Origin: Naegleria gruberi
Taxonomy: Eukaryota
Length of the DNA stretch: 64,000 bases
Assembly: GCA_000004985.1 (NCBI GenBank)
Contig: GG738858.1
Reading direction: 5' to 3' (one strand)
Part shown: positions 1 to 64,000 of the stretch, piece by piece
Layout of the letters: every line of letters begins with the position of its first letter
How positions within the stretch are numbered: position 1 is the stretch's first letter
The notes under the pieces: model-generated
What the model was told of the DNA's origin: nothing
What the model saw: only the letters and a program-made list of their open reading frames with translations
The model's database searches: none
Made by a program: the position numbers and the translations under genes

Positions 1-630
1 TTACACATGTTGGGAAGTGATAATTCATCAGGTCATGCCAATAATATGATTAATGTGGAATCTGTGGATTTAACTGGTTCAACTCCCTTGTTGATTGCCA
101 TGCAAAGAGAATGTGAAGAGATTATTCAATATTTGGTTGATCATGGAGCTAATATTAATGCTGTGGATATTAGATTGAAATCAACCCTATCGTATTGTAT
201 CAGATTTGAGGAGACGATTGCTTGGTTGCAATACTTTTTGGAGAAGGGAGCTCAAGTGAATGTTGGAGATTGTATTCATGTTGCTTGTGAGGAAGGTTAT
301 GCAGAGGCTGTTGAAATGCTTCTAAACTGGAGAAGTGATTTGGATGTTTGTTCATTCGATAGTGAAGGAAACTCTGTGTTTATTTGTTTGGTGAAACATA
401 AACATGAGAAAATGTTTGAGATTTTGAATATGATACTTCCACAAGCTCTGAAGAATTTAGATAATGATAAGGAAAAGCTGAGATGTTTGCTTCTTCTCCC
501 TTGCCAGCCACCAAAGAGTTTGAATGGAGAAGATTTGGATGTGGAATATGAAGCATTTACACTTCATGGAAAGTTAACAGAATATGGTTGCAAGGATGCT
601 TTACAATTAATTGATGCATATTCAAGCTAA
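1..630 (+). CDS. ankyrin-repeat protein, C-terminal portion (5' end lies outside window)
   Basis: ORF is open from base 1. Translation has ankyrin-repeat signatures (TPLLIAMQ...DHGANINAVD; GAQVNVGD..HVACEEGYAEAVEMLL). Stop TAA at 628-630. Confidence 0.5.
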   Translation, partial: LHMLGSDNSSGHANNMINVESVDLTGSTPLLIAMQRECEEIIQYLVDHGANINAVDIRLKSTLSYCIRFEETIAWLQYFLEKGAQVNVGDCIHVACEEGYAEAVEMLLNWRSDLDVCSFDSEGNSVFICLVKHKHEKMFEILNMILPQALKNLDNDKEKLRCLLLLPCQPPKSLNGEDLDVEYEAFTLHGKLTEYGCKDALQLIDAYSS

Positions 631-813
631 ATGAATTAAATAATATAACAGTATTCTAAAGCCAGATACTATTTAAATAATTTGCTCTTGTCTTGAAGAA
701 GTTATTTTTGAAATACTTGAAACAACCAAAGAACTTATTTCCTTTTTCAAAATCTTTAAATAGCAAAAAAATCTGGAGCCAATCAATGAATTCAACAAAG
801 AAAATAACACAAC

Positions 814-1191
814 ATGAATAATAATAACTTTAATAAAAGCATGATGAATAACAATAGAAGAGTAGGAGAGCAAGATTTGAATCCATTGCCTGGGTTTCAA
901 CCTTTACAAGGAAATGCTCCTTCCTCAATGAGTATTGGATTTGGTGGCAATCTCGTTGGACCAAATAATCCAATTTTCAATGGCTCGAATATTCCTTCTG
1001 CTTCTTCAATGGGAGGAGGTATGAAACCTCAGATGTTACCTGGTTCTAGATTTGATCCAGTTTATCCTATCATTGGGCCATTTGGAGGTTCTGTAAGTGG
1101 AAATAGAGGTGAAAGTTCTTCATCGTCTTCATTTGGAAATATTAATCCAGATCATCACAAACCTCCACAATTTGGAGATGAAGATTTGTAA
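814..1191 (+). CDS. small Gly/Ser/Pro/Asn-rich protein; C-terminal motifs resemble the proline-rich tail of the proteasome inhibitor PI31 (RFDPxxP..GPFGG ... NPDHxxPPxFGDEDL). May be only the 3' exon of a larger gene.
   Basis: ATG at 814 and an intact 125-codon ORF. Low-complexity composition; the motif resemblance was recognised by eye only. Confidence 0.3.
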   Translation: MNNNNFNKSMMNNNRRVGEQDLNPLPGFQPLQGNAPSSMSIGFGGNLVGPNNPIFNGSNIPSASSMGGGMKPQMLPGSRFDPVYPIIGPFGGSVSGNRGESSSSSSFGNINPDHHKPPQFGDEDL

Positions 1192-1307
1192 TTTCGATAA
1201 CGAGTGAAACAAGAGTTTCAATAAATATAGCCCGAGTTTAATGTGAATAAAATTTGCTTTCAAAGATTTTCAATATTCTTTATATTTATTGTGTTAAGGT
1301 AATGAAT

Positions 1308-1425
1308 GGCTACGGCCATATCACGATGAATGCACCTCATCCCGTCCGATTTGAGAAGTTAAGCATCGTCGAGCCACATCAGTACTGAGGTTGGAGACAA
1401 CTTGGGAACCTGTGGTGCTGTAGTC
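1308..1425 (+). rRNA. 5S ribosomal RNA (118 nt)
   Basis: GGCTACGGCCATATCACGATGAATGCACCTCATCCCGTCCGATTTGAGAAGTTAAGCATCGTCGAGCC...GGGAACCTGTGGTGCTGTAGTC matches the universal 5S consensus (CCCGTCCGAT, AGTTAAGC, GTACTG, CTGGGAA). A 9-bp helix I forms between the 5' GGCUACGGC and the 3' GCUGUAGUC. It is followed by a T5 run. Confidence 0.85.
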
Positions 1426-1430
1426 TTTTT
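1426..1430 (+). terminator. Pol III oligo-T terminator of 5S copy 1
   Basis: TTTTT immediately 3' of the 5S gene. Confidence 0.4.
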
Positions 1431-1538
1431 ATCACACATTAATTTCGATAAATAGATGATTCACAGCACCAAAAAAAAGGAAATTCAACTTTTTCAACAC
1501 TCATTGGAATTGCTGATTTACAGAGCTCAACAGCCAAT

Positions 1539-2675
1539 TTAGAAACACTTTCTATGAACAAAACCTGGACCAGCCTCCTCATATTCCTCTTTCGATATCC
1601 ACATCTGCTGAAAGGTTGCAAGACTCGCGAGGATACTACCTCCAATCCAAACTGAATACTTTCTTTCAGGTGGGGCGACAACCTTTATCTTCATTGAGGC
1701 TGGTGCCAAAGCAGTCAATTCCTTGGTCATTCTTTCAGCAATACCTTCGAACATGGTATTACCACCTGACAAGACAACATTTCCATACAATTCCTTTCTA
1801 ATGTCAATGTCACATTTACCAATTGAGTTGAATGCCATTTCATGAACACCAGCAGCCTCCATTTTTTCAACCAAATTAGGTTGGAATAAAACTTCTGGAC
1901 ATCTGAATCGTTCGTTACCAATTGTTATCACATTACCATCTGGTAATTCGTATAACTTTTCCACGGAGGATGATTCAGCAGCAACTTTCATTTCAGCTTC
2001 GAAATCTAAAGCAATATAACAGAGCTTTTCCTTAATACCTCTGACAACTTCTCTTTCAGCAGTAGTATTGAATGAGTAACCTCTTTCCATCAAAATATTC
2101 ATCAAACAATCAGTCAAGTCACGACCAGCCAAATCCAATCTCAAAATGGCATGTGGCAAGGCATAACCTTCATAAATTGGAACAGTGTGTGAAACACCAT
2201 CACCAGAATCCAAAACTATACCAGTACTTCTACCAGAAGCATACAATGACAAGACAGCTTGAATGGAAACATACATGGCCGGAACTGAGAAGGTTTCAAA
2301 CATGATTTGACTCATCTTTTCTCTATTTGGCTTTGGATTAAAAGGAGCTTCAGTCAACAAGACTGGATGTTCCTCAGGAGCAACACATAATTCATTGTAG
2401 AAGGTGTGATGCCAGATCTTTTCCATATCATCCCAATTAGTAACAATACCGTGCTCAATTGGATACCTTAAAGTCAAGACACCACACTTGTATTGAGCTT
2501 CATCACCAACATAGGCATCCTTACCAAACATTCCAATCATGATTGACTTTTGCTTTGGTCTAGCAACAATTGAGGGAAAGACAGCTCTTGGAGCATCATC
2601 ACCAGCAAAACCAGCTTTACACATACCAGAACCGTTGTCAACAACGAGAGTTTGAACGTCTTCATAGAAAGACAT
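1539..2675 (-). CDS. actin (divergent paralog, 378 aa)
   Basis: First ATG is at 2675-2673 ([37 protein letters not shown]...); the track's upstream 'M' is TTG. High identity by eye to conventional actin along the whole length, including the C-terminal ...[20 protein letters not shown]. No intron. Confidence 0.85.
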
Positions 2676-2967
2676 TTGATTTGTTTTTTTTAAAGTTTGT
2701 TCATCTGGACAACATTTGACAATTTGAAGTTGACTCAAGTCTTCATATCAGAGCTATCAGTCATATCCGTCAAGTAAATGAAAAAAGAACTTTTGAATTT
2801 TTGCTGGTTCCTAAATTTAGAAAATATTGAAATGATATGGAGTTGGATTGTTCTTTGTTCGATAGTAATTCAAAATAATTCAAAGATTGTTGTGAACATC
2901 CCTTGTTGAAGATCAATAGGTAAGAATGCTTACCATTCCCCAAATGATTTCATCTATATTTCAGTTT

Positions 2968-3966
2968 TTATTCAAATATTCTAATGGAAAAGGCCTGTTG
3001 ATCAGCAATGAACAATAATCCACTTTTCTCATCAAAATCCATTCCAAATGGGCTTAGTGTAGATGTAGAATCTTGTATGTGTGAATGTATTAAATTTCCA
3101 TCCAAATCAAACACTAAAATTCTCTTATTATCATAATCTGAAAGGAAGAATTTCTTGCCAGTTCTATCAATTGCAAATCCTAATGGTTGACTACAGGGAA
3201 TATTATCCACTTGGTTAATTGTTCGAATTAATTTCCATTCATTTGGATTAATCTCATCATAAATAAAGCAGGCATTAACAGCAAGATCTGAAACAATCAT
3301 CCTATTTGGTCTAAGAAATTTAACATCCACTATTCTACTGAGATTTTCAAGTTTGAGCTGGGCAATAATTTTGCCATCTGTGGTATCTATGACATCCATC
3401 TCTTTGCTCATATTGTTAAATCTGAATAATTGTTTCCGATTTCCAATTTCTCTGATGGCCATTCCATATTGATGATTAGTCTCAATACTCCAAATACATT
3501 CAGCTTCATTTCCCAATTTCAATAAATCCTTAACTCTATATTTCCCTAAACCATTTGAGCATCTAAAGTAAATGGCGTCATTATTAAAATTTTCTTCAAT
3601 CACTAAACTCATACATCTGCCAACAATTGGAAATGCTGTCAAATATTCTAAACTAGTCAAATCAAAAAATTTAATTTCCTTATTCGCATCATCAGCCACA
3701 CAAACAAAGTTATGGGTGTGAGAAATCTTTACATCGGATGGAAAGCGAAGACCATGATTCTTGTTTGAATCAATTTTTTTAATTTCATTAAACTTCATTG
3801 CAAACGGAATTGTTTTCTGATAATTTCTCATCTTGTTTTTTAATTGATCAAATAAAACATGATCGGATTTTAATTGATCAAAATCGAGCAGGGAAACATT
3901 TAGAGAGCGTGTGTCCTCTTCCTGCAATAATTGGTGAAGAAGATTCGGAGAAGGTTGTTGCGACAT
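2968..3966 (-). CDS. NHL-repeat (beta-propeller) protein, 332 aa
   Basis: ATG at 3966. NHL-type repeats are recognisable: PLGFAIDRTGKKFFLSDYDNKRILVFDLDGNLI and PFGMDFDEKSGLLFIADQQAFSIRIF. Confidence 0.5.
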   Translation of the reverse strand: MSQQPSPNLLHQLLQEEDTRSLNVSLLDFDQLKSDHVLFDQLKNKMRNYQKTIPFAMKFNEIKKIDSNKNHGLRFPSDVKISHTHNFVCVADDANKEIKFFDLTSLEYLTAFPIVGRCMSLVIEENFNNDAIYFRCSNGLGKYRVKDLLKLGNEAECIWSIETNHQYGMAIREIGNRKQLFRFNNMSKEMDVIDTTDGKIIAQLKLENLSRIVDVKFLRPNRMIVSDLAVNACFIYDEINPNEWKLIRTINQVDNIPCSQPLGFAIDRTGKKFFLSDYDNKRILVFDLDGNLIHSHIQDSTSTLSPFGMDFDEKSGLLFIADQQAFSIRIFE

Positions 3967-4153
3967 TTTTTTTTAATTTATTTTTACAACAGTTTCAATC
4001 TTTGTAACCAAACTGTGCAAGAAACACTGGAATTTGAGAGTTTTTAGTATTCTTTACAATATAGGTCCAGCCTTGTTTAATATATAACATGAATAAATTT
4101 TGCTTTCGGAGATTTTCAATATTCTTTATATTCATTGTATTAAGGTAATGAAT

Positions 4154-4271
4154 GGCTACGGCCATATCACGATGAAAGCACCTCATCCCGTCCGATTTGA
4201 GAAGTTAAGCATCGTCGAGCCACATCAGTACTGAGGTTGGAGACAACTTGGGAACCTGTGGTGCTGTAGTC
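4154..4271 (+). rRNA. 5S ribosomal RNA, second copy (118 nt; one A/T difference from copy 1)
   Basis: Near-identical to 1308-1425. The same conserved upstream block of about 85 bp (..ttttgctttc.gagattttcaatattctttatatt.attgt.ttaaggtaatgaatGGCTACGG) is present. Followed by a T5 run at 4272-4276. Confidence 0.85.
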
Positions 4272-4452
4272 TTTTTAATTAAGTTTTAAGACACATGAAT
4301 CTTTAAAGTTGTTCATGTAGTCTTTTTGAGGAGAATTTTACTCCCTGTTCAAAGTATTAACATTTGATATTTGGGCATTTAATTAAAGTAGTACCACAAC
4401 ATCTTTCTCGGCCAATTGGCTTTGATCGAGTGAAGTTTCTGTTCTTTTCAGT

Positions 4453-4842
4453 TTAATAGCTGAAAGCAGCCCAAGGGTTGCCTCCTCTCAATCTCAATAC
4501 TAAATGCACAGTTGAGTCCTTTTGAAGATTGTAATCATTAATGGTTCTGCCATCTTCCAATTGTTTTCCTGCATAAATCAATCGTTGTTGATCTGAAGGA
4601 ATACCTTCTTTATCAAATATCTTTTGTTTCATATTCTCAACAGTATCACTCGATTCCATTTCAATTGTAATTGTCTTTCCAGTTAAGGTTTTTACTTGTT
4701 TTCCAGCAAAGATGAGTCTTTGTTGATCTGGTGAAATTCCTTCCTTTTCTTGAACTTTTCTTTTCACATTTTCAATTGAATCATTAGATTCAACTTCCAA
4801 AGTGATTGTTCTACCAATGAGTGTCTTGACGAATAATTGCAT
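4453..4842 (-). CDS. ubiquitin-like protein with internal partial duplication (Ub residues 1-49 fused to Ub residues 5-76, then GG + NPWAAFSY tail), 129 aa
   Basis: ATG at 4842-4840. [29 protein letters not shown] is followed by [53 protein letters not shown]48/K63 equivalents and the GG are retained in the second unit. Confidence 0.7.
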
Positions 4843-4844
4843 TA

Positions 4845-5036
4845 TGTTTGTTGTTTTTTTTTCTTATTGTTTTTCTTTGAATTCAAAGCATTTCTTTGCA
4901 TTTTATTCTTGTAAACCTCCATTCCAATAAGATTTGGTTGAAATAATATCTCAGTAGTTTTGAATCTTTCATTCCCAAGTGAAATTACATTTCCATCTGG
5001 CAATTCTAGACCGTGGGAGGTGAGAAGGATTGACAA
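4845..5036 (-). pseudogene. detached actin C-terminal fragment (..[31 protein letters not shown]..), then non-actin Lys-rich sequence
   Basis: An in-frame stretch matches actin residues ~240-275 and the equivalent region of the 1539-2675 actin. The track 'start' is TTG. Its stop TAA overlaps the ATG of the Ub-like gene (TAATG). No valid splice joins it to the 5497-6225 ORF. Confidence 0.4.
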
Positions 5037-5496
5037 ATATTTTAAAAAAAAATTAAGAAGTCACTCAAAAAACAATTTGTTAAAGTCGAGCCGAAGGTTT
5101 ATTGGACCAAGAGTGAGACAGTGTGTTCAAAGTATCAATTACCACTTGTTCTTCTAGAAACAAGTACTTCTGGGTTCTTGTACATGAACCTTCGCTTTAA
5201 TGTACCAACAATTTCAAGTAAATGGGCAGGCACTTATCTAGATGATGTTTTGGTGAGGTGAATGTAGTAATGGCTGGTGAGGAAGGAAGCAAAGGGAGAA
5301 CTCTCCTCATGGTGGCTTCTCAAGGTAGCATGCTGAAGGTGGGAATACCAACCAATATACCTATTTAGCAGGGTGATGATGAAATCATGATGAGTAATTG
5401 TTGTTTGTTGTTTTTTTTTGTTGAATATTTAACGGTCAGAACAGACAACTTTCAGCGGTTATTGGTTGGCGCGAAATTACCGTGATGTAACATTTT

Positions 5497-6225
5497 TTAG
5501 CTCACCTCCCTCGGTCTAGGCAATTCATATAAACTTTCTTTCGCTGTTTCTGCCAAAAAATTACTGGCAACATAACCAGTTTTTTCCTTCATATCCCTGA
5601 CTAGTTCAGTTTCACCCATCGTGCTGAAATTATATCCTCGTTCCATTAACATTTTCTTCAAATAATCTGTCAGGTCTTTGCCTCCTAATTCCAATCTTTT
5701 GGTGGCATGTGACAGGGCATATCCTTCATAAACAGGTACTGAATTAGTGACGCCATCACCTGATTCCAATACTACACCTGTCATTCTACCATTTGCAAAT
5801 ATTGACATGGCACATTGATTTGCCAAACACAAACCTCTCACCTTAAAACTTTCAAACATGATTTGTGTCATTTTCACTTTCACATCCTTTGAATTTAGTG
5901 GCATTTCCATCAGTAATACTTCATGCTCCTCAGGAGCAACTCTTAACTCATTGTAAAATGTATGATGCCATATCTTTTCCATATGATACCAATCTGAAAT
6001 TAATCCACGATCAATTGGATATTTGTAAACATTAATACCCCTCCTACACAATGCATAATCTCCAACGTAAGTTTCGATAGAGCCCATTGAAAGGAGGAAG
6101 GGTGCTACTTTTCGATGTGAAGTTACTGTGGGAAAGACTGCTCGTGGAGCATAATCACCAGAAAAACCAGCTTTCATTTGAGAGGAACCATTATCAATGA
6201 TGAGTGGTGGATTTTCATCAGTCAT
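5497..6225 (-). CDS. actin-like protein, N-terminal two thirds only (242 aa; clearly less similar to actin than the 1539-2675 paralog), ending ..ESLYELPRPREVS*. Probably truncated or pseudogenised.
   Basis: ATG at 6225. IIDNGSSQMKAGFSGDYAPRAVFPT...[24 protein letters not shown]...SGDGVTNSVPVYEGYALSHA are actin-fold motifs. The ORF terminates where actin continues (ELPDGQVI..). The stop lies in GAG GTG AGC TAA, which is donor-like, but no in-frame acceptor rescues it. Confidence 0.55.
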   Translation of the reverse strand: MTDENPPLIIDNGSSQMKAGFSGDYAPRAVFPTVTSHRKVAPFLLSMGSIETYVGDYALCRRGINVYKYPIDRGLISDWYHMEKIWHHTFYNELRVAPEEHEVLLMEMPLNSKDVKVKMTQIMFESFKVRGLCLANQCAMSIFANGRMTGVVLESGDGVTNSVPVYEGYALSHATKRLELGGKDLTDYLKKMLMERGYNFSTMGETELVRDMKEKTGYVASNFLAETAKESLYELPRPREVS

Positions 6226-6323
6226 TTTTTTTTGTAAGTTTTAAATTGGGAACTTGGAACAATATTTCACTTGCATTAAAAGTTCAAAATTTTTGTGATT
6301 ATCTCAATAATATAAAATCTTAA

Positions 6324-6394
6324 CTCGAACGCCGGGAATTGAACCCGGGTCGCCAGAGTGACAGTCTGGAATGCTACCACTATACCACGCCCGA
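6324..6394 (-). tRNA. trnD-GUC: tRNA-Asp (anticodon GUC)
   Basis: Reverse complement is TCGGGCG TG GTAT AGTGGTA GCAT T CCAGA CTGTCAC TCTGG CGAC CCGGG TTCAATT CCCGG CGTTCGA G. It gives a cloverleaf with the anticodon loop CUGUCAC and a GGTTCAATTCC T-arm. Confidence 0.8.
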
Positions 6395-6599
6395 TTACAT
6401 ACCTTACGAAATCTCACCTTAATTCACCTTAATAACAAATCTCACTCAATTCTGGCTAATTTGTATTTATTCAAAGGTATTTATGTTTTTAAAAGCTCCA
6501 TGAACTTGGCTGGAAATTCAATTAAATGTGGAAACTTCTCTATTTGTTTCAGATGTGCATTTTCGAAAATGCATCTTTTTTTTCAAATATGAATCACAA

Positions 6600-7808
6600 A
6601 TGGACAAAGTTGATGGAAACACAACCAAAAAAATGGATCCACAACTAACGTTCAAGGCATACAGCAAGATTGAAAATCATCATCAGGAGAGTTTCGTTTC
6701 AAAGTTATTGGAAAAGGAAACTGAAGATTCGGATAAGAAATTGGAATGGGTTTGCTTGGAGAAAGTGCATGGTAGCAATTTCAGCTTTATTGTTGTTCCT
6801 AAAGAAGGATCACAAGATAAAGTTGAAGTATTGAAAGCAAATCGTACCAATGTTCTTACCATATTAAGTAATTTCTTTGTGGAAGCTCAAAAAGAAGTTT
6901 ACGAAAGATATTACAAGAGTTGTGTTAAATTATTCGAAATTATTTCTCAAAATGCAGAAAAATTCAAACGAAAGACTATGGAAACTGAAAGTGAAATTAC
7001 AAAAATTCACATATTTGGTGAATTATTTGGTGGATACTTTCCAAAATTGAAAAATGATCAAGATTCGAATGGTATTCGTAAAGCACACATTCAAAAAGGT
7101 GTTTACTATTGTCCACATTATGATTTTTACGTATTTGATGTGGCAGTGACATTTGGCGACCAAGATACTTGGTTACTTTTCGATGAGGCAGATCCAATTC
7201 TTGAAGAAGCAGGATTTAGAGTTAGAGCTAAACCACTTTTTAGAGGTTCATTGAAGGAATGTTTGGATTTTGATGTGGAAATTAACACGATAATTCCACA
7301 AACTTTTTATTCTGACATTTTGACAGAAAATGATATTTTATTTAAGGAAAAGGAAAATATTTGTGAAGGAGTGGTGATTAAACCTGCTAATGGTACTGTA
7401 TTTGTCGGATCGAGGGCAATTATTAAGAAGAAGAATTCAAAATTTACTGAAGTCAATCCTGCCAAAGATAAATCTAAACGAATGAAGAAACAGGAAAAAT
7501 CTGTGGATCAAGACGAACAAGAAATGATTTCTAATGTGTGGAATGAAATTGAGCGATATTTGAATAATAATCGTCTTGATAATGTCGTTTCCAAAGTTGG
7601 AAATATTACTAGAGAAAATCTTTCACTTGTTTTGAAGAATTTTGTGAACGATGCCATTGAGGATTATGATAAAGATCAACAAGAATTGGGAGAAGAAGGA
7701 GCTACCCTATCATCCCTTCCAGTCAACATTCAAAAATCAATCAAGAAGAAATTGGGATCCACCTGTCAAGCAATTCTTCTAAAATACATGAACGAAAACA
7801 AACAATAA
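6600..7808 (+). CDS. ATP-dependent RNA ligase, Rnl2 (RNA ligase 2) / RNA-editing-ligase family, 402 aa
   Basis: First ATG is at 6600 (MDKVDGN..); the track start is GTG at 6528. Nucleotidyltransferase motif I is the Rnl2-type K-x-H-G-x-N-F (EWVCLEKVHGSNFSF). Further motifs are IFGELFGG and EGVVIKP (motif V). Confidence 0.6.
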   Translation: MDKVDGNTTKKMDPQLTFKAYSKIENHHQESFVSKLLEKETEDSDKKLEWVCLEKVHGSNFSFIVVPKEGSQDKVEVLKANRTNVLTILSNFFVEAQKEVYERYYKSCVKLFEIISQNAEKFKRKTMETESEITKIHIFGELFGGYFPKLKNDQDSNGIRKAHIQKGVYYCPHYDFYVFDVAVTFGDQDTWLLFDEADPILEEAGFRVRAKPLFRGSLKECLDFDVEINTIIPQTFYSDILTENDILFKEKENICEGVVIKPANGTVFVGSRAIIKKKNSKFTEVNPAKDKSKRMKKQEKSVDQDEQEMISNVWNEIERYLNNNRLDNVVSKVGNITRENLSLVLKNFVNDAIEDYDKDQQELGEEGATLSSLPVNIQKSIKKKLGSTCQAILLKYMNENKQ

Positions 7809-8056
7809 ACCCAGATTCTAACACTCTTACCTTAATAAATTCCCATCTTTAAATCAGTTAATGTACTTCACTTGCATGAAGATGATCTTTTTGAGAGAGA
7901 GATTTAAAAAGTTCATCAAAACTCAATCTCTGAAATTTTATTTCATCGTAATGAACCAGAAAAAAATATTATTTTTTTAATCATCAAAAAAAAACCTTAA
8001 TAACAAACTCTGTCGGGAACAGATAGCAATTATCATTATTATTGTTATCAATCAAT

Positions 8057-9397
8057 ATGAAGGAAATAATAACAATTCATGTCGGAGGGGCCGGATGTCA
8101 AATAGGCGATCAGTTGTGGGAGTTATATTGTAAGGAACACGGTATACAACGTGCTGCAGATCATCATACCAATAATACAACCTCCATGATGGAATCATCA
8201 GCTGCCTTTTCATCAGCAGAGAGTTTGTTCTATGAAACGAGTCATACAGAAAAGCAACAATATGTTCCATTGGCTATCTTTTTCGATAACGACTCATCAA
8301 GAGTGCACGAATCGAGGAAGAGATTTGGTAACTTAATGTCCTCAGACAATATGATTGGAGGTAAGGAAGATGCTGCCAATAATTTTGTGAGAGGATGCTA
8401 CACGATTGGAAAGGAGAATATGGATACAGTCTTGGAGAGGATTAGAATATTGAGTGAGAAGTGTGATAGTTTGCAGGGAATTAATGTTGTGAACTCGTTG
8501 GGAGGAGGAACAGGCTCTGGATCAGGAACATTATTGCTTGATAGAATGAGTATAGACTTTGCAAAGGTTCCAATTCATTTGAATACTGTTGCACCATCTC
8601 CAAAATTGTATGATACAGTTGTGGAACCATATAATTTTTGTTGGGCTATGGAACCAATGTGTGAAAAGGGATGCACAGCAACTTTTTATGATAATGAGGC
8701 CTTGTACAATGTTTGTGGAAATCATTTGGGAATTAATGATCCGAAATTAGCTGATATTAATCAAATTATTGCACACCACATTTCCACAAGCTTTTCCAGT
8801 TGTAGAATTGGATCTAATTGTGCAATGCCTGTTTCATTTGGAGATGTAAATCAGACACTTGTTCCAATTCCAAACTTTGAATTACTTACCCCTTCATTTG
8901 TACCATTTGGTTCTGCTCAGAACGAGTTGAGTATGGCAGAGAGGGGCAAACTTGCATTTAGTCCTTCCAACACTTTGATTTCTTACAACATCTTGGAAGG
9001 AAAAATGCTGAGCTCACTGTTAAGTTATAGAGGAAATGTAACTATGGGAGATAACTTTGAATGTTTGAGTGCTGTCAAAAAGATGGAGGGTATTTCTATG
9101 GGCCCTTCTTGGATTCCAAATACTTTCAGTTGCCACATCTCCAAAGCTCCAACAACTCTTTTGGATGATTCAGTTCTTGGGGTTGTGCCAAGTGAAAAGA
9201 TGCTTGCAGTAACAACCAACACAACTGCCATCACCAAAAAATTGAATCAAATTATGGTAAACTTTGATAAAATGTATGAAAAGAGAGCATTTGTTCATTG
9301 GTATGTTGGAGAGGGCATAGAAGATGAATATTTTAGATATGGAAGATCTATACTCGAAGAAAAGGTTGCCACCTATGGAGAGTTGATTTCACAATAA
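8057..9397 (+). CDS. alpha-tubulin-like protein, highly divergent, 446 aa
   Basis: ATG at 8057 (MKEIITIHVGGAGCQIGDQLWELYCKEHGIQ..); the track start is TTG. The tubulin/FtsZ G-box reads GGGTGSGSG. Similarity to canonical tubulin is low after the first ~150 residues. Confidence 0.65.
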   Translation: MKEIITIHVGGAGCQIGDQLWELYCKEHGIQRAADHHTNNTTSMMESSAAFSSAESLFYETSHTEKQQYVPLAIFFDNDSSRVHESRKRFGNLMSSDNMIGGKEDAANNFVRGCYTIGKENMDTVLERIRILSEKCDSLQGINVVNSLGGGTGSGSGTLLLDRMSIDFAKVPIHLNTVAPSPKLYDTVVEPYNFCWAMEPMCEKGCTATFYDNEALYNVCGNHLGINDPKLADINQIIAHHISTSFSSCRIGSNCAMPVSFGDVNQTLVPIPNFELLTPSFVPFGSAQNELSMAERGKLAFSPSNTLISYNILEGKMLSSLLSYRGNVTMGDNFECLSAVKKMEGISMGPSWIPNTFSCHISKAPTTLLDDSVLGVVPSEKMLAVTTNTTAITKKLNQIMVNFDKMYEKRAFVHWYVGEGIEDEYFRYGRSILEEKVATYGELISQ

Positions 9398-9404
9398 ATT
9401 TCTC

Positions 9405-11111
9405 TTACTGTACAATTATTTCAATATCTGATAAGCAGTTCTCATTAGCACTCATAAAGTATAATCTGTTAAAGAAATCAAATGATCCACATTTTGGTCT
9501 CATCCATATCTTTCCAAAATCCAAAAAGTCAATTGTGGCAATGTTCAAACTTCCATTAATCATAAAATCACAAATCAATTTTCTACTGTTACTGTTAAAG
9601 GTGATCTTGCCATAAAATAATCCATTTTGATTTTCCTTATTATGAGAAGGTGTTACAACATATTCAGACATTCCATTGTTGGTCATGTTATCAAAATTAA
9701 GGATTGGAATCTTTCTCTCATTTGTGATAAAATAGTTCAGTAGCAAGTGTTTCAATTGGTGGGTGGTCTCTGTGGAACAGATTTGATTTCTGTGAAACTT
9801 AAAATCTCCAAATCCAAACATTAATGGGAATTTTCTTTCTCCACTTTCATTCTTTGATGGCTTGAATATTGACTTGTATGCTCCTTCTTTGTTTCTCTTG
9901 AAAGTAAATAATCCAGGTGGACACCAACCAAAGCACTTTCCCACACCCTTATAGCTTAATTTGGCAGAGCTTCCCTTGGTATAGATTAGATATCCTCTCA
10001 AGTTATTGGCCAAGCAATTGTATCCAGATATGAATTCTGATAGAGAAAGGCTTGTTGCACTATTCTTTTCATCACTATATATTATCTGACAAGCATCAAT
10101 GTAAGAAATATTATCAATTTCTACTGTTACGAATGGTTTCTTCTTCTTTACAGTAAAATAATTGTATTGAATATGTTGCAACTGAATGGTAGAGTGATTT
10201 AGTTGGATGGAAAATCCACCAGGTCTGAAATCCAATTGAGCAGTCCCATGATACAGACAATTATCCTCCATTTGTAGATAATTATTAAATTTTAGAGAGT
10301 AATCTTGTTTTTCCTTTCTTCCAAAATACTTTTCAATTTTGGATAAATCCAAGCTTGAATTTCTAAATTTTCCATAATAATTCGACATGAAATCATTAAA
10401 GTCTTTCAAGGGATTATCACTCGAAAGGTTGTAAACTCTTGTCTGATTTACAAAGATTACAAATTTCTTGCAAGTCCAAATTGCTTTTGCACTCACTCCA
10501 CATTCATTATCAGCTCCGTAATAAATTTTCCCTTTCATCTCCACTTGAAAATCAACAATATCTGACTGTTTGCAATAATCAATTTTAAATACAATGCTAG
10601 AAAACTCAAAATTCACATCGTGTAATTGAATGTCATATAATTTACAATTCATACAGAGGAGATATTTAGTGTTCGCTGTGATTTCAATGCATGAATCGTA
10701 CTTTTCCGACCAAATATCTGTTTTACATTCGATACTTTCAAATTCCACACTATTCCTATCAAAATCGAATATTTCTCCATCTAGAAAATTGGCAAATTGT
10801 TTAATGTAAGGAGAAACCTGAGAATGTTCAGCCATAATTTCTATCAGTTTGTCCAAGCTTGAGTTGATATCCGAATTGTGAATTTCTTGTGAAAATAAAG
10901 AACACAATTTCTTCTTAATCCGAGCTCTTTTACTCTTGTTTCCAATATTTTTACTTGTTACAAATTCAACAATTTGTTTTTGGTAAGTAACAAAGTCCAA
11001 TTCCAGTAGTGGTGTTGATAATGCGGTGTTGTCCTGATCTGCATCTGCCAGCAAAATATTATTCGAATCTGTTCGGCGAAGCCATGTAGGCCTCAGCACG
11101 TTTGGACACAT
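9405..11111 (-). CDS. hypothetical protein, 568 aa, no recognisable domain
   Basis: ATG at 11111, long intact ORF with coding-like composition. No motif recognised by eye. Confidence 0.45.
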   Translation of the reverse strand: MCPNVLRPTWLRRTDSNNILLADADQDNTALSTPLLELDFVTYQKQIVEFVTSKNIGNKSKRARIKKKLCSLFSQEIHNSDINSSLDKLIEIMAEHSQVSPYIKQFANFLDGEIFDFDRNSVEFESIECKTDIWSEKYDSCIEITANTKYLLCMNCKLYDIQLHDVNFEFSSIVFKIDYCKQSDIVDFQVEMKGKIYYGADNECGVSAKAIWTCKKFVIFVNQTRVYNLSSDNPLKDFNDFMSNYYGKFRNSSLDLSKIEKYFGRKEKQDYSLKFNNYLQMEDNCLYHGTAQLDFRPGGFSIQLNHSTIQLQHIQYNYFTVKKKKPFVTVEIDNISYIDACQIIYSDEKNSATSLSLSEFISGYNCLANNLRGYLIYTKGSSAKLSYKGVGKCFGWCPPGLFTFKRNKEGAYKSIFKPSKNESGERKFPLMFGFGDFKFHRNQICSTETTHQLKHLLLNYFITNERKIPILNFDNMTNNGMSEYVVTPSHNKENQNGLFYGKITFNSNSRKLICDFMINGSLNIATIDFLDFGKIWMRPKCGSFDFFNRLYFMSANENCLSDIEIIVQ

Positions 11112-11394
11112 TTTTTTCGAATGGTGTTAACTTGCCGAGGATTCAAAAAGGTTGATTAAAAAGGAAACATGGTACATTCTTGTTTTTCTAAAGTCAAATG
11201 TCGTTGTAAACTAAAATTTTTAAACTGTAGTATTTATGTTACAATTTTCCAATGTCAATACAGTATAATGCAATAAAACATCAAGGTCCCAAAATAGAGT
11301 TATATTGTATGCTGAAAACTTCAAAAGATTTCAAAACTCAAACTTCATTCTAAATGAAATCTTTCAATAAACATCCAAATTCAAATACAAAAAA

Positions 11395-12084
11395 ATGAAT
11401 GGTGTTGCTATTACGTAAGTTTTCTCTTTGATCTACTGATATGAAATCTACTATTATCAAAACAATAGAGGATCTGTCGCCTCAATGAGCACAATGATGC
11501 TCTATACTGGAGGAATGGCAACTTGGGGATGTAAGTATTTGCTCTCCTCCAATTAAATTAAATCCATTCTAATAGTTTTGGTTTGGTCCGAGTTCAGTAC
11601 TACCAAGGTCGATAAAGATTCCCTCCTCTGTCAGGGAAGTACAATCCTCAATCTACTTCTCTCCTTCAATATCATTCTAGTTGTTCAGTGTGTTCTAGTC
11701 ATCCTAGCTCTCCTCTCATCAGCTCTCTTCTCCTATAAGAAAGATTCCAAAGCTTTGGTCATTATGAGCTATTTCTTCTCGAGACTTTCCACTTGTTTCG
11801 TCGTCCTGTGCTATAAGGCCATGTTAGGTCTTAACATTGCCATCACAGTTCTTCTCTACTCTAAGAGTTGCAACATGAGTGCTCCTAAAATGTTGGCCAA
11901 ATTGGAGCCTTTCATCATTACTCAATTCGTTCTTCTACCATTCAGTTTGTGTTGTATTGGATGTTGTGTTGCTTGCAATGGACTTGTTGGTGCTCTGAAG
12001 GAGAATGAATATTACAAGTCGAGCAAGAATAAGGATGAAGAAATGATTCAAACCAAACTTCTTGAATATTCCGATGGTCAATAA
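11395..12084 (+). CDS. small four-pass membrane protein (196 aa), 3 exons: 11395-11414, 11469-11530, 11576-12084
   Basis: ATG at 11395. Introns 11415-11468 (GTAAGT..CAATAG) and 11531-11575 (GTAAGT..TAATAG) are phase-consistent. Exon 3 is the track ORF (TTG start). Four hydrophobic segments and a CCxGCC cluster. Confidence 0.45.
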
Positions 12085-12475
12085 GGATTAAAAATCGAAT
12101 CCATGGATCATTATTGAGTGTGTTTTCCTTTTGAGTGATATTAAATAGTAAATACTTTAAAAAACCTTATTTAATTTCATACTTCAACATTATCATCTTA
12201 TCGCCTTTTTAAATTCTCCCCTAATCATTTTTTTATTCTTTACAATTTTCCAATGGAAGAAAAGAGTGAATTATTAATAGCCTTTGGTGTTTCTTAGCAA
12301 TACTCCTTAAGAATCAAGTCTTTGAGGGTGTATTTGAGGAGGCGAAATAACCCATCCATTTATGCGTCCTGTTTACGTTCTCTCGTTTTTTTCTAGTTGA
12401 AATCCTATTAAAAGAGCGGATTTCCTTACCTTGAAATTCTCAAAAAAAAAGAATCACAACAATAATCATACAAAC

Positions 12476-12880
12476 ATGTCCTTGAAGAATACCATTCAAC
12501 AACTTGTCTCATCCAACAAGGTTACAATCTTCTCCAAGACTTATTGTCCATACTGTACAAATGGTAAGTTTTTTGAAAGATCGGAATGATTAATATTAAC
12601 TTGGATTAATTGGATTAATATAATAATAATATTATTATTAATATTGTTGGATTGGAATATTCAAATAGCCAAGAAGCTCTTTGCTGAATTAGGAGTTGAT
12701 TATAAAGCAATTGAATTGGACACAATGAAGGAAGGAACTGAATATCAAAATACTCTCAAGGAAATGACTAATCAATCAACTGTTCCATCTGTGTGGGTTA
12801 ATGGTGAATTCATTGGAGGATTCAGTGATACATCAAAGCTCCACCAACAAGGAAAGCTCGTTTCCAAGCTCGGATTGTAA
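12476..12880 (+). CDS. glutaredoxin (CPYC-type), 2 exons: 12476-12563 and 12669-12880
   Basis: MSLKNTIQQLVSSNKVTIFSKTYCPYCTN | AKKLFAELGVDYKAIELD...TVPSVWVNGEFIGG. The intron 12564-12668 is GTAAGT...ATAG, phase 1. Confidence 0.8.
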
Positions 12881-12961
12881 ATAAAAGTTTAATTTATTTA
12901 AATAAAAATCATAGAACTATTTTGAATTGTTACAAAATTAATTTACAAAATTGTTTTTTGG

Positions 12962-13573
12962 TTACCAATAGGATTCATGAACAGCAGCTGCTTCTTCTTC
13001 CATAATTGGACCAATTAGTGGAATGTTCAAACCTTCGGAACGTTCCTCGAATATTTCTCTACAGGCAATAGTCAAACTACCACTATTCTTCAAATTATTT
13101 CCATCTTGCTTTCTTCTGACAATTTCACGAAGTCTACTTGCAGGACAAGCATAAACAACCTTTCCAATTCCAACCCAGAAAATGGCACCTGCACACATAA
13201 TGCAAGGTTCAGTTGAGGTGTACATTGTGCAATTAGTGAGATAGTCACGAGGGTATTTCTTTGATGCCATACTAGACAAGTTCAATTCAGCATGTCTTGT
13301 ACGATCATTTTCAGTGTGGACTGTATTGTGAGCTTCAAGAATAATTTCATTAGTATCATTATCAATCAAGAGAGCACCAAAAGGATGATTACCGTGATCA
13401 TTACAAGATTCCTTTGACAAATCAATTGCTCTCTTCATCAATTTTTCATGCAAATGCTTTTGTTCATCAGATTGTTGTGAAGAACAACCTGAACAACAAC
13501 GAATAGTGGTGACCAATTCTTGTGGAGTTGTTTCTGTTGTTGTTGATGTAGTTATGGTTTGTGTTGTAGACAT
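12962..13573 (-). CDS. cytidine/deoxycytidylate deaminase-family zinc enzyme (tRNA adenosine / guanine deaminase-like), 203 aa
   Basis: ATG at 13573. The zinc-binding motifs H-A-E (HAELNL) and P-C-x-x-C (EPCIMCAGAI) are present. Confidence 0.6.
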   Translation of the reverse strand: MSTTQTITTSTTTETTPQELVTTIRCCSGCSSQQSDEQKHLHEKLMKRAIDLSKESCNDHGNHPFGALLIDNDTNEIILEAHNTVHTENDRTRHAELNLSSMASKKYPRDYLTNCTMYTSTEPCIMCAGAIFWVGIGKVVYACPASRLREIVRRKQDGNNLKNSGSLTIACREIFEERSEGLNIPLIGPIMEEEAAAVHESYW

Positions 13574-14143
13574 TTTTTTGGATACTCCTCACTAATTCAT
13601 GAACTGGAAAGGTGTACTCCCGATAATCGTCAAGATAACAAGAAGATTCTCTATTCATAACAACCAATTTGGCTATGAAGATAGAAAGTGGTTTCTCCTT
13701 GGTTTGGTATCAAAATAAAGTCTCATGCTGATAATACCAATATTAAGTCTACCAAAATCTTTAAATTTTAAATAGAATATTTTTGGTTCCTTTGGTTGTT
13801 GAAATTCTGATTGAAAATGTTTTCTTGTCTTTTCTTCTTGTTAGATTGTTGTTAGAAAGCAAGTCACCATCCAATCAGCGAGGAAAACATTTGATGTAAA
13901 ATTTCCAAGTTGGTATTTTGATAATTTTTTTAAAAATAAATTTGATGATTTTTTAAATTTAAAAAAAATAGCAAACACCTAGATTGAGTGCGGACGAGTT
14001 TTTATTCTTCAAAGATACGGAATCGTCCACTACTGATTGTCATCATCTTTGGATACTTAGTATACTAGTCAAACTCGAGTAGTAAATAGTTTTTCCTAAA
14101 CAAGTGAGGAGGATTTGGATATTCTAATATTTAAATCCGTTTA

Positions 14144-15739
14144 ATGTGTTGTTTTGGTTGTGTATTTTCCAATTTTTTCAGAGAAGTAATGGGAGTAAGA
14201 GAATTTACGATCCGTCTGTTTAAGAGCGAAGATCGTTCGAAAACATACAAACCACTGATTGATATCCTTCCGTGGTGGGCTGTTTTAGTCCTTTTTATTA
14301 TTGCAACAGTATTATTTGGTATTGCTATCATTGTGGGTGTCTTTGCAGGCCCAGTCGTATTGGATTCACACTATGTGGAAATGGATACAAGAAAGAACAC
14401 AACAACAAGTTCACGTGGATCTATTGATTTTGTGCCAAGAACATCATCACATTTGAGATATGCTCAATATACTTTGGATGGAGATCATGATGATCTCAAG
14501 CCACTTTTCTATGGTCAAGAACAAGTCTTGGCTACAGCACCAACAACATTTAGTGCCATTAATCAAGAGATTAATTTTCTCTGTTATTTGAAATCTAATA
14601 CTTCAACATTTTCTGTGGAATCTGAAAAGGCCTTTGGTTTCCAAAAGTCTAACCTCCAGTTCTTCTTGCAACTTTTTGGTAAGGATGAAGCTGATGGTGA
14701 TTGGGAGCTTATTGTGAATGGTACCTATTCCAGACCATTGGTTTGTACTTCCACTAGTGAACTCTGTGATCCAATTACACTATTCTATGAATCACATATT
14801 AGACATCCATACTATCGTATTGGTGTGAGCTTCCTCAACTCTCGTGAATTATATGATAATACTCTTATTGATCCACATTTCGTCAAGATGGAATTTGAAA
14901 GCTACAATGCTGCTTATTCAAATTGGGAATTGGGCTGGAGATATAGTATAATCTTTATCACTGCTCCACTCTGTATTGCTTTCATTATTGCCAATATTAT
15001 TAGAAGTCACTTTGTAAATTGGGCTACTGAACAAAAGTGGATTGGATTGTTGCTCATTTTCCTTGTACTTTACAATAATCCTATTTTTGCATTGATTTTC
15101 ACAGCAGGTAACTGGGCTTTCTCCTTTATTAATATTGTATTTATTATTAGTTTCGTTTGCTTTTTAATGTTTGTGGTGCTGGTTTTCACTGATTCTCTTG
15201 TCATTCCACAAAAAGATAGATCATTCCTGTGGTTCTACATCCCAAAGATTGTATTGGTTGGCATTCTCTTTGTATTTGTCATTACTACCTTTACCTACGT
15301 CAGACTTCAAGAACAAGAAGATCCAGGTTACAATTTGGGAATTGTTCAAGGACTTTCCTCATATCAAACATTGGGCATTATTGTTGTATTGATTATGCTT
15401 GTCTACATCTTTGTTCTTATTTATTATTTGATGAGAGTTATTGAAAAGCACAGAATGAACTTGTTACCAAAGAGAAATGCTTGGCGTAGTAAGGTTATTT
15501 GGTTCTTGACCATTACAATGGTTATTGGTACTATTGTGGAAATCTTCCTCTACGTTTTCAGTAAGGATTGGAATAGCTCTGCTCAATTCTTGTCCTACTT
15601 TATGTTCTACAGTTTGTACGTTTGGCTCATTACCATTCTCTATTGGCCAAGCTTTACTGCCGTTCAACAAGAAGAATTCGACGAAGAAAATAACACCCAA
15701 GCCAAAGAAGATGATTACTTTGATGAAATGGATGAATAA
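14144..15739 (+). CDS. multi-pass membrane protein (N-terminal TM, luminal domain of about 190 aa, then about 7 TM, acidic C-tail), 531 aa
   Basis: ATG at 14144; the second ATG at 14189 (MGVREF..) is also a possible start. The hydrophobicity pattern is seen in the translation. No catalytic motif recognised. Confidence 0.45.
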   Translation: MCCFGCVFSNFFREVMGVREFTIRLFKSEDRSKTYKPLIDILPWWAVLVLFIIATVLFGIAIIVGVFAGPVVLDSHYVEMDTRKNTTTSSRGSIDFVPRTSSHLRYAQYTLDGDHDDLKPLFYGQEQVLATAPTTFSAINQEINFLCYLKSNTSTFSVESEKAFGFQKSNLQFFLQLFGKDEADGDWELIVNGTYSRPLVCTSTSELCDPITLFYESHIRHPYYRIGVSFLNSRELYDNTLIDPHFVKMEFESYNAAYSNWELGWRYSIIFITAPLCIAFIIANIIRSHFVNWATEQKWIGLLLIFLVLYNNPIFALIFTAGNWAFSFINIVFIISFVCFLMFVVLVFTDSLVIPQKDRSFLWFYIPKIVLVGILFVFVITTFTYVRLQEQEDPGYNLGIVQGLSSYQTLGIIVVLIMLVYIFVLIYYLMRVIEKHRMNLLPKRNAWRSKVIWFLTITMVIGTIVEIFLYVFSKDWNSSAQFLSYFMFYSLYVWLITILYWPSFTAVQQEEFDEENNTQAKEDDYFDEMDE

Positions 15740-16312
15740 ATTCATCATCATGATTTTTCACACAACAAGAATGATTCAAATTTTCACACTCAATCTTTCC
15801 ATTAGTTATAAAGTTACTGAAATATCGAGGAGAATAAAGAAAACTATTGATTGTAAACAGCATTCCTGATCCATCACCATTCCAAGCCATTCTATAACAA
15901 CATGTTTGGAAAATTCACCAAACAAGAGCTCTGTTTTCGCTTTTCATATTTCCCGCCAAATTAATAACGGAGAATTTTAAAAAGAAAAAAACAAACAAAT
16001 TCTTCGCTCATTTTGGCTTTCGAGTAATAAGAAAAAACTCAACAACAATAATTCACCACAACTCCAGAAGAATATATTATAGCATTGCATTTGCAAATCA
16101 TTGTAACAACATTAGAGCCTTTTTTCTCTTTTCCGTTTCAGCAACTTTACAATTTTAATTAATTAATTATAATAATTTTTATATTAGAGGCCAAAACTTC
16201 ATCATTAATGAGTGAAAATATCAACGTATCATCATTAATTAACGAGTATAATTATACACAACAAGATTTGAATTATTATAGACATCAATAGAAAAAGTTT
16301 TTCATCATCATC

Positions 16313-17492
16313 ATGGAATCGACAACAACAGGACAACAAACAACAGAATTCAACATTAATAATACAACAAGTGTTAGTGAGGATGTTGATAATGTTAAGA
16401 AGGCTTCGTTTATGGAAATTATGAAACAATTTTCAAAGGAATGCTTTGCTGGAAGTATTGCTGGTTCTTCGGGACTTATTGTTGGCCATCCATTGGGTAT
16501 GTTGCAATTAATAATTAATTGAGAGAAATTAATTTAATTTGTTTACTTTTTCACAAATTAATGGAATTGTGTTCAAATTATGTGATTTTGAAAATAATAT
16601 AGACACTATTAGAGTGAGAGCTCAAACTAGTACTAGCAGTAGAGGAGCAATGTATTTATTCAGAGAAGCTCTTGCAAAGGAAGGACCTCGTTCACTTTTT
16701 AAAGGATTACTCTCACCACTCATTGGAGAATCAATTAATAATTGCATTCTCTTTGGTGTCTACAATGGCTTGCTTCCATTCCTCTTTAGAACTGCTCTTG
16801 GAAACCAAACAGTTGAAGAAGAGACTGAAATGAGAAGAAATTCAATTCCACTCCAATTCGTCAGTGGGTCCCTTGCAGGTGCATGCATTGCTTTTGTTGT
16901 GTGCCCAACCGAGCTCATTAAAATTAGACTTCAAACCTCAACAGATCCAATCAAGACAAGAGCTACTGACGGAGTTGCTGGAAGAAGAGGATTTAAGGAT
17001 TGTGCCAAATATATTTGGAAGAATGAAGGAGGATTGAGAGGAATCTACCATGGTTTATCTGCAACCATGATGAGAGAATTAACATTTAATGGAATTTACT
17101 TTGCCACCTACGAACAAGGTAAAACTAGATTATCTAAATATTTTGCTTCAAGACAACTTGGAGAAAATGCTTCTGAAAAGGAAGTGAATCAATTGACTGA
17201 GGAACTTCGTTCTAACTGGAAAGTTGTCATGACCAGTGGTGGTATGGCTGGTTTAGCAGCTTGGGGATTTACCTATCAAACAGATGTCATTAAGAGTGTA
17301 GTTCAAGCAAGATCTCCTGTTCTTGCTAGAAATGGAACTTACAATGTCAAGATTGCAGATGTTTTTGCAGAATGCAGACAATCCAAATCTCTCTTCAAAG
17401 GTATTGGACCAACACTGGTGAGAGCTGTTCCTGTAAATGCCACAACCTTCATGGTTTATGAATTAATAAGTGGATTCCTGAACAGAGAATAA
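16313..17492 (+). CDS. mitochondrial carrier family (SLC25) protein, 357 aa, 2 exons: 16313-16496 and 16603-17492
   Basis: Splicing joins GHPLG|DTIRVRAQ, which creates the carrier signature P-x-D-T-[IV]-[KR]-x-R-x-Q. The intron is GTATGT..ATATAG, phase 1. There are three repeats with the PxD/ExxK-R pattern. Confidence 0.75.
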
Positions 17493-17855
17493 TTTAATTG
17501 CATTAAAAACAACTCGAGAGAAACACAATTTTCAAATAATACCGAATTTATTTGCTAATAAAATCCAAGAATTGAGAAATAATTAGGTGCTGCACTTAGT
17601 GAGGAAACCTCCTCAATTGAAAGATGGAAAACTGGAATGGATTATCAACAATAATAACACAGTCGCAGTGTTACTAGTAATTTGATAATAGAAAGTGGTG
17701 GTAGTAGAAGATGGGAAAGGAACTATGTACAAAGGGAAAAAGTGATTGTTATAGATCTCTCTTGTCAGTGAATTGACCAAATCATGTATTGAAGAACATT
17801 GGTCAATTCTCTTTTAAAGATGAAAAATGCAACCAATCAACTAATTACAACAAAA

Positions 17856-18668
17856 CTAATCACCAGTAACAGTAATTTTCAAACCTTCAACTACCGTATT
17901 TGAAAATGCCTTGTTAAACACCTGTTCACTTTCTTGCTTTTCCTTATCTGAGCATGCATATCCATCATAGTCCAAATTTTTCAAAACTAGAGAAATTTTC
18001 GTAATGTGATTGCAATTGACCGACTCGAACTGTATAGAAATTTCCCACTCAAATTTATACTTGCAAATGAGTGATGACTTGTCTTCTGAAATACTATACA
18101 CTTGTTCAATACGTCTCTGAGTAATCACAGGTGTTTTGTTATCCTTTCCAGTGTGAAAATCCAAGAACTATTATTCAGTTGGCCTCTAATTTTGAAATAA
18201 ATAAAAAAAACATACCCACATTCCTCTACAATCTTTAAATTCAATTCCATGAGCTTTCAAACACTCTCTCACATGAAACAAGACAGCAATAACAGGACTC
18301 TGATTACAACACTTTAACAATTTGATAATTGGATGATTTTCACCATAATATTTCAATAAATACTTGTCAAATGTCGTTGGAATATTTGTATTCACTTCAG
18401 AGTCGAATATATCTTGAGTGGCAGATACTTGTTCTAAACCCATCTCACCTAACAATGCACCCATCAATTCAAACAAGACAATATTAATTTTATCTTTGGC
18501 CTTGTCAGCTGTAAAGTTTCTTTCTGTCATTTGTTGTGAATTAAAACGAAATAATGTAAATTTACGTGCTAGACGTGGAATATCCTTCGAAACTGGTAGA
18601 GTTTCAAGTTTATGTTGCGCGACTTTTGTCAGCTCGTCCACAACATTTGACATGTTAATATTGGCCAT
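17856..18668 (-). CDS. hypothetical protein (about 254 aa), 2 exons: 18668-18216 and 18167-17856
   Basis: First ATG at 18668 (MANINMS..); the track start at 18734 is GTG. The intron 18168-18215 (GTATGT..AATAG, phase 0) joins the two adjacent track ORFs. No domain recognised. Confidence 0.35.
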
Positions 18669-19125
18669 AGTTTTTGATATGAAAATAATTTCTAGAAAGA
18701 GGATGATGAAAAGGGTTGTTATTCTTGCTGCCACAGAACAATTTCCAAGTTGATGAGTTTGACCGTTGACAGCAATTTTTTTTTTAAAATTTTATTTTAA
18801 TTTTTTTAATAGAACGACAGAAAACTGACAACTGCAACAAAGAAGAGTGATGGTTTTCCAAAATGGAGTTGATAAGGGAAGTCGTTGCCAAATTGTATTC
18901 TTCAGTTACCACCTTTCGAATACAAAAGAATACCATTGGAAGAAACTTGTTTTATTAGAAACCTGCCGGCAGTGATAAAGACGTTGGGTGATAATGAATT
19001 TAATTTTATTGAATTTTATTGAATCAACAATTTCTATATTTCTAATGTTTTGGACATTCTATTTTCGATTTAACACTGAGGTTGATATTGTACTGATTGG
19101 TTCTTCATTTGGTCAAAGGATAAGA

Positions 19126-19196
19126 AGGGAGATAGTTCAGTGGTAGAACATGGGATTGTGGTTCCTAAGATCAGGGTTCGATTCCCTGTCTTCCTA
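19126..19196 (+). tRNA. trnH-GUG: tRNA-His (anticodon GUG)
   Basis: AGGGAGA TA GTTC AGTGGTA GAAC A TGGGA TTGTGGT TCCTA AGAT CAGGG TTCGATT CCCTG TCTTCCT A. It gives a cloverleaf with anticodon GUG. Confidence 0.75.
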
Positions 19197-19279
19197 CACC
19201 TTTTATTTTATTTTTTACCCAATAAGAATATCTGGTATTTTATAATTCTTGTTCGATTTTTTTAATAAGAACATCGTAA

Positions 19280-19351
19280 AGCAAATTGGCGCAGCGGAAG
19301 CGCGATGGGCTCATAACCCATAGGTCCTAGGATCGAAACCTAGATTTGCTA
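19280..19351 (+). tRNA. trnMi-CAU: initiator tRNA-Met (anticodon CAU)
   Basis: AGCAAAT TG GCGC AGCGGAA GCGC G ATGGG CTCATAA CCCAT AGGTC CTAGG ATCGAAA CCTAG ATTTGCT A. Eukaryotic initiator hallmarks are present: A1:U72, three G:C pairs in the anticodon stem, and an A-rich ATCGAAA T-loop. It is followed by a T6 run. Confidence 0.8.
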
Positions 19352-19539
19352 TGTCTTTTTTATTCCCCTTTCCATTAATTTTGGCAATTATACATTTATC
19401 CAAAATATTTCTTTTTTGATCAAAATCCAAGAAACGCGTACTGGATTCGGCTCATTCTACTTCAAGTTGACCACCTTGACATTCATACAAAAAATTAGCC
19501 ACAAATCACCACAAATTTTCCAATCTCATTCACAACATC

Positions 19540-22521
19540 ATGGGTTCAAGTGTTTCGGATTCTAGAAATGACAAGAGTGCACTTCAAAAAGCGTATCAAG
19601 AAGAAGCAAATGATGAAGAGGACGATGGTTCTGATCAATACCCTATTGATGAATTATCTAAAACTGCAGTTGATCAACAACAACTGGAAGGTGGCCGAAA
19701 CCTGTCGAATTATTTTTCTGAATTTGAAATTGTTTCTTCACAAAAATTCAAAAACAAAAAGCAGTACACTTTTCGATATAGGATTATTCAGAAAAGTGAT
19801 CAGATTGGGTGTCTAGGAAGTGCATTCAAGTGTACAGAAAGCATTGTTGGATTTTCACCAAATCGAGAACGAGTTGTGATTGTGAAAAAATTAAAATATT
19901 TACCAGATTTACATCATTCGATGGATTTGATTGGAAACATGTTGGAAGAAAGTTTGGAAATGCATTATTGGCATATGGGGAGAGTTTTAAATTGTTTCAA
20001 AATTGAGAATAATAATGCGCAGGATTGGTTTTTAGTGTCAGAATATTATCCTTTGGGAAATTTGACAGATTTGAGAAAGTCAATGAGTGAAGTTTCGATT
20101 TCTTTAATGTTACAACTTGTTTATCAAGCAGTAATGGCTATTAGATATTTAAATTCCAGAAATTTGGTTCATAGAAATATCAAAATGGAAAATATTCATG
20201 TCAGATATTTTACAAATGACAGATTGACAATTATTTTGGGAGATTTAGGAACGTTATGTCAATTGAATGGAGATTCTATGGAAATTCCGCTCACCAGTGT
20301 TTCAACCTTTGAAGATTCTGACAAACTCATAGACAATTCCATAATAGGAACTTTAGGATATCGAGATCCTTTATCCATTAACAAACGAAGAATTCACATC
20401 AAATCTGACATTTGGAGTTTGGGAATAACCTTACTGAAATTCCTATTCTTTACAGATCTCCCAGCAACTGTCAATTTGGAAGAAGATTCTCAAGAAAATA
20501 TTGAAGAATTATTGGATTATTTATTTTCTCCATTGGAAATCAAAGATCATGCTTGGGCTTCTGTAAAACAGTTGATTTCTGGCATGTTGAGGATTAATAT
20601 TTATGAAAGATATGGAACGAATAGAATTTTGACTGATATTTTTGATATTGAACAAGTTTCGAATGTCGAAAATTTGGATTCGAATTACTTTTTACTGAAA
20701 CAAGTATTCAAGAATCATGAATCAGTAATTTCGACTCTTTTATCTCAAAATGGAATGATGCTACCACACATGCCAGATTCTATTCGAAGGAATAAGAAAT
20801 TTGTAATGATTGCAATTCAGAACAATCCATTTTCATACGAATTCATATCTGAAACCTTAAAGAATGATTCTGAAATAATGATCAGCACTTATTTGAAAGA
20901 TAGCAGAACAAAATACTTATTTACAAGGAAATTTACTGAACAGGAGGAGAAACAATTAAAGATTCGAGCAATTCCACTTGAAAGAAACTTATCTGAAAGT
21001 GAACGAAACGATTTTACTTTCATTTCGAATCTAGTTACCAAGGATGGAAGATATTTGGCACTGGCATCACCAAAACTGAGAAGCAACTTTGAAATTGTCA
21101 AGAAAAGTCTACTTTCGAATGGTTTAGCCCTCGAATTTGTTTCCCCAGAATTGAGAAAGGTCAAGGAATTTATGGAAATTGCAATTGACCAAAATCCACT
21201 TTCTCTTGCCTTTGTTGATTATTCATACAAGAATAGCTTTGAGATTGTCAAGAAGGCAGTTCAGCAAAATGGACTAGCTCTGGAATTTGCATCAAATCAA
21301 CTCAAGCTTAATAAGGAAATTGTCAAAATTGCTGTCAGTCAAAATTGTAAGAGTTTGGCATTTGTTCCAAGTGCTCTGATTAGCAATGATCCAGAATTAT
21401 TATGTTCTCTCCTTTCTTATGATTCAGATTCTATAGAAGAATATGAAAAACATTGGATTGCGACATTTGACATTTTCAATTGGATTATTTCACAATTCAG
21501 AAACAATACCAAATCGACATTCTTCAAAAATTCAAACCTCCTAACAATGTATTGCATCTTGGAAGAGAACGACCTCATCCAAGTTGATCCTAAAATTCTA
21601 TTCGAAATGTATGTCGAATCTTCCAACAAGAAACAAATTTATTCACTTTACAAAATGGGAATTTTATATTTCCATGGAGAAGATTTAATGGGAATTGAGA
21701 GGAATTTGGAAATGGCAGTTCAATATTTTGAACAAGCAGCTCAACTGGGATTAATTGATGCCTACATGTCACTTTATTCAATATATTCGAGTGATGACCA
21801 AGATGTCAAAAAGGCAGTTCAGTATTTGACAAGTGCTGCAACGAAGGGAAATGCTCAAGCTCAATGGAATCTTTGCGAATTGTATGCAAAGGGAGAGGGC
21901 GTTCCAAAAAGTAGTGAACTGTCAATGAAATGGATGAAAAAATCAGCTCAGAATGGAAATGTTGAAGCACAGCTGTCACTTGCCAATTATTATGAACAGG
22001 ATGCCACTAAGGATGTTATACTAAGCTTTGAGTGGTGTCTGTTAGCTGCTGATCAAGGATTTCCCGAAGCACAATTTCAGTTAGGTGAAAAACTAATGAA
22101 TGGAATTGGATGTCAACAAAATGTGTCACTTGCCATTCAACATTTTGAAAAAGCAGTTAAAGAAGGACATGTCCTCTCAATGCTCAATCTCGGTCTCATT
22201 TATTTCCAATCATCAACTTTACAAAATCATGAAAAATCTTTAAAATTCCTTTTACTAGCTGCCGAAAATGGAAATATCGATGCTCAACACAATATTGGAT
22301 ACTTTTTCGCATCTAAGAATGAATTTGAGAAGGCCTTTACATGGTACATGAAATCTCATCTTGCCAATCATCCAAATTCATTCTCTGAAATTTCACAAAT
22401 GATTTTACGAAATGAATTGAAATTCAAAAAAGTTTCTGGATTTATTGCCAAGGAAGCAATGAATGGAAATGAACAAGCAATTAAATTATTGCAAGAATTG
22501 AAAGAAAGAGGTGAGGAATGA
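19540..22521 (+). CDS. N-myristoylated (MGSSVS) kinase-like protein with degenerate catalytic loop (HRN instead of HRD), DUF4116-like repeats and C-terminal Sel1-like repeats, 993 aa
   Basis: ATG at 19540. Kinase-fold motifs LVHRNIKMENIHV, LGDLGT and DIWSLGITL. Repeats of about 30 aa read ..EIVKKAVQQNGLALEFASNQLK... Sel1 motifs (GNAQAQWNLCELYAKGEGV; GNVEAQLSLANYYEQ). Confidence 0.65.
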   Translation: MGSSVSDSRNDKSALQKAYQEEANDEEDDGSDQYPIDELSKTAVDQQQLEGGRNLSNYFSEFEIVSSQKFKNKKQYTFRYRIIQKSDQIGCLGSAFKCTESIVGFSPNRERVVIVKKLKYLPDLHHSMDLIGNMLEESLEMHYWHMGRVLNCFKIENNNAQDWFLVSEYYPLGNLTDLRKSMSEVSISLMLQLVYQAVMAIRYLNSRNLVHRNIKMENIHVRYFTNDRLTIILGDLGTLCQLNGDSMEIPLTSVSTFEDSDKLIDNSIIGTLGYRDPLSINKRRIHIKSDIWSLGITLLKFLFFTDLPATVNLEEDSQENIEELLDYLFSPLEIKDHAWASVKQLISGMLRINIYERYGTNRILTDIFDIEQVSNVENLDSNYFLLKQVFKNHESVISTLLSQNGMMLPHMPDSIRRNKKFVMIAIQNNPFSYEFISETLKNDSEIMISTYLKDSRTKYLFTRKFTEQEEKQLKIRAIPLERNLSESERNDFTFISNLVTKDGRYLALASPKLRSNFEIVKKSLLSNGLALEFVSPELRKVKEFMEIAIDQNPLSLAFVDYSYKNSFEIVKKAVQQNGLALEFASNQLKLNKEIVKIAVSQNCKSLAFVPSALISNDPELLCSLLSYDSDSIEEYEKHWIATFDIFNWIISQFRNNTKSTFFKNSNLLTMYCILEENDLIQVDPKILFEMYVESSNKKQIYSLYKMGILYFHGEDLMGIERNLEMAVQYFEQAAQLGLIDAYMSLYSIYSSDDQDVKKAVQYLTSAATKGNAQAQWNLCELYAKGEGVPKSSELSMKWMKKSAQNGNVEAQLSLANYYEQDATKDVILSFEWCLLAADQGFPEAQFQLGEKLMNGIGCQQNVSLAIQHFEKAVKEGHVLSMLNLGLIYFQSSTLQNHEKSLKFLLLAAENGNIDAQHNIGYFFASKNEFEKAFTWYMKSHLANHPNSFSEISQMILRNELKFKKVSGFIAKEAMNGNEQAIKLLQELKERGEE

Positions 22522-22927
22522 ATCTGCCACAAGTCATTTCCAATTTAGCAAGTTGGAAAATGAAAGATTTTTAATATCATTAGCAATATTGCTATTTTAA
22601 TGCAAAATTAAACGTTGCTATTCATTTTCTCAATAAATTTATACGAAATCGAATACATTTGTCTCAACTTTAATTGTAAAACATCAATTTTCAAAGTTTC
22701 ATTAAGAAAACTTCGTTAAAACTAAAAAACGACCTTGCTCTCTGCTGAAGTAAATTTTCTGTTGAGTTCGGGTGATTAAATTTTCTGAATTGCATGCTGC
22801 CCATCCTAATTAATATCGAGCATGTGTCAAAAGTCAAGAATTCAGCGAAAGGTTAATGAAAAGTTTGATGGAAATACGAGAAAGGTAGGATACTCAAGAT
22901 TCAATTTACGATATCATATTAAAAAAA

Positions 22928-25900
22928 ATGACTCGATTATTACTCACGACAGTTGTCATTTGTATTTCAATTTTGTTAGCCCTGACAGGATATATCAGTG
23001 CCGCGGTTACATGCAATGGTGTAGATCAGACAGATCCTTCAACCTGCAGTGGTCATGGTCTATGTAAAAGCAACAATAATTGCGCATGTCTTGACATGTC
23101 ACCTGCCAATACATTAATTTCACAAACTGGAGGATACAATGGCATTCCAACAACATTAAATACCTCACGAACGCTAACTTCATCAAATGGTCAATATCAA
23201 GCATCATTAGATCCATCAACAGGTCGTTTACAAGTCCAAGATGTCACCAACTCGACCATCGTTTATCAAAGTGCAACTTTATTATCAGCAGCTTTATTTG
23301 CACCTTTTGAATTAAGATTATTTGTACCTTCATCTACTACCTGTCAAATATCAATTTATGGAAATAATGTATTAGGTTTGACATTGACAGGTACAGTAAG
23401 TGCAATTTTGCCATGCAGATTGGTCATGAGAAATAATGGAGAATTAGTAATGTACAGTTCCGCTGGGTTTGTTTGGTGGACAACAAATCCATCACTGTCA
23501 ACTGGCACTGAAGATTTAATTTATCAAGGTGTCAATTGCGCTTCACCAACTTGTTATGGAATTTTGGCAGAATCTCCAAATGTTTGTTCTGGAAATGGAA
23601 CTTGCACCTTTACTAATTCATGTTCTTGTAAAAGTGGACATTTCGGAGATTTATGTGATGCTTTTAAATGTTTTGGAAATTTGGCAAATGACACGTTGAA
23701 TGTTTGTTCAGGAAATGGAAATTGCATTTCTCCAAATGTTTGTTCGTGTAATTCTGGATTTTATGGACCTAATTGTGATTTAATCAAGTGTTTTGATGTG
23801 CTCAGTAATGAAACATCGAGTGTTTGTTCTGGACATGGAATTTGTTCGAGTACTGACAATTGCACTTGTGCAAACGGTTATTTGGGGAGTAAATGTAATC
23901 AGTTCGAGTGCTTTGGAATTTCAAATTCAGTAACTTCAGGACTCCAATTGCCATGCTCTGGAAATGGAACATGTACTGGAATAGATCAGTGTGTATGTCA
24001 ATCTGGATTTATTGGAAATGAATGTGAAACATTTAAATGTTCTAATTTTCTCAAGAATGACACTTTGAATGTTTGCTCTGGTAATGGATCATGTATTGCT
24101 CCTAATCAGTGTTCATGTCAATCTGGATTTTTCGGTTCGACATGTGAAGCTTTCAAATGTGGAAATGCATTATTCAATTCGAGTTCAGTATGTTCTGGAA
24201 ATGGATTTTGTAATGCTCCAGATCAGTGCATTTGTAAGAATGGTTATTCTGGATCATTGTGTGATAAATTCACTTGCTTTGGAATTGCCAATGATTTAAC
24301 AAGTGGTGGTCCATTAGCAGTTTGTTCTGGAAATGGAACATGTTCTGCGTTGGACAAGTGCATTTGTAATTCTGGATTTTTGGGTGACAGCTGTGACACT
24401 TTCAAATGTTTTAACAAGTTGAAGAATGATAGTTTGGTTTGTTCTGGTAAGGGAAGTTGCATTCTTCCAGAAACTTGTTCATGTTCGTTGGGATATGAAG
24501 GATTGAATTGTGACGGTTTCAAATGTTTTAACAAATTGAAAAATGATAGTTCAGTATGTTCAGGAAATGGATTATGTACTGATATTAATCAATGCTCGTG
24601 TAAGAATAATTGGTTAGGTCTTGATTGTTCTGTCACTTCTTGCTTTAATTTACTGTCAAATGACACAACTGTTTGTTCTTCGAAAGGAAGTTGCGTTGGA
24701 TTTAATCAATGCTCATGTCAATCTGGATATTTTGGTAGTCTATGTGATGTTAAGAAATGCTTCTCCTACCTGTCAAATGAAACTTCACTTGTCTGTAATG
24801 GACAAGGAACATGTACTGATCTTGACACTTGTTCCTGTAACTCTGGATTCCTTTCGAATGACTGTAGTGTCAATACGAATCCATTTTCCATTTCTTTGAA
24901 CGTTTCTTCACTTTCCATTTATCAAGCTACTTCTTGGAATAGTGTGAAAATTTCCCTGTCAGAAGTTTTAAATGTCAATTTAATTAATTTCAATTGGTAT
25001 TGCTTGGATTGTGTCACCAGGACAAGTTCTAATCTCCAGAAGGGACTTGTGAGTTCTTCACAAATTTTACAATTTAGAACTTCAGATTTAGTGGCAGGAA
25101 CTTTTACATTTATTGCAAATGCAACATTTTCGAATATTTCACCATATCCAAAACGGGTTTCGAATAGTGTTTCATTTAAATTGACTGTATTGGATATTAA
25201 TGTTCCTACTTTGGATGTTTTTGGACTTCCTTCAGTAATTATTTCAAAAATTGATCAACCAATTTCTAGTATAGTTTCTAGCATGACTTTAAATCAAACT
25301 TTGATTCAAAGTTTTATTGGAAAGTGTTCGAATGTTAGCTGTTCAACGCAGGTCACTTATTCTTGGACTATTTCATCTGCCGATAATACATTCAAGGCAT
25401 CTTCTGATGGAATTACTAATATTCTCAACTTGGTTGATTCTACTATTACAATTTCACCTCCAATTCAATTGACCACAAATTTATTGTCACTACTCAATAG
25501 TACTTTGACATTTTCTTTGAGTATTGTCAATCCATTACTGAAATCATTAACTTCATTGATCCAAATCCCAATTGTCTCTCCAGCTTTACCACCAACAGTT
25601 AATATTCCTGGATGGACAAGTGACGTTTACGGAGCTAACACGACCATTTCAAATGTCATGAGAGTTAGCCCAAGTCAAGGTATTTCACTCACTAATTTAT
25701 TCACTATAACTATTGAATCATGGAGTGCTGATTCTAGACTCCTTCCTCTCAAGTATGCTGTTGGATTTTATGATAAAAAGACGAGTAAGCCAATTAGAGT
25801 AACTGAATATTCGAATCAAACCGAAATTTCAATTTATTTACCTTATATGAAGTCATCTAGTTCAAAGAGATCTATTACTGCTGATTTGGAGAGTGTTGAA

Positions 25901-28687
25901 TTGGTTGTGTTTATTATGGATGTGATTGGAAATATCGATTTCAGAAAGTCAGCAACTGTCTACCTGTCACCTTTTAGTGGAACAGCTACTCAATTGACAG
26001 AAAAGATTAATTCATTGACAGGATATGCAATTACTGTTGCCTCCTATGATCAATCCTTGTCATTATTGAGTAGTACAGTTAGTGATTTAACTCTCAGTCT
26101 GATTAAGAACATTACAATTGATCCAAAATTCCCAACAGCTGCTCTTAATAGTTTACAATCTTTGACAGCTGATGTCAATTCATTGACAAGAGAAATTGTT
26201 ATTGAGGTGAATAGCAAATTGAATGGATTTATTACATCTGTGAATGGCAGCTATGCTGATGATAAGAAGAATTACGGATTTGTCAAGAGCAAACTAGCAA
26301 ATTCTGATGTGACTTTGACAGTTTCTGTCAGTTCTAATTTATTGCAAAGTGTATTCGAAAGTGAAGGTACCAAGAATGTTGTCAATCAATTGGTTTCTAC
26401 TATTTTATTTGGAGAAATCGCTAACATGATTCAATCAAGTCAAAAAACACTTAGTTCAGTTTCGTATAGTTCCAATCTAATTGACTTTGCAGTTTCCAGC
26501 TTTATATTGTCCAATCAAGTGAAATCGAATCAAACTCAATCTATCCTTATGGGTAACTACACCAGTGTCTCTATGAATATTTCAAATATCATGAGTCAAT
26601 ATAATGCATTCTCAAAAGATTGTGGAATTTCTCTAATTGTCTATTCCAAGAATACTAACTTTGACAATTCTACTAACAAATTGAAACTTGTTTCAAGTGT
26701 TAACGATTTCAAGTTCAGCGTTGATTCATCTGTTGTGCCTCTCTCAGATTTGACTCAACCAATTATTCTTCAATTTGAGCTTGTGGACGAATTGACTACA
26801 ATTTTAGAATCTTTGAAAAATGAAACTCTGAATGTAACTCAAAATGATCCAACTCAATCCCTCTCAACCAATGAACAAAAGTATTTGTGTAAATATTGGG
26901 ACGAATCAAGTCAATTGTGGAGTTCTAAAGGATGTTCCTTCAAGAGTGTGAATTTACAATCCAAAACAATTGAATGTTCATGTGTTCACACAACCATGTT
27001 TACAACATTCATTGAACAGAACAGTACATTTATCAGTAATCTTAAAGATCAAGTATCAGCTCTCTATTCAGTCCAAATAGCTTTTGGCATCATCTATGCA
27101 AGTGTTGCTACTGTAATTTTAATTGGATTAATTGCATTCAGAAAGGAACAACCAGTTTCCTCCAGATTAATGACTCCATATTTTGGAATGGTTGCCTTGA
27201 TCGCAGAAAGTGTTTTGATTTACATTATTCAGAGAAGTATTTTGGCTGATCAATTGTTGAATTCTTCACCATCTGTATGGGAAACTGGTGATACAGCTGC
27301 TAATATTATTGCCAATGTAGTTGCTATCGTTGTCAATACTTTGAATTTGACAGCTATTTTGAGCTATGTCATTCAAGTGACAAGATTCCAATTAATGAAA
27401 TACTTGTATCAAATCTTGTCTTCCAGTAGAGGAAATGAACAAAAGAGTGAACATACAATTAATGTTATCAGATTTTTGACAGCTCCAAGTTTGTCAAATT
27501 CAATTCTTTCAGCATTTGCTGGTGTGAATGTAATTTATTGGTTATTGTGGGTAATTTTGAGAAGAACCAATGCAATTGAACCAGCCACCTATACTTACAT
27601 TGTTTCCATTTCGTATACAGTGTGCATTCTTGTATTCAGTGTCTTGATTACTATTGTGGCTGTTTTAGATTTTATTGGCTCTACAAAGAAACATTTGGAC
27701 ATGAATACAAAGAGAAGAACAGCTATGGATCACTTAGTTGAGAATCCAAGCTCTAGTTTCAAGAAGGATAAGAAGAAATTCGTTGGAAATCCAGCCAAAA
27801 TTTTCAGAGATTGGCTTATTACATTGGACGGTCCTCTCTACTTTAGAATGGAAATGATCTTGTACATTATTTGCTTTATTTTCTTAGTTTTGAATCAAGG
27901 TATTGGATTGAGTAGTTTACCATACAGATATGAAAGTGTTGATTCATTTAGAAAAGCTCTCCTTTCTGATGGAATTTCGTTTATCTTTGAAGTTTTATAT
28001 GTAGTGAGCTATATTTTCGTATTTGGTGGATATGCACTGATTATCACACTCAAATACAAGTATCAAAAGTGGAAATATCAACAAGCACTCAAGGCAGCAG
28101 CTACAGAACCTCAAAATGAGGAAATTTGGATTGATGAGGCAGTTGATGAAATTCTCTCATCCCAAGAAGGAACAAGTCTATTCGAAACTTTTTGTGTCAA
28201 GGAATTCTCATGTGAAAATCTCTATCTCTATCAAGATTTACATGCCAATAAGGAAATTATTGATGGAAACAATTTCAAGGACCTTCCAAGATTCATGTCC
28301 TTTGTTTTCCACAACTATGTCAAAGTGGGAGCTCCATCAGAAGTCAACCTACCTTCCAGTAGTAGAAACTCATTCCTATTCCTCTTCAGATCAGCACTCT
28401 CTCAAAAAGAAACCTTCTCCTCCAGCCAACAAATTAAATTGGATTCGAATCTGTTGCGAGATTTCGAAGCAGTAGAAAAGGAAATTCACACCGAAAATAT
28501 TCCAATTGTCGAGTTGAATGCAACAAATATTAAGGATTGCTTTGAAAATTTGGATAGAAATGTTTTGATTAATATTGGAGATACCTTCTCTCGATTTGTT
28601 TACACTCCGGAATATAAGATTTTTAAAAAGGCAAAGGAATTGCAAAATGCAATGATTCAAAAGGCAAATATTGTGTATGGATTGTAA
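22928..28687 (+). CDS. adhesion-GPCR-like giant receptor: signal peptide, bulb-type lectin, about 20 EGF-like repeats, Ser/Thr-rich stalk, GPS motif, 7TM, C-terminal RGS domain (1919 aa)
   Basis: ATG at 22928 with a hydrophobic leader. Lectin signature (CRLVMRNNGELVMYSS). Repeated C-x-C-x-x-G-[FY]-x-G-x-x-C EGF units. GPS consensus C..W......W...GC....(17)..C-S-C-V-H-T-T-M-F. Seven hydrophobic helices at about aa 1360-1660. RGS signature (FETFCVKEFSCENLYLYQDL). Single exon. Confidence 0.75.
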   Translation: MTRLLLTTVVICISILLALTGYISAAVTCNGVDQTDPSTCSGHGLCKSNNNCACLDMSPANTLISQTGGYNGIPTTLNTSRTLTSSNGQYQASLDPSTGRLQVQDVTNSTIVYQSATLLSAALFAPFELRLFVPSSTTCQISIYGNNVLGLTLTGTVSAILPCRLVMRNNGELVMYSSAGFVWWTTNPSLSTGTEDLIYQGVNCASPTCYGILAESPNVCSGNGTCTFTNSCSCKSGHFGDLCDAFKCFGNLANDTLNVCSGNGNCISPNVCSCNSGFYGPNCDLIKCFDVLSNETSSVCSGHGICSSTDNCTCANGYLGSKCNQFECFGISNSVTSGLQLPCSGNGTCTGIDQCVCQSGFIGNECETFKCSNFLKNDTLNVCSGNGSCIAPNQCSCQSGFFGSTCEAFKCGNALFNSSSVCSGNGFCNAPDQCICKNGYSGSLCDKFTCFGIANDLTSGGPLAVCSGNGTCSALDKCICNSGFLGDSCDTFKCFNKLKNDSLVCSGKGSCILPETCSCSLGYEGLNCDGFKCFNKLKNDSSVCSGNGLCTDINQCSCKNNWLGLDCSVTSCFNLLSNDTTVCSSKGSCVGFNQCSCQSGYFGSLCDVKKCFSYLSNETSLVCNGQGTCTDLDTCSCNSGFLSNDCSVNTNPFSISLNVSSLSIYQATSWNSVKISLSEVLNVNLINFNWYCLDCVTRTSSNLQKGLVSSSQILQFRTSDLVAGTFTFIANATFSNISPYPKRVSNSVSFKLTVLDINVPTLDVFGLPSVIISKIDQPISSIVSSMTLNQTLIQSFIGKCSNVSCSTQVTYSWTISSADNTFKASSDGITNILNLVDSTITISPPIQLTTNLLSLLNSTLTFSLSIVNPLLKSLTSLIQIPIVSPALPPTVNIPGWTSDVYGANTTISNVMRVSPSQGISLTNLFTITIESWSADSRLLPLKYAVGFYDKKTSKPIRVTEYSNQTEISIYLPYMKSSSSKRSITADLESVELVVFIMDVIGNIDFRKSATVYLSPFSGTATQLTEKINSLTGYAITVASYDQSLSLLSSTVSDLTLSLIKNITIDPKFPTAALNSLQSLTADVNSLTREIVIEVNSKLNGFITSVNGSYADDKKNYGFVKSKLANSDVTLTVSVSSNLLQSVFESEGTKNVVNQLVSTILFGEIANMIQSSQKTLSSVSYSSNLIDFAVSSFILSNQVKSNQTQSILMGNYTSVSMNISNIMSQYNAFSKDCGISLIVYSKNTNFDNSTNKLKLVSSVNDFKFSVDSSVVPLSDLTQPIILQFELVDELTTILESLKNETLNVTQNDPTQSLSTNEQKYLCKYWDESSQLWSSKGCSFKSVNLQSKTIECSCVHTTMFTTFIEQNSTFISNLKDQVSALYSVQIAFGIIYASVATVILIGLIAFRKEQPVSSRLMTPYFGMVALIAESVLIYIIQRSILADQLLNSSPSVWETGDTAANIIANVVAIVVNTLNLTAILSYVIQVTRFQLMKYLYQILSSSRGNEQKSEHTINVIRFLTAPSLSNSILSAFAGVNVIYWLLWVILRRTNAIEPATYTYIVSISYTVCILVFSVLITIVAVLDFIGSTKKHLDMNTKRRTAMDHLVENPSSSFKKDKKKFVGNPAKIFRDWLITLDGPLYFRMEMILYIICFIFLVLNQGIGLSSLPYRYESVDSFRKALLSDGISFIFEVLYVVSYIFVFGGYALIITLKYKYQKWKYQQALKAAATEPQNEEIWIDEAVDEILSSQEGTSLFETFCVKEFSCENLYLYQDLHANKEIIDGNNFKDLPRFMSFVFHNYVKVGAPSEVNLPSSSRNSFLFLFRSALSQKETFSSSQQIKLDSNLLRDFEAVEKEIHTENIPIVELNATNIKDCFENLDRNVLINIGDTFSRFVYTPEYKIFKKAKELQNAMIQKANIVYGL

Positions 28688-28823
28688 ATAAACTAAATGA
28701 AACTAATCTCTTTAGAATGTGTTGAAATATGAGATGAAAATTATTCGAAATAAAAGATTGAAATACGTGTTTCTTACAAAATACGTCTATGATTTTTAAA
28801 ATCAGAAAAATATTCAGTTTCGA

Positions 28824-30515
28824 ATGGAAGGAAACTTTTCGAATCTTCCTTCCGAAGTTTTATTCTTCAAAATTCTTCCACATTTCGAATACAAGTGGAT
28901 TTTGAATGTGGGAAGATTAGTTTGCAAGGAATGGAATGAAAATTACAAATCAATTCCAACTTTTTACTTTCCGATAAAATATTGTGGAAACGAGACGAAA
29001 CTAAAAAATTTGATAAAGCATTCTGATGAATTAGCAAAAGTAACATCTCTTTATTTAGAAAGAAAAGAAAATCACCTAATTTCGAATAATGAATTAGAAA
29101 GTGAATTTGTGTTAAAATTGAAAAATTTGAAAGAATTGAATATTACACGTTATAATTGTTCATTCTTGTTGGAAGATTTTGCAAAATTGAAAAAATTGGA
29201 AGAAATTAATTTAACTTTGATAACATTCGAACAAGTTACTGAGATTGTGAAATATCTGTCACATGCCAAATCATTTTCTTTTTGTCATATTTCACGATTG
29301 AATGAATTATTTGTTATTCATGATTCAATACCTTTGAAAAAACTAACTGTTAGTCCATCGTCATCCAATGAGCTAATTTCAATATTAGAAACTAAACCTG
29401 TCAAAAGTCTAACTGAACTTTATTGTTTCAATTGTGGTCAATTATCATTGAAAAATATTGGATCACTTGGTAATTTACAGAAATTAGACATTTCTGGGAC
29501 CAGTTTCAAAGATGAAGAATCCTTGAAATATTTATTGAATTTGACAGAATTGGATGCAAGTAGTACTAACATAAATGGAAATGGACTTTCCAATTTAGGA
29601 AAATTACAAAATTTGAAAGTTTTAAAACTTGCAAGTAATCATATTGAAAATGAAGGAGCTAATTACTTGAATTTACTTTCAAATTTATCAAAATTAGATC
29701 TTTCCAATAATTGTATTAGCGATGAAGGTTTACAAAATTTTCCCAAACTTTACAAATTAGAATATTTAAATTTATCCAACAACAAAATTAAAATTATGGG
29801 AGCAAATTATCTTTCCCAAATGGAAAATTTAATTTTTCTTCACTTGCCCAAAAATTGTATTGAAGAGGAAGGTTTGAGAAATTTTGGAAATTTGAAATTT
29901 TTAAAGGAATTATTTTTGGGTTCTAATTTCATTGGAAGTGGAATTCGTCATCTTGCCAAATGTCATTCTTTAGAGAGATTATATGTCAATTCTAATTTAA
30001 TCAACGATCAGCAAGCAGTTGATGAATTTTGTGGAAATTTGAATCTAAGAGAATTGGAAATTTTCAAGAATGATTTAACTGAAACCTGCTGTGAAAGTAT
30101 TTCAAAATTAAGCAATTTGAAAAAGTTGAATATTTCAGAAAATCCAATTGGTAATGGAATTTCCAATTTGGGAAAATTACAAATTTCAAAATTGGAAGCA
30201 AAAAATTGTAAAATTACAGATGAAGGAATTATTGAATTTTTCAAATCCTTCCAAAGAAGTGAAAAAAGTGAAAAATTGGATCTTTTTCTGGAAGATAATG
30301 AATTTACAAATATTTCAATAATTCAATTTTTGGAAATAGCTGACAAACTCAATAGTCTTTCGATTTCTTATTCACAGAATTTTAATTTAGAAGAAACTCA
30401 AAGATTACATTACAAATTGAAAAATTTGAATATCCAAGGTGAACCCATCCAAATCTCGAAAAGGAAGGAGATGCCTTTTGAATTCAATTGGTTTTTTAAA
30501 TTTTTTAATGATTAA
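28824..30515 (+). CDS. F-box / RNI-type leucine-rich-repeat protein, 563 aa
   Basis: The N-terminal region (LPSEVLFFKILPHFEYKWILNVGRLVCKEW) is F-box-like. It is followed by about 15 LRRs of the LxxLxLSNNxIxDEG type. Confidence 0.6.
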   Translation: MEGNFSNLPSEVLFFKILPHFEYKWILNVGRLVCKEWNENYKSIPTFYFPIKYCGNETKLKNLIKHSDELAKVTSLYLERKENHLISNNELESEFVLKLKNLKELNITRYNCSFLLEDFAKLKKLEEINLTLITFEQVTEIVKYLSHAKSFSFCHISRLNELFVIHDSIPLKKLTVSPSSSNELISILETKPVKSLTELYCFNCGQLSLKNIGSLGNLQKLDISGTSFKDEESLKYLLNLTELDASSTNINGNGLSNLGKLQNLKVLKLASNHIENEGANYLNLLSNLSKLDLSNNCISDEGLQNFPKLYKLEYLNLSNNKIKIMGANYLSQMENLIFLHLPKNCIEEEGLRNFGNLKFLKELFLGSNFIGSGIRHLAKCHSLERLYVNSNLINDQQAVDEFCGNLNLRELEIFKNDLTETCCESISKLSNLKKLNISENPIGNGISNLGKLQISKLEAKNCKITDEGIIEFFKSFQRSEKSEKLDLFLEDNEFTNISIIQFLEIADKLNSLSISYSQNFNLEETQRLHYKLKNLNIQGEPIQISKRKEMPFEFNWFFKFFND

Positions 30516-30580
30516 AAAAATATTCTTTTTTTTACAATTTGTGAATTTTATTTAAATTTTGAATGAAAACCAATTTTGGT

Positions 30581-32059
30581 TTACAACACGAATGAAAGAC
30601 AAATGAAAAGCAAAGCAAAGACAAATGGCAAGCTAGTGGTAATGAAAGTTGCTTCACTTGCATAGAAAACCAAAGAAACTGAAACAGCAACTTTAGGTGA
30701 TGGTGAAGTCAAATTTCTACCAACAACTGGAAGTGTCAAGTTTGTAGGAATTTGAGGTTGACCAGTGACATCTAGACCAGAAAGAGTTGTCAATGCAGAA
30801 ACGTCAGCCATTCCAGCATCAGTCCAAGCTTTCTTATAACACTTAATCATATTAGCATATTGCTTTGAACACAACTTGGTAATGACAGTTGAATTGGCAT
30901 CAACAGGTTGATATGAAATAGTTGATGTCATGCCACTTGTCAATTCATCAACTCCATTATTATAGGCACAAGCATAAAAATCTTCTCTAAAACCATTACA
31001 TGGTTGAACACAAGTTCCATTGAATGGACTAGCACTAGACAAACCACCACATCCACATTTCAAATCAGATGAGCTAGGACATGCTTTGGCAGTTGAACAT
31101 GTGACAACTGTCGATGAACATTTAAGATTTTCACAATAATTATTGAAACAGTCATCATTCTTATCACATGCTTCACCATCAAGAAGATGCCATCTTCTAA
31201 TACACTTATTCTTAGCACATCTCATTTGAAGAATTGGCAATTTGTAACAATCTGAAGGAGTTTCACAAAATTCACCATAGACAGATGGCTTTTGACAGGT
31301 CTTGGCAGCACTATCAATATTTTCCTTTCTACAATACAATCCATCTGCACAAACAGTTGAAACTGGAAGTCCAGAACAATTTTGACCTAATTGTAAAATT
31401 GTTGGTTTGTAACAAACGTTACTGATACAAGTCAACCCAGAATTTTCTTTACAAAAAACACGAACGCCACCTGAAATTGTTTCACAAGGACCTCCTTCAT
31501 CGCTATTATATGCCATCTTGAGACAGGCGCCTTGATAACAGTAGAAACCTGTTGCACAATCGTTTACAATATTTGTTGTTTCGTTCAATGATTTTTCCAA
31601 GCAGGCACCACCTTCAACATTGACAACTGGCAGGACTTTGAAACTGACACATTGATTATTAACACAATTAGTGTAAGCAGAAGCACTTCCAAAACTACCA
31701 ACGCAATTTTCTCTATGAGTGCAATAATCACCTAAAATTCTAGTTCTACGATATTCACAAGTTTGAGTTCTGGCAGCACAACCCAACCAATTGGCTTGAC
31801 AAGCAGAAGAACTGCCTGCACAGGACATACCAACGTAATTTGGAAGGATAGTATTAGGAATTGAAATACAGGTACGATTTCCTGTAAAACTGAAACCATT
31901 AATTGAACCAGTTGGGCAAACGAGTGAGGAAGCTTTTGATGAGGCAGCATCAGCAGCTGTAATACCCGAGACATAGTTGGAGGTACATTGCTGGCCAACT
32001 ACTGTGGATAGCATCAGATAGAGAGATGCTAATGTGAAGAGGAGAAGGTATGGTTTCAT
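30581..32059 (-). CDS. secreted Cys-rich protein with C-terminal hydrophobic (GPI-anchor-like) tail, 492 aa
   Basis: ATG at 32059. N-terminal signal peptide (MKPYLLLFTLASLYLMLSTVVG), more than 60 Cys in EGF/knottin-like spacings, and a hydrophobic C-terminus. Confidence 0.5.
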   Translation of the reverse strand: MKPYLLLFTLASLYLMLSTVVGQQCTSNYVSGITAADAASSKASSLVCPTGSINGFSFTGNRTCISIPNTILPNYVGMSCAGSSSACQANWLGCAARTQTCEYRRTRILGDYCTHRENCVGSFGSASAYTNCVNNQCVSFKVLPVVNVEGGACLEKSLNETTNIVNDCATGFYCYQGACLKMAYNSDEGGPCETISGGVRVFCKENSGLTCISNVCYKPTILQLGQNCSGLPVSTVCADGLYCRKENIDSAAKTCQKPSVYGEFCETPSDCYKLPILQMRCAKNKCIRRWHLLDGEACDKNDDCFNNYCENLKCSSTVVTCSTAKACPSSSDLKCGCGGLSSASPFNGTCVQPCNGFREDFYACAYNNGVDELTSGMTSTISYQPVDANSTVITKLCSKQYANMIKCYKKAWTDAGMADVSALTTLSGLDVTGQPQIPTNLTLPVVGRNLTSPSPKVAVSVSLVFYASEATFITTSLPFVFALLFICLSFVL

Positions 32060-32443
32060 GTGTTGATTGTTTTTTTTGAGTGTGGATGACTTTCGAATAA
32101 TGTTGTGATATCTTGTTTAAGAGCTTTCTAGCTCCTTGGTGTGCGATGAGGTTATTTGGCATCTTGGTTCAATGTTTGGAAGTTTGTTGACAGAATGGGT
32201 TGTGGTAACTTGTTTCTCTATTGAGAATATCGCGGCCATCAATGTTTGTCAAACTGTTACTAAACTTGCTCAAGAAACAAGATTGGAAGAATTTTTCAAA
32301 ATTGTTGTAGAACACTTGTCTGTCATCGTTTTTGATTTGGTATTGTATTTAACGAGATTCTATTGGTGATTATCCAAACGACATGTATGGAAGATATTTT
32401 TGTGGGTTTACAATTATTGATTTACAATTGAAATTTACAGTTT

Positions 32444-34072
32444 TTATTTTCTCTTTTTCTTTTGTTTAATTTCTTGTTTGAATTTCATAAATGGTTCTGC
32501 CATTGATTCGCAAACACTCTTTTGCAATTCATCAAACAAGTCGTCTTCTAAAATGCTAGAAGATGAGAATTCATCCAATCTTGTTTTAACTCGTTCTTGA
32601 AGAGCAGTGCTTGTTTTGAATGGTGTTTCTCCATTTACATCAATGAATTCAGTAAATATCTTGAAAGCAACTTCGTATTTGTTTCTTTCCAATTCCTCAA
32701 CTTTCTCAATTTCCTCAATATCGCTAATTTTCGTATTCTTGCTCTTTTGTTCAGCAACACCTCTCAAGTAGTGGGCTTCCTCACAGAGTTCCTTGTAAGA
32801 GTGGCAATTGTCCAACAAGGTAAATGAATCCAAACAATTTTCTCTATCACAGAAAGCTCTGAATAAAGCATTATACTTATCACTTCCAACAGTTTCCATT
32901 ATCATAATATGAGCAGCTTTTCGGAGTTTTCTTGTGCTTGTAACTTCAGTAGTCAATGCCATGGCAAAGATTAAAATAACTATTGGAACACTAACAATTA
33001 CACCAAACAAAACTAAACCCATGTTCACAGCGCTTGCCATCCTTAAATACTCTTTCTTCTCATTTGCAAGTTTGACAATTTCTTTTTGTACTTTGATTAA
33101 GAAAAGTTGGGTTATAGTATCTGCTGAATAGTATTGGAATGATTTTCTTTTTTCCCTTGCAGATATCATGTCTCCAATAGCCACATAATCCATAACTAGA
33201 TCATTCAAAGTAGTTATTTGCGTATTCAAATATTCGGATGGTTTCACAGTTCCATTAGGCAAAGTTAGTGCAAGCTCTACTAGGGTGGTATTGGCAAGGG
33301 CTCGCTTTATATAATATTCCCCAACCAGACTCTGGTTTCCAGTGGCTGCAGCTACTCTTACAGTACAGTCAATATCGTGATAGAGTTGCAAGTAGTCTGT
33401 TCTCTTGAGGAGCATATAGGTTTCCTTCTGGGCATCCAATTTGAAAGCATTTCCAACAATTACAGCCACAGCTATAAAAGCAGCAATATTGATAAGCATA
33501 CCAAACAGTGAGAGAATTCTGACAAGATTCAGTTCTATTATACCACAACATGTAGGAATACGAAATGTCACCGAAGAGACGGTAGACTTGCCCGACTTGG
33601 CTGTTGTCTTACTGAATATTGATTCAACTGTAGGTTTTTGTGGTTGAGCAAACGAGACTCTTTTATCACCTGGTGTTTGTGGAGTATTGTTTTGGGCTCT
33701 ACTCATTCTATATTGTTGTTGTTGTGGTTTAATTGAAGATAAGGTTAATGGTTTAGTGACAAATCTTCTAGCAAAGTGTACCACAATACTATCGGCATCA
33801 CTACAGGCATCGTCATCTTCGTCGTCTTCATCCTCAATTTTAGTTTGTTCCTCATTGTGAGTATTGACAGTGATACAAACTTTCTCTTGAGCTTGTTCTT
33901 CGTCAATCTTTTTCAAATCCTTTAGTTCAATAGATGTTGAAGTAGAAGGATTGTCTTGATGATTCTGAATGGTTTCAATTGTTTGTGATGGGGGTGTTGA
34001 AGATGGATGATCACCTTCAGGCGACGAAGTAGAAGATAACGAAGAAGACATTTTTTGTGTGTTGGTATTCAT
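32444..34072 (-). CDS. two-TM receptor-like RGS protein (S/T-rich N-term, TM1, ectodomain of about 150 aa, TM2, cytosolic RGS domain), 542 aa
   Basis: ATG at 34072. TM segments are LFGMLINIAAFIAVAVIV and LVLFGVIVSVPIVILIFAMAL. RGS-domain signature (FRAFCDRENCLDSFTLLD...KYEVAFKIFTEFI...LFDELQKSV). Confidence 0.65.
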   Translation of the reverse strand: MNTNTQKMSSSLSSTSSPEGDHPSSTPPSQTIETIQNHQDNPSTSTSIELKDLKKIDEEQAQEKVCITVNTHNEEQTKIEDEDDEDDDACSDADSIVVHFARRFVTKPLTLSSIKPQQQQYRMSRAQNNTPQTPGDKRVSFAQPQKPTVESIFSKTTAKSGKSTVSSVTFRIPTCCGIIELNLVRILSLFGMLINIAAFIAVAVIVGNAFKLDAQKETYMLLKRTDYLQLYHDIDCTVRVAAATGNQSLVGEYYIKRALANTTLVELALTLPNGTVKPSEYLNTQITTLNDLVMDYVAIGDMISAREKRKSFQYYSADTITQLFLIKVQKEIVKLANEKKEYLRMASAVNMGLVLFGVIVSVPIVILIFAMALTTEVTSTRKLRKAAHIMIMETVGSDKYNALFRAFCDRENCLDSFTLLDNCHSYKELCEEAHYLRGVAEQKSKNTKISDIEEIEKVEELERNKYEVAFKIFTEFIDVNGETPFKTSTALQERVKTRLDEFSSSSILEDDLFDELQKSVCESMAEPFMKFKQEIKQKKKRK

Positions 34073-34585
34073 CTATCTCCCACCTCCAAATGTCCCCTCT
34101 CTCTACGTAGTTAGATCCAAACATCACTCGGCATTGGGATTTGGTTTCCTTATATTGAATTTGCCTTTTTTAAACGTTTTGAGCTTAATTTTGTGAACCA
34201 TCCGTTCAACTAGCAAATCTCATATTTAGGAACTAGATGCTAATAACACAACAGGAAAGTGTTGCTCAAATAATATCACAAGATACGGTATACAGTAGAT
34301 TCTACTCGGAAAGACATTTGCTTTTCTTCTGCAGACTAACCGACATTTGTATTCAACCCACACTGTAGATAGAAATTATAATGAAAGTTAACCTAGTCTT
34401 CATCATGTATTAATTGTTAGGTTGTATAATAAGATGTGAAGATCATCAATTAAATTTTAATTCATGCAAAGATACGTGCCCAAATTGAGGCTTTGCAATT
34501 AACGGTTTTTTTAAGCAGCAAGAATTCACCCTCATTCATCTTGGCGCCTTTTTTTTAAAATTGTAATAAAACAAATTTTATTTAT

Positions 34586-37300
34586 TTAAAAGAAGAAGAA
34601 AATGATCATCATTGCAATCACCAAGTATGAGGCAGTGAAGTTGTGAATGGATGAGGTATGACTAAGGACAGGTTCTGGAGGAATTTCAACAGAGGAAACT
34701 TGCAAATTATATCCACTAATTAAGAGAGCAAAGTTTTGAGAACCAACATTCTTCTCCGATGATCTGATATTAATAATAATCGATGAGGATGAATTGGAGG
34801 TGTTTGGAGGAATGTTAATGGTGAGTGATTCGACATTGTTTCTATCATCAATTAGGGAGGAATCTTGAATGTTTCCATAGTTACATTGTTGATTACCGTA
34901 GCAGAGAGTATGAATTGGTGAGGAGGAGGAATCATCCTTGATGGAAACTGAGAGATCTAAATTGTTGATTAGCACTTTGGCTGAGTTGGTGGATGAGCTA
35001 ACAGGTGTACCTTTCAAATCAAACCAGGTGAGTGTAACTTTCAATGGATTGGAGCTTGCCAAATTATTGGTCAACTTCATTGTGATGGTAATGTTTGAGG
35101 CAACATTGATTTTCTGTCTATTGATTGTGAATAGATCTGGATTGGAATCCTTATCTGAAAACTTCATTGTATTGGCAATATTCACTCTACCGTAACCTGT
35201 GTACTTGTTTGGAGTTTTCTCTTTGGATAGATCACGATAATTGTTTTCGTTTGTGAAAACACCATCCAACTTGACTGTACCCATCAACTTCTCTCCAGAG
35301 TGAATAACAAAACCCTTTACAAGCATGCCACTCAATGTTTGATTTGGATTCTTATTAATCAAATCAAGGTTGACCAATCTTTGCTTGCTATTTTGAAGGA
35401 AGTATTCTCTAACCAGAGCAGAAACACCTGAGATAGCTGGACAGGCCATACTAGTTCCTGTCTTCTGAGTTAGCCCAGTTGAATCACAGAATGGAATATA
35501 ACTTCTAGCACTCCAAATTTTCACTCCAGGAGCTACAATGTCAGGCTTAAATCTATTATCAAATGTTGGACCTCTTGCTGAAAAATAGCCCAAATTGTCA
35601 TGATTGTAAAGTGTTGTATTGATATTTGGTTCATATCTGGTGTATTCATCAGATGTGGCATAGGCAGCACCAACTGAGATACAATTCTTGGCAGTAGATG
35701 GAGCTAGTTCAAAAATTGTTACAATTTACCAAGTGAACAATATACTTACAAATAACAGACTTTTCCTGTCCATAGTAACCACTATTACCAGCAGCAAAGA
35801 CAACTAACATTTCATCATTGGCATTGGTGAATTCATCAATTTGTGCAGAGAGTGTTTCATAAGTGTTACCAAGTTCACAACATCTTAAACCATATTGTTG
35901 AAGACAATACTCATCCTTCACTGGTTTGGAAAGATTGGATTTGGCTTCATAGCAATCACAATCAAATTGGCAATCTAAATTATTGGTATTTCCCCAACTG
36001 TTGCTGGAAATTCTTGCACCACTGGCATAAGCCCTAATCAAGTAAGATGTCATGTTGGAAACTGAGAAGAAAAGTGTAATACCAGAATCAATCATGTGAA
36101 TTTTAGCATCTTTGGCAATACCCATATCATTATCAATTCCTGAAGTTGAACTTGGTTGACCAGCAACTATTATTAAGGTAAAATAACAAAGAATGAAAAC
36201 AACAACTTACTAATTCCAGAACAGTGAGTACCATGACCATTGGCATCGTAAAAATCTCCTGTTGTACCTCTCTCGTAAAGTACAACCTTTCTATTTTTGG
36301 TATTCAAAGTAGAATAATCTTCATTTGGAGAAGAGAAGAAACAATGACTGTAATCAAGACCTGAATCAACAATATTCACAATCTCACCCTTTCCAGTTAC
36401 ACCATTATCCCAAGCAAATCTCGAAACATTAACCTTACGATTGTATTGAACAACATTATTGGAGCCGTACAATAATAATGATTGAGAAAATTCTCTTTCA
36501 ACATAGTCTACATCTTCATTATCTAAAATGTTGCTCATTAAGAAATCTGACATGTGACTCATCAAGGCACTCCTTTTACCATTGTTATTCCACAAGCTTG
36601 CATCTCCATCAACCAAGGAAATTGAAAACATTCTTCCTCTTTCTTCAATCAAAATTGAAGAACTTGCAAGAATTTCATTAATACTCTCAGAACTTCTTCT
36701 CACAGAACTTTCAATCAATTGAGTAGCAAACTCATGATTGAATTTGGTATTCATCTTGGAAAGGAAGAGTGGCAATTTTTCTTCAAATTCACTATTCATT
36801 ACAACTCTGAGTTTGGAAAATCTCAAACTGTCCATAGAAAATTGAGGAAACAAAATTCTCTTCTCATTGCTAACTCTTTCAATTCTGTAAATGTATTGTC
36901 TGTAGGAGGATTCGCTTTTAATTTCATCAATTCTTTGTAATGAGAGTCTAGTTCTAAACACTCTGTTATCTGTTCCACTGACAGTTTCTAATCTTTCGGT
37001 ACGAATGTTGCTGCTACTTGGACCGAAAACAATTCTATTTAATTGGTCTAAATGAAAATCGGAAAGGATGACATTATCATGAATTTTAATGTCTACAAGA
37101 AGTTTTGCATTATTCGAAAGTGTTCTTGCAGCTGATGATGATGGTTTATCCAACAAATTTAAACCATCCAATGTATGAGGAAATCTGCTATGAGCAACAA
37201 CTGAGAATGCCAAACCGAGGAGGAATAGGCATACCACCAATATTGTTCGCTGCATTATTTTTTTGTAAAGTATCGAATAATTGCATAGTAGACATGTCAT
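34586..37300 (-). CDS. subtilisin-like serine protease (peptidase S8) with C-terminal extension of about 330 aa and hydrophobic tail (874 aa), 3 exons: 37300-36211, 36166-35750, 35703-34586
   Basis: Catalytic triad D (VNIVDSGLD), H (HGTHCSGI|IAG across intron 1) and S (GTSMACP). SNSWG and AAGNSG motifs are present. Intron 1 is 36167-36210 (GTAAGT..AATAG, phase 1) and intron 2 is 35704-35749 (GTAAGT..AACTAG, phase 1). The signal-peptide-like MQRTILVVCLFLLGLAFS follows a possible upstream ATG. Confidence 0.75.
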
Positions 37301-37491
37301 TCAATAAGATTTATCACCAAGTTTAAATACCGAATCTATTGATGTTGGTCAAATTTCGAAAAGGAGATTAGATAACGTTCAAGGAGTAAGAAACTTAACA
37401 AAGAATGCAGATACCAATATAAAAATTATTCTAAACCTGAACCCGACATTCCATACATGGAAGTTGACAAAAGAATGAAAGTGGCGATAAG

Positions 37492-39006
37492 ATGATATGG
37501 AATTGCCGTCATGGAATCGGTATACCTTCAACATCTCAAGACCAATCCTTTAATCGTTCCCATTGTCATTCGTCTACTTTCGATATCTTTCAAAAAATGT
37601 CTCAAGACCATCACCACCATGCTTCTGAGCTACAAATAATCGTATCTCCAGAGACCACTACCAACACTCTAACAAGTGATTCCCACAATCCAATGATAAC
37701 GAGTCACCAAACTTCCAATACAGAATCATCAACTCAACCTCCACTTAAAAAGAAGACAACTTTCGCATCACGTGATGAACACATAGCTACAACCATAGCC
37801 ATTCAAGAAGATAAAACAGAAAGTACAAGTATTTTCAGTAAGACTACTAGTGCTCAATCACTTTCATCTCAAACTAAACTCAGAATTAAAACATGTTGTG
37901 GAATAATCAAGTTGAATACTATGAGATTATTGTCAGTGGTGGCCATGTTTGTCAATTCCATTGCTTTTATTGCTATTGCTGCTGTTGTAATTAATTCGTA
38001 TACGTTACAGACTTCGGTTGATACTGATCTGTTATTGAATAGAGGTGATTTAGTTTCGTTTACTGAAAAAACCGAATGTGCTGTTAAACTGACAGCTTAT
38101 GAAAATAGAACAGCCTATACAGAATCATATTATGTTAATTATCAGAATGTTACTAATCTACTTTCCACATTGAAACAAGTTTTACCTTCAAAGATTTATA
38201 CTCTGAATGGAGTTGACGTTCCAACTAAGAAAATGGATGATGAAATTCTGACACTTGTTGGCAATGGTTATGGAGGTCAAGCTCTGAATATTCTCAAGTC
38301 ATCTGAATATATCAGTCAACAAGTTGCTTACGATACTTTCTTACAATCCATGTTGGATTATTCGAATGATATGGCCGAATCTAAGAATTCTTATATTTTC
38401 ATTTCTAGTATTGTAAACTTGGTTTTGGTTGTAATTGCCTTGGTAGTTGTCGTGCCAACTGTCTTTGTTGTCTTTGCAATGGCCATCAAGAAGGAAGGAA
38501 ACACATCAAAAAAGTTAAAGAAGGCAACTGCATTCATGTTGTTAGACACAATGGAAGATGAAGTAATGAAATCAAAATTCAAAGAGTTTTGTAAGATGGA
38601 AGGTCACGGAATTGACCTTTTCCATTTTATTGAGAAAACTGTTAGCTATACTCATTTGTGTGAAAAACAAAATGAAATGATGGATAAACTTGCCAAGAAT
38701 AAGGGAGATCCAAAGGCAGTAAGAGATTTTGAAAAGGAAAAGTACATTCTTGCCTTTGAAATATTTGCCGAATATTTGGATGAAGATATTGGTGAGTATC
38801 CAATTCTTGTCAGTGGTGCATTGCATGAATGTTTGAAAAATAGAATTGACGACTTTTCAATTAATGAAGCAGAGACCTATCTCAAGGAAAATCTCTTTGA
38901 AGATATTCAAAAGGAAGTTGCAATGACTTCGCTCAATGATTTGCACTTCAAATTTAAACAATTCTTGATGGCTAGTAAGAAGCTTCAAGTCAAAACACAA
39001 CAATAA
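37492..39006 (+). CDS. two-TM receptor-like RGS protein, paralog of 32444-34072 in inverted orientation, 504 aa
   Basis: Same architecture: KTCCGIIKLNTMRLLSVVAMFVNSIAFIAIAAVVI (TM1), ectodomain, IFISSIVNLVLVVIALVVVVPTVFVVFAMAI (TM2), RGS-like C-terminus (KFKEFCKMEGHGIDLFHFIE...KYILAFEIFAEYL...LFEDIQKEV). The start could instead be the internal ATG (MSQDHHHH). Confidence 0.65.
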   Translation: MIWNCRHGIGIPSTSQDQSFNRSHCHSSTFDIFQKMSQDHHHHASELQIIVSPETTTNTLTSDSHNPMITSHQTSNTESSTQPPLKKKTTFASRDEHIATTIAIQEDKTESTSIFSKTTSAQSLSSQTKLRIKTCCGIIKLNTMRLLSVVAMFVNSIAFIAIAAVVINSYTLQTSVDTDLLLNRGDLVSFTEKTECAVKLTAYENRTAYTESYYVNYQNVTNLLSTLKQVLPSKIYTLNGVDVPTKKMDDEILTLVGNGYGGQALNILKSSEYISQQVAYDTFLQSMLDYSNDMAESKNSYIFISSIVNLVLVVIALVVVVPTVFVVFAMAIKKEGNTSKKLKKATAFMLLDTMEDEVMKSKFKEFCKMEGHGIDLFHFIEKTVSYTHLCEKQNEMMDKLAKNKGDPKAVRDFEKEKYILAFEIFAEYLDEDIGEYPILVSGALHECLKNRIDDFSINEAETYLKENLFEDIQKEVAMTSLNDLHFKFKQFLMASKKLQVKTQQ

Positions 39007-39476
39007 AAATGTTTGTAACATATTTAATTCAAATAATTAAAGAACTCTTCTCGTAATTTAATTTCAGCAATAGAAAAGTTTGGAGAATTAAGAGAAAATA
39101 CCTTTTTAATTTCTTAAAAGGATGTTGGAGCTAGTTTTTATTGGTAAGGCAATAGTTGCAAGTGAAGAGATAAGCATCAAGATATGTAATTGCATTAGGC
39201 TATTAATGTTAAAACTGTTAAGACAGTTTGTGACCACAGTTGACAGTATCTCTCAGTCTCTATTCAATCATCAGGTTGCTCTATCTAAATGACAAAACAC
39301 AATTTCAGTGTTTGTCTCTTTAATAATAATAAATAAAAACTAACAACCTCAATTCGTGTCATACAGTCAATCAGTACACATTCCAGTCACAACCAATACT
39401 TGACAACTATTCACACATTTTTCTTTAACGGTTTATCTTGTGAAACACATTCCACAAACTAAAAAAACTAATCAAG

Positions 39477-40874
39477 ATGGGTAATAGACAATCGAATAGA
39501 ACTCACAATGAAAGCTCGCCAAGACATGGTGCTAGCTCCAGTAGAATGAATAGCAGTAAGAATAGAGTAAAGCATTTGAGGGACCAAGAAGTAAAAGATG
39601 CTAACATTCATGAACGTAGTTTCTCCTCATCAATGTCAGACTCGTTAGATTTCACTCACATGTTTTCTATGGGTCAAAATGATAAAGGTCAATTAGGTAG
39701 AGGAATAATAAGTAAGGATGATATTGATAGCTATCCTATGGGCCCAGTAACGGAAGTCGAACAGAAGAACACTGCTGATTTAGATGAAGATGAACAAGCA
39801 GAAATTGCATCTCGTGTGCTGAAGGATATCAAATTTGTTGCAACAGGCAGGTCTCACATAATCATGGTAACACACTCCAACAAGTTATATGGAATGGGTT
39901 TTAACAATTATTCACAACTTGGTTTCCCAGAAACTGAAGAAAATATTCCAAGATTAAGAGAAATTCAACTTCCAGAAGATGTCAAGACCATTGATGGACT
40001 TGCTGCTGGTTGGTTCCACTCTGTTGTTGTTTGTGATGGTAATAAGGTATTCTGTGCAGGACATTCATTCTTTGAACAAACATTTGATGTTGCAATGGAC
40101 AAGGGCTTTAAAAGATCTGTCAAGATGGAATTCCTACAAAGAGATAATTCCAAGATTACTGTTGTGAGTGCATCCACATTCTCCAGTTCACTTGTTGTTG
40201 ATAATTGGAAGATTTTTGCTTGTGGTGAAATGAATGCCAATTCCAATCCAGCCAATTACCTCGTTCCAGGATGTGAAATTTTCAAACGTGATGAAGTTAT
40301 CAAAAAGTTTAAACATGCTGATAAGGGACTTGTTGTGTTAGCAGAAAGTGGTAATGTCTATTTTGCAACAAAGGAAAGACCATTCCACATCCTCATGGAC
40401 TCTGTTCATTCCATCACACCTTCCCACATGTATGAAACAACCTACGCAATGAAAGACAAATCAACAATTTTGAGTGAGTGTGATTTGTCTCCTCTGACTG
40501 TTCGTGCACAAGTCAATGTGCAAGCCTTTGTTGAAAAGTATGGAATGGAGAATATTCAACTCTATTGTGGCTACTCCTTCTACTATTTGGTTGTTAATAA
40601 GAGAAGAGTTTATACCATCAATGGTTCCGAATTGAATGAAATTTTGAATTTGGATGGAGTGACCACTACTGTAAATATCAAGGAAGTTGTAGCTACATCC
40701 GATTGTTCATACTTTATCTTTGAAAAGTGTTTGTTTACAGCCTCCGAATTGTTGATGAAGTCGAGATTACTTTCCTGCGAAATGTATAAGGACGTTTCTA
40801 TTATTGCCTCTGATGAGGATTATTATTATTCACGTGGAAGTATCATTTCCAATGAAGAATCAGCTTGTATATAG
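39477..40874 (+). CDS. RCC1-like repeat protein with N-myristoylation signal, 465 aa
   Basis: MGNRQS N-terminus. RCC1-type repeats MFSMGQNDKGQLGRG, LYGMGFNNYSQLGFPE and VFCAGHSFFEQ. Confidence 0.55.
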   Translation: MGNRQSNRTHNESSPRHGASSSRMNSSKNRVKHLRDQEVKDANIHERSFSSSMSDSLDFTHMFSMGQNDKGQLGRGIISKDDIDSYPMGPVTEVEQKNTADLDEDEQAEIASRVLKDIKFVATGRSHIIMVTHSNKLYGMGFNNYSQLGFPETEENIPRLREIQLPEDVKTIDGLAAGWFHSVVVCDGNKVFCAGHSFFEQTFDVAMDKGFKRSVKMEFLQRDNSKITVVSASTFSSSLVVDNWKIFACGEMNANSNPANYLVPGCEIFKRDEVIKKFKHADKGLVVLAESGNVYFATKERPFHILMDSVHSITPSHMYETTYAMKDKSTILSECDLSPLTVRAQVNVQAFVEKYGMENIQLYCGYSFYYLVVNKRRVYTINGSELNEILNLDGVTTTVNIKEVVATSDCSYFIFEKCLFTASELLMKSRLLSCEMYKDVSIIASDEDYYYSRGSIISNEESACI

Positions 40875-41086
40875 TATTAATAAATTATTGATTTAAATTA
40901 CGTGATCATGGTGCTTGATGATGAAAATATTTTCAAGGAACATTTTTTGTTTTTTTTTCTAGAGTTTACAAAAACTGGCATTTTTGAGAGGGAAAACCAA
41001 CAAAAAAAATTAAATGGCTTGAGACATCATTTTCGAGCTTGATGGCGAAGGGGTAAAAGAATTGAAAAGGAGAAAATATTATCATC

Positions 41087-41761
41087 ATGATGAAGGAGGA
41101 ATTACTCAACAAACTTGTTGTGAGAAGTTGCGATTTGAGAGTGGAATCTAAATCTGCTCTTCAAATTTTCTCTCTTGTTGAAAAAGCCTTTGAAAAGGAA
41201 CCACATAGTGATCATAGAGAACAATTCCTTGTTGAAAAGTTGTATCAGGCACCTCCAGAGGAATCTTCCTTTATTCCAGAGTTGTCCTTGGTAGCAGAGT
41301 TGGAGGATGAAATTGTTGGATTTGCCTTGTTGACTAAATGTCTGCTTGTACCTCATCATCAGCAACAATCATCATCGGAATGTTCTACTAATAACAATCT
41401 AACATCATTAACAACAAGTACAGAGGAAAAACAACAACAGGAATCTATTATTTCACTGTGTTTGGCTCCCCTGGCCATCAAACCACAATATCACAAGATG
41501 GGAATTGGAAGTTTATTGATGAGGGAGGCTCACAAACGTGCCAAAGAACTTGGTTTTACTTCTGTGGTCCTGGTTGGTCACGAACACTATTATCCAAGAT
41601 TTGGATATCGTCTGATGAGGGAGTTTGGAATTAGTGTTCCCTATCAAGATATCCCTGCCCAATATTGTATGGTGATCGAGTTGGTAGAAGGTTGTTTATC
41701 ATCGGATTCTCGTGTGAATGGATCTATGGTTCAATTTGCTAAGGAATTTTCAAATTATTAA
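41087..41761 (+). CDS. GNAT-family N-acetyltransferase, 224 aa
   Basis: Acetyl-CoA-binding motif A is Q/R-x-x-G-x-G/A (YHKMGIGSLLMREAHKRAKELGF). A C-terminal YPRFGY motif is typical of GNATs. Confidence 0.55.
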   Translation: MMKEELLNKLVVRSCDLRVESKSALQIFSLVEKAFEKEPHSDHREQFLVEKLYQAPPEESSFIPELSLVAELEDEIVGFALLTKCLLVPHHQQQSSSECSTNNNLTSLTTSTEEKQQQESIISLCLAPLAIKPQYHKMGIGSLLMREAHKRAKELGFTSVVLVGHEHYYPRFGYRLMREFGISVPYQDIPAQYCMVIELVEGCLSSDSRVNGSMVQFAKEFSNY

Positions 41762-42149
41762 ACAATAATTTGAAATTAATATTTATTTTTATTATCATCA
41801 CATCAAAACCTTTGGTCATTCTGAATCCATTCTTAAACTCAAAGACAACTGGTTGGGCACACATTCCAAGATTGGTCTCGGTACTGGAATCAATCTTTAC
41901 CAAAGAATTACAATAAATTATTTCTAAATTATTTAAAATTACTTGATCAATAATTTCATCAACTTCCAAGACAATCTCAAAACTCTCAAACCATCACATG
42001 ATTCATCCATTCCATTGACTCACTGTATGTTCAACCATTGAACTTCTGCAGAAGGATCATATTTTCAGGAGAGAAAAATTGGAATAATTTGGAAGTTCTC
42101 TTATTGGTCGTCGACACTAATTCATCCTTCTTGGCTACAACAAAACTAA

Positions 42150-42591
42150 TTACATTGGTATCGCCATTGATAAAGAAAGTTTTGGGCAGTTTTCTGATTG
42201 CTCTTCCAAATATTGCTTAGTCTTGATGGAGTGGAGAATAATGGAACCTAATCCCTTGAAATCGAATCCAATCACCTTAGAAGTGAGCCAAGTTACCAAA
42301 GCTCCACCAGCTGCTCTTTCTCTCCAGCCTTTCATATCCCTTCTGTGATCAAAACCTTCCTGCAAGACCATCTTGATGCAAATGATGGTCTTGAAGGTTG
42401 TTGTTTCCTCCTCCTCCACCAGCAAACATGTTGCTGAACGACGATGATGATGTAGTAGCTGTGGTCATGTTGTGTGAGTTATTATTGAGGTATTTGTTTA
42501 AATTTGGTGATGTTGTTGAATGTTGAGGCGATTTATTTGCTTGTGAGTGCGTTCTGGTTGTAACATCAAGTTCAATCAAATTTGGATCCAA
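42150..42591 (-). CDS. two overlapping small ORFs in different frames (Asn/Ser/Gly-rich leader; then ..GFDHRRDMKGWRERAAGGALVTWLTSKVIGFDF..). Possibly one frameshifted or pseudogenised small gene.
   Basis: The frames overlap at 42349-42425. No GT..AG intron of plausible length reconciles them. Confidence 0.2.
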
Positions 42592-43037
42592 TTAACCTCC
42601 CTTCCTTAATTGACCTCTCATTTGAGAAAAAAGCTACAAATTAAGGCAAATGTACTTCTCAACCATTTGGGACACGACCTAAAATTTTCAATATTCACTT
42701 TCTAATGTTTGAATGTTTGTGTGAAAATTGTTATCAACACCTGTGTGAGGCACAATAATTTGATGAATGTTTGATTCAAGCTTCGAACAACGGATACATC
42801 ACAAGGAATAATCTGTATTTCCTGTTGAGTATGAAACTAACAAAATGCTGGAAATTCTTGAACCCTTTTGGAAGGAAATATTGAATGTTGTGAAAAATTG
42901 TTGATTTGAAAATTCACAATAAAAATTTCACACATCTCTAATCTATTAAATTGTATTAAATAATTTATTATAATTATATCATTACAATACATTTATTTAC
43001 AAAACAATAAATTTACAAAATTCTCATTCTCCATATA

Positions 43038-45131
43038 ATGGAAGGAAAAATCTTTCGGACAACAATAAACTCCTCAACTCCACCAATTAATAGTTCTAAA
43101 AAAATGGAAGAAAATTCTCTGCTGTTATCCACAAGAATGAACTCTTCCGAAGAGGTCTCTTTAAATCATGATCATTATGAAAATTACAATGGAATTGCAT
43201 CAAATAATCATCACGATGAAGGAAACTTTTCATCATCGGAAGCAAATATTAACGGTGATGAAAAGTTTATAAGTGTTGATGATGCCATTGAATGGATGGG
43301 GTTTGTATTCTTCTGATGTATGAATGTGAATGAATGAAAATTAATTGTGTGCACAGAGTTGGAAAATTTCAAATTATCTTGTTGTTTGTGTGTGGAATTG
43401 CTTGGATGGCTGATGCATGTGAAATTATGTTATTGAGCTTTATAATGCCTGCTGTGAGGGATATTTGGAATTTGGGATCGGCTGAAGAGGCAACGATTGG
43501 TGGCATTGTGTTTGCTGGCATGTTGATTGGTTCATCATTTTGGGGATTTATTTGTGACAGATTTGGAAGAAAGATTGGTATTGTGGCAATTTTTACAATT
43601 TGTTCGATATTTGGATTAGGAAGTGCATTCTGTCCTAATTTCTGGTCATTGGTAGTGGTTAGATTCTTTGTTGGATTTGGAGTAAGTTTTGTTGAATTGT
43701 GTGAATTATTTGAATTTGTTTTATATGAATTTTCTGAATTTTCTTGACTTTTTGACAGGTTGGTGGAAGTCATGCCCCATTTTCATTATTTGTAAGTTTT
43801 CTTCATTGATATTTAGATTAGATGATTTAATTTTGTAAAATATTTGTAAATGTGAACCAAATTTGTTATTGAAAAATTAAGACTGAATTCTTGCCAAACA
43901 AATCGAGAGGTTTCTTCTTATTATTGATTGAAGTTTTCTGGACTGTGGGAACTGTGTTGACCTCAGTGATGGCTTTGGGTGAGTTTTGAAATTTACCACA
44001 TTTTTAACATGTTGTGAAAATTAGTATTCTTGGGATTTCCTGAAATATTTGGAGATTATGGTTGGAGATATCTTGTTGGAGTCAGTTGTTTACCAAACGT
44101 AATCATGTTATTTTTCGTTCCATTTCTTCCAGAATCACCTCGAGTTTTGGTATTGAAAGGAAATGTTGAAAAGGCAGAACGAGTTTTCAAACGTCTTGCT
44201 TGGTGGAATAATCGACCAATGTTTGAAGGAAAATTGAAAGTTGATGAAAATGCAACCAAGAAGAAGGGAGGATCTATCTTACTCTTTTTCACAAAACCAT
44301 TGTGGTTCAGTAGTCTTCTCATTTTAATCTTGTGGTTTATTGGTGTGAGTTTTGATTGATTTTATTGAGATTTTAATGAGTTTACAATTATGATGATGAT
44401 AATTTGTGGAAAATTAAATCACTTGATGAATTGGAAATGTGAATTGTGGAAATAATCAACAAATTATTGGAAACTTTGAAAATTTAAGGCATTGGCTTAT
44501 TATGGAGTTGTGGTCATTACTCCAAATTATTTTGGAAACAATACTAGCAAGCTCTCTGTCTACATTAATACCATTATTGTTTCTGGAGCTGAGTTACCAG
44601 GATTATTATTTGCCTATTCTGTAATTAACACATTTGGAAGAAAGAAGACAATTAGTTTACTTTTCCTTTCGACTGGTTTATTCCTAGGATGTTTAGCCAT
44701 TCCAACAGAAACCTGGTTATTAACCATCTATGCAGTTGGTGCAAGAGCTTCAATTATGGGTGCAACTGTAAGTATTTTACAATTCACATTTGTGAAATTC
44801 AAACAAAATTACAATTTTTGTAAAGTGTGCTCTTTGGGTCTATACTCCTGAGGCTTTCCCGACCAATATTCGATCTCTTGGAACAGGAATGGCAAGTGCA
44901 AGTTCAAGAATTGCAGCTATTGCCACTCCATACATTGCAACCATGCTGTCAAAAATCAATCCAGTCATTCCAGTAGCTATTTATGGTGGCTCATGTCTGA
45001 TTGCTTTCGTCATGGGACATATTTTGCCATACGAAACAAATGGCAAATCATTGGCTAATGATGTAAGTGAGCTGGTGAATTACTCAACCAAGAGAAGAAA
45101 AAAGACTGAAAAAAGCATAACTGATAATTAA
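43038..45131 (+). CDS. major facilitator superfamily transporter, SV2/SVOP-like, 540 aa, 7 exons: 43038-43300, 43357-43681, 43759-43791, 43882-43978, 44025-44344, 44489-44767, 44826-45131
   Basis: Exons reconstructed from GTTTGT/GTAAGT/GTGAGT donors and AG acceptors, all phase-consistent (total 1623 nt). MFS motifs G-x-x-x-D-R-x-G-R-K (ICDRFGRKIG) and PESPR. The order of conserved blocks follows SV2/SVOP-type transporters. Confidence 0.6.
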
Positions 45132-45366
45132 ATAAAGTTATTATTATTTAACTTATTATTGGAAGAAAGAACAAAGACAACTCCAAAATCTTTGAAGATA
45201 TGAGTTTGTAAACTCTTCACTGTCACACTTTAGGTCTATTCAATTTATTGATAAAGTTGAAAAATCAATTGAATGGAAAACCAAAATGCTAAGGATAAAG
45301 AGGCAACCAATCATTTGGATGGAAAATCCTGAGATTACAATTTTCATTAGGATAAATTAAAAAAAA

Positions 45367-46002
45367 ATGTCACAACTCAAAACACTTCTCTTGACACTTT
45401 TGATTGCTTCGATCGTTGTTCTTGCCTCCAGCTATGAGCCAACATTGGATCTCCTTGATCAATACTGTATGCGCATGTTCACCTATTCAAAATCATCAAA
45501 ATACGAAACTAACATTTACGTCGACCATTCGAAAGGTCAATATTCACACAAACTCACAACACCACAAGGATTACGTCAAGAGTACTTTTACTTCCAATCC
45601 AACGACACTCTCTACACCTTCTCTGAACAATCCAAATTAGGACAATGGACATGTGTCAAAAAATTAAAAGCAAATTTAAAGAATTCTGAAATGGACCCTT
45701 GGAGATCTCAAATTTTCACAGGAATGAAATATTCTGGCATTGAAAAGAATTGCCTCAATGTCCTTACTCGGAATATTGCTCTCTGTAATCGATATGATAA
45801 CAAAATTGTGACTAATATGGTAATTGATTATTATGTGGAAACTAATCACACGAGTGAAATTCAAATTCCATTGCAAATGTATAAAATTGTTGGAGAGAGA
45901 GTGAAGGCAGAGTTAATTTATGTGTATGAATATAGAAGAAGTCCAATGGCTAGTGATTTTATGTTTCCATTTTCGGAAAATATTTGCACATTTGGAAATT
46001 GA
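45367..46002 (+). CDS. secreted hypothetical protein, 211 aa
   Basis: ATG at 45367 and an N-terminal signal peptide (LLLTLLIASIVVLASS). No domain recognised. Confidence 0.4.
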   Translation: MSQLKTLLLTLLIASIVVLASSYEPTLDLLDQYCMRMFTYSKSSKYETNIYVDHSKGQYSHKLTTPQGLRQEYFYFQSNDTLYTFSEQSKLGQWTCVKKLKANLKNSEMDPWRSQIFTGMKYSGIEKNCLNVLTRNIALCNRYDNKIVTNMVIDYYVETNHTSEIQIPLQMYKIVGERVKAELIYVYEYRRSPMASDFMFPFSENICTFGN

Positions 46003-46178
46003 AATTTTATATTTAATAAATTCTGAATATTTATTTTACAATAAATTGAAGGATTTACAATCCAATCAAATTAAACTTTCTTTAAAATTCTTGAAATAAT
46101 TTTGATTGATATGAAATTTTGCCGCCAAAATTTTAACAAGCTTCAAAGCAAAAACCAAGTTAAAAAAAATTCCGCAAT

Positions 46179-49100
46179 ATGAAATATGCACAAATCCTCC
46201 TTCTCATCATTATTATCATAATTTGTTTTCTTTCTTCTCTTTCTTCCGCTCAAAATTCGATTCTTTTTGTTGAACCAAAAATTGGACGAAACCAAACTAA
46301 TTGTTCCAATCCGAATCTTCCCTGTGATTCAATATCCAATGCACTGTTATCAGTTCTGCAGAATAATAACACAACAATAGTGAGGATAATTTTACTTTCC
46401 GATATTACAAAATGTACTTTGAAAAATATTCCAACTTTCGTCAAGGAATTGGAAATTATCGGAAACAATGAAACTCTAAAATTTACATGTAATATTGATA
46501 CACACTCATCCTATTTGAAATTAACAGTTTCTAATTTGACATTAATTGGAGATTTCTCTGTTGATGGATCACAGGAAAGTGTCATTTTGGAAAATGTAGT
46601 TTCTTCCAATTTCATGATTATTATTTCGAAACAAATCGTATTTAACAATGTGAGGACCACTGGTTATTCTACAGTGTTCGTAATAGCATCATCTTCTTTA
46701 GAAATTGATAATTGTCAAATTAATGGAAGATTTTCTGTTCAGACTGATGGTTTGAAATATCCGAAAACATTTATTAGAAACTCAATATTTAGAAATAGTT
46801 TATTGACTATTGGACTTGAAACTGTCTTTGGAGTATCAATTAATTACAGACAATTGTTTGTAATTTCATCATCTTTTTATGATTCAATCTTGTTGGTGAA
46901 GGATAATTCAATAATAAGTATAAGAAACTCTATTTTTGATGGATATTTCTCTTCAGTGAGTAAGGATCAGGGAAGTATTCTGTACGTTTCGTCATATTCC
47001 CCTTCAGCTCTTACTGTGTATGATTCAGTTTTTAGAAATAACATTGTGGATGGAGCTGTACGATTGATTGGAGCAGGAATCAATTCATACTTTAAAAATT
47101 GTTCATTTTCTGATAATGCCAATCATTCTGGAGGTCCAGCTCTCTACTTGGCCAATATTTATGCAGCTGTCATTGAGAATTCAGTTTTTATTAATAATGA
47201 ATTTGTAAGGTTGAATGTCTCTAATGTACAAAATAGAGAGGAGTTGGGTGGAGGAGCAATTTTTCAGAGACAATCCATTCTGACCACTGCTAATTGTTCC
47301 TTCATTAATAATAGAGCTAATCAAGGTCTTGGTGGAGCAATTTTGACAAGTCATTCGACGATTTATAATAGTAATGATGATGTAAGTATTCTTGAGCTAA
47401 TTGAAAGTTGACCATTCATGTAATTAGGTATTTTTTAATAATACAGCCAAGATTGGTGGAGCAATAGCCACATTAGACACAAGTTCATTCCTTGCAGCTT
47501 CTATTGAGAGTTCTAAATTCCTAAATAATTCAGCAACCATGTTGGGAGGAGCTATCTTTTCCTTTAAAAGTAAATACGTTAGCATTCCAGTTCTAACAGA
47601 TTTTATTGGAAACAGAGCTCATTACGGAGGAGCCATTTATTCAGTTTCTACTTATTTTAGAGTATACGATGTTGAACTTGTTGATTTTCAAGATAATTAT
47701 GAAACTGGACCTAATGGTGAGAAATTATTAAGTAATTACAAATCATTTCCTGACAATTTTAAGTTGAATATTACAAATTCCAATAATATTAAGGAAAAGA
47801 CATTCAATGTAAATTTTGGAGAACGTGTAGAGATTCAATTCTCTCTTTCAGAAACGTACAGGTATTTGCACAGCGATTTCATAGACAATAGTCCAATAAG
47901 TATTGATATTAAGGTAGATGGAGCTGTCATTGATTTTGAAGGATCTTCATATAGAAAAAATATCATGGCAACATTTTACAGTAATTCCAAAGAGAGAAAG
48001 AAATTTACATTTACTATTACCTTGAGTTTTGATGTGTTAAAATCATTCACCTATTCAGTTTCAGAAACTTTCACAGTCGAACCAATGGAATGCAAACCTA
48101 GCTATTGGTATGACATGGTAGTTAAAAATCAAATCAACAACCAATCAGTGTATGGATGTGGTTTCAGTTGGTATAGCATTCTACCATTTATTTTCTTTGG
48201 ATTTTTAATAATTTCAGTAATTGTTATTGTAATTTCCTTGTTTGCCTTTTTCAAGATTAGGAAAATGAAGAGCAAACTCAAAATATTAGACAAGAAGGAG
48301 CAAGCAGAAGTGGAATTGAATCAAAGATTGATTGAATTGGAACAATTATACACCTCTGAATTACAAAACAAGTTTTACATGAAGGATTGGATGATAAAGG
48401 TAGAGGATATCAAAATCATTTCAAAAATAGGAGAAGGAGGAATGGGAGTTGTTTATCGTGGAATGTTTTCAATGCACGAAGTTGCTCTTAAAACTGTCAA
48501 GATTGACAGCGACGATCTTGAATCCAATGAATTTGAAAAAGAAGCAAGCATCCTTTCATCCATGAGACATCCCAACATTGTTGGATTCTATGGGGTTTGT
48601 GTTACTGACACAACCAGATTCATGGTCACTGAGTACATGTCTGGTGGAAGTTTGGATTCTTTCATTTACAATTGTAAAATCAAAACTCGACACATTACAA
48701 TCCCAATGAAAATCTCAATCTTGATAGGAATAGCCAATGGAATGAACTATCTACATACTGGAAAGGGTGACATTGTCATTCATCACAGAGATTTAAAACC
48801 AGCTAACATTCTCCTTACAAATGATTTAATTCCCAAAGTTTGCGATTTTGGATTATCGAAATTATCCAAAGATTCTGGAAAGAGCTCCAAAACAACCAAC
48901 ATAGGAACTCTGTATTTCATTGCTCCTGAAATGTTACTTGGAAAGGATTACAATCAAACAATTGATGTTTTCAGTTTTTCAATTATTATGTGGCAATTAA
49001 TATTTGACGAAACTCTTCTCTACGATTCTTCCTATTCCACTAATCCAAAGTTTACCAGATTTATGAAAAGTGAGGAAATCAAACAATTTGCCACATTGGT

Positions 49101-49392
49101 TGACTCTTCTTATATTCTAGTTCCAAAATTGGTTACAGAAGGATTACGTTTGCCCATTCCAAAGATTTCTTTGGATTCGACTGAATTACGTGAATGGATA
49201 TTTGAATATTTCATTAATGATGATGCAAAAATTGATATGCAATACAGAGAAGACTCATTTGAAAGATATTCGAATGGTTTGAGTGCTCTATTCGAATTGA
49301 TGGAAAAATGTTGGCGAGAATCAATTGTTGAAAGACCTTCCTTCAGTGTAATTTCGAAAGAATTATTAACCATTAGGAATATGTTCAAGTAG
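46179..49392 (+). CDS. receptor-like Ser/Thr (TKL-type) protein kinase with parallel beta-helix (PbH1-repeat) ectodomain, 2 exons: 46179-47381 and 47428-49392 (about 1055 aa)
   Basis: Signal peptide, then repeated [FI]xNNxA..GGAI beta-helix rungs. The 46-nt intron (GTAAGT..ATTAG, phase 0) restores the repeat ..SNDD|VFFNNTAKIGGAIAT. A TM helix (ILPFIFFGFLIISVIVIVISLFAFF) is followed by a kinase domain (GEGGMGVVY, VALK, HRDLKPANILL, DFGLS, APE). Confidence 0.7.
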
Positions 49393-49724
49393 AGATTATC
49401 TATTACTACTTTCTAATAAAGCCAATGAATTATGTTGAATTCATTTTTTGTTTGGTAAAAGTACTGCATCTTCAGCTCTTTCAGCTCTGTGAGTGTCCGA
49501 GGAAAGTTGATTTGGGTAGCATCTATCAAAAGCAAAGTAAAGTCATGGCACTCCTATGATGCATCATACAGTGCTAAATTAGTTTTTTAAGTTTAAAGGT
49601 ATTTTTGGAGCCTACCGATGCCATAATGGTTGATTCTGCCACAATTTCAAGAACCTTCAATTTCCGCCAATCAGAGTAGCTTGAAACATTGTGCAACAGT
49701 GAACTTAGACCTAAACCTATAGAT

Positions 49725-50808
49725 ATGGAGTTCTCAGTGGAAGATTATATGGGTGAATTGTATGATTTTTATCCAGACTATTGGGATGAAGGTCAACACG
49801 GTTACTGGGGTATTGTTAATGGTTTTCAATCAGGAACAATCTTTTTTAATGACAATACCACCAAATTGGATACGTTGAATCCGTCGTCCAACTTTATGTG
49901 TGCGGTTAGGTATATTGTATCAAACAAACCCTCAAATGAAATTGCTGCAAAGGATTGCCTCTATTCATCAAAACAATTAGATATATTCTCAGCGACTGCT
50001 TCATCATTCGGGATTTATGTAACTGTTAGAAATTTAGGTCGAGATTATGACTCAGTCAGGTAAGACAACATTTGCACCAGGAACATTCGTAACAAGATTA
50101 GGCTTGAATCCGGAAAGACTAGGCAGTGGTGTTCATGTTGTACATTCCATTGTAGACAATTTCATTGCATGGAGAGGTTTAACAAATTTAGTAGATGATA
50201 CATTTATTGTAGTTGGTAATGCTCAATGTTCTCACTCGCAGCAGAATACTGACAGATTAACATTTGCAGATGAGTCCTTGTTGATTCTTCCACCTCAATG
50301 CGACATGGTTCCTTTTGCTGCTCTTTTCACTAGCCCAAATTCAATGACTTTGAGAAAAAGGCAAGTTCTACAACAAGGAGGAACTGGAGGGTCATTCATA
50401 AATAAGGTTGTCAAGTCATCTGCTTCTTCCTTTTGGGTATGTGGTAGTTTTGTTGGACAAATTACATTTGGTGGTGATCAAATATCAGCCGGCCGACAAA
50501 CTCCCTTCTTTAGTTATTATGAAATTGACTCAACCAAGGACCAACCTTTCAAAGTTATACACACCACTCCAATTTCATATTATCAAGCCGTGGCTGAGGC
50601 ATACGATATGAAAATAATTCCAACAGCAGGACAAATAATTGAAATTTACATAGTTGGTTCTGTCAATAATAAACAATTTCAAAATCTTAAATCAATAAGA
50701 GATTGGAGTAAGAGGTATCCGAGGTTCGTATTTCCAAACCATTATTTGAAGAGATTAAACATGCTTCAATTCAATTGTAGAACTGCTTTCTTACATTTGC
50801 ATGTATGA
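49725..50808 (+). CDS. hypothetical protein(s): ORF 49725-50063 and ORF 50047-50808 overlap in different frames. Either one gene with a frameshift/assembly indel near 50047-50063, or a pseudogene.
   Basis: First ATG at 49725; the track start at 49689 is TTG. The second frame opens only at 50038. The only GT..AG candidate would be a 21-nt intron, implausibly short and out of frame. This region is more GC-rich than its surroundings. Confidence 0.25.
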
Positions 50809-51402
50809 GTGTGGATCTCTTGTATTGTTCTTATCTTTACCGACTTTCTTTACTACAAACCAAATAATTACTGCAATTAGTAGGGCAGTTAGTGGAATGA
50901 GGACTAGTAACATTAATAACCACATTAATGGATTGCTAGTTGCAGGTTTTTTGACAATTACTTTTGAATTAGATGAAGAGGAAGCTGATGGAGTTGGTTC
51001 AATTGATTTGTATTCAAGAATTGCAAGATTATATCCTAATGTTGAGCATTCACAAGTTGCTATTTGATTATTCTTGATAGAAATCGAACAATCAGTTTCC
51101 AATGATGCTGATCCAATGTTTGCACAAACATAAGCTGCCTGACTGTCGTATTGTTTCATCTCAATATCGAATAAATATTTCGAATATGATTGAGGTGAAG
51201 GATCAAGTTGTAAATTATTTACAACTGAATTGATAGATATCATCTTTCCAGGTTGATTTGCAATTGCAACGGTATCTGTATTTTTTTGAATAATCCATCT
51301 ATACTTGATTGGTGACTTGATTGAATTAGTTTTCAAGAAAGATGAAATGTTAAATGGTAATGTGATATTCACCATCTCACTTTCGAATTTCATTCCATTC
51401 AT
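50791..51402 (-). CDS. type-I-like single-pass membrane protein (ectodomain, TM LMWLLMLLVLIPLTALLIAVIIWFVV, short basic tail), about 203 aa; N-terminal signal may lie in an undetected upstream exon
   Basis: First ATG at 51402; the track start is TTG at 51435. The 3' end overlaps the 3' end of the 50047-50808 ORF by 18 nt. Confidence 0.35.
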   Translation of the reverse strand: MNGMKFESEMVNITLPFNISSFLKTNSIKSPIKYRWIIQKNTDTVAIANQPGKMISINSVVNNLQLDPSPQSYSKYLFDIEMKQYDSQAAYVCANIGSASLETDCSISIKNNQIATCECSTLGYNLAILEYKSIEPTPSASSSSNSKVIVKKPATSNPLMWLLMLLVLIPLTALLIAVIIWFVVKKVGKDKNNTRDPHSYMQM

Positions 51403-52494
51403 TTCATTCTTGAAATGTTTGTTTAAAACTGTCAAATAACTGTTAGTTTCAAATTTAAAGGGTGTGGATATTAATTTGCGCTCTTAAAACATCATTATTT
51501 ATAAGACTTCATATACATCAATATATATCATTAGATAGGAAATGTTCACGGCTACATGCTGATATATAATTTTAATATTGGTTGCTATCAAATAATGGAG
51601 ATAATCAACTCGTTTTACCTCAATATTTCTGTGTTTTTTGTTCTCTTGGGGGGGCTTGCTAGATACGCAACCATTTGGCAAAAGGTGAAAAATCGCATAG
51701 GTTCAACTTAATTCTCTACAAAATGACGTTGGGATATTTGCATTTAATTCAGTAATTGTTGAGTATTTTGTATTTGAATTGGTGTTAAACTTGTTAATTT
51801 TCTGTTGCTTAATAGCTGTGTTGAACAAGTGTGAAACTATCTTTAATTACGGTGCGCACTTATTCCGATATCATTAAGATCATTAAGGAACAAGTAAATA
51901 ATATTTATTAATATTATTTAGAAGGTGGAAGTGGTAATGTTTCTCACTCCACAAGTTATTTGCTTGTTGGCAGTGCTAATAGCCATGGATTTAAAGCCAT
52001 TATTTTGATAATCGCATTAATTAACTCCATTTTTAACCCTTTAAAATATTACGATTATCAAAATACAACGCCAAATTACTCTGCTTCCAACACTTTTCCG
52101 ATGTATGAATCTATTTATCAAGATCATCAGGATAATCTTCAATGATACTGAATTTAAGTAGATGGTGGAGGTACCATCTCTTGTTCATCAAGTTGAATCT
52201 TCCCCTCATCATTTGGTGAGGGAGCAACTTCTCCCTTCCATATTGTTTAATAAATTATTGTTATTATCATATAATGATACAATTCTTGTTGTTATTTGTT
52301 GTTAATTGTTGTTCTTAATAGAAGCCGACAATTCCAGGTCATACAACCACTTGGTTCTTCATATGAAGCATTTCTAGAAATTAAAGCTATAGCACTGTTG
52401 GTTCAGTGGTTGTATGCCGGATCGTCAATTAAGGGACGAGTGATCGATTCAAGGTGATTTTACTAACTTATTCATTATTACCACCTTATTTTTT

Positions 52495-52615
52495 TGGGTT
52501 TGGATCCCATGTCAACCCCTATTTATTAAGCTTTTCTCCTTAAATACATTAACAATATATATCACAAATGATGTCAAAAGATGGTGATTGTAATGGGGCA
52601 CAATATACGGCTGAT
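52495..52615. repeat. 120-bp dispersed subtelomeric repeat, copy 1 (copy 2 at 55195-55316), flanked by degenerate GGGTTT
   Basis: ttttggatcccatgtcaacccctatttattaagcttttctcc...ggggcacaatatacggctgatgtg recurs at 55195-55316 with 3 mismatches. Confidence 0.7.
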
Positions 52616-53303
52616 GTGGGTTTGGTTAGGATTCAGAGTTGATTTATTTGGGTTATTTAAGAGATTACTTATTGAAGATTCATATCATTGATTATATTTC
52701 TTATCATCTATAAATGATGTAAATTTGATGTTTTCATTTCTTGTATTGATAGATATATAAACAGGTCAGTACTAACTTTTGAAATATGGACTTTTAGAAG
52801 TCAAATGTTTGGGACGTGAATCTACTCATTGGATTGTGTTGGTATTGCTAATAAAGGAACATTTCATTGATTTATTGATTATAACGGTCAAATTGAGTTG
52901 AATGGAAGTGAATCAAATGTTGATTGATCGTGGATGGGTAGTTTCGCCACGAAGTGGTGCAACTACCAACCTTTGTAGATTGAATCAGGTTGATTTGCAT
53001 GCAATATGAATAAGTAACATTATCAAGAGTGATTATTCACCAATTCAATAATCAATATTCAATAATCGGTTTGATTTCAATCAATAGCTTGCTCATCAAG
53101 CTTTGAATCAAGATTCCAGTAATTAACGGCAGTCTATTTTTAAATTTAATCAAAGACCATATATAGTAGCTTGACTTTTATGATCTGGAAACTATCTAGA
53201 TGTGTTCTATATTGAATAATCTATTTGAAAATGAGATGAATTAACTCTTCTATTGAGTTTTATTGGTATTGCATGCTAATTACGATTATAATAATCTACA
53301 CAG

Positions 53304-55066
53304 AAATCACTCTTGAAATATAAACTGTAGTAGAACGTATGAGAAACATAATGGTGGTGGAATTAATCAATAACTCGTCGAAATGACTGAGATTAAATGT
53401 AAACTATGGTCCAAATGTCATGTATTTGTAACTAAACAGTGTCAACTCCGCCAAAGTGCTTTAAAAAAGATTTATATCATCAAAAACACTTCTAGACATC
53501 ACATATGCCATAAAGAATGAGTTTCAATATTTAATATTGTGAACAGACCCTGTTGGATACCATCCCTATAAATATAACAATATGAAAAGTGCCAATACTC
53601 AATTTCACATACATGTTACTATGGAGAGTCCTCATATTACCATCTAAACAGGTAGTATTTCAAGTTTCAGTGGAATTGACAGTCTAGATATTGAGAAGGG
53701 TATACTAAGGTGGAAGAAGTGTCACCTTCACTGATTATTGACATGAATATAACAATTGAATATATGATTCTTGTATAAGTATTTCATTATTCAATAATTG
53801 TAGAATTATAGTAAAACTTAATTTTGAAAATAAGATACTTCCCTATTTACTACCTTAGATGTTCCTTAGTTGACTTGAAGATATTGAGCCATGAATAGGA
53901 AACTTTCACAGATTGTTCTCCTCATCAAGGGTAGTGTATTCATATTTGATACTTGTATTATATTTTGTAAAATGAATGAGATGGAGCATATTCTACAAGT
54001 TGTTTCAAAACGTGTATAGATGTATATAAATGGCATAATCTTTGATTTTATGTCAAAGTTCTATAGTATAGTGATAGAGTTGACAACTCTTTATCTACTG
54101 AGCCAATATTCATGAAATTGATACCATATGTTAATTAGAGTGTCTACATATCATGATATCAATTTCATTGAAATTGGAGTTGTTTCTGGACCCTTCAGAT
54201 TCCATCAATCCACTCTGACAAATCAGCATGTACTATCTACTGGATGCATTTCTTGAAATGAAAACATATAATTTGATGATAGTCCACTTTATTTGAGATG
54301 TGGAACTCGATATTATCATTTATTTTGAGATTGGTAACTTTTCCTATAGTTTCATCCTTAATTGTCTTAATTGATCAAAAGAGGTCAAGGAGCGATTTCA
54401 AATCATAAAATAAATGATATTTTCGAGATGTACTATCGATTTCCAATCGATTGATATGTATTTTGTTGATTGACGATGTGGTTCTCTATATTTTCCTCCT
54501 GATCTTCCAAGACAACCTTGAAGTTTCACCCTTTGCCTTATTGAAAGATAGAATGTTCACCAAACTGTCTGAAAATTGAACCATATACATTAGTAGAGAT
54601 GTATAACATGATGGTAAAGTTTCATAAAGTGGTCATTTTCCAGAAATTCATCCATGTACACAGTTGACTAGTTGGTATGTTAGAGTTGAAATCATGAATA
54701 TGAAAGTGAAAATAAACTTGATATTCTATCTCTACACATCGAATGGAGCATTTTCATGTATAATTTGTTGATTGAAGTGATATATTTGATAGACTTGGTC
54801 TGACTTGTCTTTCCTTTCAGTCAACTTTGGAAAATCAACATTTACATTCCCATGGTACCATTTCTAATTCTTATGATATGAAATTGAATTCTATATCACT
54901 ATAGATCATATAAATCATTTTGGTAAAGTTTCAATAGGTGGTCCTTTTTCAAGATTTCCTCCTGTTGACCATGTGTGATTGAGGGAAGAAATCTTTAAAT
55001 ATGAAAGTTAAAATAAATTTGATATTCGATGTATACTCACCAAATGGAACATTTTCATGTCAGGAT
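53304..55066. repeat. subtelomeric segmental duplication, unit 1 (unit 2 = 55547-57155, about 85-95% identical with indels)
   Basis: Long colinear blocks are shared, e.g. catgaaattgatacc(a/ac)ata(tg/c)t(t/a)aattagagtgtctacatatcatgata and ttcaccaaactgtctgaaaattgaaccatatacattagtagagatgtataacatgatgg. Confidence 0.7.
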
Positions 55067-55546
55067 TCAATATGTTTTGATGAGAAACTCAAAAGTTATA
55101 GTTAACCTCTTTTACCTCACAACTTCCCTTTTCACTTGATACTTTTATACCTACAGACATGAAGTTTAGAAATTTCATATGAAAGTGATTATAAGGTTTT
55201 GGATCCCATGTCAACCCCTATTTATTAAGCTTTTCTCCTTAAATACATTAACAATATATATCACAAATGATGTCAAAAGATGGTGATGGTAATGGGGCAC
55301 AATATTCGGCTGATGTGAAATTGTTAAATATTTATATATATCAAGTTATGATGGTGGCTAGTGGCAATAAAATCACTTGATCAAAAGTATTTTTGCCGGT
55401 TGATCAAACCGAAAAACGCGCGGAAAAGTTAAAAATAGATTCAAGTTGATGTGAAAATGGCTCAGAATCGCAAGGATTAACAAAGCTTACTACTATATTG
55501 GAAGTGAATGTGCCATTTGGCACTCACTTCCATCAACTTTATCATA

Positions 55547-57155
55547 GAAATCACTCTTGAAATATGAATTGTACTATAATGTGCGAGTAACATACTGGTG
55601 TTGGAATTATTCAATAACTCTACGAAATGACTGAGATGGAACGTAAACTTTCTTCTAAGGTAAGTTAGGGGAATTTAAGATACTGAGCCATCAATGTGAA
55701 ACTTTCTCAGATTGTTCTCCTCATCTAGAGGAGTGTATTCATATTTGACACTTGTTTGATATTTTGTAAAATGAATGAGATGGAGTATATTCTATATGTT
55801 GAAATATGACAATTTGACAGATTGTTATTATTATCATATTGAATTCAATTCTAAAACATTAAAATTGATTCCAGTTGTATAACAGTGTGACTAAATGTAT
55901 CTGGTAAAGTTACATGATGGTTGGATGTACTTTCGCTGAGATAGAGCGTACACTTGGATATAATCAATCTTGACATTGAACATTTACTGATTGACTGAAT
56001 GAAAGTATCATGAATTGTTTCTAAACTTGTATAGATGTATATAAATGGTGTACAGAATGTGTAGTATCAATACTAGACTAATTTCATATAAAATAAGTGA
56101 TTTGGAGCATAATCTTTGATTTTATGTCAAAGTTCTATAGTAAAATGATAGAGTTGTACTCAATATCTACTGAGCCAATATTCATGAAATTGATACAACA
56201 TACTAATTAGAGTGTCTACATATCATGATATTAATTTCAGTGAAAATGGAGTTGTTTCTATATCCTTCAGATTTCCAGCCATTCCATTGAATTACCACCA
56301 TGTACTATCTAACGGATGCATTTCTTGAAATGAAATTATATAATTTGAAGAAAGTCCACTTTATTTGAGATGTGGAACTCGATATTATCATTTATTTTGA
56401 GATTAGTAATTTTTCCTATAGTAGCACCCTTAATTGTCTTAATTGACCAAAAGAGGTCAAGGAGAGATTTCAACACATAAAATAAATTATATTTTCGAGA
56501 TGTACTATTGATTTACAATCGATTGATATGTATTTTGTAGATTGAGGATGTGGTTCTCTATATTCAAGATTTCCTCCTGATCTTCCAAGACAACCTTGAA
56601 ATATCACCCTTTGCCTTATTGAAAGATAGAATGTTCACCAAACTGTCTGAAAATTGAACCATATACATTAGTAGAGATGTATAACATGATGGCAAAGTTT
56701 CATAAAGTGGTCATTTTCCAGAAATTCATCCGTGTCCATAGTTTATCAGATGGCATGTTAGAGTTGAAATCGTGAATATAATAGTTAAAATAAACTTAAT
56801 ATTCTATCTCTACTCATCGAATGGAGCATTTTCATGTATATATTGTTGGTTGAAGAGATGTATTTGATAGAGTTGGTCTGACTTGTCTTTCTCTAAAGTC
56901 AACCATAATATTTCAACATTTACCTTCCCATGATACCATTTCTGATTTTTATGATATGAAATTGAATTCTACATCATAAAATATCATCTAAATGATGTTG
57001 GTAAAGTTTCAATAGGTGGTCCTTTTTCAAGATTTCATCCTGTTCATCATAGTTGACAGTATGATGGTTGAGGGAAGAAATCTTTAAATATGAAAGTTAA
57101 AATAAATTTGATATTCGATGTATACTCATCAAATGGAACATTTTCATGTCAGGAT
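55547..57155. repeat. subtelomeric segmental duplication, unit 2; it ends abruptly in an interstitial GGGTTT tract
   Basis: See unit 1. Unit 2 terminates at ..cattttcatgtcagga followed by tgggtttgggtttgggtttgggta. Confidence 0.7.
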
Positions 57156-57176
57156 GGGTTTGGGTTTGGGTTTGGG
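57156..57176 (+). repeat. interstitial telomeric repeat (GGGTTT)x3.5
   Basis: gggtttgggtttgggtttggg read directly from the sequence. Confidence 0.8.
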
Positions 57177-58330
57177 TATGGCGAAAACCCATTACCATTT
57201 TATTAATGGACAATATTGAAAACTTGGATCTTATATATGTTAATCAGGGTACAATTTTATCGACAAACTGTTATATGCTAATAAAAACTCAAAGTGGTTC
57301 TAGAGATAATAGGTACTCGATGAAAAAAAAGTTAGGTTTTCTTCGCATATCTCAATAACTAGGAATATCTGAAATACCATCTACACATAATCAATAGATC
57401 AATATATGAGTTGACTAAATCCGGTGAAACATTTAAAAAATAGTCGGAGGCCAAAAAGTTATAAGGCATTGCCTAAAATATTAAGGTATTTACCCTAGTA
57501 GGTCTAAAATTTCAAAGTTGAGTTGGATTGTAAATTTTTATATATTGTAGATATATGTATGAATAGATGATATTTTGAATTAATCATGTTAAATCGGTAT
57601 ATATATAAAGTTACATCTTGTCTAAAAATCAACTTTTCAACATTTATTGTACTATAACACGAATGTTATTAGAATCATCACCAATCTCATATATATGATG
57701 TATATTGATGATATCCACCGTGTAGAAGTGTTTGAAGTATAATATATGATATCCTTAGTATACTGTACTCATTCTACCTTAATTGACCAAGATATTGAGC
57801 CATACTATGGAAACACTATAACATTCAATCAAACTTATAGATATTGTAGTAAATATCAAATATAATCATATATAATTGAAATAATTATTATTGGATCCAT
57901 ATTCAGACTGTAGGAAGTCAACTTGTGTGGAATTGACAATATTGGTTATTGAAGGATGAATATCTTACATGACTTAATTCCACTCATTGACACATGTCTA
58001 ATTATCATATTTTATGATATGTAATTGAAATAATTGAAATCTATCATATATATAGGGAGATAACCAATTAGGATGAAAGTAGGGGAAATTAAGCTCACTA
58101 TTTACCAGGTAAACACTTTCAATAGGGACCTATATATTTTATTTGATAATATCGTTTAACTATGCATTTTATCGATAAATACCTCGTTTCATGATGTAAT
58201 ATTCTATATTTCCAATTTGGGAAATGTTGCAATGTCAATTCTCAATAGAAATATTTCCATAATACCAATTATTGATTATGTATCATGAAACTGATATTAT
58301 AGACTCTAATTGATGTATATATGAATACAT
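57177..58330. repeat. telomere-associated sequence (TAS) repeat, copy 1 (other copies at 61172-61690 partial, and 62636-63783)
   Basis: Colinear identity of about 90% with 62636-63783 (e.g. tatggaaacactataacattcaat.aaac...gggagataaccaattaggatgaaagt.ggggaaatta.gctcact). Copy 1 diverges after ..gactctaattgatgt. Confidence 0.7.
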
Positions 58331-59871
58331 AATTGAAATATATCAATTTTGACATTTCTTAATGACATGGATAGTTCACTAAGGTAGTAACTTTGTCATA
58401 TGACAACTATCTAAGATGATATTGAAATCATTCCAAAACTGATAATATGAGAGTATATGATGATTATAACACGATATCAATGAATTGGTATTGATTTTAA
58501 ACATTGTTGACATGTAGGAATGTTACCTTTGATCAATTGGACCAGTAACTTGACAGATATCCCATTTATATAGATATTGATTTCTATCACTCAGAAACGT
58601 TACCAATATCATTTATAAGAGTAGTGGTATGATATTCTATCTTTTTGCACATCTTGATATTGACTTGTCATATTGTCATGAGTAGTCACCGACATGGCTA
58701 AATGACATGAATATTGAATGATGTCCAAATGATTTGAAATTGATAGTAACCTCATTATATGATGTTATTAACATATTGTATCAATTTGGTAATGAATCTC
58801 ATTGTCCTTAGGGTACTTTCCTATTGAGGTACCTTAATTGACTATCTCAATATTTAATATGAGATATGATATTTATTTCAATTCCACCATGTTGTATATG
58901 TAATTTGAAGCATTTTGATATAAGTTTTGATATATAATTATGATTTATTAGACATTATATATAGCATGTCTTAGTTTTACAAATTTGACTTTGAGATTCC
59001 CTAATTGACCATATATATATGTCCAATTGGTGAAACTAATATCAATCGACTAGATTTTCAATTGTGAACACAGTGGTATCAATAGTTATATGATTCATGA
59101 TAGTTTAAAATTGACTTGGTCATCTAAGGATAGGTCATTAAGGTTTGAATGAATTGATATGAAAATCAATACCAATTATTGAAATACCATTATTAATTGA
59201 TCTATATATGATATTGTAATTGAAAGATTTTAAAATTAATATGATTTCACTATCTTGACATTTATTATTCTCATGATTACACTCCTGACAGGTTGAATGA
59301 TTTCAAATTGTCATGAAACTGATGCAGTAGTGTTTATTCACCATTAGTAAGGTAATGTATCAATTATATGATGATCTGTATAGTAGATGTCATTGTCACA
59401 TCCCTGTATGTATCAAGTGGATCAGCCATGTACCATGTATGATATGGATGAATGTCAAAATGATATTAATGTATTTAATTATCATGTATATATGTATTGG
59501 AAGTGAATTGAAGTGGTATAGATTTCTATCTTCAATGTTAGTATAGGTCAGTTGACAAGTTGAATAGTATATTTCTTGAAATGATACCAAAGTATTTGAA
59601 ATTGATATATTTTGTTATTGACATGATTTATAAGATGATATATTGATTTGAAATGATTTTGAAATGTTTTCATTGATATTCTAATTGTCTAATCTATTAT
59701 ATGAAATAAACTTATATAAGTCATTATAATGATGTAATATTATGTTATAATATGATTATATATTCAATTTGGAGTATATTGATATATAATATATTGATTT
59801 ATAATGAGTATTTATTGAGATAATTAATTAAGATGAATAAAAGTCAAAATGTTGGGTCTGACCTTAGTCGT

Positions 59872-60175
59872 GGGTTTGGGTTTGGGTTGGGTTTGGGTTT
59901 GGGTTTGGGTTTGGGTTTGGGTTTGGGTTTGGGTTTGGGTTTGGGTTTGGGTTTGGGTTTGGGTTTGGGTTTGGGTTTGGGTTTGGGTTTGGGTTTGGGT
60001 TTGGGTTTGGGTTTGGGTTTGGGTTTGGGTTTGGGTTTGGGTTTGGGTTTGGGTTTGGGTTTGGGTTTGGGTTTGGGTTTGGGTTTGGGTTTGGGTTTGG
60101 GTTTGGGTTTGGGTTTGGGTTTGGGGTTGGGTTTGGGTTTGGGTTTGGGTTTGGGTTTGGGTTTGGGTTTGGGTT
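59872..60175 (+). repeat. (GGGTTT)n telomere-type tract (about 50 units), truncated by assembly gap
   Basis: Perfect gggttt hexamers with 2 variants. It runs into N at 60176. Confidence 0.85.
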
Positions 60176-61171
60176 NNNNNNNNNNNNNNNNNNNNNNNNN
60201 NNNNNNNNNNNNNNNNNNNNNNNNNNNNNNNNNNNNNNNNNNNNNNNNNNNNNNNNNNNNNNNNNNNNNNNNNNNNNNNNNNNNNNNNNNNNNNNNNNNN
60301 NNNNNNNNNNNNNNNNNNNNNNNNNNNNNNNNNNNNNNNNNNNNNNNNNNNNNNNNNNNNNNNNNNNNNNNNNNNNNNNNNNNNNNNNNNNNNNNNNNNN
60401 NNNNNNNNNNNNNNNNNNNNNNNNNNNNNNNNNNNNNNNNNNNNNNNNNNNNNNNNNNNNNNNNNNNNNNNNNNNNNNNNNNNNNNNNNNNNNNNNNNNN
60501 NNNNNNNNNNNNNNNNNNNNNNNNNNNNNNNNNNNNNNNNNNNNNNNNNNNNNNNNNNNNNNNNNNNNNNNNNNNNNNNNNNNNNNNNNNNNNNNNNNNN
60601 NNNNNNNNNNNNNNNNNNNNNNNNNNNNNNNNNNNNNNNNNNNNNNNNNNNNNNNNNNNNNNNNNNNNNNNNNNNNNNNNNNNNNNNNNNNNNNNNNNNN
60701 NNNNNNNNNNNNNNNNNNNNNNNNNNNNNNNNNNNNNNNNNNNNNNNNNNNNNNNNNNNNNNNNNNNNNNNNNNNNNNNNNNNNNNNNNNNNNNNNNNNN
60801 NNNNNNNNNNNNNNNNNNNNNNNNNNNNNNNNNNNNNNNNNNNNNNNNNNNNNNNNNNNNNNNNNNNNNNNNNNNNNNNNNNNNNNNNNNNNNNNNNNNN
60901 NNNNNNNNNNNNNNNNNNNNNNNNNNNNNNNNNNNNNNNNNNNNNNNNNNNNNNNNNNNNNNNNNNNNNNNNNNNNNNNNNNNNNNNNNNNNNNNNNNNN
61001 NNNNNNNNNNNNNNNNNNNNNNNNNNNNNNNNNNNNNNNNNNNNNNNNNNNNNNNNNNNNNNNNNNNNNNNNNNNNNNNNNNNNNNNNNNNNNNNNNNNN
61101 NNNNNNNNNNNNNNNNNNNNNNNNNNNNNNNNNNNNNNNNNNNNNNNNNNNNNNNNNNNNNNNNNNNNNNN
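60176..61171. other. assembly gap (996 N)
   Basis: Run of n. Confidence 0.95.
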
Positions 61172-61690
61172 TATGGAAACACTATAACATTCAATCAAAC
61201 TCATTAATATAGTAGCAAATACCAATGATAATCATATATAATTGAAATAATCATGTTTGGAACCATATTCAGACTTGCGGAAGTCAACTTGTGTGAAATT
61301 GACAATATTTGTAATAGAAGGATGAATATCTTACATGACTTAATCCCACTGATTGATACATGTCTAATTATCATATTTTATGATATGTAATTGGAATAAT
61401 TGAAATTTATCATATATATAGGGAGATAACCAATTAGGATGAAAGTTGGGGAAATTACGCTCACTATTTACCAGGTAAACATTTTCAATAGGGACCTATA
61501 TATTTTATTTGATAATATCGTATATCTATGTATTTTATCGACATATAATTGGTTTCATGATTTTATTTTCTATATTTCCAATTTGGGAAATGTTGCAATG
61601 TCTAATCTCAATTGAAATATGGCCATAATACCAATTATTGATTATACATCATGAAACTGATATTATAGACTCTAATTGATGTTAATAGGG
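61172..61690. repeat. TAS repeat, copy 2 (partial, begins at gap)
   Basis: About 95% identical to 63265-63783. It ends with ..gactctaattgatgttaata followed by gggtttgggggttttggggtttgggtttgggtta. Confidence 0.7.
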
Positions 61691-61804
61691 TTTGGGGGTT
61701 TTGGGGTTTGGGTTTGGGTTAGACGAAAACCCATCGACGACTAACGAACGGCCAATATTGAGTATCTGAATTTCATATATGTCATTCAAATATAAATAAA
61801 AAGC

Positions 61805-62235
61805 TTTGGGTTTGTGGGGGGGTTGGGTTTGGGTTTGGGTTTGGGTTTGGGTTTGGGTTTGGGTTTGGGTTTGGGTTTGGGTTTGGGTTTGGGTTTGGGT
61901 TTGGGTTTGGGTTTGGGTTTGGGTTTGGGTTTGGGTTTGGGTTTGGGTTTGGGTTTGGGTTTGGGTTTGGGTTTGGGTTTGGGTTTGGGTTTGGGTTTGG
62001 GTTTGGGTTTGGGTTTGGGTTTGGGTTTGGGTTTGGGTTTGGGTTTGGGTTTGGGTTTGGGTTTGGGTTTGGGTTTGGGTTGGGTTTGGGTTTGGGTTTG
62101 GGTTTGGGTTTGGGTTTGGGTTTGGGTTTGGGTTTGGGTTTGGGTTTGGGTTTGGGTTTGGGTTTGGGTTTGGGTTTGGGTTTGGGTTTGGGTTTGGGTT
62201 TGGGTTTGGGTTTTGGGTTTGGGTCTGGGTTTGGA
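61805..62235 (+). repeat. (GGGTTT)n telomere-type tract (about 70 units), truncated by assembly gap
   Basis: Perfect hexamers after a degenerate start (gggtttgtgggggggttggg). Confidence 0.85.
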
Positions 62236-62285
62236 NNNNNNNNNNNNNNNNNNNNNNNNNNNNNNNNNNNNNNNNNNNNNNNNNN
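62236..62285. other. assembly gap (50 N)
   Basis: Run of n. Confidence 0.95.
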
Positions 62286-62618
62286 ATGATTGGAATAAAT
62301 TTCACTGAGATGGAGTGTTCACTAGGATATATATAATTTTGATATTGAACATTTACTGATTAATTTTATGAAAATAGTTTGAAATGTTTCTTAACTATTG
62401 TAGATGTATATTAATTGATATATAGACTATGTGGTATCAATTCTAGACTTATTATATGTAAAATGAGTGAGTTGGAGTATAATCTATGATATTATGTAAA
62501 ATGTCTATAGTAAATTGATAGAGTTGACATCTCGACATCTACTGAACCAATATTCATGAAATTGATACCACATACTAATTAGAGTGTCTACATACCATGA
62601 TATCAATTTCAGTGAAAT

Positions 62619-62634
62619 TGGGTTTGGGTTTGGG
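62619..62634 (+). repeat. interstitial telomeric repeat (GGGTTT)x2.5 capping a truncated copy of the segmental-duplication unit
   Basis: ..tcaatttcagtgaaatt|gggtttgggtttggg|agactgtagggtaaatccattaccc. The sequence before it matches 54150-54175 and 56230-56256 of the duplicated unit. Confidence 0.75.
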
Positions 62635-62635
62635 A

Positions 62636-63783
62636 GACTGTAGGGTAAATCCATTACCCAAATTTAGTTGTCCAATTGTTGCAAATTGACTTTTACCAAT
62701 ATCATACTAGACGTTGTACACTATATAATAAAAAAGAAATGGAATTTTAATTCACTGTACTTATTCAGAAAATCAACTCTGAAAACTAGTGCTTAACTTT
62801 TATTTTTCATTTCCTAGTAACGAGTATGACTTGGAACACAATCATTTCAAGTATGACAGATACACATATGAGTTGACTATAATCACAAAAATATTTGAAA
62901 AATATAAAGTCTAGAAAAAGTTATAAGGCACTGCTTAAAACATAAAGATTTTTACCCTGTTGGGTCTGAAATTTCAAAGTTGAGTTGGAATGTAAATTTG
63001 ACTATATTGTAGATATATAGATGAATAGATGATATTATGAATTAATCATGTTGAATCGGTATATGTAAAAATTACAACTTGTCTAATAATTAACTTTTCA
63101 ACATTTATTGTACTATAATATGAATATTATTATAATCATCATCAATCTCATATATATGATGTATAATGATGATATCTACCTTGTAGAATTGTTGGAAGTA
63201 TAATATATATTATCCTTAGTATACTGTACTCATTCTACCTTAATTGACCAAGATATTGAGCCATACTATGGAAACACTATAACATTCAATAAAACTCATT
63301 AACATAGTAGCAAATACCAATGATAATCATATATAATTGAAATAATCATGTTTGGAACCATATTCAGACTTGTGGAAGTCAACTTGTGTGAAATTGACAA
63401 TATTTGTAATAGAAGGATGAATATCTTACATGACTTAATTCCACTCATTGATACATGTCTAATTATCATGTTTTATGATATGTAATTGAAATAATTGAAA
63501 TTTATCATATATATAGGGAGATAATCAATTAGGATGAAAGTTGGGGAAATTACGCTCACTTTTTACCAGGTAAACACTTTCAATAGGGACCCATATATTT
63601 TATTTGATAATATCGTATATCTATGTATTTTATCGACATATAATTGGTTTCATGATTTTATATTCTATATTTCCAATTTGGGAAATGTTGCAATGTCTAA
63701 TCTCAATTGAAATATGGCCATGATATCAATTGTTGATTATACATCATGAAACCTGATATTCTAGACTCTAATTGATGTTAATA
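62636..63783. repeat. TAS repeat, copy 3 (full length), immediately proximal to terminal telomere tract
   Basis: See copies 1 and 2. Confidence 0.7.
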
Positions 63784-64000
63784 GGGTTTGGGGGTTTTGG
63801 GGTTTGGGTTTGGGTTAGGTTTTGGGTTTGGGTTTGGGTTTGGGTTTGGGTTTGGGTTTGGGTTTGGGTTTGGGTTTGGGTTTGGGTTTGGGTTTGGGTT
63901 TGGGTTTGGGTTTGGGTTTGGGTTTGGGTTTGGGTTTGGGTTTGGGTTTGGGTTTGGGTTTGGGTTTGGGTTTGGGTTTGGGTTTGGGTTTGGGTTCGGG
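63784..64000 (+). repeat. terminal (GGGTTT)n telomere tract with G-rich strand 5'->3' toward window end (chromosome end to the right)
   Basis: gggtttgggggttttggggtttgggtttgggttaggttttggg, then perfect gggttt to the last base. Confidence 0.8.

Follow-up and report, generated by a model that had tools for sequence, protein, structure and literature searches.

Gene content and arrangement of the locus

The window analysed here, a 64,000-nucleotide stretch of Naegleria gruberi nuclear DNA, contains two intron-less genes, referred to as A and B, which encode receptor-like proteins with two transmembrane (TM) helices, a predicted four-helix bundle (4HB) and an RGS domain, and which flank a gene for a subtilase of the peptidase S8 type (Table 1). 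Both ORFs sit exactly where the initial annotation had placed them. The product of gene A is 100% identical to P0001 ('RGS-domain-containing protein [Naegleria gruberi]') and that of gene B to N. gruberi P0006 (NAEGRDRAFT_57561), and the search of the window for a third 2TM-4HB-RGS member returned none besides these two. In the NCBI model, gene A starts at Met8, which gives a protein of 535 aa. The S8 protein carries a signal peptide and a hydrophobic C-terminus.

Table 1. Coordinates of the features at the A/B locus, numbered from the first nucleotide of the window.
Feature	Position	Strand	Basis or remark
7TM-RGS gene with EGF repeats	22928-28687		4 kb from the A/B locus, same window
Gene A, 2TM-4HB-RGS receptor-like protein	32444-34072	-	intron-less ORF, 542 aa
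A, cytosolic RGS domain (residues 373-542)	32447-32956	-	Pfam PF00615; hhalign to RGS4
A, TM2 (residues about 349-372)	32957-33028	-	Kyte-Doolittle maximum 2.99; helix in model
A, predicted four-helix-bundle sensor domain (residues about 209-348, 140 aa)	33029-33448	-	model, Foldseek, hhalign
A, TM1 (residues about 184-208)	33449-33523	-	Kyte-Doolittle maximum 2.56; helix in model
A, conserved juxtamembrane motif FRIPTCCGIIELN (residues 167-183)	33524-33574	-	modelled beta-hairpin
A, cytosolic, S/T-rich, poorly conserved N-terminal region (residues 1-166)	33575-34072	-	26% S+T
Subtilase (peptidase S8) gene	34586-37300	-	874 aa; Pfam S8 in all three ORF pieces
S8 gene, three exons	36211-37300, 35750-36166, 34586-35703	-	splice sites read from sequence
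S8 gene, introns (GT..AG)	36167-36210, 35704-35749	-	splice sites read from sequence
S8-B divergent intergenic region, 191 bp	37301-37491	.	S8 5' end faces gene B
Gene B (NAEGRDRAFT_57561), 2TM-4HB-RGS receptor-like protein	37492-39006	+	intron-less ORF, 504 aa
B, LRIKTCCGIIKLN hairpin motif, then TM1 (residues 127-168; TM1 about 145-168)	37870-37995	+	hydropathy, alignment, model
B, predicted four-helix-bundle sensor domain (residues about 169-304, 136 aa)	37996-38403	+	
B, TM2 (residues about 305-329)	38404-38478	+	hydropathy; helix in model
B, cytosolic RGS-fold domain (residues 330-504)	38479-39003	+	

The order of the genes is A(-) S8(-) B(+) and, since S8 lies on the minus strand, A and S8 are arranged head-to-tail and S8 and B head-to-head; of the head-to-head and tail-to-tail layout described in the initial annotation, only the former is therefore present. 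The S8 orthologue also adjoins B in Naegleria fowleri and Naegleria lovaniensis, and the S8-B head-to-head pair is the only arrangement kept across the three species. The intergenic region common to S8 and B is presumably a bidirectional promoter, and the conservation of this pairing in three species suggests that B is co-regulated with a secreted subtilase.

Paralogy, age of the duplication and family range

The proposal that A and B are paralogs is borne out by BLASTP (32% identity over 459 aa, E 2e-51), and the similarity is retained when the ectodomain (E 3e-7) or the RGS region (E 4e-23, aligned over the whole domain) is compared alone. At the nucleotide level, repeat and BLASTN searches detected no significant similarity between the coding DNA of A and B, and nothing above chance in their outer flanks that would represent remnants of an inverted duplication, while comparison of the intergenic regions 34073-34585 and 37301-37491 likewise revealed no significant nucleotide similarity. 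The A/B locus thus bears no mark of a recent inverted duplication. The A-type and B-type clades are sisters in the family tree (NJ bootstrap 91.5%, with a profile built from A/B-type sequences and an alignment that may be biased accordingly) and the linkage of A and B in N. gruberi is shared by N. fowleri, which together make a local duplication plausible. Since N. gruberi, N. fowleri and N. lovaniensis each have both an A-type and a B-type orthologue, this duplication is ancient and precedes the split of the three species.

In N. fowleri the orientation of A is opposite, so that it shares a strand with B, and two extra genes separate A from S8; in N. lovaniensis A is located on another contig than B. 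The inverted layout seen here is therefore to be regarded as one of several later arrangements. The earlier view of an inverted local duplication around the subtilase therefore stands with respect to a local duplication, which is plausible, and falls with respect to its tail-to-tail geometry. A segmental duplication of recent date, inverted about the subtilase as its centre, or an assembly artefact, would account for the fact that A and B point away from each other at a distance of 3.4 kb and are each other's closest clade, but this explanation is refuted, and is given practically no credence, in view of the low protein identity, the lack of significant similarity in coding, intergenic and flank DNA, the separate orthologues and differing placement of A and B in N. 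fowleri and N. lovaniensis, and the position of the subtilase, which does not occupy the symmetry centre because A and S8 are head-to-tail.

An exhaustive HMM search assigned at least 70 protein clusters to the A/B family; full-length representatives with two TM helices number 71 in addition to A and B. The 19 named members that were examined all belong to Naegleria species or Willaertia magna, and among named members the family is thus specific to these amoebae. The literature searched yielded 7TM-RGS proteins and general counts of TM-RGS proteins (PMC9283941, PMC3971589), and no description of a two-TM, four-helix-bundle RGS receptor was found in it, although an earlier description is possible. 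Membership of this family, and the loss of two canonical asparagines in A and B discussed below, had not been part of the initial annotation.

Protein architecture and membrane topology

From the N- to the C-terminus, A and B consist of a disordered S/T-rich tail, a Cys-Cys hairpin, TM1, a four-helix bundle, TM2 and an RGS-fold domain. The S/T-richness ascribed to the N-termini was confirmed, as S+T amounts to 26% in A and 33% in B compared to 13% in the rest of each protein. This region shows 19-47% identity between relatives, and A-type orthologues keep short motifs in it (ACSDADSIVVHF and SIFSKTT in the alignment). Two TM segments, called from hydropathy and from AlphaFold models in which they are helical, are present in each protein as anticipated, and exactly two are found in A, B and 69 of the 73 family sequences examined. 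An N-in/C-in topology is supported over 69 family members by the K+R content of the TM flanks (4.9 on the cytosolic side versus 2.5 on the ecto side) and by an excess of N-x-S/T sequons in the ectodomain, where 2.56 per 100 aa are found against a shuffle expectation of 1.35, the corresponding values for the C-terminal part being 0.98 and 0.89; the ectodomain of A has three such sequons.

The TM helices and the hairpin are the most conserved parts of these proteins (50-85% identity, with the highest values in hairpin and TM1), and conservation of this kind, as seen in the alignments, would be unusual for a mere anchor. The modelled hairpin (strands 3-8 and 11-16 in the numbering of the A model) has an invariant Cys-Cys at its turn in A, where C175, C176, L181 and N182 are all invariant in the alignment, and these cysteines are a candidate palmitoylation site. 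In the models TM2 is predicted to lie inside one unbroken helix (model residues 146-230 in A and 145-229 in B), which in B would run over 85 residues from ectodomain helix 4 through TM2 into the first RGS helix, with no HAMP or other linker between TM2 and the RGS domain; the A model was built from 9 sequences only and has a pTM of 0.43, and domain orientation in such monomer models is unreliable.

The ectodomain and its bacterial relatives

The ectodomain, previously put at 150-170 aa, measures about 136-140 aa. According to the models it is a four-helix-bundle sensor, in which TM1 continues into helix 1 of an antiparallel bundle and helix 4 runs on into TM2. Foldseek matched the predicted ectodomain fold of A to the sensor domains of MCP2201, PcaY and HK9, with model-based ectodomain TM-scores of 0.67-0.76 to the MCP2201 LBD and the HK9 sensor. 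GPCR matches in the same type of search were discarded as artefacts, because the fusion partners BRIL/cytochrome b562 and lysozyme account for them. Sequence searches of the PDB with profiles of the family and bacterial ectodomains returned only chance or T4-lysozyme-fusion matches. Pfam contained no significant family for the ectodomain of A, B, the family or four bacterial relatives at E<=10, and the domain can therefore not be named from Pfam; in particular, PF12729 (4HB_MCP_1), PF02203 (TarH) and PF05227 (CHASE3) did not match A, B or the family at this threshold, and one bacterial relative gave below-threshold values for CHASE3 (E 0.008) and 4HB_MCP_1 (E 0.23).

A family profile search of 1.84 billion proteins retrieved 526 matches at E<=1e-3, among which those from P0087 on cover only profile positions of about 44-210. 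The bacterial matches (E 1e-16 to 1e-7), derived from bacterial genomes and metagenomes, are restricted to the TM1-ectodomain-TM2 module and occur in histidine kinases, GGDEF/EAL proteins, a chemoreceptor and a SpoIIE protein. The domains found in these relatives are HisKA/HATPase_c, PAS, GGDEF, EAL, MCPsignal and SpoIIE, with HisKA plus HATPase_c in 25-27 of the 58 examined. Alignment with hhalign of 68 eukaryotic with 25 bacterial ectodomains, from which the TM cores had been removed, gave a probability of 99.1% (E 5.7e-19, 132 columns). On these profile comparisons, the ectodomain is homologous to a periplasmic sensor domain, as yet unannotated, of bacterial histidine kinases, diguanylate cyclases/phosphodiesterases and chemoreceptors, and the topology of a periplasmic-sensor kinase with an RGS output, which the initial annotation had noted, goes beyond mere resemblance, as indicated by the hhalign result and by profile matches confined to this module. 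The distribution of the sensor module makes an origin in bacteria probable.

Bacterial 4HB sensors such as Tar/Tsr and MCP2201-type receptors, or TorS, NarX/NarQ, QseE and HK9-type proteins, possess the same TM1-bundle-TM2 module with helix 4 continuous with TM2; the sequence homology of A and B is to one uncharacterised subfamily, while their likeness to solved examples is at the level of fold. A and B differ from these sensors in their output, with a eukaryotic RGS domain taking the place of HAMP plus a kinase, GGDEF or MCP signalling domain, in the absence of HAMP, and in a long cytosolic N-terminal tail and Cys-Cys hairpin without bacterial counterpart. Pfam searches detected neither HisKA nor HATPase_c in A, B or the eukaryotic family.

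The RGS domain and its Gα-contact positions

Both proteins end in an all-helical RGS fold. The domain of A scores 26.6-29.4 bits against PF00615 (cut-off 23.9); B has no match to Pfam RGS, even when its C-terminal fragment is searched alone, and its orthologue P0007 reaches only E 0.26 with the RGS profile. The best structural match of the B model is the RGS domain of SNX13, with other RGS-homology domains also predicted to be near. At the positions of RGS4 E87, N88, N128, D163 and R167, A has D, S, K, E and K, in which S416 and K486 are the equivalents of N88 and N128 by column analysis, and B has D, L, L, N and K. Both asparagines are replaced in all eight sequences of the A/B clade, by S, Y, K, Q, L, V or I at N88 and by K, P, T, L or V at N128, and the canonical Gα switch-contact set of R4-like, GAP-active RGS domains is found in neither A nor B. 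In the wider family both asparagines are kept in 34 of 73 sequences and all seven scored contact residues in 27. The loss of both Gα-contact asparagines makes classical GAP activity doubtful for A and B and, together with the canonical sets elsewhere in the family and the SNX13 match, points to a non-canonical surface with weak or no GAP activity. Thus, we think that A and B bind a partner via a non-canonical RGS-homology surface and that classical GAP catalysis is weak or absent.

Other contact positions retain the residue or a conservative substitute (E83 = E, E87 = D/E, R167 = K/R), the RGS region is constrained (orthologues share 51-60% identity and many invariant residues), and Naegleria has a large, lineage-specific Gα repertoire (PMC3971589) among whose subunits RGS selectivity varies (PMC9283941), as might be expected if A and B were fully active classical receptor GAPs on matching divergent Naegleria Gα despite the N88/N128 substitutions, with membrane tethering offsetting low affinity. 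This is considered unlikely, though by no means negligible, given that the asparagines are replaced in every A/B-clade orthologue, that B is unrecognised by Pfam and that the nearest structures to B are SNX13 and other RGS-homology domains. Mutagenesis of RGS4 and RGS16, in which only Ser is reported to be well tolerated at N128, also counts against it.

Similar to A and B, the sorting nexins SNX13, SNX14 and SNX25 combine two TM helices with a downstream RGS-homology domain whose Gα-contact residues are non-canonical. This likeness, and the SNX13 match of B in particular, raises the question of whether the helices and loop of A and B are a mere membrane anchor or organelle-lumen spacer, with the RGS domain acting constitutively at an internal membrane; A and B may reside at the cell surface or on an organelle, and the ectodomain has no nameable ligand-binding motif, because its bacterial relatives are uncharacterised. 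However, the sorting nexins have a short TM hairpin and no folded lumenal domain, while the loop of A and B is predicted to be a folded, conserved bundle with homology to bacterial signalling sensor domains and is enriched in N-glycosylation sequons. The PXA, PX and PXC domains of the sorting nexins are absent from A and B (no Pfam matches at E<=1 to 10), the TM helices are conserved more than the RGS domain, and the family has diversified most in its ectodomain, as expected for ligand diversification. An anchor or spacer role is thus improbable.

A model of two-helix RGS receptors

We favour, with somewhat better than even confidence, the interpretation that A and B are anciently diverged paralogs within a receptor-like multigene family in which a bacterial-type sensor is combined with an RGS domain, the output of the A/B clade being non-canonical. 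In such a receptor the four-helix bundle, probably dimeric by analogy with bacterial 4HB receptors, would bind an extracellular ligand, and binding would cause a piston or rotation movement of TM2 that could be relayed along the continuous helix and alter the presentation of the membrane-tethered RGS domain to lipid-anchored Gα-GTP.

By analogy, the family may represent a two-helix counterpart of the 7TM-RGS receptor GAPs, which act on self-activating Gα in plants (Arabidopsis AtRGS1). Both are integral membrane receptors with a cytosolic C-terminal RGS domain in hosts in which at least some Gα subunits are self-activating, and the proposed logic, by which an extracellular cue governs Gα deactivation and not activation, would be shared. 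N. fowleri has 28 seven-transmembrane RGS proteins (Bosch et al. 2022, PMC9283941), and several of its Gα subunits are self-activating, with a GTPase that is accelerated by the RGS domains of 7TM-RGS proteins (PMC9283941). In contrast to these, A and B have two TM helices instead of seven, a predicted discrete bacterial-type bundle in place of a heptahelical core or EGF/lectin N-terminus, an RGS domain joined to TM2 by a helix modelled as unbroken, and neither of the N88/N128 contact asparagines, whose loss argues against a simple receptor-GAP reading for A and B. More tentatively, and at slightly less than even confidence, Naegleria and Willaertia may hold a class of chimeric one-component-style receptors in which a bacterial-derived sensor drives an RGS domain via a continuous helix and thereby gates Gα deactivation, the RGS domain of A and B having turned into a non-catalytic Gα-binding or effector-like output.

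Conclusions

In plants and many protists, receptor-type RGS proteins are proposed to control self-activating Gα from upstream and, to our knowledge, the communication between their membrane part and the RGS domain is not understood, even for AtRGS1. Transmembrane signalling by 4HB receptors, through a piston or rotation movement of TM2, has been well studied in bacteria. In this regard, the A/B family may offer a simpler and more tractable design, in which a discrete, soluble-expressible sensor is rigidly helix-linked to an RGS domain, and which would permit ligand screens on isolated ectodomains as well as chimeras with Tar or EnvZ. The occurrence of canonical and asparagine-less RGS versions within one family provides a natural experiment on GAP versus non-GAP outputs. 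The family would clearly exemplify the recruitment of a bacterial sensor module to G-protein signalling in eukaryotes, and it adds candidate surface receptors in the genus of the pathogen N. fowleri. If Naegleria and Willaertia do hold such chimeric receptors, signalling through their heterotrimeric G proteins would be under the control of bacterial-style ligand sensors that target the deactivation of Gα.

Gene content of the locus

The window, nuclear DNA of Naegleria gruberi, contains two intronless genes for receptor-type RGS proteins, A and B, on either side of a gene (S8) for a subtilase of the peptidase S8 family, whose product shows the usual Asp/His/Ser motifs in addition to a signal peptide. 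The NCBI model of A begins at Met8. Directly beside A lies a gene for a Cys-rich protein in which no Pfam match was found, and which is probably secreted or GPI-anchored at the surface. A further ORF of the window, rich in EGF and teneurin-type EGF repeats, encodes seven hydropathy-predicted TM segments (aa 1376-1710) and, at the C-terminus, an RGS domain whose SCENL and EVNL motifs are canonical. It belongs to the 7TM-RGS receptors, a class that has been studied in N. fowleri, and brings the number of receptor-type RGS genes within 16 kb to three. Three hexamer arrays look telomere-like or subtelomeric, the last of them continuing past the window end; their region has 18-30% GC and a very strong GC skew, and the arrays yield spurious long ORFs in several frames.

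Features of the locus and of the corresponding loci in other Naegleria species
Feature	Location	Strand	Details
1919-aa ORF	22928-28687	+	signal peptide, many EGF/teneurin-type EGF repeats, 7TM, RGS
Cys-rich protein	30581-32059	-	492 aa, signal peptide, hydrophobic C-terminus
A	32444-34072	-	542 aa, no introns; 100% identity to NCBI "RGS-domain-containing protein [Naegleria gruberi]"
S8	exons 36211-37300, 35750-36166, 34586-35703	-	874 aa; two short GT..AG introns
B	37492-39006	+	504 aa, no introns; identical to NAEGRDRAFT_57561
(TGGGTT) x51	59871-60175		hexamer array
(TTTGGG) x72	61805-62234		hexamer array
(GGGTTT) x33	63800-64000		hexamer array
S8-B pair, N. gruberi	window 34586-37491		head-to-head
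S8-B pair, N. fowleri	L001 (VFQX01000058.1) 15201-19949		head-to-head
S8-B pair, N. lovaniensis	L003 6218-11689		head-to-head
B orthologue, N. fowleri, sensor part	L001 18987-19949		320 aa, FDP41_007217
B orthologue, N. fowleri, separate gene	L001 19966-20553		195 aa

Paralogy and membrane topology of A and B

The initial annotation described A and B as paralogs in which an S/T-rich cytosolic N-terminus is followed by a TM helix, an extracytosolic domain, a second TM helix and a cytosolic RGS domain. The pair is a real feature, with its geometry and duplication history corrected below. BLASTP aligned the two proteins with 32% identity over 459 residues (E 2e-51), and similarity was significant for the ectodomain alone (E 3e-7) as well as for the C-terminal domain alone (E 4e-23), so that the relationship extends to both regions on which the claim of paralogy was staked. 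Exactly two segments of each protein are strongly hydrophobic, both of them helical in the AlphaFold models, and Ser and Thr make up 26% (A) and 33% (B) of the N-termini compared with 13% elsewhere. The ectodomain lies between the helices as proposed; it spans about residues 209-348 of A (140 aa) and 169-304 of B (136 aa) and is thus somewhat shorter than the estimated 150-170 aa. The cytosolic location of both termini was supported across 69 family members by a positive-inside bias (K+R in flanks 4.9 vs 2.5) and by an enrichment of N-glycosylation sequons confined to the loop, where it is about twofold (2.56 per 100 aa vs 1.35 expected; C-terminal part 0.98 vs 0.89 expected).

A sensor module related to bacterial receptors

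The likeness to bacterial sensors, with an RGS domain as output, had been drawn from topology, and it extends to the sequence of the ectodomain. In the models of both proteins the ectodomain is predicted to form a four-helix bundle, the first helix continuing TM1 and the last continuing TM2. The trimmed family alignment (A2) was turned into a profile, and its search against 1.84 billion representative proteins gave 526 matches at E<=1e-3; after the full-length relatives, from match P0087 onward, these cover only profile positions of about 44-210, which correspond to the ectodomain with its TM helices. The ectodomain-only matches come from bacterial genomes and metagenomes, e.g., Candidatus Thiodiazotropha, and bear HisKA/HATPase_c, PAS, receiver, GGDEF, EAL, MCPsignal or SpoIIE domains. 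A contribution of hydrophobic helices was excluded by cutting the TM cores out of 68 eukaryotic and 25 bacterial ectodomains before comparison, and hhalign then matched the two sets with 99.1% probability (E 5.7e-19, 132 columns), common motifs including AAxTG...Y...LP and G..xxA..lL.S.eY. Judged by sequence, the sensor module is homologous to those of bacterial sensors. No Pfam model was significant on the sensor domain of the bacterial relatives, and no solved structure is sequence-related to it. A tandem double sensor domain between the TM helices was observed in 26 of the 51 bacterial relatives examined (P0087, P0094 and others), with a periplasmic region of ~270 aa.

The RGS domain and its output

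The C-terminal domain comprises residues 373-542 in A and 330-504 in B. The RGS domain of A passed the Pfam cut-off, and the Pfam scan of B did not recognise an RGS domain at all; the structures closest to B are those of the RGS-homology domains of SNX13, axin and GRK5, whose surfaces are non-canonical. Both models predict that helix 4 of the bundle, TM2 and the first helix of the RGS domain form a single helix of ~85 residues, with neither a HAMP domain nor a flexible linker between TM2 and the RGS domain; the RGS fold and its rigid helical coupling are both seen in the models.

When the family was aligned to RGS4 for the residues that contact Gα, the canonical contact set was present in about half of its members, the equivalents of N88 and N128 (RGS4 numbering) both being kept in 34/73 and all seven scored positions in 27/73; NAEGRDRAFT_78455 is one of the canonical members. 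Both asparagines are substituted in every sequence of the A/B clade, by S416 and K486 in A and by two leucines in B, while the equivalents of E83, E87 and R167 are retained or conservatively swapped. Mutagenesis of RGS4 and RGS16 has established that Asn128 touches the Gα switch regions and the catalytic Gln, and only Ser is known to substitute for it well. The domain is not decaying, since its identity between orthologues is 51-60%. For A and B, a non-canonical output is favoured over classical GAP activity: the domain would bind or scaffold, and its GAP catalysis would be weak or absent.

Expansion and history of the family

The exhaustive profile search yielded 71 further representatives spanning the whole profile (clusters at 50% identity), nearly all with exactly two TM segments and with a median loop of 134 aa. 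For all members with a named source, that source is N. gruberi, N. fowleri, N. lovaniensis or Willaertia magna. Going by names, N. gruberi itself has at least 12 distinct loci, and their true number is probably several dozen. For comparison, 229 RGS proteins have been reported in N. gruberi (PMC3971589), and in N. fowleri 28 of the 7TM-RGS type and 79 others (PMC9283941). The searchable literature covers 7TM-RGS proteins and bulk RGS counts, and no description of the two-TM four-helix-bundle RGS architecture was found in it; an earlier one may exist elsewhere. Automated pipelines have already touched both halves of the protein, as one member is officially named "RGS and transmembrane domain-containing protein" and the truncated N. 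fowleri B orthologue is labelled "Chemotaxis methyl-accepting recept..." in UniRef.

NAEGRDRAFT_61826 (P0183) is a second A-type copy of N. gruberi; it lies on another contig, of 1.0 Mb, and the representative of its cluster, P0002, has 51-58% identity to A. The family members FDP41_010370 and FDP41_010371 are adjacent in N. fowleri. The family has expanded through both dispersed and tandem duplication.

In an NJ tree of 70 family members, the A-type and B-type clades are sisters with 91.5% bootstrap. The former comprises A, NAEGRDRAFT_61826, a single sequence of metagenomic origin and the orthologues from N. lovaniensis and N. fowleri; the latter consists of B and its orthologues from those two species. 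Since three species have separate A-type and B-type orthologues, the duplication is older than their split, and an old local duplication is plausible. The inverted duplication around the protease that had been suspected is unsupported. With the genes in the order A(-) S8(-) B(+), S8 and B are indeed head-to-head, and A and S8 are arranged head-to-tail, not tail-to-tail; no significant nucleotide similarity was found between the two intergenic regions, whose comparison had been proposed as a check, nor between flanks or coding DNA. The order in N. fowleri is A(+), two unrelated genes, S8(-), B(+), and in N. lovaniensis S8(-) and B(+) are head-to-head with A on a separate contig. The divergent S8-B pair, kept in three species while A changed position and orientation, is therefore the conserved unit, which hints at a common bidirectional promoter or a functional link. 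In the deposited N. fowleri gene model the B orthologue is divided into two genes, the sensor part (FDP41_007217) being the one with the UniRef chemotaxis label; this split is probably a gene-model error, since another annotation of that species has it intact (P0008, 521 aa).

Proposed function

Whereas the architecture and topology indicators are observed, the function of A and B is entirely inferred. A dimeric bundle would bind a ligand, the resulting displacement of TM2 would be passed on to the RGS domain, and the latter, by analogy with the action of 7TM-RGS receptor GAPs on self-activating Gα, could regulate Gα-GTP at the membrane; for N. fowleri, work with other RGS proteins has demonstrated that pathway (PMC9283941). 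An invariant Cys-Cys in the juxtamembrane hairpin turn is a plausible candidate palmitoylation site, and the S/T-rich tail a plausible candidate phosphoregulatory region. The A/B family is best classed with the receptor-type RGS proteins, with a four-helix-bundle sensor of bacterial type in the place of a 7TM core, and it represents a tractable and apparently undescribed class of receptors in a medically relevant genus.

Follow-up and report, generated by a model that had tools for sequence, protein, structure and literature searches.

Organisation of the chromosome end

The window, the whole stretch of 64,000 nucleotides of Naegleria gruberi DNA that was analysed, carries an actin ORF at 1542-2747 on the minus strand that matches NAEGRDRAFT_44432 at 100% identity across 378 aa, and its identification as the real, right-hand chromosome end of a scaffold of N. 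gruberi NEG-M is supported. The last genes lie near 51.5 kb and the sequence from 52.5 to 64 kb is non-coding. Distal of the last gene is a subtelomere composed of two kinds of block: a 'B' block, consisting of a 138-bp element and a unit of ~1.7 kb, and a TAS block, present in three copies in the window (Table 1). An earlier note on this DNA had described a mosaic of such duplications broken up by telomere tracts; the duplications and the three TAS copies are borne out here, whereas several details of TAS required correction. Its historical reading is supported for the short tracts but, as worded there, not for long tracts treated as interstitial.

Table 1. Features of the window, with positions counted from its first letter
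Feature	Position	Strand	Basis or remark
Chromosome body, gene-dense (actins, tubulin, kinases, tRNAs); context only	1-51500	.	long standard-code ORFs, Pfam matches, actin identity
Innermost degenerate telomere-like seed TTTGGGTTTGG	52493-52503	+	at exact homology start of 138-bp element
138-bp element, copy 1 (120-bp element of the earlier note)	52496-52633	+	97.6% over 123 bp, 92.8% over 138 bp
Second degenerate telomere-like seed GGGTTTGGTTAGG, distal end of 138-bp element	52618-52630	+	octamer search, junction alignment
Unit copy 1, non-coding	53299-55066	+	self-alignment
138-bp element, copy 2, opens with GGTTTTGG	55195-55332	+	alignment to copy 1
Unit copy 2, cut at 57155	55543-57155	+	copy 1 goes on from CAGGAT into TCAATATG
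Short interstitial tract (GGGTTT)3GGGT, 22 nt, within contig 1	57156-57177	+	tract scan
TAS1, longest copy (2.69 kb): start motif, ~218-nt leader, core 57396-58316, extension 58317-59870	57178-59870	+	
Long telomere tract A with 48 of its 51 units perfect; contains the end of contig 1	59871-60175	+	tract scan
Scaffold gap, 996 N	60176-61171	.	directly after long tract A
TAS2, distal 516 bp of core	61172-61687	+	96.9% to TAS3, 91.2% to TAS1
33-nt interstitial tract GGGTTT GGGGGTTTT GGGGTTT GGGTTT GGGTT	61688-61720	+	same as first units of terminal tract after TAS3
84-nt second TAS start, TAS1-type leader, itself cut and capped	61721-61804	+	73% over 93 bp, E=7e-13; score 25 vs 10.1±1.6
Long tract B, 72 units, 66 perfect; first and last units irregular; contig 2 ends inside	61805-62235	+	
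Scaffold gap, 50 N	62236-62285	.	directly after long tract B
Unit copy 3, fragment, cut at TTGG microhomology 62618-62621	62286-62621	+	alignment to copies 1 and 2
Short interstitial tract (GGGTTT)2GGG, 15-17 nt, within contig 3	62620-62634	+	
TAS3: start motif, different ~220-nt leader (62635-62857), core 62858-63778	62635-63783	+	
Terminal telomere tract C, reaches window end	63784-64000	+	

Telomere-repeat tracts and degenerate seeds

TTTGGG has been published as the candidate telomere repeat of N. gruberi (PMC3622300). In the window, GGGTTTGGGTTT was matched 153 times with at most one mismatch, against 0.48 expected, and not once on the other strand. All the (GGGTTT)n tracts listed in Table 1 were confirmed, and each has its G-strand on the plus strand, running 5' to 3' towards the window end. 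The three scars that lie inside contigs contain just 2.5-5.5 repeats (22, 33 and 15-17 nt).

Outside the tracts, the octamer GGGTTTGG occurs in the 64 kb only at 52496 and 52618, where it flanks copy 1 of the 120-bp element. The innermost seed is taken as a relic interstitial tract. At the place of seed GGGTTTGGTTAGG in copy 1, copy 2 of the 138-bp element reads AAATTGTTAAATA, and the homology between B1 and B2, the two B blocks, opens at GG(G/T)TTTGG. Decay is strongest in the innermost telomere-like stretches (the two seeds and 55195-55202), as against the perfect 22-nt tract of contig 1.

The duplicated blocks

The duplication of the 120-bp element is real (52496-52618 matches 55195-55317) and extends to 138 bp under sensitive settings. 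That of the ~1.7-kb unit stands as a duplication, although it is patchy rather than continuous: 53299-53405 matches 55543-55649 at 84%, 53866-54002 matches 55665-55801 at 87%, and 54033-55066 matches 56107-57155 at 88.9% (89.7% over 1032 aligned nt), with a ~450-bp segment confined to copy 1 and a ~305-bp segment confined to copy 2. Unit copy 1 contains a degenerate tandem duplication of ~310 bp (54573-54759 and 54881-55060), and neither ORFs nor Pfam remnants were found in it.

According to the earlier note, every cap is followed by one and the same ~1.15-kb TAS. The core is indeed shared, at 86-90% between TAS1 and TAS3, but the first ~218 nt past the cap are only 47.9% identical between these two copies, which is the chance level, save for a start motif of ~20 nt, and TAS2 begins at an N-gap with no cap visible ahead of it. 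The start motif is common to all three tract-TAS junctions (first 32 nt: junctions 1 and 2, P=0.003; junctions 1 and 3, P=0.002). Nor does the TAS as bounded in that note abut the long internal tracts: 1.55 kb of otherwise unique sequence, the TAS1 extension, separates the core from tract A, and the 33-nt tract and the second TAS start intervene between TAS2 and tract B. TAS2 and TAS3 both end at the equivalent of 58318 in TAS1, which continues. On these alignments, TAS appears to have a fixed proximal border and a variable distal border that was re-capped.

Truncation junctions

The short tracts inside contigs begin exactly where one copy ends and its paralogue goes on, and the earlier observation of unit copies cut and telomere-capped at two internal positions is upheld, with copy 2 ending at 57155 and copy 3 at 62621. 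In copy 2, CAGGAT is followed by GGGTTT, in copy 1 by TCAA; in copy 3, GAAATTGG is followed by GTTTGGG, in copies 1 and 2 by AGTTG, with 4 nt of microhomology (TTGG). Relative to the unit, copy 3 is cut 2.9 kb 'earlier' than copy 2. Since the two copies are cut at different points, the joins of unit, tract and TAS, that is truncation, seeding and TAS acquisition, must have been made at least twice independently. The first five irregular telomere units after TAS2 and TAS3 are identical; beyond them, telomere sequence follows in contig 3 and a TAS start in contig 2, which indicates that a TAS was joined to a telomere just ~33 nt long. Spread of one ancestral tract-TAS junction is too simple an account, given that TAS1 and TAS3 have unrelated leaders; two or more TAS variants are required. 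Copies differ by 3-14% where alignable, and by up to ~22% in one unit segment, so the events are old.

Origin of the subtelomere

We regard it as probable, if only just, that this patchwork arose through repeated truncation, telomere seeding and recombinational copying of TAS in the manner of yeast Y' elements. A chromosome would first lose its end as far as some arbitrary point, or its telomere would erode to a few repeats; telomerase would then seed TTTGGG repeats on the end, or the few repeats would persist. This very short tract could pair with an interstitial tract that borders a TAS on its proximal side, on another end, a sister or a homologue, and break-induced replication or gene conversion would copy that TAS with its telomere onto the shortened end, leaving telomere scars of 15-33 nt at the block boundaries. 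What the sequence shows is the anatomy, copies cut short where their paralogues run on, break points that are independent of one another and irregular repeats shared between copies; the recombinational copying step is what we infer. The cuts at two unit and two TAS positions fit the proposal of repeated breakage, telomere addition and re-extension in the earlier note, which is not supported in its original form for the long tracts.

Both long tracts adjoin N-gaps, as had been noted, and lack contig-level continuity on their distal side, where Ns are followed by contigs 2 and 3 (1,064 and 1,715 bp), which start mid-element and not in telomere repeats. Stacking of ends is on that account somewhat likelier than a real tandem: tracts A and B would each truly terminate a separate end or haplotype that the scaffolder had appended here. 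The earlier note had offered stacked ends as an alternative, which is at least as likely for these two joins. A scaffold order that is real throughout, with one end carrying TAS1, a long tract, TAS2, the 33-nt tract, the TAS stub, a long tract, a unit, a short tract, TAS3 and the telomere in tandem, seems to us rather unlikely. It would have the telomere repeatedly invade interstitial tracts elsewhere and copy entire end modules, and it agrees with the joining of the three contigs by the assembler across a sized 996-N gap, presumably on mate-pair links from contig 1 to 2 to 3, with the room in that gap for the missing 630 bp of TAS2 and ~370 bp of extra telomere, and with the identical orientation of all tracts. 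A junction from telomere to B block is plausible, given that B blocks open at telomere-like seeds, and in telomere-to-telomere assemblies of yeast the interstitial tracts between Y' copies range from 20 to ~500 bp, with a maximum of 957 bp (PMC13177704), which makes long internal tracts conceivable. However, neither long tract has any read-level continuity across it, contigs 2 and 3 each span the length of about one to three Sanger reads, and the 50-N gap is too small for the ~720 bp of B block expected ahead of 62286. The long tracts are also 96-98% perfect, as for telomerase-maintained termini, and contigs 1 and 3 each run independently from unit through short tract and TAS to long tract, like paralogous ends.

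The short tracts might instead be chimeric clones or mis-joins in a gapped, Sanger-era draft scaffold, in which subtelomeres are hard to assemble, or a motif built into a satellite-like repeat, rather than historical ends. Of all the explanations weighed this is the least credible: the three junctions lie in three contigs with flanks diverged by 3-18%, and so do not come from the same reads; they share one architecture and the TAS start motif; and the tracts stand exactly at points of paralogue divergence, at different positions of the unit, which an intrinsic motif would not produce.

It is also improbable that TAS, and perhaps the B block, is a non-autonomous, telomere-targeting retroelement resembling HeT-A, MoTeR or the EN-minus Penelope-like Athena/Coprina, in which the 3' end of an RNA would pair with the G-overhang and be reverse-transcribed onto the chromosome end. 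Such a mechanism would keep the proximal (3') border constant, while 5' truncations would vary and be re-capped by telomerase. The polarity fits it equally well: the proximal border is fixed at the three junctions and three distinct distal ends occur. The conserved start motif and the shortness of the scars are also in its favour, and EN-minus Penelope-like elements attach via short reverse-complement telomeric repeats (PMC8557442). Against it, no ORF longer than 85 codons was found and the density of stop codons in each of the six frames is that of random sequence (6.3-8.6 per 100 codons). A six-frame Pfam scan of TAS1 returned no family at E ≤ 1 (no RT, EN or gag), and an Rfam search of 51-64 kb no hammerhead or other family at E ≤ 1. 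No poly(A) was found beside a junction, the 3-14% divergence between copies gives no sign of recent activity, and the TAS1 and TAS3 leaders are unrelated.

Comparison with known systems

In yeast and human alike, subtelomeres are split into parts by interstitial tracts (PMC6410037), and in yeast such tracts lie between Y' elements, which are acquired by break-induced replication (PMC13177704). The N. gruberi end resembles the X/Y' ends of Saccharomyces cerevisiae, with their interstitial TG1-3 tracts and type I survivor-like acquisition of Y', in the placing of an element between a short internal tract and the terminal telomere, in the conserved tract orientation, in the partial second copy that a short tract links to the first (TAS2, 33 nt, TAS stub), and in the inferred acquisition onto very short telomeres. 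It differs in that TAS has no helicase ORF or recognisable coding capacity, measures 1.15-2.7 kb against 5.2-6.7 kb for Y', varies in its leader between copies and is known here from one scaffold end. With the duplicon mosaics of human and yeast, as summarised from Flint 1997 and Ambrosini 2007 in PMC6410037, in which degenerate (TTAGGG)n islands mark block boundaries, it shares duplicated non-coding blocks flanked by telomere-oriented tracts that are short or degenerate, with decay greatest in the innermost; the scale here is kilobases, as opposed to tens to hundreds of kilobases, and the duplicates lie within one scaffold end.

As in chromosome healing by de novo telomerase addition, repeats start where the paralogue continues, at 0-4 nt of G/T microhomology, but the Naegleria events are deduced from comparison of paralogues and the role of telomerase is predicted. 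Telomere-attached retroelements (EN-minus Athena/Coprina, HeT-A/TART, MoTeR) likewise stack head to tail at the terminus, keep their centromere-proximal border fixed while distal truncations vary and are re-capped by telomere repeats, and have very short repeat stretches between them, whereas no RT, gag, EN, hammerhead ribozyme, poly(A) or long ORF was found at the N. gruberi end. On our reading of repeated truncation, seeding and recombinational copying, the locus would be a Y'-like subtelomere of the ordinary recombinational kind, a kind now seen in a heterolobosean as well.

Results

Chromosome end and gene content

The first ~51.5 kb of the window are dense in long ORFs under the standard genetic code, and the actin encoded at 1542-2747 (-) matches Naegleria gruberi NAEGRDRAFT_44432 along its full 378 residues with 100% identity; the Pfam matches in the window (actin, tubulin, EGF/RGS, Sel1-kinase and PMP-repeat kinase) are consistent with this species. 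TRF, a search by pattern and inspection of the sequence located six (GGGTTT)n tracts, every one having its G-rich strand on the plus strand, which runs 5' to 3' to the end, and the window terminates within a tract. The tract unit, GGGTTT/TTTGGG, is the published candidate repeat of N. gruberi, TTTGGG having been listed as its candidate telomere from the genome sequence in a survey of eukaryotic telomeres (PMC3622300). At up to one mismatch, GGGTTTGGGTTT was matched 153 times against 0.48 expected from shuffles, always on the plus strand, with zero matches on the minus strand of the window. From the actin match and the candidate telomere, the window therefore represents a chromosome end in the NEG-M draft assembly, which was built from Sanger reads and scaffolded by mate pairs; a Nanopore re-assembly of N. 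gruberi has been described as well (PMC12695648). The G3T3 repeats had raised a ciliate source of the Paramecium type, which was rejected on the standard-code ORFs and the Naegleria actin.

In the gene-bearing part, two actin-family genes, ~70% identical in DNA (2026-2465 and 5582-6021), have a 188-bp direct repeat (1244-1431 and 4090-4277, 96.8%) next to them. The second of these genes (5500-6225, -) matches just positions 2-266 of the 410 in Pfam Actin, so it is either truncated, intron-interrupted or a pseudogene. A search with a Naegleria actin paralogue returned a 1.2-kb, transcript-like Logan contig as the sole match. A divergent tubulin-family ORF (8057-9394, +; Pfam Tubulin 6e-47, Tubulin_C 1e-8) has an unusual N-terminus, MKEIITIHVGGAGCQIG. 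DNA repeats of 64-69% identity at 23552-24607 correspond to an EGF-like domain array inside ORF 22928-28684 (+), whose 1,919-aa protein also carries an RGS domain. Just within the subtelomere boundary, two neighbouring ORFs occupy 46164-49389 (+), the upstream one (46179-47411, +) matching no Pfam family and the downstream one (47428-49389, +) matching a Chlamydia-PMP-type repeat and a Tyr/Ser-Thr kinase domain; together they may form a single receptor-kinase gene, interrupted by either an intron or a frameshift.

Telomere tracts, gaps and duplicated blocks

Telomere tracts and gaps are listed in the Table with the duplicated blocks and tRNA genes. Every internal short tract, or scar, comprises 2.5-5.5 repeats. 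There are two N runs, each beginning directly after a long tract, and the window is therefore made up of three contigs: 1-60175, 61172-62235 (1,064 bp) and 62286-64000 (1,715 bp).

Coordinates of subtelomeric features and tRNA genes in the window
Feature	Position	Strand	Remark
Long tract A	59871-60175	+	51 units, 48 perfect
Long tract B	61805-62235	+	72 units, 66 perfect
Long tract C	63784-64000	+	reaches window end
Short tract	57156-57177	+	22 nt
Short tract	61688-61720	+	33 nt
Short tract	62620-62634	+	15 nt, 17 counting flank TT
N run	60176-61171		996 bases, directly after tract A
N run	62236-62285		50 bases, directly after tract B
Unit, copy 1	53299-55066
Unit, copy 2	55543-57155
Unit, copy 3	62286-62621		third fragment
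TAS1	57178-59870
TAS2	61172-61687
TAS3	62635-63783
TAS stub	61721-61804		84 nt
Internal tandem duplication, unit copy 1	54573-54759 / 54881-55060
Internal tandem duplication, unit copy 2	56651-56837 / 56995-57149
TAATTGAAA(T) sites	57873, 58022, 58031, 58330, 59217; 61239, 61397; 63334, 63483, 63492
tRNA-Asp(GTC)	6324-6394	-
tRNA-His(GTG)	19126-19197	+
tRNA-Met(CAT)	19280-19351	+

An earlier note had described a duplicated 120-bp element and a duplicated unit of ~1.7 kb. Self-BLAST recovered the former (52496-52618 = 55195-55317, 97.6%), which is referred to here as the 138-bp element. The unit is indeed duplicated, but as three patches of 82-90% identity, with private segments of ~450 bp in copy 1 and ~305 bp in copy 2; the same search returned the third unit fragment. 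In its distal part the unit is itself duplicated in tandem, in degenerate form (period ~310-340 bp, 70-77% identity).

Homology between the two copies of the 138-bp element begins exactly at GG(G/T)TTTGG, and outside the tracts GGGTTTGG octamers occur at 52496 and 52618 only, the two ends of the first copy. We read these telomere-like seeds as probable older, decayed scars. With the unit, they suggest a larger B block (138-bp element plus unit; B1 52496-55194, B2 55195-57155) that would start at a telomere seed as TAS does. Duplicated blocks are edged by telomere-like tracts in telomere orientation, the mark of a duplicon mosaic, and in this they are like those of human and yeast. When 52616-52640 is compared with 55315-55340, the seed GTGGGTTTGGTTAGGATT after the first 138-bp copy aligns with GTGAAATTGTTAAATATT in the second; the differences are mostly G-to-A and resemble the decay of an old interstitial tract. 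Homology of the 138-bp element to the TAS start was rejected with a score not above shuffles, as was the idea that B and TAS are diverged forms of one 2.7-kb element, for which the matches were weak and non-colinear.

Structure of the TAS copies

The TAS copies share a core, with 57396-58316 equivalent to 62858-63778, 57806-58316 to 61172-61682, and 61172-61722 to 63267-63818 at 96.9% (self-BLAST). Over the first ~218 nt past the cap TAS1 and TAS3 are 47.9% identical, and local alignment of their first 125 nt is not significant (14 vs 10.9±2.0); contig 2, by contrast, has an 84-nt stub that is clearly of the TAS1 type (score 25 vs 10.1±1.6; 73% over 93 bp). TAS is composite, as these alignments show. 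A start motif of ~20 nt (..CGAAAACCCAT.. / ..AAATCCATTACC..) is common to all three tract-to-TAS junctions, its likeness exceeding that of random subtelomeric 32-mers (P=0.003 and 0.002). The proposal that the same ~1.15-kb TAS follows each cap and precedes the long tracts thus stands for the core and the start motif but not for the leaders; TAS2 starts at an N gap, so a cap before it is not visible, and TAS1 runs on for 1.55 kb past the point at which TAS2 and TAS3 are cut before its long tract begins. TAS1 and TAS3 are each flanked by tracts on both sides. Within one contig, the sole succession of TAS sequences is TAS2, the 33-nt scar and the stub; full tandem copies span N gaps.

In ~9.6 kb of non-tract subtelomere, AAACCC/CCCAAA hexamers occur on the plus strand at 57185-57190, 61727-61732 and 62657-62662 only, 8-23 nt past the three tract-to-TAS junctions; each TAS start therefore holds one inverted telomere unit. 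Pairing between this unit and the last one of the G strand would give a weak hairpin; a stable hairpin at these junctions was rejected, the folds being weak (z = -0.7 to -1.8). TAS copies are also enriched, strand-specifically, for TAATTGAAA(T) (n=5 in TAS1 vs ~0.1 expected from the genic part), with zero occurrences in the B blocks and zero on the opposite strand.

Junctions between blocks and telomere repeats

Truncation of the unit at two internal points, as the earlier note had it, was confirmed by comparison of paralogues. With a slash at the junction, unit copy 2 reads ...CATGTCAGGAT/GGGTTTGGG against ...CATGTCAGGAT/TCAATATG in copy 1, and copy 3 reads ...GTGAAATTGG/GTTTGGGTTTGGG against ...GAAATTGG/AGTTGTTTC in copies 1 and 2, with TTGG microhomology. 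An intact paralogue goes on past the repeat onset both at 57155 (B1 vs B2) and at 62621 (B1/B2 vs unit copy 3), and TAS1 likewise goes on past the cut of TAS2 and TAS3 at the position equivalent to 58318. Measured along the unit, its two cuts are separated by ~2.9 kb; later duplication of a single event therefore cannot account for the joins of unit, short tract and TAS, which arose in at least two independent events. TAS ends differ too, being cut at 84 nt, cut at 1.15 kb or ending at 2.69 kb.

After TAS2 and TAS3 come identical irregular units (GGGTTT GGGGGTTTT GGGGTTT GGGTTT GGGTTA), beyond which contig 3 passes into regular telomere and contig 2 into a TAS start. On the simplest reading, an end like that of contig 3 would have lost all but ~33 nt of its telomere before it gained a TAS, which in turn would have been cut after 84 nt and recapped.

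Coding capacity and wider searches

Between 52500 and 59870 all six frames contain 6.3-8.6 stops per 100 codons, with a longest open stretch of 85 codons, against open stretches of 88-402 codons in the genic control. Stop-masked six-frame translations of TAS1 matched no Pfam family at E<=1, and the single match of the B block, to PH_PLEKHM2 (E=0.0018, 18.6 bits, cutoff 22), is sub-threshold and was regarded as noise; TAS and unit as coding sequence or pseudogene remnants were rejected on stop density and the six-frame Pfam results. No Rfam family was matched at E<=1 in 51-64 kb, a region in which structured RNA, tRNA or ribozyme candidates were likewise rejected, a tRNA-like stretch at 52380-52450 being uncalled.

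Proteins of window genes looked up by exact sequence returned no record. Four pseudo-ORFs of TAS and the unit, joined into one query, gave 0 matches in a protein search, as did a metagenome scan with a 28-mer kept in all three TAS copies. Scanning the metagenomes with the junction pattern (telomere plus AAAMCCATYR) gave 9 matches, all rejected as unrelated: cyanobacterial-looking coding DNA of ~50% GC, and palindromic GGGTTT/AAACCC repeats of other eukaryotes. Contig Ga0058698_10113851 (300-560; eukaryote-like, 35% GC) carries repeated, palindromic GGGTTTGGGTT...AAACCCGAAAACCCATTAAAT units with a superficial likeness to the TAS start; it was found through the design of the pattern alone and is unrelated.

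Discussion

The region is a true subtelomere of a rather ordinary kind, a mosaic in which interstitial telomere scars occur, and for this organisation yeast and humans provide the general picture (PMC6410037). The last 3.8 kb of the scaffold are probably a scaffolding artefact, the placement of contigs 2 and 3 being doubtful, and for the long internal tracts we lean, by a modest margin of confidence, towards separate chromosome ends or haplotypes stacked by scaffolding. Both joins carry N gaps, the long tracts are almost perfect repeats, and contigs 2 and 3 are just one to three reads long and open mid-TAS and mid-unit, not in telomere repeats. In addition, the 50-N gap is too small for the ~720 bp of B block lacking before 62286, and contigs 1 and 3 each have the full order of unit, scar, TAS and telomere, like paralogous ends. 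A real tandem stack on one chromosome end, somewhat the less probable of the two, would be in keeping with the mate links that the scaffolder must have had, with a 996-N gap of about the size of the lacking 630 bp of TAS2 plus additional telomere, and with yeast interstitial tracts that reach ~500-957 bp (PMC13177704).

For the short scars we propose a cycle, because the proximal border is fixed, the distal border is variable and recapped, the scars are very short and the break points are independent. After terminal loss or erosion, a few telomere repeats would be seeded or retained; this short tract would then pair with an interstitial one that lies elsewhere, proximal to a TAS, and that TAS would be copied to the end. 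Of the breakage, telomere addition and re-extension originally suggested, the truncation-and-cap pattern is seen directly and the copying of TAS to the chromosome end is the step that we infer. Yeast Y' elements offer a close parallel, with an interstitial tract proximally and telomere repeats distally as in TAS; interstitial tracts often lie between Y' copies, whose acquisition requires break-induced replication (PMC13177704). Y' has a helicase ORF, whereas TAS, with no ORF above 85 codons, does not. A telomere-primed retroelement (EN-minus PLE, HeT-A/TART, SART/TRAS or MoTeR type) would give the same polarity, its 3' (proximal) border being constant and its 5' (distal) truncation variable, and this feature accordingly does not discriminate it from recombination. 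EN-minus Penelope-like elements attach via short reverse-complement telomere repeats (PMC8557442), and a short telomere tract is present at the TAS border, which other models explain equally well. We keep the retroelement as a low-probability rival, since neither the coding nor the 3'-end hallmarks of such elements were found: reverse transcriptase and gag were absent from TAS and B block in the ORF and six-frame Pfam checks, the Rfam search found no hammerhead ribozyme, and direct reading of the junctions found no poly(A) or A/T run.

The start motif holds the sole inverted telomere units of the non-tract subtelomere, and it is from this that a more speculative reading draws. TAS, perhaps together with the B block, would be a non-coding "end-repair cassette" whose start motif directs its capture onto critically short telomeres, either RNA-templated or by recombination, giving Naegleria a Y'/Athena-like backup beside telomerase for maintaining or rescuing its ends; the tandem stack with its long internal tracts would then be real. 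We consider this improbable, and favour the cycle of truncation, seeding and copying.

Searchable literature is silent on Naegleria subtelomeres and gives only the candidate repeat TTTGGG, and this is the first documentation of the mosaic subtelomere in Naegleria and in Heterolobosea. For finding and checking all chromosome ends in Naegleria assemblies, the markers now available are the TAS core, the B unit and the junction motif. The findings suggest that chromosome ends in a heterolobosean, which is only distantly related to yeast and mammals, are built by the cycle known from those groups, with truncation, seeding of telomere repeats and copying of terminal blocks; this supports the view that such a cycle is a general property of linear chromosomes.
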